NCBI GenBank assembly: GCA_964016885.1
Contig: OZ024744.1
Location: 113,026,001 to 113,090,000 of the forward strand
DNA from: Eledone cirrhosa
Taxonomy: Eukaryota
Length of the DNA stretch: 64,000 bases
Direction of reading: 5' to 3'
Shown here one piece after another: positions 1-64,000 of the stretch. The position numbers were made by a program, and so were the translations under genes. How positions within the stretch are numbered: the stretch's first letter is position 1; each line of letters opens with the position of its first letter. The notes beneath the pieces are model-generated. The model was not told where the DNA came from. It did not search any database and worked only from the letters and a program-made list of their open reading frames with translations.

Positions 1-17
1 CATTTCAGTCAACTTTC

Positions 18-715
18 CTGCTTTGATCCTTCTTTCTTAATCCTTTCTTCCTCATACTGCTTTGATTCTCCTCTGATCCTTCCTCTCTTGATTCTTCTTC
101 CTTGATCCTTCTTTCTTAATCCTTTCTTCCTCATACTGCTTTGATTCTCCTCTGATCCCTCCTCTCTTGATTCTTCTTCCTTGATCCTTCTTTCTTAATC
201 CTTTCTGCCTCATACTGCTTTGATTCTCCTTTGATCCTTCCTCTCTTGATTCTTCTTCCTTGATCCTTCTTTCTTAATCCTTTCTTCCTCATACTGCTTT
301 GATTCTCCTCTGATCCTTCCTCTCTTGATTCTTCTTCCTTGATCCTTCTTTCTTAATCCTTTCTTCCTCATACTGCTTTGATTCTCCTCTGATCCTTCCT
401 CTCTTGATTCTTCTTCCTTGATCCTTCTTTCTTAATCCTTTCTTCCTCATACTGCTTTGATTCTCCTCTGATCCTTCCTCTCTTGATTCTTCTTCCTTGA
501 TCCTTCTTTCTTAATCCTTTCTTCCTCATACTGCTTTGATTCTCCTCTGATCCTTCCTCTCTTGATTCTTCTTCCTTGATCCTTCTTTCTTAATCCTTTC
601 TTCCTCATACTGCTTTGATTCTCCTCTGATCCTTCCTCTCTTGATTCTTCTTCCTTGATCCTTCTTTCTTAATCCTTTCTTCTTCATACTGCTTTGATTC
701 TCCTTCCCCGATCCT
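18..715. repeat. 79-bp pyrimidine-rich minisatellite, about 9 copies
   Basis: CTGCTTTGATTCTCC recurs at 57, 136, 215, 294, 373 ... 689 (period 79). Confidence 0.95.
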
Positions 716-905
716 TCCTTCTCCATCCTTCCTTCCCTCATTCTTGATCCTAACATTTGTTCTGAGTTACTAGAATTTGTTCTCATTAGAATTTCAACTT
801 CTCTGTCTTTTTGTAAGAGTTACCATATTTTTGGTGCCAAACTCAACCTTTAATTCAATATAACATTTTATAACTCATTTCTTTGTTTTTATTTATTTTT
901 TACAG

Positions 906-1030
906 TTATTGGACATTTTCCTTCTCCTAATTCCTGTATTTTTAAGCAACATATCTACCCCGACAAAAGTGGATGGCATCACGAGTGTAATTCTTGTCAC
1001 TGTAACAATGGTCACATTTATTGTACGAAG
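906..1030 (+). CDS. JAG1: Jagged/Serrate-like Notch ligand, internal exon (VWC domain, first half)
   Basis: ttacAG acceptor and GTAAGG donor. Reads IGHFPSPNSCIFKQHIYPDKSGWHHECNSCHCNNGHIYCTK, matching the Jagged VWC pattern W..DCNTCQCLNG...CSK. Confidence 0.9.
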
Positions 1031-1154
1031 GTAAGGAGTTTATGATAAAGGTTTGATAAGAAGATTTAGGGGGTGGGGTGGAGGTGTTATTGTTTCGTTT
1101 TTGTTGTTACTTTTGTCAATATTTATTATGATGAGGTTGTTTTTACATTTGAAG

Positions 1155-1421
1155 GTTTGGTGTGGACCCAAAAATTGCTTGAGTCATCCAAATGTGTCTG
1201 AGCCTGTGGATATATGTGCACGTGACGAAACTTGTGTTGTTAAAACAATGCAAACATGCTTTACACCACCCTGTTTGCCCTGGGGTCATTGTAAACATAT
1301 ATCCAGAATAGAAGATTCTGCTCCCAGAGATATACAAACCAACTGTATACCAAATGAAGCAAAAATCAGCAATAACTGTGCAAAGATCAGCCTTCTCTTT
1401 GATAAATCTCAGATGCCGAAA
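1155..1421 (+). CDS. JAG1: Jagged/Serrate exon (VWC second half and Cys-rich juxtamembrane region)
   Basis: AG/GT bounded, 267 nt, phase 0. VWCGPKNCL...QTCFTPPCLPWGHC...NNCAKISLLFDKSQMPK resembles Jagged1 VWCGPRPCL...QCFVHPC...DNCANITFTFNKEMM. Confidence 0.93.
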
Positions 1422-1467
1422 GTAAGTTGTAATATAATTTACTTATATATTAACATTCCCTCTGCCT

Positions 1468-1547
<80 letters not shown>
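1468..1547. repeat. (CAT)n microsatellite
   Basis: About 26 direct CAT repeats in the intron. Confidence 0.95.
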
Positions 1548-1634
1548 TTTACGTCTTATATAAATACATACTATGAAGAAGAAAGCTTGATGTGGTTATT
1601 ACTGGCACTATATATAGACATCTATTACTGAATG

Positions 1635-3105
1635 TCTTCTTCTTCACTTATTCCTTGGAAAGTTGCCCCAAATATTCCCTCCAGCAGGTCCTGTCTGAAG
1701 CAACTGACTCCAAATGATCCGGCCTGATCCCCAAGCGAGACCAGCCAAGCTCATGGATATTATCCAACCATCTTGCTCGGGATCTACTCCTGGGTCTCCT
1801 GCTGGTTGGTTTGCTCGTAAAATCTGTCCAGCAACTCTGATACTACAGACATGTGGTTAGAATGTCTAAACATTCTAACCACATGTACATAGTATCAGAG
1901 CTGTGATCTCTCAATTCAGAGATTCTTTCCTGAGACATTCTAACCACATGTCATAGTATCAGAGCTGTGATCTCTCAATACAGAGATTCTTTCCTGAGAC
2001 ATTCTAACCACATGTCATAGTATCAGAGCTGTGATCTCTCAATACAGAGATTCTTTCCTGAGACATTCTAACCACATGTCATAGTATCAGAGCTGTGATC
2101 TCTCAATTCAGAGATTCTTTCCTGAGACATTCTAACCACATGTCTGTAATATCAGAGCTGTGGTCTCTCAATTCAGAGATTCTTTCCTGAGACATTCTAA
2201 CCACATGTCTGTAGTATCAGAGCTGTGATCTCTCAATTCAGAGATTCTTTCCTGAGATATTCTAACCACATGTACATAGTATCAGAGCTGTGATCTCTCA
2301 ATTCAGAGATTCTTTCCTGAGACATTCTAACCACATGTCCATAGTATCAGAGCTGTGATCTCTCAATTCAGAGATTCTTTCCTGAGACATTCTAACCACA
2401 TGTCTGTAGTATCAGAGCTGTGATCTCTCAATTCAGAGATTCTTTCCTGAGATATTCTAACCACATGTACATAGTATCAGAGCTGTGACCTCTCAATTCA
2501 GAGATTCTTTCCTGAGACATTCTAACCACATGTCCATAGTATCAGAGCTGTGACCTCTCAATTCAGAGATTCTTTCCTGAGACATTCTAACCACATGTCC
2601 ATAGTATCAGAGCTGTGATCTCTCAATTCAGAGATTCTTTCCTGAGACATTCTAACCACAAGTCTGTAGTATCAGAGCTGTGGTCTCTCAATTCAGAGAT
2701 TCTTTCCTGAGACATTCTAACCACATGTCCATAGTATCAGAGCTGTGATCTCTCAATTCAGAGATTCTTTCCTGAGACATTCTAACCACATGTCCATAGT
2801 ATCAGAGCTGTGATCTCTCAATTCAGAGATTCTTTCCTGAGACATTCTAACCACATGTCTGTAGTATCAGAGCTGTGATCTCTCAATTCAGAAAAGTAGT
2901 GGTTCTACCTAGAGTGACTCTCTGATCTACACACTCTACAGAGTAATTGTTACTCCAAAGATCCCTTGGGGAAACCCCTTTTCAGCTGCTTGTAATCATG
3001 TTCGTATTCTTGTGAACATTTCCCAAGATTCATGACCATAGGTAAAGGTTGGCATGAATATCGAATTGAAGATAATGAGTTTGGTTTTTACACCTACCTC
3101 CTTCT
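1635..3105 (-). mobile_element. RTE-clade LINE 3' fragment, interrupted by a minisatellite made from its own sequence
   Basis: Minus-strand translation gives TKLIIFNSIFMPTFTYGHESW...IERSQL.YY.HVVRMSQER...RRPRSRSRARWLDNIHELGWSRLGI...VASDRTCW, typical of an RTE ORF C-terminus. Confidence 0.75.
1871..2892. repeat. 64-65-bp minisatellite, about 16 copies
   Basis: CATTCTAACCACATGT recurs at 1871, 1936, 2000, 2064, 2128, 2193 ... Confidence 0.95.
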
Positions 3106-3169
3106 GTGTGTGTGAAGTATAAATATAGTTTGCTAAAGGGAGATAACCTATTTAAAAGTCTAATGTCTG

Positions 3170-3445
3170 TCTGAAGCCTAGAAGCTCATCAGGCCAGAAC
3201 TTATCCTAGTTTCCTTGGTATTAAATGACAGGAGTCCAAGACTTCCTCTTGGTCAAAATGCCAGTCCATCACCGGGTTAAACTCTCAGTTACAGCTAGTA
3301 CTTATTATCAGTAGAGTATACTGGAGCAGTGTAAAATGAAGTGTTTTGCTCAAAAACAACAACGCACAACCTGGTCCAAGATTCAAATTAACAAATTATG
3401 ATCATAATTCAACACTCTAAATATTAGGCCATACATCTCCACACA
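3170..3445 (-). mobile_element. Degenerate tRNA-derived SINE (family B)
   Basis: Shares CTGGAGCA.TGT.AAAT.AAGTGT.TTGCTCAA with the copies at 9550 and 12960. Confidence 0.55.
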
Positions 3446-4312
3446 TATAAACAGTTAGATGTCAACAAACATCGTGTATAGGAAGTTAATATAAAGCATG
3501 ATATTCTCATGTGCAGAGATATTATAAAATAGGACTGATGGCAACTTCTGTTTCTGTTGTTAAGGGTCTCCACCCTATTTTAAACCATTTCCACACATAA
3601 ACACACCACTCTTTATATAACCAAATGTATTTTATTTGGAAGTACAACCCTCACAGAACAGATTCAACTTGAAGCTGTTATAGTGTGGTGTACAGAACTG
3701 ACAATTGCAGTTGAGATAAAATGAACCAAACAACTTATATTTAAAAATCAAGTACTTTTGGATTTCAAATAGATCTTTCCCCTACCCCCGTTAGTTTTTC
3801 AGCGTATTTCCACCCCTACCCTCACTCTTCCCATCTCCCCAAATTATTACATTTTGCTAATCTATCTCCTGTGAAATGTTATTTTAAGTGGTAGCATTTC
3901 TGCAACAATTAATATTTTCTTTAGACATTAAAAAACATTATACATAAGAAAACAAAATACATTACTAGAAATCCCATAAGTTATAAAATAAATAGGATGG
4001 GTTGGGGTCTCAATATGTAAACTAAACAACTAATTAACAATTTTCCAATGCCCTCATCCCATTTATTTTCCGTCTGTTATTTGGGACCTAAGAGCACCAT
4101 TTGTACATCTGAGCTGTAGAAACCATGCTAAATATAGAACCTATTGAATGAGATGTCATGCCCTGCCCTGTCAAACTCAGGTCAGGGCATGACATATATA
4201 CAAGTGGGAAGAGAAAAAAATAAAATACATTTCATTGAATTTGTGTAACTTTTATGATGAAACTGTCTGTCAGTCTATCTATCTATCCATCTCCCCCTCT
4301 CTCTCTCTCTCT

Positions 4313-4382
<70 letters not shown>

Positions 4383-4395
4383 ATGTGTGTAATAT

Positions 4396-6978
4396 CATCA
4401 TCATTTTATGTCCGCTTTTCCTTGTGGGACGGGTCCTTTTCAGCACAGCATCTCTCCATTCGTCACGGTCCTTCGTCATCTCCTCTGTGAGTTTCAGCGA
4501 TCTGAGGTCAGCTCTCACCACCATTTACCCATGATTTTCGTGGTTTCCTCTATTGCGTCTTCCTCTACTGCGTTTTCCTTCCACTGCGATTTCTTGGCAC
4601 TTCTTTACCCAGTGGTTAACCTCCATGTGCATCACATGTCCATACCATCTCAGTCTTCTCTCCTGCACACCACAACTTATCCCTCTTATACACAGTTTCT
4701 CTCTCAACTCATCTATGCTTGATCATTCACACACATTGACATTGCACATCCATTGGAGCATGCTTGCTTCATTTCTCTCCAGCCGTCGCATATCCTCCGC
4801 AGTTGCTGCCCATGTCTCACTACCATGCAACATCGCACATCTCACACAGGCATCATATAACCGACCTTTCGTACGCAGGGAGAAACCCTTCTTTATCAAC
4901 AGAGGAAGCAGCTCTCTAAACTTCTTCCAACCTGTCCTTATTCTAGAAACTATGGCCTCAGAACACCCCCCCCCCCCTCCATGCTAATCTGATCACCTAG
5001 TTACCAGAATCTATCAACCACTTCTATAGAACCCACCTGCATTTGAAAAATGTGTCTATCAATGCGACTTCTACTGTCAAATTTCCCTGTACATCTACTG
5101 CATATGTAGTTTCCCTACCTGTTAGTTTGCCTGCTATCCCACTACATTTCTTATCTACCCAAGATCTGCATTGTTCAGATCATCAGCATAGGGAAGTACC
5201 TTTGGACAGCCAGTCTTAAAATCATCTGTAATGAACAGCGAGTCTTAAACACATCTGTAATGGACAGCCAGTCTTAAACTCATCTGTAATGAACAAGAGC
5301 AGGCTGATCTACTCCTAATCTACTCCTACTTGTATCTGGAATTCCTTGCTAAACTCCATTCCTACCCTGACTTTACTGACAGTACCTCTGTACAAAGTTT
5401 GCACTGTCCTCACAAGCCATACCTCAACACCTAGTTTCTTTAGGGACCACCAGATGACAGATCAAGGTACTCTATCAAAGGCCTTCTCTAGGTCAACAAA
5501 AGCTAAGTATAGTGGCTTATTTTTCTCTAAGAACCTCTCTTGTAGTTGTCTCACTAAGAAGAGGGCATCTGTTGTACTTTTCCCAGGCACAAAACCAAAC
5601 TGCATCTCATCTAGTTTGACCCTTTCACTAATTAATTGCGCTAATATCCTTTCTGCCACTTTCATAACCTGATCCATCAGTTTTATGCCCCTATAATTGC
5701 TCCACTCCAGAGCATCCCCTTTACCTTTGTAGCAATTTATAAGAATACTGCTGCACCAGTCTTTTGGTATAACTCCACCATATATAACTTGATTTATGAT
5801 GTGTGCAACCAGTTTAGTGTCTACTTCTCCTGATGCCTTCAGCATCTCATCAACTATCCCTGATGCCTTCAGCATCTCAGCATCTCTCCCTGATGGTTTA
5901 GCGGCCTTACCACTTTTCATTTCCTTAATTGCCTATTTGACCCTATAATCGTCAATCTCAATAGCTGGTCCCTCTGTCAGGTCTACTGGGGGTAGTTTCT
6001 CTCTCTTCCATTCGTTCTCCACATTCATCAGTCTCTTATAATGACATTTCCAGGCCTCCTTTTTATGAGCATCAATGACACTAAGTACACCAACATCATT
6101 CCGGACACATTTATCTCCAACAACATCCTGATTTGCACTGACACACTGCCTTGCAATGCAGAACACTGCACGTCTCTGATCTTCTTGTCACAGAACATTG
6201 GCAAACCTCCTACTCTCAGCATCCGTGCGTGCTAAGTAACCTCACATCTAGCCTCTCTTTTAGTGGCTGAGTATCGGTCTCTACTCCCACCATTTTTCCA
6301 AGCTTTCCATGCTTGTCTTTTGTCTCTAATGGCCCTATCTACCGTGCTGTTCCACCACCAGATCACTCTCTGTCTAGTTGGAGCTCTGCTCCAGCCACAA
6401 GTCTCTTCAGTAGCCTGCTGTAACTTGTTACATAAGAAATTCCAGGTATCATCCATGTCATATGATTCTAACTCATCTTCTTTTTTGTCATACACATCTT
6501 GAAGGGCTTTCCTAAATTAATATTTTAGTGAAAGGTCTTTTAGCTTCCAGACCTTCCTTTTCCACACCTTTCTGTGTGTCTCATTTTGTCTCTTGCTTAT
6601 TGAGATATCTTTTTTTGTCTTTTGCTTATTGATAATGACAAACCTATGTTGGGGGTACAATCTTCCCCGGGGTATGCCTTAGTATTTGACACCATCTGTC
6701 TGTCTCATTGCCTAACCAGCAAGAAGTCAATCTGGCTTATGTGCTCACCTGATTGATAGGTTATTAGGTGGTTGAAAGGTTTCTGGAAGTTAGTGTTGCA
6801 AATGGTTAGTTCACTTGCATCATAAAATTCAAGGAGCCTCACTCCTTCTTCGTTTCTTGAGCCATAACCATGACCACCATGTACCCCAGTGTATCCAGCC
6901 TGGAGCTGTCCAACATGACCATTGAAGTCACCTGCTAGTATAACTAGGTCTCTGTCCTCTGTCATTGTGGTTGTCTCT
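4396..6978 (-). mobile_element. RTE-clade LINE (APE endonuclease + RT), degraded and 5'-truncated
   Basis: ORF pieces VILAGDFNGHVG...SQIDFLLVR (APE), NYRGIKLM...QFGF...AFVDLEKAFDRVP (RT), RLRWYGHV; 3' tail GGACATAAAATGATGATG. Confidence 0.92.
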
Positions 6979-7113
6979 AGATATCCATCCATCCATCCAT
7001 CCATATAAGTATTGAATTTTCCGTTGAAAATTGAAAAAGTCATAGGAGTGAAGAGTGCTCTATGTAAGTTACAGAGCTAAATTTAATGTATAATAAACAA
7101 TACAATATAATTA

Positions 7114-7181
7114 CCTCATTACCAGAGGTTTCCTGAATAAGACGAATACAAGAAACGCTCTCATTCGTTCGTCAGACAAGG
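7114..7181 (-). ncRNA. Degenerate hammerhead ribozyme motif in left PLE arm
   Basis: ccttgt-CTGACGA-(stem II gaatgaga/tcttattc)-GAAAcc tct ggTA-atgagg; base of stem II mismatched. Confidence 0.55.
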
Positions 7182-9549
7182 CAATTTAAAGCATAGTGTA
7201 ATATTTGAAAAATCTCAAGAAAGGCAAAAGTTTAACAGGCAAAAAAAAATATATATAAATAAAAGTAATGCAAGAGATATATAATAATAAAATAAGGAAA
7301 TATAGTAAGGGTATGTGTATAAATGTGTGTATATGCACCTACAAATGTACATATGTGTGTATGTACAAATGAATGTGTATAGTGAAAATAATGTGTGCAT
7401 AAGTACATACATGAGGGCAAGCATATCAGTGTATGTATGACCACAAATACGTATATAATATATGTTGAAAAAAGAAATTGTAAGATAATAGAGTTAACGT
7501 ACATACAGACTCAGGGACTAAGGATTGAAATATATACACATACAAGTATGAAAGCACGCGTATAAACACACACACATGCAAGTGATATATACAGGGAAGG
7601 GAGTGTATCAGTTAAAACAGTGTCAGGCTGAAGGTCAATACATATATAAAAAATATAAAATATGAAAATGTAAATGAGAAAATATATGAGAATAAAAAAA
7701 TTAAATCAAAGAGAAAGTAAGAGGGAGGGGTTATCAATTATAAAGTAACACTAGAAAAAATAAAAATCATAGGTTCGTACATACACATATATATATATAT
7801 AAAAATATATATATAAATACGTACAGGCAAAAGCACATACATGCATACATACATACAAAAGCGCGCATACATACACACGAAGCACACATATAAATACATA
7901 CATGTACATCTAATCACACGCATGCGACCATGTATATATATATACACACACACATATATATATATATATACATATACACACACACACACATATACATATG
8001 TATGTAAAAAACATAAATATAAAAACACACATACACACGCACATACGAATGCATTCATACACATATACAGACACGTATACATACACATGCATGCTCACAC
8101 ACATAGATACAATATAAAAACCAGCCATAAGAATAAATGAGTACAAATTATACGCAAGTAAACATACATAAAAGCTGCTGCGGGACAACAGAATATATCT
8201 GGAGTTGAAAACGCAAGTGATATGTGATATCAGGTAGTGAAAGAAAAGGGGGAAGTAAAATATGTAAAATTGTGAAGAAATAAAGTAAGTGAATCAAAAA
8301 GCAGGGGGAGGGTCACTGGTGGATGTGAAGTAAAAATAAAGTTAAAAATAAAAGTAAACCAGAAAGAGAAGTCTGTAAAGAGGGTAATTTAAGGAAAGTG
8401 AAGAACAAGAGTTTATGGAGGATAACTATCTGAAAGTGAGTTAAGTTTATATGAGCTGGAAAGCAAGTGTGATTATATATATATACAAAATTTCTGTTTT
8501 TGCATTTAGGCAGGTTTTTGGTGATTTAAGGTTCTGTAAAATCCAATATTTTTCACTTATGCAGAGTGTGCATCTTCTTGTTCCTCTTGCATATTCTTTA
8601 GATTGGTTCAAAATTTACCAATCTAATTTATATTGAATCCCATATTCTGCTAGCCAGAGCTGTTGTAAATCTTTTTTCAGGATGTCGGAAAGATGTGACA
8701 TGTGAGTAATAACGCGATATGAATTTGTCTTGTGTCATACCCACATATCGTTCGCTGGTGGCTGGTAGGTTGTTGCTGGTGGTTGTCACTTTAGCCGCAT
8801 ATACAATGGCTTTGGTGTTGCATTTACCTTGTAATGGGCATTCACTTTTGACTCTGCAAGAGCAATTTTGATGTTCTCTGGTTATTTTCCTATTGAGGAT
8901 ATAAGATTTAATAGGGGAACTGCAGGAGTAGCTGATTTTGACACAGTTTCTATTGAAGATCTTATAGTATCTATGTGTTCTAGGGAAATGTTTATCTAAG
9001 AGCTCTAGGAATTTTTTGCCTACATTAGTTTTAACTGCTAAAGAGTAGGGGGTGGGTGAACCAGATTATTTTTCTTTTCCTATTATTATGTTTAAAGGAG
9101 TTAGTATTGTTGGGTATGTACTTATTTTTAACTTTATTTTTACTTCACATCCACCAGTGAACCCCCCCCCCCCCCTCCCTGCTTTTTTATTTACTTTCTT
9201 TATATCTTTACAATTTGACATATTTTACTTCCCCCTTTTCTTTCACTACCTGATATCACATATCACTTGCGTTTTCAACTCCAGATATATTCTGTTGTCC
9301 CGCAGCCACTTTTATGTATGTTTACTTGCGTATAATTAGTACTCATTTATTCATACGGTTGGTTTTTATATTGTATCTATACGTGTGAGCGTGCATGTGT
9401 GTGTATACATGTCTGTATATGTGTATGAATGCATTCGTATGTGCGTGTGTATGTGTGTTTTTATATTTATGTTTTTTACATACTTATGTATATGTGTGTG
9501 TGTATATGTATATATATATATATGTGTATATATATATATATCATTTTCA

Positions 9550-9887
9550 ACATCATCATTTCATTTTACGTCCGCTTTTTCCCTGCTTGCAAGGGTGGGA
9601 CGGGAACTGATTCTGGCTTGATTTCTACAGCTGGATGCCCTTCCTAACACCAACCTCATTTACAGTGAGTGCTGGGTGCTTTTTTGCCGTGGCACCTCCA
9701 CGACCACTTTGCAGTGGAACGATATGGACCCCAGTCCCTATCATCTCATTTCTACAGCTGAGTAAACTGGAGCAATGTGAAATAAAGTGTCTTGCTCAAG
9801 GACACAACACATCACCCGGTCTGAGAATTGAACTCACAACCTTTCGATTGCAAGGCCAATGCTCTAACCACTAAGCCATGTGCCTCC

Positions 9888-9888
<1 letters not shown>
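9550..9888 (-). mobile_element. tRNA-derived SINE (family B) with RTE-type 3' tail, inserted in right PLE arm
   Basis: Head GGAGGCACATGGCTTAGTGGTTAGAGC...GAGTTCAATTC (A/B boxes); body GTGTCCTTGAGCAAGACAC; tail GCGGACGTAAAATGAAATGATGATG; absent from the left arm. Confidence 0.85.
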
Positions 9889-9949
<61 letters not shown>

Positions 9950-10686
9950 GGTCGCGTGCATGCGTGTGATTAGTTGTACATGTATGTATATATATGTGCT
10001 TCGTGTGTATGTATGTACGCATGTATGTACGCATGTATGTGCTTTTGTCTGTACGTATTTATATATATGTGTGTATGTACGAACCTATGTATGTTTTTTA
10101 TTTTTTCTAGTGTTACTTTATAATTAATAACCCCTCCCTCTTACTTTCTCTTTGATTTAATTTTTTTATTCTCATATATTTTTTCATTTTCATTTTCATA
10201 TTTTATATATGTATTGACCTTCAGCTTGACACTGCTTTGACTGATACACTCCCTTCCCTGTATATATCACTTGCATGTATGTGGTTGTGCGTGTGTGTGT
10301 GTTTATACGCGTGCTTTCATACTTGTATGTGTATATATTTCAATCCTTAGTCCCTGAGTCTGTATGTACGCTAACTCTATTATCTTACAATTTCTTTTTT
10401 CAACATATATTATATACGCATTTGTGGTCACACATACACTGATATGTTTGCCCTCATGTATGTACTTATGCACACATTTTTTCACTATACACATGCATTT
10501 GTACATACACACATATGTACATTTGTAGGTGCATATACACACATTTATACACATACCCTTACTATATTTCCTTATTTTATTTTTATATATCTTTTGCATT
10601 ACTTTTATTTATATTTTTTTTTTTGCCCATTAAACTTTTGCCTTTCTTGAGGAGATTTTTCAAATATTTCACTATGTTTTAAATGG

Positions 10687-10754
10687 TCTTGTCTGACGAA
10701 TGAATGAGGACGTTTCTTGTATTCGTCTTATTCGGAAAACCTCTGGTAATGAGG
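10687..10754 (+). ncRNA. Degenerate hammerhead motif in right PLE arm
   Basis: tcttgt-CTGACGA...GAAAacctctggTA-atgagg; mirror of 7114-7181. Confidence 0.5.
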
Positions 10755-10784
10755 TAATTATATTGTATTGTTTATTATACATAC

Positions 10785-10815
<31 letters not shown>

Positions 10816-10852
10816 AATATATATGTGTATTACAATGGATTCTATTTTACAG

Positions 10853-10984
10853 GGCGTGTCTGTTGGAAATATCTGCAATTCTCTTAGAGCCTTCCCCAAA
10901 GTGCAAGCTTATGCCAAGAAAGAAACTATTATAATTCTATGTGCTATCCAACTTCGAAGAGCTGACTCCATTGAAATCACTCTG
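10853..10984 (+). CDS. JAG1: Jagged/Serrate exon (juxtamembrane extracellular region)
   Basis: ttttacAG...GTAATT, 132 nt, phase 0/0. GVSVGNICNSLRAFPKVQAYAKKETIIILCAIQLRRADSIEITL resembles Jagged1 GLTTEHICSELR...IYIAC...IHVAI. Not in the ORF track. Confidence 0.88.
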
Positions 10985-11287
10985 GTAATTTAACTTTCAT
11001 TGATTTCATTGATTTCTAAACAATTCCTTGCTAATTATACAACCCATGGGTCAACCATGACAGAAAATGACCACATGTACTGGAAGACTTGCTTTCATTT
11101 TGGTTGACCAAATATCAACCAGTTACTAAAGTGACCAAAGAATGGATCAGTTACTTAATTAATAATAAATTGAAGTGAACCTTAAATGGTGTGTGTTTTT
11201 ATTGGCAGTATGACTCTACCAAAATATAACAATATCTGTTTCAACATAGGTTTTCACATCAAAAATCTTGCAAAACAAATGTATTTA

Positions 11288-12142
11288 TACTAGCTGCAGT
11301 ACCCAGTAATACCTGGGAAAGGTGTGGTTATTCACAGTTCCCAGAGTGCACCTGAAAATGATAGCGACCCTGGGTGCCTATACTGGATTTTCAATAGCAA
11401 CCTTTTGCTAGGTGTGTTTATGGCAGATATATTTTTTGTGTGGAACTATCAATAGCTGTTTACGTCATAAGTCCTTCTTCCATCCAGCTTTCTTCATTCA
11501 GAGTGAATAAGTTGGGGAAGTTTGAGCTCGAAGAGTAACAAACTTATGTATAAGAGTAGCAAACTTACTGCCTTAGCGCTCAAGAACAAACTCAGAACAA
11601 TTAAGGAAGTCATCGCAATTATTGAAGAAATTATAACTGAGTGAACATATTCAGGTACTGTTCAAGCACCCTGTATATCACCGTTTGGAAAGCCCTTTGA
11701 ATGACTGAAGCAATTCAATAAATCCATCCCGTTTTCCCCCTATAAGTAGACATAACCCGAGAAAACACACCATAATAAGTCGGATAAACAATCAGAAGTG
11801 TTGGCCCTAAAGAGGGCCTTGTAACATTCACTGTTGCAAAGTGTCAATAATGGGGAAGAAGTTACATCTTCTTAATTCGTGTTAATCTTCCCACGATCCG
11901 ACACCTCGAAATATCCACTAAATAAACTCTACTCTCGAAGACGGCATGTTACAATTAACATGTCGGGAGTACGAATATTCGTCAACATACGATTTGGGGT
12001 TTATTCTTCGGACTAGTCTCAGGTAAGCCAACTTCCAGGTCATTCATCATAACACTTTGTTGTAACTTATCAGTAATTCCTGCAGTTGACCTTAATGTGA
12101 CCTAAGTGTGTGCACGTGTTCAGATTTCATATCTGTGGATGT

Positions 12143-12173
<31 letters not shown>

Positions 12174-12218
12174 TTATATATATATATATACACATATATA
12201 TATATATATATATATACA

Positions 12219-12274
<56 letters not shown>

Positions 12275-12660
12275 CAGAGACATCTGTTCAGTCGTCAACC
12301 AAAATCGATTGTCATCTGCTTTGTTTGAAATTTCTTTATGTATATTTCTAATAAGTTGTTGCCTTGTTTTGGAGGACTGAGTTGTGGGAGGAGGAAGGGG
12401 TGTAGTGGGAGGGAGAGTTTAACATACAGTAGTAGTATCTCCTCTGCCCCCTCTCTCACTGAAACATCTTCTCTTTCCTCCTCCATTGTAAAGATGTCCC
12501 CAGGGATTCCATTATTCATTTTTATTGAAATTCAATTAGCCAGTCCTGTTTCTGAATATTAGCTTAACATGTGTGTAAAGTTTCATCAGGATCAGATCAC
12601 TGGTGTAGGCGCCATCTGGTTACACACAGACAGACAGAAATTGCCATTTATATAGTAGAT
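11288..12660 (+). mobile_element. Helentron/HINE (DINE-1-like) non-autonomous rolling-circle element
   Basis: 5' ACTAGCTGCAGTACCCAG..CTGGG hairpin; 3' AAAGTTTCATCAGGATC...ACAGACAGACAG...TTTATATAGTAGAT; internal (TA)n. Confidence 0.6.
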
Positions 12661-12959
12661 ATGTATATATATATATTCACTAATATATACTATATATATA
12701 TATATATATTTATCATCATCACCCGTTTAACGTCCATTTTCAACACTAGCATGAGTTAGACACGCTGTCCTATTGTGAGACAAGCCAAGTCAGCTGACCA
12801 TGCCTTGCTCATACAGAACTGATTTTGGCTTGGTTTCTACAGCTGGATACCCTTCCTAATGTCAACCACATTTACAGTGTGTACTAGGTGTTTTTTGTTG
12901 ATGTATATATATACATATATTGCCGGTAGCAATAAGACAACATTAAGTATAATAGGGTA

Positions 12960-13310
12960 TATCATCATCATCATCATCATTTCATTTTACGTCCGCTTTT
13001 TCACTCCTTGCAAGGGTGGGACGGGAACTGATTCTGGCTTGATTTCTACAGCTGGATGCCCTTCCTAACACCAACCTCATTTACAGTGAGTGCTGGGTGC
13101 TTTTTTGCCGTGGCACCTCCACGACCACTTTGCAGTGGAATGATATGGACCCCAGTCCCTATCATCTCATTTCTACAGTTGAGTAAACTGGAGCAATGTG
13201 AAATAAAGTGTCTTGCTCAAGGAAACAACACATCACCCGGTCTGAGAATTGAACTCACAACCTTTCGCTTGCAAGGCCAATGCTCTAACCCACTAAGCCA
13301 TGTGCCTCCA
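12960..13310 (-). mobile_element. tRNA-derived SINE (family B)
   Basis: Near-identical to 9550-9888, with (ATG)n tail. Confidence 0.85.
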
Positions 13311-13587
13311 TGTATATATGAAAACATATTTATATGTTTATATACAATAAATAAACATATGATATCAAAGAAAAAATAGATACTACCTAGGCTGGTCATA
13401 ATTAATTGGCAGTTGCACTAAGACAGCGTTAACAAAAATATGTTTATTGTATATAAACATATATTATGTGCCTTCATATACACCCTTATTAGGCTTAAAC
13501 ACTGTCTTACTGCTACTGCTAATTAAATATAATCAGCTCTAAATTTAATTGGCTCTAGTCTATTTCCATCTCAATACCAGTTGAGTA

Positions 13588-13636
13588 AATGTCACTGATG
13601 AGAGATTAATGAATCTTGAAACAGCTGTCTGACATT
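13588..13636 (+). ncRNA. Minimal type-I hammerhead ribozyme
   Basis: aatgtca-CTGATGA-gagatt aatg aatctt-GAAAC agct GTC-tgacatt: perfect 7-bp stem I, 6-bp stem II, palindromic ACAGCTGT stem III, GUC cleavage triplet. Confidence 0.85.
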
Positions 13637-14358
13637 CTCAAAGGCTACTGATATATCTGTGATATGTTCACAGAGTAAAAGAGAGATAACACAGCTACAC
13701 ATATGTTTATTGTATATAATCATATAGTATATGCTTTCATATATACCCCTATATACATATCATCATCATTTGATGTCCATTTTTCCTACTAGCAAGGGTT
13801 GAACAGGCCTATTTACTGACCTCACAGACAGAGCAAGGAAGTCTGTATCCCGCTTATGTACAATCATATTGAATGCAGAGGAGAAGTTGTTTCTCCTTTT
13901 AACACAAACTGAAGTGTCCTACCAACCTGTTGTTTGGCAGGCTTTCTACAGCTAGATGTCCTTCCTAACACCAACCACTTTATAGCATGTACTGGCTGTG
14001 TTTATTGTGTAGATCACCAACTGCAGTAAGACATGTGCTAGCAGCCGAAGTATATGATAAAGTTATATCTGTATAACTACATTGTGTAACCATGACTGCA
14101 CCAATGTATATAAATATATACACATATCTAATATGTAGGCATGTAGACATGCCAGAAAATTTGAATTTCCCTGTAAATTGAAAAGGTGATAAACATCTTT
14201 AATCGATTTTCAGATCTTATTGGACCTTCAGTAGAAGATGTGTATATCATCCAATTAAATCAATGTTATATCGGTACTTCTTCCATTATCTAATATATAC
14301 ATAGATGTATAACTGCGAAAGTCATTGATTTTACCTGTTTTCTTCTCTAATATTTCAG

Positions 14359-14527
14359 TCAATGGATGTAAAGTATACTGATGATTCAGGAACCTTGCTT
14401 TCTACCTTAAAAGATCTTGTTGAAGAAACGGCTAAAGCTGTCAGTCACAAACTTGTCAATAGCAGTGCCTTAAAAGCTGTCATCAATGTTCAGGTAGAAA
14501 CTAAAAGACCCACCAATAAAAATTCAG
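14359..14527 (+). CDS. JAG1: Jagged/Serrate exon (membrane-proximal ectodomain)
   Basis: tttcAG...GTAATT, 169 nt, phase 0/1. ...AVSHKLVNSSALKAVINVQVETK resembles Jagged1 [21 protein letters not shown]. Confidence 0.88.
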
Positions 14528-14877
14528 GTAATTTCAAGGAATTTATTTTAGTTTTTTTTTTATTCTTTCACTGTTCTTTTATTTTTGCAACAAAGGGATG
14601 TATTTTTACTTCAAATATATATGCAATTCATTCTTAATGTCCTGTACCACATGAAACCACATTAGCAAGATATTCTTGTAAAGTACAAAACAACACTTTG
14701 ACTACATCACAATAAATATTAAAGTCTTTACTTTAATACAGTCAGTCCACCAGTAAAGATACTATAAACATTGGAATTAACCAACCACATTCTTGTAAAG
14801 TACAAAACAATACTATGGCTACATCACTATGGGTACATCAGTCTTTACTTTAATGTTACACATTTTCACAACAATCT

Positions 14878-14931
14878 GAGTTTCCGAAGATCCTGTAAAA
14901 GGGTGAAAGCAGCGATTCTTTGCTTAAACTT
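14878..14931 (+). ncRNA. Variant type-I hammerhead motif (CCGAAGA core)
   Basis: gagttt-CCGAAGA-t cct gtaaa agg gt-GAAAgcag cgattct ttgcTT-aaactt. Stems I-III pair; U4 is substituted. Confidence 0.5.
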
Positions 14932-16058
14932 TAATCTGTACTAATAATATATATATAGAGAGAGAGAAAAGGTGAAATTGGAAATAGCACGGAAAATATA
15001 TTTAAGAATCTGTTTTTCAATTTTTTCCTTTCTTTGATTCGTACACACTCACACTCTCTAAAACCATATTCCAAAAATAGAATTTCATTTACAACCCTAC
15101 TTTTGCCAATCCCATTTACCTCCCTCCCCCATAGAATTTGTCTCTAGCTTACATTTCCCCTCTTCTCCACCCCCATCTGAACTGTTGACCAGTCTATTAA
15201 CACAATTGAGATACACACATATATTTACTGAAATCTCCCTCTCCCAAAAAATAATTTTGTTCTGTGTGAAAAGAAAAAACACAACTACCACCACTGCTGC
15301 TGCTACTACCATGACTACACCTCTCTCTATATACACAAAAGTTCATTCTCCAGTCTCCTTCTCAACAAGGAAGATGAAAAAAACTTGCCTCAACACTTGA
15401 TTTTAAATCTTTAATTTTTAATTTTTAATTCTTATTAATTCTTTTTTAATTGTAATACTCAACATTTGATGGGATGAATTTTACTAATACATCGAAACCG
15501 GTTATACTTTATATACTTAATATACATTATAAAACTCTTTTTTAAAAGAATTGTCCCTCTTATTTTTGCAATTATGTCACTTTGACGAATGAAAGAAAGG
15601 AAAAAGAAAAACAGACCCTTAAATATATTTTCCGTGTTATTTCCAATTTCACCTTTTCTCTATAACCACTCTTTTGTATAGAACCTTACTTCCCTTTTCA
15701 AATATATATATCATCGTCATCATCGTCATCATCGTTTAACGTCCATCTTCCACGCTAGCATGGGTTAGATGGTTTTGTTTCATTTTATGCGGGATTGGTC
15801 GGGAGACCGTATCTCACTCGTACAGAAGTGTCTCTGGCTGGTTTTCTATGGTTGGATGCCCTTCCTAACGCCAAGCACTTTTACAGTGTAGACTGGGAGC
15901 CTTTTTATCGTGTCTCCTACACGACCACTTTGCAGTGTGGACTGGGTGCTTTTTGTTGTGTCACCGACACAGTGGACGGAAAGGGGGGGGGGGGGATGGG
16001 GTAGGGTGTATATAGATATGTATATGTATGTATATATTATTTTACTTATATTTTCCAG

Positions 16059-16516
16059 GTAACAAGTATATGCCAGTGATTCCTATTCTTTGTACAATTG
16101 TCAGTCTTTTGGGCGTGGTCAGTATTATACTTGTAATATTTTGGTACCGCCGACGTCGCAGCAGCAAAAGAGCAAGGAGAATGGAACGTGCGATTCACCA
16201 GAAAACCAACAATGAAAATGAAGAAGCCTTAACCCAGTTCCGCAGGAAATCTTTGTTTGACATGGATAAAGGAGGAGGAGGAGGAGGTGGTGGCGGCAGA
16301 GGAACAACAAATTTCCTAACAACAGAGTTTAATGAGATAGGAATCGAAAAATACGAGAAAGTGTCAGCTCCTAAAAGACTTTTACCTACAAGAGCAGACT
16401 CTTATGAAAAGCTGAAACAGAAAACACCGTTGAGAAAAATGAAGAAGAAAGATGTTAATATTGAAATATCTCGGACATTAGCAGCAGCAGCAGCCGAAAG
16501 GGAGATAATTATGTAA
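16059..16516 (+). CDS. JAG1: Jagged/Serrate terminal coding exon (TM helix and intracellular domain)
   Basis: ttttccAG acceptor in phase 1. Hydrophobic TM (VIPILCTIVSLLGVVSIILVIFWY), RRRR stop-transfer, KTNNENEEAL motif, C-terminal EIIM* resembling the Jagged1 PDZ ligand EYIV. Confidence 0.92.
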
Positions 16517-16573
16517 AAATACAAACATATATATAATGATTAACAAAAAAGAAAAAGAAAAACAGTATGCTTC

Positions 16574-16619
<46 letters not shown>

Positions 16620-16949
16620 CAATATGAAGGAATATTGAAAAGTTTTAAAATATTTGTGTTTATATAATCAAAGAATGTTCCTAAAATATATTATTTCCAC
16701 CTCTTCTACTTACCATAAACATACATGCATATCTACTCTGAACTGTACACCAAATATATGTATATAGAAGCAGCTGCGTATACACACACAAACACACACA
16801 TATGCGGAACATAAACACACACACACATATAGTATTTCTCTAATTAGATAAATATTTATGTAAAGACACATATAGACCCATTTTAAACACACATATTTTA
16901 ACAATTCCCTTTATTAATTTCACTATCTGCATATAAAACAAAAAAGTAG

Positions 16950-16989
<40 letters not shown>

Positions 16990-17248
16990 CACACACTCAC
17001 ACACATACATACATACATACATACATACATGTGTGTGTGTGTATGTAGTAAAAAATTGGTGGATAGGAAAAAGGAAAACAGCGCGTTTTATCCTATGTAT
17101 GAATATAAAATAAATAATATAATATATGTGTGTGTATATATATGTATATATTATATGTATGTATATATATATATATATATATATACATACATATAATATA
17201 TATGGAGAAAGTTATAGTTCACTTGAAGCATTGTGTAATGAGGTATAA

Positions 17249-17557
17249 ACGTTTGAATTTGTAAAGCCAAAACAATGCAGGTATGGACATAGAATAAAAA
17301 TGTAAAAGATATTGTTGACAATTAGTCTTTTACTTTAGATTAACCAGTGTTCTAAATACCTTGCCAAGTCATTGACTTGGCAAGGTATTTAGAACACTGG
17401 TTTAACCGCTTTACTTCCCTCCGAAGAAGAGAAAAATATCTCGAAAATTAAGGACATTTAAATAAATCTAAAGTAAAAGACTAATTGACAACAATATCTT
17501 TTGCATTTTTATTCTATGTCCATACCTGCATTGTTTTGGCTTTACAAATTCAAACGT
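17249..17557. repeat. Nested fold-back element (about 93-bp outer arms, 30-bp inner hairpin)
   Basis: 17249-17341 is the reverse complement of 17464-17557; 17342-17402 is a near-perfect palindrome. Confidence 0.9.
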
Positions 17558-17861
17558 ATATATATATATATATATATATATAAAACTAACAACTAGTTAT
17601 CACCCTACATGGCTGAATACAATAAATGTAATCTGAGTTTTTCGAATATTAATAATAACATTCGAACTGCAGTTCTGTTTACATGCCAAGGCATGAGCAA
17701 GAATGAGGGGTTCGTTCTACTGACATGGCTTATAAAAGGGGCTGGTTGTACAGTTGCAAACGAATCGAATATTATTATTAATATTCAAAAAACACAGATT
17801 ACATTTATATATATATATATATACACGCATACATATATACATATATATGCAACACACATAT

Positions 17862-17897
<36 letters not shown>

Positions 17898-18054
17898 CCG
17901 TTGGTCAATCAATGATAAACTTTGATTGCCAGATAAATTAACTATGGAGATATAAAAGATACAGGAGCGAAAAACCAATCCAAACCACACAGTGATTGTG
18001 TTCTGTTATTATTTCTGGCAATATTATTACAACAATATGACCCTCCCCTAGTAT

Positions 18055-18097
<43 letters not shown>

Positions 18098-18160
18098 TAA
18101 GGTAATGAATTCTTTTACAATGGAATTAGCTCGAAGGAGGAAAATACCCACTGAGCCGTG

Positions 18161-18294
18161 TATAAACTAATATGTATGTGATGAAACACAGATACCAACA
18201 CATCTGTATATATATTGGAAAAGAAAATTTTCTTTTGCAATATATATACAGATGTGTTGGTATCTGTGTTTCATCACATACATATTAGTTTATA
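18161..18294. repeat. About 134-bp near-perfect palindrome
   Basis: TATAAACTAATATGTATGTGATGAAACACAG ... CTGTGTTTCATCACATACATATTAGTTTATA. Confidence 0.9.
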
Positions 18295-18784
18295 TATATA
18301 TATATATACACACACACATACAACATACATATAATAAACATGCAACACACATATCATATAACATATAACACACTCATATCACATGTACCACACATATAAC
18401 ACACATATCACACACATACACATAACCTGTATTTAAAAACTTGATAAAGTTTGCCACCAAAAGTTGGTGCCGCTTGGCTGCAAACATTTTGTTATTGTTG
18501 AAAATAAAAGTTTCTTTTCTTGGTTTAGAGGAGATTGAAAAGAAGGAAAGAAAGTGCATGGCATGAAGGAGTTTTGAAGGAGTTGAGTAAGGACAACGAA
18601 GAAAGAAAGGATCACTTGTAATGTTTTTGTTTTTGCTTGTTTGTGTGTTTTTTGTTTGTCTCTATAATATCAGATGCTGCTTCCTCAAAGACAGGAGATT
18701 AATAGCAGCCTGTGTAATACACTCTCCCGACAGTTTGCATTTTTTTTAAATTTTGGTTTTGTTTTTGTTTTTTAATTATCCATT

Positions 18785-19314
18785 GCTGTTTCTGGTCTGT
18801 CTATAGGGACCAGGCAGATCTGGAGGTGGCTGTTTCTGGTCTGTCTATAGGGACCAGGCAGATCTGGAGGTGGCTGTTTCTGGTCTGTCTATAGGGACCA
18901 GACAGATCTGGAGGTAGCTGTTTCTGGTCTGTCTATAGGGACCAGGCAGATCTGGAGGTAGCTGTTTCTGGTCTGTCTATAGGGGCCAGACAGATCTGGA
19001 GGTAGCTGTTTCTGGTCTGTCTATAGGGGCCAGGCAGATCTGGAGGTAGCTGTTTCTGGTCTGTCTATAGGGGCCAGACAGATCTGTAGGTAGCTGTTTC
19101 TGGTCTGTCTATAGGGGCCAGACAGATCTGGAGGTAGCTGTTTCTGGTCTGTCTATAGGGGCCAGGCAGATCTGGAGGTAGCTGTTTCTGGTCTGTCTAT
19201 AGGGGCCAGGCAGATCTGGAGGTAGCTGTTTCTGGTCTGTCTATAGGGGCCAGGCAGATCTGGAGGTAGCTGTTTCTGGTCTGTCTATAGGGGCCAGACA
19301 GATCTGTAGGTAGC
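18785..19314. repeat. 44-bp minisatellite, about 12 copies
   Basis: Unit GCTGTTTCTGGTCTGTCTATAGGGGCCAGGCAGATCTGGAGGTA. Confidence 0.95.
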
Positions 19315-19524
19315 AATGTTTAAAAAAAAAAAATTTCTTTTCATTTTTCATGTCTAATTTTTTTTTTTTTTTGAAGAAGGAAAAACAAAAACAAAAAGAT
19401 AGAAGTATATAAACAACAAACAAATAATAAAATATAAAAATTGTCTACATCATCATCGTCATTGTCATCACCATCATCGCTTTCTTTATTGTTGTTTGTC
19501 ATCACCAGGAGATTCATTAAACAC

Positions 19525-20165
19525 TATCATCATCATGGTCATCACCACCATCACCACTACCACCATCACCACAACCACTACCACCACCACCACCCAACAC
19601 CACTACCACCATCACCGCCATCACCACTGCTACCACCACCACCAACACCACCACCACCATCACTCCAACCAACCACCACCACCACAACCACCACCACCAC
19701 CACCACCACCACCACCACCACAACCAACACCATCACCATCACCACTACCACCATCACCGCCATCACCACTGCTACCACCACCACCAACACCACCACCACC
19801 ATCACTCCAACCAACCACCACCACCACCACAACCACCACCACCACCACCACCACCACCACCACCACAACCAACACCATCACCATCACCACTACCACCATC
19901 ACCGCCATCACCACTGCTACCACCACCAACACCATCACTCCAACCATCACCACCACCACAACCACCACAACCACCACCATCACCATCACCACCATCACTA
20001 CAATCCTCCTCACTACCACTAATACCACCACCACCACTCCAACCACCACCGCTGCCACCACTCCAGCCTCCGCCACCACCACCACCACCACCACTATTCC
20101 AACCACCACCACCACCACCACTATTCCAACCTCCACCACTACCACCACCACCACCACCACCATCA
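19525..20165. repeat. Compound (CAC/CAT/CAA)n trinucleotide tract with higher-order duplication
   Basis: The block CCATCACCGCCATCACCACTGCTACCACC recurs three times. Confidence 0.9.
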
Positions 20166-20262
20166 ATGGCCTGCAGTAGCATCATTGGTATATTATCATC
20201 AACAGCAGCAACAGAGCTGTTATCATCAAAATCAAAGAAATTATTATTATTATTATTATATA

Positions 20263-20485
20263 GGGTGGTGGATTGGCAGTAATTGGTAGAGCGTCGGGCA
20301 ACGTGCTTTGCGGCATAGAGTTACGTCCCTTTGCATTCTGAGTTCAAATCCCGCCGAGGTTAACTTTGCCTTTCATCGTTACGGGATTAATAAAATAAAG
20401 CACCAGTCACATATTGGGGTCGATTTAATTGACTTCCGCTTCCCCTAAAATTGTTGGTTCTTGTCCCTAAACCAGAAACGATTGT
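20263..20485 (+). mobile_element. tRNA-derived SINE (family A, Meta-domain-like)
   Basis: GGTGGATTGGCAG...CTGAGTTCAAATCCCGCCGAGGTTAACTTTGCCTTTCATC...AAAATAAAG.ACCAGT. Confidence 0.8.
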
Positions 20486-21176
20486 TATTACTGTATGTTG
20501 TCACTGCATTACCGAGCACAGTTCTGTGTCCCTGGGGTATATGCTGTGTTATGTTTTTGGTGTTGATGATTCTTAGGATAACAAATATTTATTTCTATAA
20601 TACACATACACACATACATACATACTTGTATCATCATCATTTAATGTCTGGTTTCCCTGTTATTTATATTATGTAGATACATATACATTACAAATATATA
20701 CATACAGTAGTGTTTAACCCTTTATTATTTACATTACTCTATATTTACTATTCTATTTTCACAGTAAAGGCTTTATCTTACATAATTATCTCACATAATA
20801 TCGAAGCTATGAGATTTTGATGTTATTTATTTTGAGAACAACACCTTAACATCAGTATGAGTGGCCAGTTACAGCCAGTTTGAACAAAAAGAGGTGAGAG
20901 AATTCTGGCTGGATACGGCCAGTTTAAATGCTAAAGGTTTGAAAAACAAACACACACATAGCAAGGGTACATATGTACAGTTATATACAAAAACCAGTAA
21001 TTTGGCAACATCACTACTCCAATGATAGAAGCCTGGATGGTGTGAAGGAGTGTTCTCTGGTGTGTGGGAGAGCAGGTGCTGGCAGTCTGCCTCGTAGTCC
21101 CGGCAAAGGTCAAAATGGAGAAAGCATTAACCCTGAAGCTGGCAGGGAGATGTATTTGAATAGCCATGCAGACATT

Positions 21177-23450
21177 ACTCCTGTAGGTAGCCAACACCAC
21201 CCCAGTAGCAGTGAGTAGGGAGGTGGTCTGGAGACCAAGAACACCAGAAGTCTCTACTGTTATAGGTTTAACAAGACAGTCCACTTCATGTGGCTCACTC
21301 CTGTAGGTAGCCAACACCACCCCAGTAGCAGTGAGTAGGGAGGTGGTCTGGAGACCAAGAACACCAGAAGTCTCTACTGTTACAGGTTTAATAAGACAGT
21401 CCACTTCATGTGGCTCACTCCTGTAGGTAGCCAACACCACCCCAGTAGCAGTGAGTAGGGAGGTGGTCTGGAGACCAAGAACACCAGAAGTCTCCACTGT
21501 TACAGGTTTAACAAGACAGTCCACTTCATGTGACTTACTCCTGTAGGTAGCCAACACCACCCCAGTAGCAGTGAGTAGGGAGGTGGTCTGGAGACCAAGA
21601 ACACCAGAAGTCTCCACTGTTACAGGTTTAACAAGACAGTCCACTTCATGTGGCTCACTCCTGTAGGTAGCCAACACCACCCCAGTAACAGTGAGTAGGG
21701 AGGTGGTCTGGAGACCAAGAACACCAGAAGTCTCCACTGTTACAGGTTTAACAAGACAGTCCACTTCATGTGACTCACTCCTGTAGGTAGCCAACACCAC
21801 CCCAGTAGCAGTGAGTAGGGAGGTGGTCTGGAGACCAAGAACACCAGAAGTCTCCACTGTTACAGGTTTAACAAGACAGTCCACTTCATGTGACTCACTC
21901 CTGTAGGTAGCCAACACCACCCCAGTAGCAGTGAGTAGGGAGGTGGTCTGGAGACCAAGAACACCAGAAGTCTCTACTGTTACAGGTTTAACAAGACAGT
22001 CCACTTCATGTGGCTCACTCCTGTAGGTAGCCAACACCACCCCAGTAACAGTGAGTAGGGAGGTGGTCTGGAGACCAAGAACACCAGAAGTCTCCACTGT
22101 TACAGGTTTAACAAGACAGTCCACTTCATGTGACTCACTCCTGTAGGTAGCCAACACCACCCCAGTAGCAGTGAGTGGGGAGGTGGTCTGGAGAACAAGA
22201 ACACCAGAAGTCTCTACTGTTACAGGTTTAACAAGACAGTCCACTTCATGTGGCTCACTCCTGTAGGTAGCCAACACCACCCCAGTAGCAGTGAGTAGGG
22301 AGGTGGTCTGGAGACCAAGAACACCAGAAGTCTCCACTGTTACAGGTTTAACAAGACAGTCCACTTCATGTGACTCACTCCTGTAGGTAGCCAACACCAC
22401 CCCAGTAGCAGTGAGTAGGGAGGTGGTCTGGAGACCAAGAACACCAGAAGTCTCCACTGTTACAGGTTTAACAAGACAGTCCACTTCATGTGACTCACTC
22501 CTGTAGGTAGCCAACACCACCCCAGTAGCAGTGAGTAGGGAGGTGGTCTGGAGACCAAGAACACCAGAAGTCTCCACTGTTAGAGGTTTAACAAGACAGT
22601 CCACTTCATGTGGCTCACTCCTGTAGGTAGCCAACACCACCCCAGTAACAGTGAGTAGGGAGGTGGTCTGGAGACCAAGAACACCAGAAGTCTCCACTGT
22701 TACAGGTTTAACAAGACAGTCCACTTCATGTGACTCACTCCTGTAGGTAGCCAACACCACCCCAGTAGCAGTGAGTGGGGAGGTGGTCTGGAGAACAAGA
22801 ACACCAGAAGTCTCTACTGTTACAGGTTTAACAAGACAGTCCACTTCATGTGACTCACTCCTGTAGGTAGCCAACACCACCCCAGTAGCAGTGAGTAGGG
22901 AGGTGGTCTGGAGACCAAGAACACCAGAAGTCTCCACTGTTACAGGTTTAACAAGACAGTCCACTTCATGTGACTCACTCCTGTAGGTAGCCAACACCAC
23001 CCCAGTAGCAGTGAGTAGGGAGGTGGTCTGGAGACCAAGAACACCAGAAGTCTCTACTGTTACAGGTTTAACAAGACAGTCCACTTCATGTGGCTCACTC
23101 CTGTAGGTAGCCAACACCACCCCAGTAGCAGTGAGTAGGGAGGTGGTCTGGAGACCAAGAACACCAGAAGTCTCCACTGTTACAGGTTTAACAAGACAGT
23201 CCACTTCATGTGGCTCACTCCTGTAGGTAGCCAACACCACCCCAGTAGCAGTGAGTAGGGAGGTGGTCTGGAGACCAAGAACACCAGAAGTCTCCACTGT
23301 TACAGGTTTAACAAGACAGTCCACTTCATGTGGCTCACTCCTGTAGGTAGCCAACACCACCCCAGTAACAGTGAGTAGGGAGGTGGTCTAGAGACCAAGA
23401 ACACTAGAAGTCTCTACTGTTACAGGTTTAACAAGACAGTACACTTCATG
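21177..23450. repeat. 120-bp tandem repeat, about 19 near-identical copies
   Basis: CTGTAGGTAGCCAACACCAC recurs every 120 nt from 21181 to 23341. Confidence 0.97.
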
Positions 23451-23924
23451 TGGACTGTCTTGTTAAACCTGTAACAGTAGAGATTTCTGTAGGTAGCCAA
23501 CACCACCCTAATAGCAGTGAGTAGGGAGATGGTCTGGAGACCAAGAACTTCAGAAGTCTCCACTGTTACAGGTTTGATCACAAACCTACCAGCAAGAACC
23601 ACAAATAATTTGTTATTTTAACGTTGGCACAAAACACAGTGAATTAAAGCCACTAGAGACCTAAATTAGTCCCTATTTTATCCTCAATGTATTAGAGACC
23701 AATATTAAGTGCAATGGGATTTGAAGATGTGAAAGTAATATAACCCAAAAGTAATTTTTGTTCGATGCTCTACTGATTTTATTTTAGCCGTTTCATTCCT
23801 TTTATTGATGATGATAATAATAATAATAATAATTTTTTATTAGCAACAAGGGTCCATGAATTCAGGGAGATTACAAAAATAAAGTACATAGGAAATCAAT
23901 GAAATAGACAGATAATAATAATTG

Positions 23925-25920
23925 TTTCTAGATACCCAGCTCTAGCTAAAAAGGAATATATCAACAGGCATGATATAGTTGGGACCTTCATACACTGGAA
24001 GTTATGCCAGCATTATGAAATACCAACAGATAAAAGATGGTACACACACCAGAAAAAGTGTCAGAGCAACCATTCTCTGGGATATGTCAATATACACAGA
24101 CAGCGAGATCAAGGCCAACTGACCAGATATAGTCAAAGACCACAAAGGAAAAAATGCCTTCTAATAGATGTATCTATTCTCACAGACGACAATATATCTT
24201 CCAAGGAAATAGAGGAACTCTCCAAATATAAAGATCTAGAGGTAGAAATAACTTGAATGTGGAAAATGAAAACAAACAATACCTATAATAATAGGTGCTC
24301 TAGGAATGATAAAACACAGACAAATAAATAGCCAAACCCCAGGACTTACAAATATATACAGCATACAAAATATAGCACTACTAGGTACTGTATATATATT
24401 ATATAGAGTACTACAGGACTTACAAATATATACAACATACAAAAGATAGCACTACTAGGTACTGTGTATATATTATATAGAGTACCACAGGACTTACAAA
24501 TATATACAACATACAAAAGATAGCACTACTAGGCACTGTGTATATATTATATAGCGTACCACCGGACTTACAAATATATACAATATACAAAAGATAGCAC
24601 TACTAGGTACTGTATATATATTATATAGAGTACCACAGGACTTACAAATATATACAGCATACAAAAGATAGCACTGCTAGGTACTGTATATATATTATAT
24701 AGAGTACCACAGGACTTACAAATATATACAGCATACAAAAGATAGCACTACTAGGTACTGTATATATATTATATAGAGTACCACAGGACTTACAAATATA
24801 TACAGCATACAAAAGATAGCACTACTAGGCACTGTATATATTATATAGAGTACCACAGGACTTACAAATATATACAGCATACAAAAGATAGTACTACTAG
24901 GTACTGTATATATATTATATAGAGTACCACAGTACTTACAAATATATACAACATACAAAAGATAGCACTACTAGGCACTGTATATATATTATATAGAGTA
25001 CCACAGTACTTACAAATATATACAATATACAAAAGATAGCACTACTAGGCACTGTATATATATTATATAGAGTACCACAGGACTTACAAATATATACAAC
25101 ATACAAAAGATAACACTACTAGGTACTGTATATATATTATATAGAGTACCACAGGACTTACAAATATATACAGCATACAAAAGATAGCACTGCTAGGCAC
25201 TGTATATATATTATATAGAGTACCACAGTACTTACAAATATATACAACATACAAAAGATAGCACTACTAGTTACTGTATATATATTATATAGGGTACCAC
25301 AGGACTTACAAATATATACAACATACAAAAGATAGCACTACTAGGTACTGAATATATATTATATAGAGCACCACAGGACTTACAGCATACAGAAGATAGC
25401 ACTACTAGGTACTGTATATATATATATAGAGTACCACAGGACTTACAAATATATACAGCATACAAAAGATAGCACTACTAGGTACTGTATATATATTATA
25501 TAGAGCACCACAGGACTTACAGCATACAGAAGATAGCACTACTAGGTACTGTATATATATATATATAGAGTACCACAGGACTTACAAATATATACAACAT
25601 ACAAAAGATAGCACTACTAGGTACTGTATATATATATTATATAGAGTACCACAGGACTTGCAAATATATACAACATACAAAAGATAGCACTACTAGGCAC
25701 TGTATATATATTATATAGAGTACCACAGTACTTACAAATATATACAACATACAAAAGATAGCACTGTACACATATTACAAAAAGTATTATCAATACAATA
25801 GAAACAATATCAGAAAAAACTACACTGCACATACCCAAGGTACACAGAGCTGTGCTCAGTGAAGCAGTAATGACGTGCAACAAAAATAACGGTAATAATA
25901 ATAATAATAACAGTAATAAT
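23925..25920 (+). mobile_element. R4/Dong-like non-LTR retrotransposon 3' end (restriction-like endonuclease), degraded
   Basis: PALAKKEYINRHDIVGTFIHWKLC...ILWD..IYTD..IKAN.PDIV...CLLIDVS...SKYKDL..EI..MW...PIIIGALG...IQKIALLGT; (TAA)n tail near 25895. Confidence 0.85.
24340..25765. repeat. About 70-72-bp minisatellite, about 20 copies, inside the R4-like element
   Basis: Unit CAGGACTTACAAATATATACAGCATACAAAAGATAGCACTACTAGGTACTG(TA)nTTATATAGAGTACCA. Confidence 0.93.
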
Positions 25921-25995
25921 TTCTTATTTGCATTGAATTTTTAGATTTTTCATAAATGAACTGATGGGATGCTGTTGAGTACATTCTCAATAACG

Positions 25996-26522
25996 AGTGG
26001 TATTACTGTTATACTAAGTCAACCATCCAGTGGTATTACTGTTATACTAAGTCAACCAACCAGTGGTATTACTGTTATACTAAGTCAACCAACCAGTGGT
26101 ATTACTGTTATACTAAGTCAACCATCCAGTGTATTACTGTTATACTAAGTCAACCAACCAGTGGTATTACTGTTATACTAAGTCAACCAACCAGTGGTAT
26201 TACTGTTATACTAAGTCAACCATCCAGTGGTATTACTGTTATACTAAGTCAACCAACCAGTGGTATTACTGTTATACTAAGTCAACCAACCAGTGGTATT
26301 ACTGTTATACTAAGTCAACCATCCAGTGGTATTACTGTTATACTAAGTCAACCATCCAGTGGTATTACTGTTATACTAAGTCAACCATCCAGTGGTATTA
26401 CTGTTATACTAAGTCAACCAACCAGTGGTATTACTGTTATACTAAGTCAACCAACCAGTGGTATTACTGTTATACTAAGTCAACCATCCAGTGGTATTAC
26501 TGTTATACTAAGTCAACCATCC
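25996..26522. repeat. 33-bp minisatellite, about 16 copies
   Basis: Unit CAGTGGTATTACTGTTATACTAAGTCAACCA(A/T)C. Confidence 0.95.
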
Positions 26523-26784
26523 AACAACAGATTAGGTTTGTTTGGCTTCCACACAGTTTCTGCCTACCAGATCCACTGTGAAGACTTAGAATAACATGAC
26601 ACTATAGCAGAAGTTACTTGCTTCATGTATGAATGTGATATTGGGTGAGAAGGAATAGTCTTAACCACACAGCAATGCTTGCATCTCTTTGGGATTTCAT
26701 TTTTAATGTTTACACTTTTTCCTAAACATATCTTTTTTTTAAATCAGATTATTATTATTGTTACCGTTAACAATGATAATAATA

Positions 26785-26965
26785 ATTGTTTCTACTTTAG
26801 GCACAAGGCCAGCAAATTACCCAGTGCATTACTGGTACTTTATTTTATCGACCCCGTAAGGATGAAAGGCAAAGTTAACCTCAGCGGGATTTGAACTCAA
26901 ATCGTAAAGAGACGTAACTCTATGCTGGAAAGCAGGGCGTCCGACCCTCTACCGATACTGCCAAA
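26785..26965 (-). mobile_element. SINE family A
   Basis: Reverse complement of the family A consensus (GGTACTTTATTTTATCGACCCCGTAAGGATGAAAGGCAAAG). Confidence 0.85.
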
Positions 26966-27107
26966 ATAATAATGATAATAATAATTGTTTCTACTTTAGG
27001 CACAAGGCCAGCAATTACCCAGTACATTACTGGTACTTTAATAATAGTAATAGTAAAGCAGTGGATTGGCAAAATCAATTTGAACCTTTTTTTTTTTAAT
27101 TATTACG

Positions 27108-27322
27108 TGGATTGGCAGTATCGGTAGAGGGTCGGACGCCATGCTTTGCAGCATAGAGTTACGGCCCTTTACGGTCTGAGTTCAAATCCCACCTAGTTAA
27201 CTTTGCCTTTCATCCTTACGGGGGGTCGATAAAATAAAGTACCAGTAATGTACTGGGGTTGATTTAATCGACTTTTCCCCTCCCCCTAAAATTATTGGCC
27301 TTGTGCCTAAATCAGAAACCAT
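27108..27322 (+). mobile_element. SINE family A
   Basis: GTGGATTGGCAGTATCGGTAGAGGGTCGGACG...GGCCTTGTGCCTAAATCAGAAAC. Confidence 0.85.
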
Positions 27323-28304
27323 TATTATTATTATTACAGTTCACTTTTATTAGGGGATAAGGTATTGTTTTGTTTGTATTACAAAAGAATCCAAAACAGA
27401 CTTACTGACCTCGACTCCCCACCCCAACCTATCTCTCTCTCCCTGCTAAACTGAATAATAATAATGCTTTCTTTATTTATGATAATAATAATAATGAGAG
27501 CAATTATAATTACTATAGTAATTTTCTAATTTATTTTCAATGAATATATGCCACAAGATGTATTATCTGCCACCCACTACCATCACCACCCCACCATTAT
27601 TACCTTGTCATCTCCATTATTATCTCATAATACCCTCTCATTTCACATTTTTCATATCATCATCTTAATTTTTAAAATTATATCTTTTTTCATATTTTAA
27701 TGATTTGAAACTAGCGCAATACATGTTTTTATGCATGAATCATAATATATATATATATATGATGATGATGACCATCATCATTGTTTAACGTCCACTAGCA
27801 AGGGTTGGACAAGCCTACATAGACCAAGTCAGTACCAAAGTGAGGTTACTGATCTCCCAGACAGGCCAGAGATCTGTTGTCTCACTTATGTATTATTTCA
27901 CATTCTACTGAGTGCACAGAAGAGGATCTTTGATACAACTGAGGGCTGCTCCCAAACCCTTTGTTTAGAAAGTTGAAAGTTTTCTATGGTTGGATGCCCT
28001 TCCTATCACCAATGACTTTAGAATGAACTGGGTGTTTTTTATCATGTAGATCACCAACACTAGGGTGGTTGTCATATCTTTGACACAACTGAGGGCTGCT
28101 CCCAAACCCTTTCTCTGGCAGGCTTTCTATATATGTGTGTGTGTGTGTGTGGTCATCACCTATGCTAGCTACATCATGTTTATGTAATTATTTACATAAT
28201 TGACAGTACAGTCAACTGTAGTAATTGGTGATACCTACACAAGTGGTGAAGGACCATTGTCAGACCACATCTTCCTCACACTATTAACAAAAGCCATTAT
28301 TATT

Positions 28305-29125
28305 GTGGACTGGCAGTATCGGTAGAGGGTCGGACGCCATGCTTTGTCGCATAGAGTTACGGCCCTTTATGATCTGAGTTCAAATCCCGCCGACGTTAAC
28401 TTTGCCTTTCATCCTTACGGGGTCGATAAAATAAAGTACCAGTCACGCACTGGGGTTTATTTCATCGACTCCCTCCCCCCCCCCAAAATTGCTGGCCTTG
28501 TGCCTACATAAGAAACCATTATGGATTGGCAGTATTGGTAGAGGGTCGGACGCCATGCTTTGAAGCATAGAGTTACGTCCCTTCATGATCTGAGTTCAAA
28601 TCCCGCCGAGGTTAACTTTGCCTTTCATCCTTACGGGGTCGATAAAATAAAGTACCAGTAATACACTGGGATGATTGCTGGCCTTGTGCCAAAAAGTAGA
28701 AACAATTATTAATATTATCAAAGGCGGTGGATTGGCAAAATTGGTAGAGCGTCAGACAACATGCTTTGCAGTATTTAATTACATACCTTTATGTTCTGAG
28801 TTGGAATCCCACTGGGGTCAACTTGGCCTTTCATCTTTCCAGGGTTTTAATTAAATCAAGTACCAGTTAAGTACTGAGGAGGATTTATATAACCAACTTT
28901 CCTGTTGCCCCCAAACTGCTTGCTCCACGCTAATTGGGAGAATCGTTAGAGCATCAAATAAAACAGTTTGTGGTATTTTAGTCGCAACCATTTCAGTTCA
29001 AATTTTACTAAAGTAACTTTGCCTTCTTTCTAAGGACGATAAAATAAAGTAGCAGTCACGTACTGCAGGTTAACATAATCAACTAACTCCATACCTATAG
29101 TGTTCTGGCCCTTTACGTTAGCAAT
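28305..29125 (+). mobile_element. Head-to-tail cluster of four family A SINEs
   Basis: Copies at about 28305, 28523, 28723 and 28935; the last two are more diverged. Confidence 0.8.
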
Positions 29126-29388
29126 TATTATTTTAATATATATTTTTCTCATGTCTTTCTTACAACTTACCACAAATTATTCTGCATAACTATATCATAA
29201 CTATATCATTTATTATTTCAAACGCTTTCTTTTATTTTTTTTTTCTGTGTGTGCATGTGTATATATAATACACACACACACACACATGTGTATATATATT
29301 ACACACACACACACACACATGTGTATATATAATACACACACACACACACACATGCATCATCATTTTATGCTGCTTTTTCCATGCTAGC

Positions 29389-29419
<31 letters not shown>

Positions 29420-29472
29420 CATTATATATATATATATATATATATACATACATTATATATATATATACATAC

Positions 29473-29552
<80 letters not shown>

Positions 29553-29696
29553 TTGCTGGCCTTGTGCCTAAAGTAGAAACAATTATATATATATATATAC
29601 ATTATATATATATATGTATATATATATATATGTATATATATATATCTATATATATGTATATATATATATATATATATATCTATATATATATATGTG

Positions 29697-29745
<49 letters not shown>

Positions 29746-29764
29746 GTATATATGTATATATATG

Positions 29765-29797
<33 letters not shown>

Positions 29798-29800
29798 GTC

Positions 29801-29880
<80 letters not shown>

Positions 29881-29964
29881 CATACGTTATATATATATAC
29901 ATACGTTATATATATATACATACGTTATATATATATACATACGTTATATATATATATAGGAAAA

Positions 29965-30140
29965 TAGTCAGGACCCCGACGGCTGAGCTCCGGCCCTTTC
30001 GACAGCTAGGTCAAAACAGCCGGAGCTCAGCCGTCGGGGTCCTGACTCTTTTCCCATTACCCACTCTACAACCCTAAGTATCGGGTACTCTGGTGCGTTA
30101 TGGTCCACCTGGTTCCTTACCACACTTCCTTCATTATATA
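29965..30140. repeat. Short GC-rich hairpin element in (TA)n; related copy at 53205-53343 in opposite orientation
   Basis: GTCAGGACCCCGACGGCTGAGCTCCGGC...GCCGGAGCTCAGCCGTCGGGGTCCTGAC plus the shared flank GGTGCGTTATGGTCCACCTGGTTCCTTACC. Confidence 0.8.
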
Positions 30141-30142
30141 TA

Positions 30143-30176
<34 letters not shown>

Positions 30177-30324
30177 TATATATAAATATGTATATATATA
30201 TTATAGTTATATATATATATGTATATTTGTATATATATATATACACACATTATAGATATATATATATATTTATATACACATATATATATATATACCATGA
30301 TATTAAATAAATGGAAACTATATT

Positions 30325-30385
30325 TATTCTATTATATATATTTCAAGGGCACCAAAACTTTGGTACGCTTTCATCAGATAAAATA
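30325..30385 (-). ncRNA. Minimal type-I hammerhead ribozyme
   Basis: Exact reverse complement of 30516-30576. Confidence 0.75.
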
Positions 30386-30515
30386 CAAAGTTTGTTTTAT
30401 AAATATTGACATAACCAAGAAAAATACCTTAACAGTTCAAGTTTTTCTTGGATAGTTAACTGGAACCGTTAAGGTATTTTTCTTGGTTATGTCAATATTT
30501 ATAAAACAAACTTTG

Positions 30516-30576
30516 TATTTTATCTGATGAAAGCGTACCAAAGTTTTGGTGCCCTTGAAATATATATAATAGAATA
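30516..30576 (+). ncRNA. Minimal type-I hammerhead ribozyme
   Basis: tattttat-CTGATGA-aagcgtaccaa agtt ttggtgccctt-GAAAT atat ATA-atagaata. Confidence 0.78.
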
Positions 30577-30712
30577 AGTATGGTTTTATAAATATAGTTT
30601 CCATTTATTTAATATCATTGAATATTATACTCCAGAAAACTTGTTGAGTGCTTCGAATCAGTTATAAACATTTATATTTGTTGAATTACCAACAAATTGA
30701 ATATCCCTTATG

Positions 30713-30754
<42 letters not shown>

Positions 30755-31682
30755 ATATATATATATATGATGATTTATGTGTATATATATATATTTATGC
30801 ATAATATATATACATAAATATATATATATATAAATATATACACATAAATATATATACATAAATATATATATATATATATCATCATCATCATCACCGTTTT
30901 TTGGAAGAACGGACGTAAAACGGTGATGATGATGATGATATATATATATATATATTTATGTATATATATTTATGTGTATATATTTATATATTTATATATA
31001 TATATATATATTTATGTATATATATTATGCATAAATATATATATATACACATAAATCATCATCATCATCATTTGAAGCGGACATAAAATGAGGGTGATGA
31101 TGATGATTTATATGTGTATATATATATATATATTTATGCATATATATATATATATATTATATATATATATATATTATATTTATATATACATATATATATA
31201 TATATATATTAAAATAACAGATTAAAGTTTAAGCAAAGAATCACTGCGTTTGTGTGAGTATGCGGGTTCATAGATATGTAGGGTGTGTGTATATGTGTAC
31301 TTTGTGTTTTGGTTGACGTACGTTTCGCGAATGTTTAGCATATGTGTATTTACCTGTAGGTATGTGTGTGCGCACATTATATACGTATTTATGTGTGTAT
31401 ATTTATATACGCTTATATAATTATATGTATACACGCACACACACACATATATTTTTTTATATATAATTTCATGTGTATTTGGTGTATACGTTCGTATGTG
31501 TGTGGGTTCTGTATGTGCGTGCATGTTTTTTTGTGTACTGCTAGTATTTGCATACCCATGGCGGGTGTTTTCTCGTATGCATGTGATTGTACGTATATGG
31601 ATGCGTGCATGTATATATTTAATATTTGTTGATTTCGATTTTATTCTTAACTCTGAAGCTGGGGATCATTCGGTTTCCTAGA

Positions 31683-32100
31683 TAGAATTTTAGTCTACGA
31701 CTTCAGTTATACCATAAACGTGGTTTTGTCTTTGCGTGTAATTGTTCTCACTGTTCCTCATAATGACGTATTATCTTCGTTTTTTCCGTTCATTGTCAGA
31801 GAACGTCTCCATGAACCACCTAATAGAATATTAGTCTACGACTTCATTTATACCATAAACGTGGTTTTGTCTTTGCGTGTAATTGTTCTCACCGCTCCTC
31901 ATAATGACGTATTATCTTCGTTTTTTCCGTTCATTGTCAGAGAACGTCTCCATGAACCACCTAATAGTATATTAGTCTATGACTTCATTTATGCCATAAA
32001 CTTGGTTTTGTCTTTCTGTGTAAGTGATTTCACCGCTTCAAATAATGACGTATTATATTCGTTTTTTTTCCATTCTTTGCCAAGGAACGTTTCCACGAAC
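31683..32100. repeat. 141-bp tandem triplication
   Basis: TAG.AT.TTAGTCTA.GACTTCA recurs at 31683, 31824 and 31965. Confidence 0.9.
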
Positions 32101-32181
32101 CAAAGTATCGTCTTCCTGTCTTCCTTTGGTTGCAACGTTTTTCGAAATATTTACTTCTGCGTTTACAGATTGATTTTTTTT

Positions 32182-32232
32182 AGTTTCAGAAGATCCCGTT
32201 AAGGGTGAAAGCAGCGATTCTTTGCTTAAACT
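32182..32232 (+). ncRNA. Variant hammerhead motif (CAGAAGA core), same family as 14878
   Basis: agttt-CAGAAGA-t ccc gttaa ggg t-GAAAgcag cgattct ttgcTT-aaact. Confidence 0.45.
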
Positions 32233-32612
32233 TTAATCTGTTATTTTAATAAATATTTGCTCTACGGTTCTTATATATTTGATATATATTTATCCTTATC
32301 GAGCCCTCTTTGGATTTTAGTCTTCAAATTTATTATTATTACTATATATATATATATATATATATATTATATTTATATATATATAGACACACACACATTA
32401 TATATTCATATGTATATATATTATATATTTATATATATCATATATATATATATATTTATATATATCATATATATATACATATTTATATATATATACATAT
32501 ATATATATATTATATATATTATATTTATATATTATGTGTTTATATATATTATATATATAAGGGTAAAAGTAGCGATTCTTTGCTTAAACTTTAATCTGTT
32601 CTTATAATAAAT

Positions 32613-32667
<55 letters not shown>

Positions 32668-32859
32668 TATACATATATAATATACATATATATATATTTA
32701 TATATATATATATGTATATAACCAAAAGTTTATATGGTTCGTTGATTATTCAACGAATTCAATTTTACAACAGATTAGAAGCACTCAACAAAAATTTTTC
32801 TGGAGTATCTATAACATTATTCAAAATATTAATAAATGAGAAATATCATAACCAAAATA

Positions 32860-32926
32860 TATATTTTATTATACATATTTCAAAGGTACAATGGTGTGTC
32901 AGTACGTTTTCATCAGATAAAATATA
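32860..32926 (-). ncRNA. Minimal type-I hammerhead ribozyme
   Basis: Inverted copy of 33076-33142. Confidence 0.7.
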
Positions 32927-33075
32927 CAAGAGACTGGATATGAGACATACCGCTAAGGTACTGGAATCATCAATTGCTGTAGTGGCAAATGTTGAGGGTT
33001 GATGAAATAACTTACTGCACTACAGCAATTGATGATTCCAGTACCTTAGCGGTATGTCACATATACAATCTCTTA

Positions 33076-33142
33076 TATATTTTATCTGATGAAAACATAC
33101 TGACACACCATTGTACCTTTGAAATATGTATAATAAAATATA
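33076..33142 (+). ncRNA. Minimal type-I hammerhead ribozyme
   Basis: tatattttat-CTGATGA-aaacatac...gtaccttt-GAAAT atgt ATA-ataaaatata; perfect 10-bp stem I. Confidence 0.7.
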
Positions 33143-34017
33143 TACTTTGGTTATGATATTTCTCATTTATTAATATTTTGAATAATATTATATAGATATA
33201 TACACATACATACAGATATATTTGTTTATCACCATTCACCCATCACCAACCTATCAATACCACTTACATATTTAAGCTATTTATTAAAATAATGTATTTA
33301 TTTATTTATTTTATTTATTTTGTTAACATATTTATTCCCCTCCACCCCTCAAAGAATTACTGTTAATTCTTAAATTGCATTTATTTACACAGAGCCCACC
33401 TCTCTTTGCTATTTATCACCACACCAGCTGCACCCTCTACCTTTCATTTACACCTTAGAAATGAATTCTTCAAAGTTTTTCCTCACCTTCATCATCATTA
33501 TCATCATCATCTTTATTATTTTTCAAAAATCCATTTCGTAAACTTTAAAAAAAAAAAACTTTTAATCGATAACGAAAAAATAATTGTTTAATTTTTATTT
33601 TTCATATTTCTTGTTTTATTCTTTTCTTTCTTTTTCTTTACATTTTATTTATTTATTTGTTTATTTTTTTCTATTTATTTTGTTATTTTAGCGCTGAATT
33701 GTATATACATATATATATGTGTGTGTTTATGTGTATATATATATATAAACATGTGCACACACATATACATATATGCTGTTTTTTTAATCTATGTCCCCTA
33801 ATGTTGAGAGCTTCTTTCTTCAGAAATTTTTATAAAAATTTAAAACATATCTGAGGGGGTATTTTATTTATTTTTTCTATTTATAATTTTTTTATTAATA
33901 AGTAATCGATTAATTAAGTTAAATTTTCTGCAATAAGGACAGAATTAAGAAATTATCATTTCATTTTTTGTAAATCATTATGAATTTTTAATGTATATAT
34001 ATATATAAATACATACA

Positions 34018-34051
<34 letters not shown>

Positions 34052-34129
34052 TGTATGGTTGCAAGAAAAATTGTGTCCATAGGCGGTATGCCGGTTGAGC
34101 ATTAAATGCTCCCATAGAGCAGAGTAAAA

Positions 34130-34442
34130 TACTATAAGAATAAAGGAACAAAGATTCAGTGTTACATCATAACATATTTAATAACATATTACATATGTTT
34201 CACTATCAATCAGCTCGAGGAATGACCTATTATTGATCAAACCTGACTCTGTAATCGAAAGATCATCAAATATGTTTCCTATATGAGATGAGATTACATA
34301 GGAAACATAACTGATGATCTTTCGATTTCAGAGTCAGGTTTGATCAATAATAGGTCATTCCTCGAGCTGATTGATAGTGAAACATATGTAATATGTTATT
34401 AAATATGTTATGATGTAACACTGAATCTTTGTTCTTATAGTA
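34130..34442. mobile_element. Fold-back element (about 140-bp arms) carrying a hammerhead-like motif
   Basis: Arms are reverse complements. Right arm 34305-34396: acataa-CTGATGA-long stem II-GAAAC atat GTA-atatgt. Confidence 0.7.
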
Positions 34443-34459
34443 TTATATATATATATTTA

Positions 34460-34492
<33 letters not shown>

Positions 34493-34553
34493 CCCAAGGC
34501 TCTGATACCATCAACACTATAAACACAGAGCTGGCATATCTAAGAACTGACTA

Positions 34554-34609
34554 ACTGCCTGATGAGGTCATAGCCATTCAATGGTTATCATCGAAATATA
34601 TATAGCAGT
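34554..34609 (+). ncRNA. Minimal type-I hammerhead ribozyme
   Basis: actgc-CTGATGA-ggtcatagccat tca atggttatcatc-GAAAT atat ATA-gcagt, followed directly by AAATAAA. Confidence 0.8.
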
Positions 34610-34650
34610 AAATAAAGGATTATGAGTTCATGCAATTGACTTATGTTTCG

Positions 34651-34690
<40 letters not shown>

Positions 34691-34757
34691 GCCCCAGCAT
34701 GGCCTCAGCCGGATGGCTGGAACAGGTAAAAGAGTATACATATATATATTATACATA

Positions 34758-34814
<57 letters not shown>

Positions 34815-35294
34815 ATATATATATACATACAAACATACACATCCACACACACACATATATATATAGTGTATATATATATATATAAATATGTGTATGTTTG
34901 TATGTATGTTTTTTTTTTCCTTTTCCTTTCTCTTTTCATTTACTGAACCATTATCAATTATTATTATTATCATTATGATCACTATTATTATTATTATTGT
35001 TGTTGCTGCTGTTGTTATTGTTTTATGCTTCAAAAATTCATGTAATATTTCAGTCTCAATGCTTTGGCAATTTTTACTTGGAAACAAAAATGAGGATTTT
35101 GGCAGTGTTCTAATCCAGCGTATATATGAAGCTATCCGTCCATCGGATCCGTCCGTCTTAAGCTTATCTATTTCCATTAGTTATTTAGTTGGTTTCGAAC
35201 CATTGTTGATCAAGCTGGAGCACACTACCCCAACAGCTAGGTTTAGTCTAGATAGACAGAAGATATTTCTTTTATTAAAGATGCTATAGTCCAC

Positions 35295-36350
35295 TGGTCT
35301 AATACATCTGGTCTAATATATATCACAAGATCTAGTCTAATATAAACCACAAGATGTGGTCTAATATATACCACAAGATCTGGTCTAATATATATCACAA
35401 GATCTAGTCTAATATAAACCACAACATCTGGTCTAATATATACCACAAGATCTGGTCTGGTCTAATATATATATCACAAAATCTGATCTAATATATATCA
35501 CAAGATCTGGTCTAATATATATCACAAGATCTGGTCTAATATATATCACAAGGTCTGGTCTAATATATATCACAAGATCTAGTCTATCACAAGATCTGAT
35601 CTAATATATATCACAAGGTCTAGTCTAATATATATCACAAGATCTGGTCTAATATATATCACAAGATCTGGTCTAATATATATCACAAGGTCTAGTCTAA
35701 TATATATCACAAGATCTGGTCTAATATATATCACAAGATCTGGTCTAATATATATCACAAGATCTGGTCTAATATATATCACAAGATCTGATCTAATATA
35801 TATCACAAGATCTGGTCTAACATATATCACAAGATCTGGTCTAATATATATCACAAGATCTGGTCTAATATATATCACAAGATCTGGTCTAATATATATC
35901 ACAAGATCTGATCTAATATATATCACAAGGTCTAGTCTAATATATATCACAAGATCTGGTCTAATATATATCACAAGATCTAGTCTAATATATATCACAA
36001 GATCTGGTCTAACATATATCACAAGGTCTAGTCTAACATATATCACAAGATCTGGTCTAATATATATCACAAGATCTGGTCTAATATATACCACAAGATC
36101 TGGTCTAACATATATCACAAGATCTAGTCTAATATATATCACAAGATCTGGTCTAATATATATCACAAGATCTGGTCTAACATATATCACAAGGTCTAGT
36201 CTAATATATATCACAAGATCTGGTCTAATATATATCACAAGGTCTAGTCTAATATATATCACACGATCTGGTCTAATATATATCACACAAGGTCTAGTCT
36301 AATATATATCACAAGATCTGGTCTAATATATATCACAAGATCTGGTTTAA
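35295..36350. repeat. 24-bp minisatellite, more than 40 copies
   Basis: Unit TCTGGTCTAATATATATCACAAGA. Confidence 0.95.
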
Positions 36351-36981
36351 TATATATATCTATTACACTGAAACACAAAAACTACAGTAAGTGAAATTCA
36401 GATAAATTTCTCCTCCAGACCAAACCAAAGACACCACTATCCACCTTCCATTTTACTTCTTTATTTTAAAATTATTCTATTTTACCATTTGTCTTAACAT
36501 TTACGTGCTTCAAAAGATTATCTTGTTTTTACTATTGCCACACATTTACAAATGTTTCCCATATATTACCAACGTAATATTCTGTTTCTTCCTTCTCTGA
36601 AACCCACCCCCACCACCATGCCCTACAACACTTAAATTCGTCCATTTCTTTTATTCTGCATTTTCTTAAATTTAACACAAAAATGTTGTTGTGGACACAC
36701 AGACACACACACACACACTCACAAAATTAGATTAATTCATATTTTCATGTCGAATACACACGTTTCGCTGTGGTGTTATTTCTACAGTTCATCGATCTGA
36801 TATCTTAGATTGAACATATGAAAATGTGAATTTAATCTAATTTTGTATATTACAACTCAGACAGAGCAATCTACTAACTTTGAATATAAAAATATTTTCA
36901 TGTAATTCATTCACTATATATACATATATATATACATACATATATATATATATATACATACATATATATATATATACATAC

Positions 36982-37013
<32 letters not shown>

Positions 37014-37044
37014 ATGTGTGTATGTTAATAAATATGAAGACACG

Positions 37045-39715
37045 GCATTTGAAAAATGTGCCTATCACTGACATTTCTACTGTCAAATTTCCTTGAACAT
37101 CTACTGCATATGAAGTTTTCCCTTCCTGTTAGGTTGCCTGCTAGCCCACTACATCTCTTGTGTACCCAGGATCTGCATTGCGTACATTTTATAGAATTTT
37201 CTACATATCGAACATGGCCATTTCCCTGACAGAATCAGAGTTTTGTCCTCTTTCCTACATATCAACACTTTTGTCTTAGCTAGGTTCACTCTCAGTCCTC
37301 TTGCTTCCAACTGCTGTTTCCATAGCCAGAATTTATTCTCTAGCTCCTCTACTGATTCTGCTATAAGAGCCAGATCGTCAGCATAGAGAAGTTCCCATGG
37401 ACAGCCAGTCTTAAACTCCTCTGTTATTGCTTGGAGGACTATAATGAACAAGAGCGGGCTGAGGACCGAACCCTGATGTACTCCTACTTGTATCTGGAAT
37501 TCCTCACTAAACTCCATTCCTACCCTGACTTTACTGACAGTACCTCTGTACATAGCTTGCACTGTCCTCACAAGCCATTCCTCTACACCTAGTTTCCTTA
37601 GGGACCACCAGATAACAGATCGAGGTACCCTATCAAAGGCCTTCTCTAGGTCAACAAAGGCTAAGTATAGTGGCTTATTTTTCTCTAAGAACCTCTCTTG
37701 TAGTTGTTTCACTAAGAAGAGGGCATCTGTTGTACCCTCTCCAGGCACAAAACCAAACTGCATCTCATCTAGTCTGACCCTTTCTCTAATTAATTGCGCT
37801 AATATCCTTTCTGCCACTTTCATAACCTGATCCATCAGTTTTATGCCCCTATAATTGCTCCTCTCCAGAGCATCCCCTTTACCTCTGTAGCAATTTAAAA
37901 GAATACTGCTGCACCAGTCTTTGGGTATAACTCCGCCATATATAACTTGATTTATGATGTGTGCAACCAGTTTAGTTCGTACTTCTGATGCCTTCAGCAT
38001 CTCATCAACTATCCCTGATGGTCCAGCAGTCTTACCACTTTTCATTTCCTTAATCGCCTCTTGGACCCTATAGTCGGTCCCTCTGTTGGATCTGGTGTGG
38101 GTAATTTCTTTCTCTCCCATTCGTTCTCAACATTCATCAGTCTCTCATAATGACATTTCCAGGCCTCCTTTTTCTGAGTATGTGCATCATTTCAGACACA
38201 CTTATCTCCAACAGCATCTTGATTTACTCTGACATACTGCCTTGTTGCAGAACATTGGCAAACCTCCTACTCTCAGTAGCTTCTCTTTTAGCGGCTGAGT
38301 ATCGATCTCTACTCCCACCACTTTTCCAATCCTTTCATGCTAGTCTTTTGTCTCTAATGGCCCTATCTACCGTGCTATTCCACCACCAGGTCACTCTCAG
38401 TCTGGTTGGAGCTCTGCTCCAGCCACAAGTCTCTTCAGTTGCGTGCAGTAGGTTGTCACGTAAGAACTTCCAGTTATCTTCTATGTCATACAACTGTAAA
38501 TCATCTTCTTTCTCATCATACACATCTTGAAGGGCTTTCCTAAATTTATAGTTAAGTGAAAGGTCTTTTAGCTCCCAGACCTTCCTTTTTCATAGCTTCC
38601 TGTGTGTCTCTTGCTTATTGAGATGTCACTAATGACTAACCTATGCTGTGGGGTACATTCTTCCCCGGGGTATGTCTTAGTATTTGGTACCATCTGTCTG
38701 TCTCGCTGTCTAACAAGAAGTCAATCTGACTTATGTGCTTGCCTGATTTGTAGGCTATTAGGTGGTTGGCAGGTTTCTGGAAGTTAGTGCTGCAAATAGT
38801 TAATTCACTTGAATCACAAAATTCAAGAAGCCTCACTTCTTTCTTTTCTTGAGCCATAACCATGACCACCATGTACCCCAGTGTATCCATCTTGGAGCTG
38901 TCCAACATGACCATTGAAGTCCCTGCTAGTATAACTATGTCTCTGTCCTCTGTCACTAAGGTTGTCTGTAAAAGTTGCTCATAAAAGTGGTCCTTCTCTT
39001 CTTTACCTATGCCCAATTAGGGAGCATAGGTAGAAATAATTGTCAGCAGTCTATTGCCTACAACTAATCTAATCTTAATTATTCTATTACTGACTCTAAC
39101 TACCTCTATTGTCTTGTTGATCCACTTCTCACCTAGTAAAATGTTGACGCCACCTAACCCATCATCATTTCCTACCCAAAGAAGCTTATAACTAAGATGT
39201 TTGCCTGCGATTAGTCTTGCTGAGGCACTTCTCCATCTCACCTCTTGCACGCAGCACACATCCACATAATGCTCATAATTTTTGGCATTAACACACTGGT
39301 TGGATGTCCTTCCTAACACCAGCACCACTTTACAGCATGGACTGGGTGCTTTTATTCATGCCACCAGCACTAGAGAGGTTGTCTTACTAGACTTAGGGGA
39401 CTTCTCCACCCCGCACCAATTTATTCGGAGTGGTAGCTTTCCTGGACAGGTTGCCTACAATTCAGTTTATGAAGCCTCCGTCTGCAGTGTGCCTGCTAGG
39501 ATTGGTCCTGGGCCACTATTCAACTATCTTAAGATACTCTTAGTGAGTCTACATTTATCATATGAAGGGAGGGGGTAGCTGGGGAGGAGAAAGTGATGAA
39601 GAGGTTTTGGGGGAGTGGGTTTAAGGTGCTCTATGCATGAAGAAATGGCTAGCATATAGCGTCAGGCATGCATACTGGAAGGTGGTGGAGGTGGGACAGG
39701 TGGGATGGCAAATGA
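37045..39715 (-). mobile_element. RTE-clade LINE (APE + RT with YADD), degraded, 3' end missing; same family as 4396-6978
   Basis: ORF 37149-38120 has FVDLEKAFDRVP, GVHQGSVLSPLLF and LLYADDL. APE pieces DVCCVQEVRW and TIISTYAP. Putative 5' UTR to about 39715. Confidence 0.93.
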
Positions 39716-39832
39716 CGACTATATACCATATATATATTTTAATAAATATTTGCTCTACGGTTCTTATATATTTGATATATATTTATCCTTATCGAGCCCT
39801 CTTTGGATTTTAGTCTTCAAATTTATTATTAT

Positions 39833-39909
<77 letters not shown>

Positions 39910-39958
39910 AATATATATATATATATAAATATATATATATATAAATATATATATATAA

Positions 39959-39991
<33 letters not shown>

Positions 39992-40004
39992 AATATATGT
40001 ATAT

Positions 40005-40075
<71 letters not shown>

Positions 40076-40090
40076 TATATAAATATATAC

Positions 40091-40145
<55 letters not shown>

Positions 40146-40452
40146 ACTACGAAATTGAAATTAAAGACATCTGTATGCTGTCACAACTCATATATATGTA
40201 TATGTGTGTGTGTGTGTATATAAATATGTATGTGTGTATATATATATATATATATATCGCTCCCTCCAGTACATACATATACACACACATACATGCATAT
40301 ATGTGTGTGTATATGCACCATTATTGCTTGCATTTGTGATACTGCATTAACTTACAAAGCTATGGTTGTGTAATGTGTGTGTAAATGGGAATATGCATCT
40401 ATATATATGTCCATGTGGGCATGTGTGTCATCATTATTTTACGTCCATTTAA

Positions 40453-40636
40453 GGGCGGTGGATTGGCAGTATCAGTAAAAGGTCGGACGCCATTCTTTGC
40501 AGCAAAGAGTTATGGCCCTTCATGATCTGAGTTCAAATCCAGCCGAGGTTAACTTTGCCTTTCATCCTTACGGGGTCGATAAAATAAAGTACCAGTAATG
40601 TACTGGGTAATTGCTGCCAAGAAGTAGAAACAATTA
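40453..40636 (+). mobile_element. SINE family A
   Basis: Consensus match; flanked by duplicated ATTATTTTACGTCCATTT. Confidence 0.85.
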
Positions 40637-40779
40637 TTTTACGTCCATTTTTTCATGTTTGCCTGGGTTAGATTAGTCTCCACACATCATGTTTCTTTGT
40701 CATCTATTTTGGGAGTCTCAATTATTTGAGATCAGCTCTCAGCACTTCTTTCCACTGAGATTACTGGTACTTCTTCACC

Positions 40780-41075
40780 CAGTGATCATCATCCATACAC
40801 ATCACATGTCCATACCAGTGCAGTCTCCTCTCCTGCACACTACATCTGCTTTCTCTTATTCCCAGTTTCCCTTTCAGTTCATCAAAGCTTTGCTGTTCTC
40901 TCACATAAACATTGCACATCCATCAAATTATGCTAGCTTCATTTCTCTCCAGTCTTCACATGTTCTCTACAGCCCATGTCTCACTACCATGTAACATTGC
41001 ACTTCGTACACAGGTGTCATACACCCAGCCATTATTTCGTCAAGAGAAACCTTTTGTTGTCAGTAACAGCAGTTA
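40780..41075 (-). mobile_element. RTE LINE 3' fragment
   Basis: Similar to 4625-4905 (CATCACATGTCCATACCA...GCCCATGTCTCACTACCATG). Confidence 0.75.
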
Positions 41076-41170
41076 TGTCTGTGTGTGTGTGCGTGTGTAT
41101 ATATATATATACGCACACACACACACATACACATATATATATATATATATACATATTTATAGATAATTGT

Positions 41171-42960
41171 ACACTAGTAAGTTACTACATTTTGTTGTCA
41201 GTAGAGGCAGTTATATAACTAAACACTAGCAAGTTACTACATTTTGTTGTCAGTAGAGGCAGTTATATAACTAAACACTAGCAAGTTACTACATTTTGTT
41301 GTCAGTAGAGGCAGTTATATAACTAAACACTAGCAAGTTACTACATTTTGTTGTCAGTAGAGGCAGTTATATAACTAAACACTAGCAAGTTACTACATTT
41401 TGTTGTCAGTAGAGGCAGTTATATAACTAAACACTAGCAAGTTACTACATTTTGTTGTCAGTAGAGGCAGTTATATAACTAAACACTAGTAAGTTACTAC
41501 ATTTTGTTGTCAGTAGAGGCAGTTATATAACTAAACACTAGCAAGTTACTACATTTTGTTGTCAGTACAGGCAGTTATATAACTAAACACTGGCAAGTTA
41601 CTACATTTTGTTGTCAGTAGAGGCAGTTATATAACTAAACACTAGCAAGTTACTACATTTTGTTGTCAGTAGAGGCAGTTATATAACTAAACACTAGCAA
41701 GTTACTACATTTTGTTGTCAGTAGAGGCAGTTATATAACTAAACACTAGCAAGTTACTACATTTTGTTGTCAGTAGAGGCAGTTATATAACTAAACACTA
41801 GCAAGTTACTACATTTTGTTGTCAGTAGAGGCAGTTATATAACTAAACACTAGCAAGTTACAACATTTTGTTGTCAATACAGGCAGTTATATAACTAAAC
41901 ACTAGCAAGTTACTACATTTTGTTGTCAGTAGAGGCAGTTATATAACTAAACACTAGTAAGTTACTACATTTTGTTGTCAGTAGAGGCAGTTATATAACT
42001 AAACACTAGCAAGTTACTACATTTTGTTGTCAGTAGAGGCAGTTATATAACTAAACACTAGCAAGTTACAACATTTTGTTGTCAGTAGAGGCAGTTATAT
42101 AACTAAACACTAGTAAGTTACTACATTTTGTTGTCAGTAGAGGCAGTTATATAACTAAACACTAGCAAGTTACTACATTTTGTTGTCAGTAGAGGCAGTT
42201 ATATAACTAAACACTAGCAAGTTACAACATTTTGTTGTCAGTAGAGGCAGTTATATAACTAAACACTAGTAAGTTACTACATTTTGTTGTCAGTAGAGGC
42301 AGTTATATAACTAAACACTAGCAAGTTACTACATTTTGTTGTCAGTAGAGGCAGTTATATAACTAAACACTAGCAAGTTACTACATTTTGTTGTCAGTAG
42401 AGGCAGTTATATAACTAAACACTAGCAAGTTACTACATTTTGTTGTCAGTAGAGGCAGTTATATAACTAAACACTAGCAAGTTACTACATTTTGTTGTCA
42501 GTAGAGGCAGTTATATAACTAAACACTAGCAAGTTACAACATTTTGTTGTCAGTAGAGGCAGTTATATAACTAAACACTAGTAAGTTACTACATTTTGTT
42601 GTCAGTAGAGGCAGTTATATAACTAAACACTAGCAAGTTACTACATTTTGTTGTCAGTAGAGGCAGTTATATAACTAAACACTAGCAAGTTACTACATTT
42701 TGTTGTCAGTAGAGGCAGTTATATAACTAAACACTAGCAAGTTACTACATTTTGTTGTCAGTAGAGGCAGTTATATAACTAAACACTGGCAAGTTACTAC
42801 ATTTTGTTGTCAGTAGAGGCAGTTATATAACTAAACACTAGCAAGTTACTACATTTTGTTGTCAGTAGAGGCAGTTATATAACTAAACACTAGCAAGTTA
42901 CTACATTTTGTTGTCAGTAGAGGCAGTTATATAACTAAACACTAGCAAGTTACTACATTT
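41171..42960. repeat. 52-bp minisatellite, about 34 copies
   Basis: Unit ACACTAGCAAGTTACTACATTTTGTTGTCAGTAGAGGCAGTTATATAACTAA. Confidence 0.97.
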
Positions 42961-43487
42961 ATCTAACTACCTCATTGTCAATGTTGGGATCTCAACATTT
43001 TCCCAGTTGCTCGTTGCTTCTTTTAATCCTTCCGTCCTTCATCTTTTATCACATTTCATGTAGTCTTTTTTATATAATAGACTCAATAAACACATAAACA
43101 CACCCGTGTGTGTGTATATATATATATATACATACACATATACACATACAAACATATATATATATATTCAATTAGAAAGGGAACAACACAAAATATAACT
43201 ACTCCACTGAGTAGTTATGTGTTGTTCACTTTCTAATTAAATTGCTCTGTTCTATACATAGAGCACTCTTTTTTCCTTTGGAATTACGTTACACACACAC
43301 ATAGATAGATATTTGTATATATATATATATATATATATCTAAGGCGGATAAAATTCCCGAGATCTATGGACGCGTTCTATCCAGCGGTCTCTGTCCCTCA
43401 TTATCGCTGCCATATCCTGCGTCTCCAAGAGACCAGTGTCTGTCCTTAAGGCATACATACAAATATATATGTATATATGTGTGTGTG

Positions 43488-43523
<36 letters not shown>

Positions 43524-44174
43524 TAAAACAATGTCCTAACGTACGAAGTTAAACCTACAGCCAGTAAGCACCTCTTAACCCAACATACACCCCACCCCAC
43601 TCCATCCTCCCACTTCTTGTTGGTACCACAGAGCACCCAGTCCGCACTTTAAATGTGGTTGGTGTTAGGAAGGGCATCCAGCTGTAGAAAACCTGCCAGA
43701 GACAGTTTTGTATGACACGGTCATGACCAATCTTGCTTCAAGTGGGACAATCCCATCTAACCCATGCCTATGTGGAAGCTGGACGTTAAACGAAGATGGT
43801 GGTGATGATGATGATAATATATACATATGTATATATATATACACAAGAATTATTTGTAATTCAGAACCTAAAATATGATTTCGTCTTCATAAAGCACTGA
43901 ATAATTATTGATAAATTATTATTAACTACTAATTAATTAGGAGATCTTAATTTCCTGTTCCAATATTTTTCACATGTGGAAAATTTCTTGTGCTCTCTCT
44001 CTATAAATATTTAATTAGCAAGTGAACAACACACTATATAATTACTCCATTACCAAAGGTTTCAGGACTCTAGACATTATTAACATACGTCTACTTCGCT
44101 GATAAGTAATACAAGTAATAAAAGTTATATATATGCAATATATATATATGCAATATATATATATGCAATATATA

Positions 44175-44588
44175 TGAGGGCAATCCTAAAAGTAAGGTCT
44201 CATTCCGATATTGCAACTTCCGATATCGGAACTTTTCTGTTAAAATCCTGTGGATGGTGTTTCGGGAAACCTCAGGAACCAAAATGCGGAGAGCATCCAG
44301 AGTTATCCGCCGATCTTTACGCATGTTTTCCTGGGAAGGAGACCTTACTTTTGGGATTTCCCTCGTATATAATAACTGCGCGAAATTCGCACTTGGCTGC
44401 GGTAGCGTTCAACGGGAGCTCCATTGTCAATGGCTGCCAAGCCAAGATCGAGCATCCCAGCGAAGCGGGCGCATGCTTGTTTGGGGAGTGAAGGAAGCAC
44501 CAATCACAACAGTGTTGCCAACAGCCATACGAACAGTTTCTCTGCGTTCCCCGTCACTTTGGAGACCTTACTTTTGAGATTGCCCTCA
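44175..44588 (-). mobile_element. Mariner-derived MITE-like element with three TIR copies
   Basis: 27-bp TIR TGAGGGCAATCCTAAAAGTAAGGTCTC at 44175-44201, inverted at 44339-44365 and 44562-44588, TA flanks; transposase HTH remnant MRKDRRITLDALRILVPEVSRNTIHRILTEKFRYRK. Confidence 0.85.
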
Positions 44589-44754
44589 TATATATATATA
44601 TATATATTTGGCCATAGGCAAGTCCCTAGCAAAAGCCACATCTGTTATGTTTAAGCTTAAGTATCAAGTGAAGGTATTACTTGAAATCGAGTATGGATTT
44701 ATATATATATATATATATATGTGTGTGTATATGTAATTATATATATACCAAGTT

Positions 44755-45385
44755 GAAAGATATATGTTTATGGCGAGAAAGAGCCATATATTGTAAGAGA
44801 AACATGGTATATTGTATATTTACCTAATACATATTCTATAGAAGAATATGTACACAGATGGAATCATTAGTGAAACCTTATAGCGCTATTTTATACCTGG
44901 AAATCGATCTATGTAATCGATCATCGAAAAAACAATCAATCAGTATATTTGATCATTGAAGACAAATAATCGATTATGATTAAACCACATGAGACTCAGC
45001 TACTCTTCAGAGGTTTAGTCTCACCATTCTAAGGGAAATATAGAATGAAGATGATAAATAAATCAATATAGCTGGAAATATCCACACCTAAGTCCAAAGC
45101 GACCACCATACTGAGAAGCACATGGTCACATTAAACCTATGGCGAATAGATATCCACAAGGTGGACGATAACTCTGCTAGAAATAGGAACAATGATCGAT
45201 TACATAGATTGATTTTTAACATTACTCTCTAGGTATGAAATAGCGCTATAAGATTTCACTTATGATTCCACCTGAGTACATATTGTTCTATAGAATATGT
45301 ATTTGGTATATATACAATATACTGTGTTTCTTGTGTGATATATGGTTCTTTATCTATCTGTGTATATAATATCTTTTTCATTTGG
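44755..45385. repeat. Diverged fold-back (about 170-bp imperfect inverted arms)
   Basis: ATACATATTCTATAGAA...CTTATAGCGCTATTT...CTATGTAATCGATCAT is inverted at about 45190-45380. Confidence 0.75.
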
Positions 45386-45689
45386 TTGTTATAGCTCTAG
45401 ATAAAGCCTGTTGAGCTTACTTATTGAGAAACACAAAAGTCTAAACATATCTGTTATGTTTTGATTTATATATTCAGTTCCCGTCCCACCCTTGCAAGCA
45501 GGGAAAAGCGGACGTAAAATGAAATGATGATGATGATGACGATATATATATTGTTACATCATTTTGTGGTTGAGGTGTTTGGCTCGTGTGGTTGGGGGTC
45601 AGGAGTTCAGTCACCTGTGTCATGTTGCTCCTGTCAAGTAAGTTGCACTTGTAATTTGAAAGACACCAGCTTTGTCTCAAACTGTGAGA

Positions 45690-45731
<42 letters not shown>

Positions 45732-45780
45732 ATATATATATGTGTGTGTATTTATATATATATATATATATTTATATATT

Positions 45781-45811
<31 letters not shown>

Positions 45812-45874
45812 ATATATATAAACATATATATGTGTGTGTGTATATATATATATATATAAACATATCTATATGCA

Positions 45875-45913
<39 letters not shown>

Positions 45914-45949
45914 AAACATTTTTGCTCTTCAAGCTGGTTGTTTTGATAA

Positions 45950-47270
45950 CTTGAAGGTTTATATATTGTCAAAGATGTTTTGTCACACATTCTGTGACCT
46001 CCTCAGTGACTAGGTTTTTATTTTGTGTCTTTCCTTTGTTCTGTCCTACACCATCTTGTTGTGTGTTATGTACTTAGTTTGCGCATGCGTTACATCCGGG
46101 TGTGTGTTTGTGTGTTTATTTACTTGTCACTAGTTTTTTTTTTTTCATTCTGTTTGATATGTTTTGTTAGCTTGTTTTTTGTGTGTGTCTGTATGTCTTC
46201 ATTTTATTGCTATTCCACTCATTTTCTGTTTAATTTTGATTGGAGTTCGCTTATGTTTGTTGCCTCTGTGATTTACCTGAACATTGCATCTTTTCTATGT
46301 GTGGATATAATCTCTATGTTCTCAAGTGCACCCCTATGTTCTATTTTGGCATGTTACTGGAGTACTGATGAGTTTTTCCTATCCTGGAGTTCTCACCAGT
46401 GTTCACTTATCCTTTCTCCTATGCTATGTATGTTGCATTCTTATTCCTACACTCAGTACATCTGATGCTATATACTACGTTCCTAGTTTTGCAGTTAATT
46501 TGTGGGCTTAGCTTTCATTTCCTATCAGCACAGGGGGGATCTTTGAAGTGAGTATGTTTTGCTAATTAGAGTTTTTATGGAAATACCTAGTCTTTCAACT
46601 ATCTTAATATTTAATTTGACATTGTCTAAATCTGTATGCTAGGAGTTGTATTAATAAACTCTGGTAGTTATTGCTATCATACCATGAGTTTATTTTATTT
46701 GCCTTATTCCTAATCCTTTCTAGTCTGTTCCATGGGGCAAATTCCATTTGCATCATTTCCTACAATCTTTGAAAGATACCCCATGTGCTGATAGAAAATG
46801 CATAGTCTGCAAGCTAACCCGCCAATTAACTTCAAAACTAGGAAAGTAGCATAAGTGAACTCTGGTGAGAACTCCAGGATGGGAAAAACTCATCAGTACT
46901 CCACCAGCATGCCAAAATAGTTATAAAATTATAAATAGTTATAAAAATTATATCCAGACACAGAAAAGATGCAATACTCAGACAAATCACAGAGGCAACA
47001 AATATAAACGAACTCCAACCAGATTTAAACAGCACAACTAGTAATTAAGGATAAAATGAAGATATACACACAAAAACTAAGAAAAGAAATCAGACAGACA
47101 CAAACTAAATAAAAAATAAATAAAAACACACACACACACGCATGCGGAGACTAGGCACCCAACAGACAAAAACAAGATGGTATAGGCGTGACACACAAAA
47201 TAAAAGCTTAGTCACTGATGATGTCAAACCCAAAATGCGCGCATGCTTTTATTGACAACATGACAACATT
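45950..47270 (-). mobile_element. Penelope-like element 3' fragment (GIY-YIG) with inverted partial copy
   Basis: 45950-46760 is homologous to 53740-54600; about 46765-47270 is an inverted, deleted copy; degenerate hammerhead at 45968-46010. Confidence 0.8.
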
Positions 47271-49160
47271 TCTTTTATATGTATGTGTATTGAATAATGA
47301 ACCAATGGTATTGGAGAAATTTTATATAAGTTTCACAAATAACATTAATTAAAAGTTAATACATACATTTATTTTTAAAGTGAAAATATTGTTAAATTTG
47401 GAATAGAGAAGTCAACAGATCAACGGAAATGAATAATTATTTACAAGAACATTTCAATGTTCTGTGATGTTACATAAGTGCAATTATTGGAAGGTTTACC
47501 TTGGATATACTTACTCCCCCAATTGTTGATTGTAATATCATAATTATATATTATGATTGTAATATCTTGTCATTTCATAATTATACTGCGTTTTTGTATC
47601 TCTTTGTCTGTCTTGTCTCTGCAAATATATTTCAATTTAAAAGGAAATATATAAAAATCATAAAGTAAGTTTAGATACTATTGGTATTCCAAAAATAATT
47701 GTTCTAGTTGCAAAATGTTGAGGTAACAATGTCATGATTAATTAGATTAACTATATGAGAATTCAAAGGTACTATAGTATCATGTCTTTTGCTTTAAATA
47801 TATTACATGTTCACAAATTTTAATTTCATGCATTATGTGTGTGTGTTTCTCTCAATTCATGATAATTTTGTCCTTTAGGCAGATATAACAATATTTTTTC
47901 GGGTTTTTTTTATTTAAACATATTTATTTTATTCGTTTCTCTATTTTTGTTGGTCATTTATCCATTTTTATTCTAGATTTCTCTATTTTTTAATTGAAAA
48001 CCTATTACAACCATACTTTCATCTAAATGTCACATTTGTACATTAATTATGTCTACGACCCTTAACAAATATATGTAAGCTACTAAATAAATGACTTAAG
48101 GGGTCTTAGTCATTTCAAGTGACACTGATCAAACATTATTTTAAAGATATCCATTGCAGAAAAAATTATAAAAATATTTTTTGTTGGTATTTGCTGCTGT
48201 GTAAATATCAAACACTTTACTTATATAGAAAAATGTCTTGTGAATGTTGCATAATTTAAAAGAATTGTATTAAAGTATTTCTATGTGAACTTTGACAGTA
48301 GTGCTAATAAAAATACATATTCACTTACATTTGTTTTCCTGTTTTTTGTGGAAGAATATGAAATCCTGCTAATTCAAATGTAAGCCGGCTCACTATGATA
48401 TCTAAGAAAAGAAAAAAAAAGAACATTACTGTACAGTTTTTGTGTCATAGGTGTGCAACAGAACTGTTGGTGCAAGTAACTCTAACACATAATTAAAAAG
48501 AAAAAAAAAACTACACTAACACTTTCATTCTGGTTTTGAAACATTGTTAATTGCAGCAGAGTTATGGCTTTTTCCGTACTAAATTTAACCAGATATGACT
48601 TTTATGATGCGCCAGTTTGAGACGTATAGCATAATTTTGACTCATTTCGTTGGGAAAATTGCAAAGGACGCTAATTGAAAAGTAGGCTTAGAATACCGAA
48701 CATAACTCACCAACTCTCTACAAATCTAACATATCTAAAGTAATGCGGCTTAGAGCTGTTATATTAAGTGTATCATAATTTGTAGGAGCCAAAGCCTCAA
48801 CACTGTAGAGATTTGTAGAGATAATATGATATATAATTTAAAATTTAGTACCGAACAATAAAATAAAGTAAAAATCTGTAGACGTTTTATACAGTAAAAA
48901 AATGAACGTGAAAAGAAAAGAAAAAAATATTTGTTTTTAACAAAAAGTTCAGCTTCCCTACAGAAAGTTACATTTTACTCTTACATGGGTGAAAAGTTTG
49001 AACTGACAGTTCTCCAATAGGTTTCATAAAAAAAACATGCACCGTCATTTGCATCACAATGGCAATGAATAACCCTAAGTCTTACATAGCTCCTCCACGA
49101 CATCTAGAAAGCCAGTCACACAAAGCTGTAGAGGTTTAGATTTAAATCTTAGGTTAAATG

Positions 49161-49378
49161 TAGAAGCTGAGTTACTCGGCTTTGCCCGGAGTCAGCTAGA
49201 ATAATTATATATATATATATATATATATAGGGTCATATATAATTATATATATATATATATATATATATAGGGTCATATATAATTATATATATATATATAT
49301 AGGGTCATATATAATTATATATATATATATATATATATATAGGGTCATATATAATTATATATATATATATATAGGGTC

Positions 49379-49409
<31 letters not shown>

Positions 49410-49797
49410 CATATATAATTATATATATATATATATAGGGTCATATATAATTATATATATATATATATAGGGTCATATATATATATATATATATATATAG
49501 GGTCATATATATATATATATATATATATAGGGTCATATATAATTATATATATATATATATATATAGGGTCATATATAATTATATATATATATATATATAT
49601 ATAGGGTCATATATAATTATATATATATATATATATATAGGGTCATATATAATTATATATATATATATATATATATAGGGTCATATATAATTATATATAT
49701 ATATATATATATATAGGGTCATATATAATTATATATATATATATATATATATAGGGTCATATATAATTATATATATATATATATATAGGGTCATATA

Positions 49798-49835
<38 letters not shown>

Positions 49836-49842
49836 CATATAC

Positions 49843-49889
<47 letters not shown>

Positions 49890-50085
49890 CATATATAATT
49901 ATATATATATATATATATAGGGTCATATATAATTATATATATATAGGGTCATATATAATTATATATATATAGGGTCATATATAATTATATATATATATAG
50001 GGTCATATATAATTATATATATATATATATATATATAGGGTCATATATAATTATATATATATATATATATATATAGGGTCATATA

Positions 50086-50143
<58 letters not shown>

Positions 50144-50581
50144 CAGGCTATGGTGCCAATATGAAAATATTTTAGTGGATACAAGAAGCCGAAATAACCT
50201 CACAGTCTAAAGTTGAGAAAACACAGTCAAGTTGGCCGCACCAAAACCTTCTCACATCAGCACTCACCGATAAAAAACCATTTAAGAAGGGACACGCTGG
50301 ACCCGTTTCCAAGTCAGACATTGATTAACACAAATTATTATTGAAAAATGGTGAAACGGATATGTAGTGGAACTACGTCTTACCTCGCAATAGCAACATT
50401 TTCATATGCAATAAGGTTAAACTGACCAATGATAAATCGTGTATCAATACATGATCACTCTCTCTCTCTGGTGAAAAACCATAGTACAGAGTGGACCAGG
50501 AGATGACTACGGATGCGTGAAGAATTATTATAAAATGACTCCTACATTCCTATCGACAATAGAAATTATATTTATAGAGAT
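49161..50581 (+). mobile_element. Possible HINE/Helentron-like element containing a (TA)n-GGGTCATATATAATT array (49203-50145)
   Basis: 5' AGCTGAGTTACTCGGCTTTGCCCGG hairpin; 3' ATTATATTTATAGAGAT. Confidence 0.45.
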
Positions 50582-50610
50582 GTTTATTTATATCCTGGAA
50601 GTCAGAAGCA

Positions 50611-53087
50611 TGTAACTACCAATGAGAAGCTACCAACTCATCGACTAAGGTATTTCTCTTATATCGTTTGTAATAACAAGACCCTTAGAAGATTTTAACG
50701 TGCAGTTATAAAAAGATATAGGTAACATTTAACCTCTCATCCTATCTATAAAATGTCTAGCCAACAATAACAAACGATTTTTCTTCGCACATGGCATTTT
50801 TGTCCAACATGGCGTCCCACCTTCTTCCTCACTGGTTCTTGCGCTTTTACTTTGCCCTACATTAGTGCACTCTCTATGACACTACGGAACTTTGACATTT
50901 TTTTTACATGTTTTCTTCACAACTATTGCGGTGAAGTTTAAGAACATCTCTCTCCTGTAATGGCAAGGCTGCCTCCTAATGTCCAGGCCATTTTGGCAGC
51001 AATGACAGAAACCAGTTCGGTAGATCAGTTGGCTTCATCCGCTGATAAAATCTTGGAGTGCTCCAGTAATTCTACCACTACTACCCCATCACGACTTGCA
51101 ACAAATTCTTCACCTTCGCTTGTCGCATCGGTTTCAGCTAGCGCGACCTCAACTAACGAAGCAATACTCAAGGCCATCCATGACCTAATGAAGGAGGTAC
51201 AACTTCTTCGTTTATCACGATCTCCCCGACAACGGTTGCAAAATTTTATTGAGACTAAGGGTCCTCCAGTTTTTTCACGCCCGCGTCGCCTTTCTCCAGA
51301 AAAATTGAAAGCGGCTAAGGCAGAGTTTAACCATATGCTGCAGTTGGGTATCATTCGCCCTTCTTCCAGTCCGTGGATCTCACCTTTACACATGGTGCCG
51401 AAACGTTCGGGAGTCTGGCGTCCCACTGGAGATTCTCGGCGATTAAATTCAATTACCGTGCCAGACCGTTACCCAAATCCTCACATCCAGGATTTCACTT
51501 CTTCGCTTCACGGATGTACTATCTTTTCAAAATTGGACTTGATCAGAGCATACCATCAAATTCCTGTGAATCCTGCGGACATTCCTAAAACTGCCGTTAC
51601 TACACCGTTCAGTGTTTCACTGGAGGTCCATATCTCGCACCTCAGATTTAGGCAGTACCAAGTTCGTATTAACCCTGCGAACTGCATTTTCGGCGTTGCT
51701 TCACTCGTCTTTTTAGGCCACGTGATTAAATCTGAAGGAATATTCCCACTTCCTGAGAAAGTGAAGGGTCTTCAGGAACTCTCTCCGCCTACTTCCTTGT
51801 GAGAGCTGCGGCAGTTCCTGGGCCTCTTAAATTATTATTGATGGTTTATCCCGCATTGCGCAGAACTCTTTGCTCCACTATCTGATATCCTGCGTAACAG
51901 AAAGAAGAAGAACGAGCCAATCGCTTTGGGACCCATGCAACTCGAAGCATTCTCCAAAGCTAAATAGAATTTAGCAAATGCATCTCTGCTTGCACACCCT
52001 ATGTCTGGTGCCCAGTTTTCACTGGTTGTAGATGCATCAAGCACAGCGGTAGGTGCAGTATTGCAACAGCACCACCAACAACAACTTCAACCTCTTGTTA
52101 TCTTTTCAAAGCAGCTATAGCAACTTCGGCTGCGAACTGTTGGCCATTTTCCTTGATGTCAAACACTTTCGGCCACATACATATCGATATCGTGAGACCT
52201 TAACCTGCATTGATCGTGTGACCCGATGGCCTGAATCCATACCTCTTAGCGACATAACTGCTGAATAAGTAGTGTAAGCCCTGGTTTCATGATGGAAATC
52301 GCGCTATGGAGTTCCTACCACTATTACTACAGACCGTAGAAGGCAGTTTGAATCTCAAATTTTCACGGATCTATCAAAGATCATCGGCGCTCAACGCATC
52401 AGGACTGCATCTGCATCTAATGGAATGGTAAAGCATTTTCATCGCATTGCGTGCCTATCCGGATACTCTACATTGGAAGGACAACCTCCCCATAGTACTA
52501 CTCGGTATCCGCACTTCAATTAAAGAGGACCTTGGATTCTCTCCAGCCGAGCTTTTGTACGGCACTACTTTATCTCTGCCAGGACAGATGCTTGCTCCAG
52601 TTGACCTTTCTACTCAGGACCCTACACTATATGTGACCCGTTTGCGTTCGTATTTTCAAGTCCTGCCTCCTATGAACACTAGGCAACAAACCATTAAATC
52701 TTCGGTTCCGAGGGACATTGCCTCGAGGACCCATGTTTTTGTCAGAAATGACGCAGTGAGAAGTCCTCTCACTCCACCTTATTCTGGACCCTATCGCGTA
52801 CTTGCACGTACAAACATTTCACCATTGACTTTAATGAACATAAAGACACAGTCTCTATTGACAGACTAAAGCGGGCCTACACAGATGCTCTCACACCAGG
52901 GCCTCATACTCCCCCCTCCTACAATGTGTCAATACAAACACCACTACAAACACTACCAATGAGAAGCTACCAACTCATCGACTAAGGTATTTCTCTTATA
53001 TCGTTTGTAATAACAAGACCCTTAGAAGATTTTAACGTGCAGTTATAAAAAGATATAGGTAACATTTAACCTCTCATCCTATCTATA
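50611..53087 (+). mobile_element. Gypsy/Ty3 LTR retrotransposon deletion derivative (gag-RT-RH-IN remnants)
   Basis: [11 protein letters not shown] (gag); [19 protein letters not shown]...[15 protein letters not shown] (RT); LVVDASSTAVGAVLQQ (RH linker); IDRVTRWPE...SPAELLYG...PYSGPYRV (IN); 136-bp direct repeats at both ends. Confidence 0.88.
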
Positions 53088-53092
53088 TATGT

Positions 53093-53130
<38 letters not shown>

Positions 53131-53340
53131 ATGTATATGTATGTATATATATATATATAAATATATATATGTATATACACATATATATATATATGTATAT
53201 ATATAACAAAGGAAATGAGGTAAGGAACCAGGTGGACCATAACGCACCAAAGTACTCAATACTTAGGGTAGTAGAGTGGGTAATAGGAACGAGTAGGACC
53301 CCAACGGCTTGAGCTCAGCCGTCGGGGTCCTACTCGTTCC

Positions 53341-53393
<53 letters not shown>

Positions 53394-53635
53394 ATATATA
53401 TATATATGTGTGTATGTATATGTATGTATATATATTTATATGTATGTGTATGTATATGTACGTATATATATATATATATGTGTGTATGTATATGTATGTG
53501 TATATATATATATATATGTGTGTGTATGTATATGTATGTATATATATATATGTGTATGTATATGTATGTATATATATATATCTGTACATATACATATATA
53601 TATATACATATGTATATATATATATGTATATACAT

Positions 53636-55363
53636 ATATTGTTATACTTTGGGAGGGTCATGTTGCCAATAAGAAACACACGCACCAGTTGCTTTCTTTC
53701 CAATTTATTCGAAATTAAATTATATATTTAAGAAATGTATAAAGTTCTTTCGTCACACATTCTGTGACCTCATCAGTGACTGGGGATTCTTTTCTTTGTT
53801 TTGTGCCTCTCCTTTGTTCTGTCCTACGTCATCTTGTTTGTGTGTGTGTTGTGTGCTTAGTTTGCGCATGTGTTACATCCGGGTGTCTGTGTGTGTTTTT
53901 ATTTGTTTATTTACATGTTACTAGTTGGTTGTTTGTTCTATGTGTGTTTTCATTTTGTCCTTAATTGTAAGTTGTGATGATGCTATTTCATTCATGTTTT
54001 CTATTTAATTTTGGTTGGAGTTCATTTATGTTTATTGCCTCTGTGATTTGTCTAAACATTGGGTCTTTTCTGTGTGTAGATTTTATTTTTATTTCTATGT
54101 TCTCTAATTTACCTTTATGTTCTATTTTAGCATGTTGGTGGAGTACTGATGAGTCTTTTCTATCATGAAGCTCTCGCCAGTGTTCATTTAATCATTCTCC
54201 TATACTACAAGCTGTCTCACCTATGTACACTATATTCTTATCTTTACATTGTCCCTCAGTACATCTTATGCTATATACTATGTTTCTAGTTTTGCAGTTA
54301 ATATGGGGGCTTAGTTTACAGATTATGCATTTCTTATCTATACAGGGAGGTCTTTGAAAAGGGTATGTATTGCTAATAAGTGTTTTTATGGAGGTACCTG
54401 GTCTTTCCACTATCTTAATATTTAGTTTAAGTTTATCCAGGGCCCTTCTAAATTTGTAAGCTAGTTAACCTCTAGGGGTTGTATTGATGAACATTACAAT
54501 CTGGTATTTATTGCTATCATACCATGAGTTTATTCTATTAACTTTTTTCCTAGTTCTTTCTATTCTATTCCAAAATTTGCTCCTATACAAGGGGCAGGTC
54601 CCATTTATATCATTATTTACAATTTTTTTATGGATGGTGGATTGGCAGTATCGGTAGAGGGTTGGACGCCATGCTTTGACGCATAGAGTTACGGCCCTTG
54701 CCATTCTGAGTTCAAATCCCGCCGCGGTTAACTTTGCCTTTCATCCTTACGGGGTCGATAAAATAAAGTACCAGTAATGTACTGGTTAATTTCTGGCCTT
54801 GTGCCAATAGTAGAAACAATTATTTACCTTTTTTTCCCCATTTGGTTCTGGCTCCTCTATATACTCTGATTTTATTTCTCTGATTGTAACCAGAGAACTG
54901 CATACGGTGGATGAAGTGTTGTATGTGTCTCTCTAGTTCTTTGGGGTTGCACATGCAGGACACGTTTCTCATCACCCGTACCAAATCCGCAATCAGTATG
55001 TTGATTTTGGTATGGTCCGAAACAGCTGAGTTTCGGTGGATCAGCTATTTGGAAGTCATGGGTTTGGCATAATGGGAATGGAGGATTTGTTTTTTGTTAT
55101 TAATGGTTTCTAACCAGAGCTCTGTGTCTAGTACAGGTAATCGATGGTTGGGGTGTTTGCTTGGGTAGTCTATAGTAACTCTAATACTCTGGTGGATGGA
55201 GTTAGCTATTTGCTGGATGCTTTCCATGGTGTTTTTCTCTAATTCCTGACTGTTCTCTAGTGGGGGTGTTTTTACTACGATGTTTATATCATTAATGTAG
55301 CGAGAGTACATAATCAGCGTTAACAGGTTGTTGTCTTCTAATTGTTCTTTAAGTTTATTATCC
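53636..55363 (-). mobile_element. Penelope-like element (Naiad-like), RT C-terminus + GIY-YIG + 3' hammerhead remnant
   Basis: YSRYINDINIV...TIDYPSKHPNHRLPVLDTELW...HYAKPM (RT); NIVYSIRC...C...VYIGETA.SIGE.LNEH...QH...H...RQITEA.NI (GIY-YIG); hammerhead core on the minus strand at 53741-53781. Confidence 0.87.
54633..54822 (+). mobile_element. SINE family A inserted in PLE
   Basis: Consensus match interrupting the PLE ORF. Confidence 0.85.
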
Positions 55364-55965
55364 TGTAGCAAGAGTTGCCTCCCTTTTTATGACAATCACA
55401 TCACCGCTCTCCGGACGGAAGTGACAAAAAGGGTTCTGCCACCCCAACGGGAAGTAACTCCAGCTACTTCCTGTCTAGAGAGCGGTGATGTGATTGTCAT
55501 AACAAGGGAGGCAACTCGTGCTACATTATCCCCCGCCAGATTTTTAAAATATAAAAATCGAATGAACCATGTATGGAGTAAGATGGCAAGCATGTATGAA
55601 AATTACAAAAATAAATAGTGTTTGCAATAAAAGGAAAACAGCAAAATATATGCATGCAAAAATCAATGATAGATATCAAGGTAGCCAACCGCTCTTAGCC
55701 AGAGAACTATCTATCCATCACTCAAAGATACAATGTAATCAAAGTAACAGAAGAGGTCAAAGTTCAAATTTCCAAATACAGTTCACAGGTGTCCAATCAC
55801 ATGACAGCAGGAAAGAAAGTGTGTCCTCAAGAGAATGTATGCAGGTGGTCTCTAGGCTGTGGTACAACGTGAAATTCGGTGGGATTTTCTCACAGGAAGA
55901 ATACTGCAAAAATAAATTCTCTGGCTTGTTCTGCTGGTTTTGGTTGTTGATGAAGCTGTGTTGTT

Positions 55966-55997
<32 letters not shown>

Positions 55998-56759
55998 CTC
56001 GCGGAGTGAGCGTATTCGATGCTGTTTAAATTCACAGTAAAAATTTTCCCAGAAAAAAATGAGTTGCGCAAAGTGCTAGAAATAACAGCCACAGTTGATG
56101 GTCGATGTTGAGAATGCGTTGACCTGGAAGGGTCAAGAGGCCAGCGACCAAAGAAATAAGCATTCTGAATAAATGCGCAGTTTTCAACGGCAAATTTACG
56201 AGGTAAATTTTTAAACTGGCAAATATGAGAATATAGCTTAAGGCTGGAGAATCCTTGGCAAGAAACATTATCTATGACGTGTGTTATCTCAGTGAGTCGA
56301 GATGTGTGCTCCCCACACGTGCCGAAACAAGGTTAAAGTCAAGTTGAAAAAAAAAAAAAATTTCTATTGCGCGAGAAAATGGCGCGAAAATGATAGTGCA
56401 ACAGGTCGTTGGCAGCCATTTTGAAAAATTTGTGTGTGAACGTGATAATATGATGAAAAAGAAAGGCTTCACTTGGTATAACAAATTTGGCGAGTTCAAC
56501 TTTTTTGTGAACGATGAAAAAAGCTTGGCAGAAAGAATAAGCAATAGTTGAGATTCAGCGAAAATAAGTGTTCATGTTGAAATGTGTAAAAAAAAAAGAA
56601 TCAAATTTCTTTCTTTTTTTTTCTTAAATGTTCGTTGTAAGAAGAAACGAAAAACATATATATACATCCAGTGAAATGGTAATGAGAAGTACATAGTAAT
56701 ACAATAAATAAATAAATAAAAAGAACAACAAAAAAAATAATTAATAATAAGGCTCCAGT

Positions 56760-57524
56760 TCACATAAAAACAGTTTGGCAGAACTTTTTGGGCCAGTGGA
56801 CTCTCCGACCGGAACGGGTCGTGGTCTTGTATGTAGGTGGAAATAGGACAGAAGGAGCAGGTGTATGCACAAGAGAGAAAGATTGGGGTATTTGTGGCTC
56901 GGGTGTATGAGCGTCATTGTGTGCCCTTTTTAGTCTATCCACCGAAATTGTCTCTCTGGACCCCTTAACGTCTACAGTGAAATGTTTGTCAGTACGTGCT
57001 AACACACGGTAGGGTCCAGAGTACGGTTGTGTGAGAGGTGGTCTCACAGCATCGTTCCTTACGAACACATGGGTCCACGAGGCAATATCCCTCGGGACCG
57101 CAGGTTTTACAGTTTGTTTCCTCGTATCCATCGGCGGCAGATCCTGAAAATAAGAACGCAGACGGGATACGTAGGAAAGCGGATCTTGGAAAGCAAGATC
57201 AACAGGGGCAAACATTTGCCCAGGCAACTCTAAAGGAGCACCGTAAAGTAATTCGGCCGGGGAGAACCCCAGGTCCTCCTTTATTGATGACCGAATTCCT
57301 AACAACACAATAGGAAGGTACTCGCTCCAATGTTGAGAGTCTGGATAGGCGCGAAGAGCGGCCTTTAATTGGCGGTGGAATCGTTCCACCATTCCATTTG
57401 AAGCAGGATGATAGGCTGTGGTCCGAATCCGTTGAGCTCCAATTATCTTTGTGAGCTCAGAGAAGAGATGAGACTCGAAAATCCACCCTGATACCAAGGC
57501 ACGTGCTACAGTCTCAGCAGTCAT
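56760..57524 (-). pseudogene. Gypsy integrase core and GPY/F module
   Basis: [20 protein letters not shown]...SPAELLYG...PYSGPYRV...ISVDRLK. Confidence 0.88.
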
Positions 57525-57554
57525 ATCTTGTAAGGGGGTGGCTTCAGGCCATCG

Positions 57555-58913
57555 CTAAAAACGATCGACACAGGTCAATATGTATGAATATCCACTGCTG
57601 AATGGCCAAGGTCCAACGAGGTCAATGTGTATGTGCTGAAACCGACCATCAGGAGTACTGAAAGTACCAAGTGGAGTCCGGATGTGTCTATGGATTTTCG
57701 ATTTTTGGCAAGCGATGCAGGAACGGCACCAAGCAGCAGTGTCGCGCCTCATATTTGGCCAGAAGAATCTGGCTGTTATGAGCTTTACTGTGGCAGCAGA
57801 TTCTGGGTGAGAAATGCTGTGCAAAGCCAGGAACACAATTCGACGGTGAGTCTCAGGAACAAGTGGTCGTGGTGAATCCGTAGATACATCACATAGAATC
57901 TGCCTGTCGGTGGTGGACAAGGGCAGATATTTGAAAATGCAAGTCGCAAATTCAGCAGAAAGAGTGTTTTCCGCCTTCAGCAGAAGAGCGTTTCCCACCT
58001 TATGAAAGGAGCAAGGTTGCACGCAGTAGTTCGCGCTCTCAGCAAATCGCTCGTGGTACCAGCATAAAGATGAAGCTGGTGATTTTGAACGACGTCTAAA
58101 ACTTTGCGATCTCCCGCGACTGCGGGGGCGCGAACGGGCACCACACAAGGCCTTCATCTTGTGGAGCTCTATGGTGAGTTCCTGAATGGACCTTTGCATC
58201 GCCATAATGGTTGAGCTGTCTATTGGCGCTGCCGCGTAGATGGCATGGCCGAGTGTGGCCCGAGCTGGGTGGTGAACAGTGGCAAGGGGTTCGCTGTCTC
58301 CGGCACTCGTCACCTCGAAAACTTTGTCCGCAGAGGCGGCAAGCTGATCCACCGTGCTTGTATCCCTCATGGGGGCCAAAATTGCCTGTACGTTGGTCGG
58401 CAGGCGCGAGAAGAACAACTGCTTCAGCAGGGCAGTTTCCGCTACCGACCCCTCCGTTAGGTCCTTCATTCGCCTTAGGAGGTTCGATAGGGTGCCATCC
58501 CCTATATGCTCCAGATGCACCAAAGCCCTAAACCTTTTTTCTGCAGACTGTTCTATCCGGCTGAGTATTTCAGCCTTCAGAGACGTGTACGTCGAGTCTG
58601 TGGATGTCTCTAACACCAGGTCCTTAATCGCTGGGAGAATTGCCGGTGGAATTGCACTAAGGACCAGAGGACGTTGTAGTGCCTCGTCAACTCTGTTCGC
58701 CTCGAAAAATGCTTCGAGTTGGGCGAACCATAGCCTTACGTCGCCCGTGACAGAACAGAGTGAGAAGCCATTGGTACACCGTACGTAATTTACCAAGAAC
58801 AAAAAAAATAATAATCGTCTCCGTTTGGAAAAATGTCTCCAACACAACAGAAAAGGAAAACAAAATCGCTTATTTATCTCTGTCAAACGGGAAAAATAAT
58901 GCATCCGGGACAA
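57555..58913 (-). pseudogene. Gypsy gag fused to integrase HHCC/core start
   Basis: WFAQLEAFF...LFFSRLPTNVQAIL...CWYHERFAESANYCVQPCSF (gag); LHSISHP...RFFWPNM...CIACQKSK...HIDLVGP (IN). Confidence 0.85.
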
Positions 58914-58963
58914 TATGCAAAGAAGCGACTAACTGAATGATGTTATTACTAAGAGAAGAGAAA

Positions 58964-59150
58964 GGGCGGTGGATTGGCAGTATCGGTAGAGGGTTGGACG
59001 CCACGCTTTCCCGCATAGTTACATCCCTTTACGATCTGAGTTCAAATCCCGCCGAGGTTGACTTTGCCTTTCATCCTTACAGGGTCGATAAAATAAAGTA
59101 CCAGTAATGCACTGGGTAATTGCTGGCCTTGTGCCTAAAGTAGAAACAGT
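58964..59150 (+). mobile_element. SINE family A inserted in Gypsy 5' leader
   Basis: Consensus match; GTTATTACTAAG present on both sides. Confidence 0.85.
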
Positions 59151-59898
59151 TATTACTAAGGTAAGAGCAAGGAACTTAAAACAAAATCCAACATGGCGGA
59201 CTATTTCGCGTCAAAAACACTAATGATGGAGAAGAAAGCCTCCATCTTGTCATCCTCAACATTTTTAGCCAGAGAAGAGAAGAGCAGAAAAGGAGAGAAA
59301 AAAAAGGCAAAAACATTCATACAATTGCTGTTTGTTTCTTTTTTTTTATATACACCTTGTACTATTTCCCATTTTTCTTTTTTAAAATCACGTCGGGGGT
59401 CACCACTTTAGGAGATAGTATCGGTGTACATATATGCATTATCAGAAATGACAATAAATGCCGGTGTGTATTGTGACAAGGTTTTACTTCACAGAAGTCA
59501 AATGGATTAATATAAATAAATGGTTACCCGTTGGTCACAACTCCTAGGCTGAAGTGTGTGGAGAAGAACAGAGATCTTCTCTTGGAGGTGTTAACATCTT
59601 CTTAGGCTGCCGGTGGCATTCTTCTTGAGTGGCGAAGGAAATGAGGGAGGAATTCTTCTTCTTGATGGCGAAGGAAATGAGAGAGGAGTCATCTCATGAC
59701 AAGGTCGCAGGTGTTGTTAACACTTTGGGATTCAGGAGGCGAGAGAGTGAGATCGCCCTGACCTGTCCCTTTTATAGGGTCTCCGGACGGAAGTGACAAA
59801 AAGGGTTCTGCCAGCCCAACGGGAAGTCACTACTACTTCCTGTCTAGAGAGCGGTGATGTGATTGTCATAACAAGGGAGGCAACTCTTGCTACAATCC

Positions 59899-60100
59899 CA
59901 CCATACCATGAATAGGTTAGCTATGTCACCTGCAATGCTAACACCAATGACTGCTCCCTCCTCTTGGGCATAGGTTTTTCCATTAAATTTGAACATATGT
60001 TCCTTAAGGGTTAGTTTTATACTGGCCCCCACCGCATGTGCAATCATTTTCTTTAGTTCATCATGGTTTTGGGATGTCCGTATGGCTCTGGTCCACCCGT
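59899..60100 (-). mobile_element. Upstream part of the PLE RT split by the Gypsy insertion
   Basis: [35 protein letters not shown] joins in frame to NKLKEQLEDNNLL... once the insert and one TSD are removed. Confidence 0.85.
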
Positions 60101-60115
60101 TATATGTATATATAC

Positions 60116-60165
<50 letters not shown>

Positions 60166-60491
60166 ACATATGTATACATATATATACATATATATATATA
60201 CATATATATATATATACATATGTATACATATATATACATATATATATATACATATATATACATATATATATATACATATATATACATATATATATATACA
60301 TATATATACATATATATATATACGTATATATACATATATATATATACATATATATACATATATATATATATACATATATATACATATATATATATATATA
60401 CATACATATACATATATATATATATACATACATATATATATATATACATACATATATATATACATACATACATATATATATACATACATAC

Positions 60492-60552
<61 letters not shown>

Positions 60553-60560
<8 letters not shown>

Positions 60561-60849
60561 ATCAAAAGATGGTTAACGGAGTTCCATGTATTTTATTATG
60601 CGCATTTCAAAAACAAACATCATCATGCAATAATATTTGTGGATAACACTTGTGGATAGTGCAGTTTTAAATCAACATATGATATGTTGATTTAAAACTG
60701 CACTATCCATAAGTGTTTTTTAGCCTTCATATCATGTTCTCCTGTTTTATCTGATGAAAACACAAATATTATTGCATGATGATGTTTGTTTTTGAAATGC
60801 GCATAATAAAATACATGGAACTCCTTTAACCATCTTTTGATCTTATATT
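60553..60849. mobile_element. Nested fold-back element with hammerhead, in (TA)n
   Basis: Outer arms about 60553-60641 and 60760-60849; inner hairpin about 60645-60717. Confidence 0.78.
60745..60811 (+). ncRNA. Minimal type-I hammerhead ribozyme
   Basis: ttttat-CTGATGA-aaac acaaatattatt gcat gatgatgtttgt tttt-GAAAT gcgc ATA-ataaaa; palindromic ATGCGCAT stem III. Confidence 0.8.
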
Positions 60850-60933
60850 ATGTATACTCCAGTCCTACAAACTGTAGAGTGCTTCTTATCCGATATCTGC
60901 ATTGCTTTATTGTACTACAATAAAACTCACCTC

Positions 60934-61019
<86 letters not shown>

Positions 61020-61188
61020 TATACATATATATACATATATATATGTATACATATATATACATATATATATATATATATACATATATATACATATATATAT
61101 ATAGATATACATATATATATATATATGTATACATATATATACATATATATATAGATATACATATATATATATGTATACATATATATAC

Positions 61189-61241
<53 letters not shown>

Positions 61242-61344
61242 CATATATATATACATATATATATACACATATATATATACATATACATATATATATATAC
61301 ATATATATACACACATATATATATATACATATATATATATACAC

Positions 61345-61965
61345 ATATTGTTATACTTTGGGAGGGTCATGTTGCCAATAAGAAACACACGCACCAGTTG
61401 CTTTCACTTCAATTTATTATATATTTATAAATATATATATTTACAAATCTACAAACTTATAAATTTCTGGTTGGTTGGTTGGTTCCACAACCAGATAGTT
61501 GTTTATATATAGTCATAGTCCTTTCGTCACACACTCTGTGACCTCTTCAGTGACTGGGGATTCCATTCTTTGTTTCTGTGCCTTTCCTTTCTTCTATCCT
61601 ACGCCATTTTGTTTCTGTGTGTGTGTTGTGTGCTCAGTTTGCGCATGCGCCACATCCGGGTGTCTGTGTGTGTTTGTGTTCATTTATCTATTTGTTTATT
61701 TATTTATGTGACCTGAAGAGGTCACAGAGTGTGTGACGAAAGGACTATGACTATATATAAACAACTATCTGATTGTGGAACCAACCAACCAACCAGAAAT
61801 TTATAAGTTTGTAGATTTGTAAATATATATATTTATAAATATATAATAAATTGAAGTGAAAGCAACTGGTGCGTGTGTTTCTTATTGGCAACATGACCCT
61901 CCCAAAGTATAACAATATCGGTTTCAACACACGATTTCAGATAAAGAATCTTGCTAAACAAATTC
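61345..61965. mobile_element. PLE 3'-terminal segment as inverted duplication
   Basis: 61345-61550 is inverted at 61712-61918; homologous to 53636-53910. Confidence 0.82.
61511..61555 (-). ncRNA. Minimal hammerhead ribozyme at PLE terminus
   Basis: agtca-CTGAAGA-g gtcaca gagtg tgtgac-GAAAG ga CTA-tgact. Confidence 0.75.
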
Positions 61966-61980
61966 AGAAACGAAATATAT

Positions 61981-62023
<43 letters not shown>

Positions 62024-62031
62024 CATTATAC

Positions 62032-62078
<47 letters not shown>

Positions 62079-62255
62079 CATATATATATTTATATTTATA
62101 TATATGTATATATATATATATACATATATATATTTATATATATACATATATATACATATATATATACATATATATACATATATATATACATATATATACA
62201 TATATATATACATATATATACATATATATACATATATATATATACATATATATAC

Positions 62256-62288
<33 letters not shown>

Positions 62289-62421
62289 CATATATATATA
62301 CATACACATACATACATACATACATATATACATACATATATATATACACATACATATATATATACATATATATACATATATATATACATATATATACATA
62401 TATATATATATATATAAATAC

Positions 62422-62478
<57 letters not shown>

Positions 62479-62591
62479 AATATATATACATATATACATA
62501 TACATATATATATAAATATATATATATATACATATACATATATATATATATAAATACATATACATCTATATACATATATATATATAAATAC

Positions 62592-62622
<31 letters not shown>

Positions 62623-62825
62623 CATATATATACATATATATACATATATATATATAAATACATATATATATATAAATACATATATATATATATATATATA
62701 CATATATATACATATATATACATATATATATATATATAAATACATATATATATATATAAATACATATATATATATATAAATACATATATATATATATATA
62801 AATACATATATATATATATACATAC

Positions 62826-62856
<31 letters not shown>

Positions 62857-62926
62857 CCCGGATGTACATACATATATATATATATACATACATACATATA
62901 TATACACAGATGTACATATATATATA

Positions 62927-64000
62927 TGTAGTAAGATGCCTTTCGCCTCCCTGTCGGATAATGGACCAGGCCTAGTTGTCTCCCCCTGGTTGAGAACACT
63001 ATTTAAGTAAGCAGCAGTATTAGTTTCTCAGACAAGCCACGGAGACAGCAAACAGCCTTTGGACCACGAGATCACACAGATGTCAATACACTGAACTCCT
63101 ATGCCGAAGCCACAAGAATAGTGTTGGCCGAGCACTGGTTCATAACTGATTTCACTTTACTGGTCCCGTCACATTGGTGACCCAGACGTGGGCGTTACAT
63201 TGGTGACCCACGACAACTGTAATACGTTGCCTTCATTTCAACTGATCACGTCTATATTGGTATGTTGTTTCATTTGTAATATAACAAACACATAATAGAC
63301 AAAATAAACATCATCCTTATTTACATTGTTGAATAGAACTCTCGTTGTGGGTATTATCTTGTCTACACACACACCCACTCACTTATTATAATTCTATGGA
63401 GTACCTATCCTCTCACTTACGAAAATGGTAAATAGACGAGGGACTTTCCCTCACGTCTATATTGATAAACTATCCAACAGGGATTCTTCATTACCATACT
63501 GGTGACCCCGGCGTGATTTGAACACGCAGCCTTCTGTTCATTTGAACTTAAATATTTCACTGTTATTACCACGTTGCCAACCTTTTCGCAACTTACAAAA
63601 ATACACAAAAAAAAAAAAGACAGAGAAATAATAATGTGTTTATACGGTATTGACAAAGTATACAAAACACCAGCCCAAAATTTTTCAAATATGGCGTTGC
63701 TTTTCTCCTCCGTTTTGCAATTTTCCCGCCAGGACAGGGACATTTTGAATTGCTTGTGTGTGTTCCATATTTGATCAAGAGAAAAACTGTTTTTGTGAAC
63801 ATTACTGCCCCGCTGGGGATATACATGCCTTACTTTTTTTCTAAGGGACTTTTAGCCACAGGCTACCTATTGTTGATATCCAACGTGGATATATTCTAAA
63901 ACAAACATTTTTTTTTCTCTTTTTCTCGGGTTATATGATTTGGCTGGCCCGTTGAAGCAACACAAGGGGACAGACGTTGAAGGAAAATTTTTTTTTTTTT
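62927..64000 (+). mobile_element. 5' end of another LTR retrotransposon (LTR 62927-63173, tRNA-Trp PBS)
   Basis: TGTAGT...GTCACA followed by TGGTGACCCAGACGTG; the leader runs to the window end. Confidence 0.7.

Follow-up and report, generated by a model that had tools for sequence, protein, structure and literature searches.

Elements A, B and C and their hammerheads

The window analysed here, a 64-kb stretch (64,000 nt) of the Eledone cirrhosa genome, holds three compact elements, A, B and C, each made of two arms arranged head-to-head beside (TA)n tracts. The three are 77-82% identical to one another over aligned positions, and self-BLAST of the window places their fold-backs at 30297-30618, 32820-33182 and 60558-60844. 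Their features are listed below, with pLTR positions given relative to CUGAUGA.

30135-30294: (TA)n tract left of A, a likely target site
30295-30715: element A; arms join at 30457, tail on the + strand
30295-30457, - strand: tail-less inverted arm of A, family A pLTR from -80 to about +100
30333-30377, - strand: hammerhead motif of the inverted arm of A, predicted cut after AUA at 30333
30457-30715, + strand: tail-bearing arm of A, pLTR from -67 to about +190
30524-30568, + strand: hammerhead motif of the tail arm of A, minimal type I, loop III ATAT, 2-bp stem III
30622-30715, + strand: one-sided tail of A, about 90 nt between two fixed 3' ends, terminal hairpin at 30676-30697
30716-31209, 32343-32720, 60102-60557 and from 60936: further (TA)n tracts, likely target sites
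32720-33195: element B, tail on the - strand
32720-32987, - strand: tail-bearing arm of B, pLTR from -71 to about +195, terminal hairpin at 32738-32757
32870-32916, - strand: hammerhead motif of the tail arm of B, loop III ATGT
32986-33195, + strand: tail-less arm of B, starting at -100
33086-33132, + strand: hammerhead motif of the tail-less arm of B
60558-60935: element C, hammerhead in the + arm only
60558-60681, - strand: tail-less inverted arm of C, 5' (CUGAUGA) half of the hammerhead deleted
60682-60935, + strand: tail-bearing arm of C
60751-60805, + strand: hammerhead motif of C, loop III GCGC

Scanning the window for motifs reveals minimal type I hammerheads on both strands of the head-to-head elements A and B, as an earlier note on this DNA had claimed, and, together with the arm comparison, bears out the consensus and the shared tail which that note described. 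A and B are oppositely oriented, the tail of B lying on the minus strand. A third member that had been placed at 60745 exists as element C (hammerhead 60751-60805), with the motif in one arm only. The elements had also been called palindromic; they are instead asymmetric. In all three, one arm ends about 100-114 nt past CUGAUGA and the other about 190-200 nt, the difference being a shared tail of about 90 nt carried by one arm only. The left, tail-less arm of A is missing 14 nt just past stem I, and the tail-less arm of B contains 27-29 nt of long-element 3' UTR that are absent from its tail arm. Elsewhere in the window, a longer counterpart from another family, built in the same way, occupies 7095-10773 and has an EN fragment between its inverted arms. 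An Rfam search of the window returned microsatellite-driven miRNA matches; the 150 listed of its 233 matches include no hammerhead family.

The core, stems I and II and a palindromic loop III are all present, in agreement with the proposed assignment to the minimal hammerheads of Penelope-like elements (PLEs). The motifs share with these minimal type I hammerheads (Cervera and de la Pena 2014, PMC4209133) the CUGANGA/GAAA/UH core, a 2-bp stem III, a self-complementary loop III and family-level compensatory changes, and depart from them in a long, AU-rich stem I. Among 191 hammerhead-like copies from fetched loci, whose core was fixed by the search pattern, loop III is self-complementary in 180 (ATAT 77, GCGC 50, ATGT 50). 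Directly after the core comes a pair that is A-U or G-U in most copies and G-C in 2/191, unlike the G10.1-C11.1 given in PMC4209133, a register-dependent difference that holds unless these bases are the unpaired 9.1 position. Within stem II, pairs switch from A-U to G-C (95 vs 87 copies at pair 3, 168 vs 13 at pair 2); the covariation suspected from the window is thus partly sustained, in that compensatory changes exist, but they are only a few subfamily-level events.

In fold predictions, the energy cost of imposing stems I and II is 0-3.5 kcal/mol for single arms; for whole fold-backs, and for transcripts ending just past the motif, it rises to 68-95 kcal/mol, with stem probabilities of 0.000. 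Stem III is predicted to be unstable in the monomer (P <= 0.002), and the loop III region to pair with itself at -4.2 to -12.5 kcal/mol. In element RNA, hammerhead activity is predicted to require a dimer or the assistance of a protein, and read-through of a fold-back is predicted to leave the motif hidden in dsRNA; dimer-type, weakly active hammerheads are described as the norm for PLEs (PMC4209133; PMC6466107). Read-through RNA had been expected to yield both a ribozyme and a dsRNA hairpin. The hairpin is retained in the present models, but the ribozyme is predicted not to fold: because the antisense arm is transcribed first on either strand, hairpin and ribozyme would be alternatives, not joint products.

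Genomic copies and coding relatives

The many copies anticipated from the window are found genome-wide: the 3.0-Gb genome contains 33,505 exact occurrences of the core hammerhead pattern and 0 of the reversed control, so the motifs are not due to chance. The proposed (TA)n targeting is upheld, (TA)4+ lying at the 3' ends of 59/68 A, 30/40 B and 49/52 C arms (138/160 overall) against 11.8% of random 28-mers from this window. Head-to-head pairs with a 105-135 nt spacer number 4,421 across the genome, and direct pairs at unit spacing (240-275 nt) number 89, 17 of which come from one 71-bp satellite. Among the first 100 pattern matches listed on one contig (C1), all 14 motif neighbours less than 500 nt apart are head-to-head and 0/14 direct; within 6 kb, 23 of 33 are head-to-head, with gaps of 92-4993 nt (13 at 92-133 nt and 10 at 340-4993 nt). 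Arm separation across head-to-head copies runs from 50 nt to 5 kb. Family A was sampled as the best 30 of at least 41 matches, drawn from 1,801 candidates. These 30 loci share a common 3' end and have variable 5' ends; the inverted arm is short in 13, distant in 4 and not found within 1.5 kb in 12, and one locus has a downstream tail-to-tail copy.

The tail arms match coding copies. That of A shares 94% identity with the 3' pLTR of L061, a copy bearing RT/EN, and 91% with the 5' pLTR of L085; that of B shares 91% with the 3' pLTR of L165, which likewise bears RT/EN; and that of C shares 98% with the 3' pLTR of L148, which contains an intact Hydra-type ORF (821-codon open frame, 800 aa from Met). 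In longer A copies, a UTR of about 1.1 kb and then a GIY-YIG + RT ORF lie upstream of the pLTR. The extended EN loci carry the A pLTR downstream in the same orientation in 13/15 cases, upstream of the ORF in one (L085) and not at all in one; Hydra-type ORF pieces and the B pLTR co-occur in 6/10 long-B loci, and ORF pieces lie inside 6/8 long C fold-backs. The PLE RT is, as the earlier note supposed, the likely mobiliser.

The single ORF has RT followed by a C-terminal GIY-YIG domain: the L148 frame contains Q-F-D and YRDD, which we take to be RT motifs, as well as LIY..YFG. An N-terminal RWK-like motif reads RWT in C and RWR in A, and DKT stands in place of DKG in both A (L085) and C. The C protein has a CxCx5C linker (CNCRIKNKC), a short GIY-YIG spacer, CxxC (CNLC) and CxH (CLH), with CCHH absent; the linker, the short spacer and CxxC also occur in A and B. 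There are 979 homologues of the L148 protein, with identity up to 46%, nearly all unnamed. Pfam gave no RT or EN match on the ORFs of these families and weak RVT_1 (E 0.004) and GIY-YIG (E 0.037) matches on two homologues, and PDB sequence and profile searches of the proteins returned only chance Cys-cluster matches; since neither resource named the proteins, the RT/EN assignment rests on motifs. By every motif tested the elements belong to the Hydra-clade EN+ PLEs, whose published features (Craig et al. 2021, PMC8557442) include the single RT-GIY-YIG ORF, RWK-like, DKT, CxCx5C, CxxC and CxH motifs and no CCHH. The Nematis clade, a first guess, was dropped after comparison with the published Hydra motifs.

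A, B and C are very probably 5'-truncated pLTR ends of three related Hydra-type PLE families, each with a head-to-head inverted, tail-less copy that was likely made at insertion. The earlier note had proposed a separate non-autonomous fold-back or retrozyme family and had set against it the case in which all copies are 5'-truncated ends of autonomous-type PLEs; it is this latter case that was found. A MITE or DNA-transposon reading was rejected in view of the asymmetric tail, the variable centre and the continuity with an RT ORF, and an assembly artefact in view of the substitutions and deletions that distinguish the arms and the extra bases at junctions.

Origin of the inverted arm

In 43/45 pairs one 3' end is long and one short, the two fixed ends lying about 90 nt apart and both at TA-like bases. 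The 5' ends peak at a pyrimidine-A step, at -80 in A, -73 in B and -69 in C, with 15/67, 21/40 and 23/52 arms, respectively, within 4 nt of the peak (59/159 in total); among A arms, none has its end between -85 and -140. In L085 the full-length 5' pLTR has its first base at -82 and is followed by leader and ORF, which makes the -82/-80 point the likely RNA start. The tail-less arm extends 10-56 nt further 5' than the tail arm in 9/34 short pairs, so that in these neither arm is a copy of the other; in the window the excess is 13 nt in A and 29 nt in B. The tail-less arm of B, containing upstream 3' UTR sequence, must have had a long template.

Three features favour an origin from two cDNAs, each primed separately: the two fixed 3' ends, the preferred 5' end and the lack of containment of either arm within the other. 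The GIY-YIG domain would cut both strands of a (TA)n tract, and on each target strand the RT would prime one cDNA, using two internal sites of the element RNA, the outer giving the tail arm and the inner the tail-less arm. Each cDNA would run toward the RNA 5' end or stop early, and the two cDNA 3' ends would then be joined, often via a few complementary bases. Priming in the mRNA 5' pLTR would generate run-off products of pLTR length, i.e., the abundant short class, and priming in the 3' pLTR the long class, with the hammerhead a presumed passenger of the pLTR. This is in keeping with in vitro work on a Poseidon PLE protein, a predicted dimer, which cuts and extends both strands and has two RT start sites bounding the tail (PMC11167929).

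It is fairly unlikely that, in elements of the same parentage, the inverted arm arises instead by snap-back self-priming of one cDNA, or on an antisense template, the tail being left by endonuclease resolution. Both steps have been put forward, in PMC3846280 and PMC8557442, respectively; some variants are shared between arms, and perfect palindromic centres occur in 3/14 short C junctions, with a CATATG-centred palindromic junction in 10/50 loci listed, on at least three sequence variants (counted by eye). The recurrence of this junction fits repeated formation at a self-complementary end, but a palindromic RNA 5' end would equally let two cDNA ends anneal. Many junctions are moreover blunt or carry extra bases, and mutual copying is not possible in the 9/34 short pairs whose tail-less arm reaches further 5'.

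That short pLTR-only copies retain an internal promoter and are re-copied in trans, SINE-like, with a new inversion at each insertion, is unlikely. An internal promoter is reported for the D. virilis Penelope in PMC2377424, pLTR-derived non-autonomous elements are already in print (PMC8557442 and bioRxiv 10.64898/2026.07.22.740005), the 5' mode is sharp, and short copies dominate a first look at family B (2,818 pLTR vs 256 upstream-UTR candidates, which are not copy numbers). The same 5' end, however, would be produced by run-off from the mRNA 5' pLTR, the B arm with upstream 3' UTR in the window had a long template, and a short C copy (L135) is identical to a long one (L144) over the compared region. 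Short and long copies did not cluster separately in the samples compared, which numbered 21 in C, 32 in A and 28 in B and gave the test little power (p 0.22-0.77), and a minority lineage of short copies only may exist.

Extremely improbable is the remaining reading, in which the whole fold-back would be one mobile unit, non-autonomous and retrozyme-like, whose transcripts from either strand cleave themselves. The 4,421 short fold-backs and the recurrent identical junction in family C are what it would expect, and retrozymes do derive from pLTRs according to bioRxiv 10.64898/2026.07.22.740005; yet there are 33 distinct strings among 34 short junctions, arms range continuously in length as far as full ORFs, only 89 direct tandems occur at unit spacing (17 from the satellite), an inverted arm of the hammerhead region is missing within 1.5 kb of 12/30 A loci, and the predicted stem probability in whole fold-backs is 0.000. 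Arm-specific or short-only lineages were not found in the sampled A, B and C arms. This comparison used A and B arms chosen for likeness to the window arm and C arms chosen mostly by position, and kept only arms above a similarity score, decayed arms being thereby dropped. A family C arm differs at 0.95 of 110 nt from its own partner and at 6.51 from other arms; of the C differences (6.25/5.81/6.02), those among tail-less arms (6.25) are no smaller than those between tail-less and tail arms (6.02). Family A agrees, the own partner differing by 4.21 and other arms by 7.58; B is uninformative, at 2.60 and 2.88, with short-short (2.24) below short-long (3.07). Rare variants confined to one arm outnumber those shared by both (82:14, 28:3 and 40:14), which weighs against an inversion made at each insertion.

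A more specific version of double priming, in which the two cDNAs are primed on two RNAs joined by the self-complementary loop III (ATAT, ATGT and GCGC in three subfamilies) and the hammerhead acts to dimerise the template of a dimeric RT, is very unlikely. Naiads make inversions without canonical hammerheads (PMC8557442) and catalytic hammerhead mutants still insert in vitro (PMC11167929). Were it true, tens of thousands of copies would record the two start sites of the RT and the RNA 5' end.

Relation to known elements

Beyond the protein motifs, the elements resemble the Hydra clade (PMC8557442) in a hammerhead near the 3' end, (TA)n targets, an inverted 5'-truncated copy and a hammerhead on both strands. 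The supplement of that paper gives (TA)n targeting for nearly all families of the clade and includes an octopus member whose hammerhead is different; for Penelope-13_HM it records both an inverted 5' copy and hammerheads on the two strands (Craig et al. 2021). The A/B/C hammerhead differs from the compared rows of File S2, including Hydra-1_oBim (Hydra-1_Obim); with about 1.1 kb of 3' UTR the element exceeds the usual <3 kb, its copies are very numerous, and the tail measures about 90 nt here vs 30-40 nt in print.

Head-to-head inversion, a one-sided tail, junction palindromes, AT-rich targets and two fixed 3' ends are shared with the insertion unit of EN+ PLEs (Arkhipova et al. 2013, PMC3846280; PAc in vitro, PMC11167929). 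Two points set the present elements apart: pairs in which neither arm contains the other speak against a self-priming origin of these copies, and the ORF starts downstream of the pLTR, not inside it. Target-site duplications, part of the comparison with that unit, are illegible in (TA)n. With animal non-LTR retrozymes (PMC7229834; bioRxiv 10.64898/2026.07.22.740005) the elements share a type I hammerhead, a non-coding unit of 170-400 nt and pLTR ancestry; unlike those retrozymes, they are only rarely in tandem, are head-to-head rather than head-to-tail and are contiguous with coding PLEs. In the copies sampled they thus lack both the tandem arrays and the independence from a coding element that mark non-LTR retrozymes.

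The elements are thus ordinary PLE debris of a class already known, not a new self-spreading RNA element. A literature search over titles and abstract openings, mostly outside subscription papers, gave no description of these families or of twin PLE priming; the families may be uncatalogued, the architecture itself being already in print. As young and very abundant Hydra-type families, they constitute a large natural data set on the inverted 5' copies and one-sided tails of PLEs. Their copies seed thousands of perfect hairpins in the genome, which, if read through, would be a likely source of dsRNA.

The tail hairpin and the coding region

The tail on one arm of the hammerhead fold-backs A, B and C contains a hairpin about 20 nt upstream of the outer 3' end, present in 92 of 100 tail-bearing copies:

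30676-30697 (+), hairpin of A
32738-32757 (-), hairpin of B
about 60905-60925 (+), hairpin of C

Compensatory pairs occur across subfamilies (T-A 57/C-G 21 and G-C 56/A-T 23); three of the hairpin pairs were set by the search itself. The hairpin is a candidate RT recognition signal. Asparagine-rich stretches lie in the RT-EN interval of the family C locus with an intact ORF (L148:1629-4091) and the family A locus with a 5' pLTR (L085:3673-5190), resembling the N-rich inserts of rotifer Penelopes (PMC3846280).

Other inverted and hammerhead-type elements

The window contains a further Hydra-type PLE, both arms of which carry CTGACGA, at 7175 (-) and 10693 (+), with GAAA downstream of each, together with other motifs and fold-backs:

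7095-10773, this PLE, with ~700-nt arms in inverted orientation
8640-9050 (-), EN-coding fragment between these arms
8094-8351/9122-9389, additional inverted pair inside it
34559-34604 (+) and 13595-13629 (+), lone hammerhead motifs from other families, their loops being ATAT and AGCT, with TA-rich tracts downstream
34146-34434, 289-nt fold-back (95%) adjoining (TA)n, CTGATGA at 34311
61348-61915, 203-nt arms, 99.5% identical, CTGAAGA..GAAA on both strands, unique spacer; related copies at 53639-53776 and 45957-46006
29959-30131, short fold-back in (TA)n with a one-sided extension, in which a hammerhead core was not found; related copy at 53209-53316
26772-27336, 17250-17556, 23406-23488 and 55364-55525, fold-backs of other repeat families

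Tandem repeats and long fold-backs

Elsewhere in the genome, a 71-bp tandem satellite (G000:C8:17739316-17740748) has as its unit a pLTR piece in which the hammerhead is reduced to its CUGAUGA half. Minisatellite arrays in the window are numerous and young, with periods of 24-120 nt and 89-98% matches:

23-704
1870-2892
18785-19314
21177-23453
24336-25765
25992-26523
35306-36357
41171-42960

Three family C fold-backs (loci L143, L145 and L147) have arms of 1.1-2.5 kb with 98-99% identity, potentially yielding dsRNA of great length.
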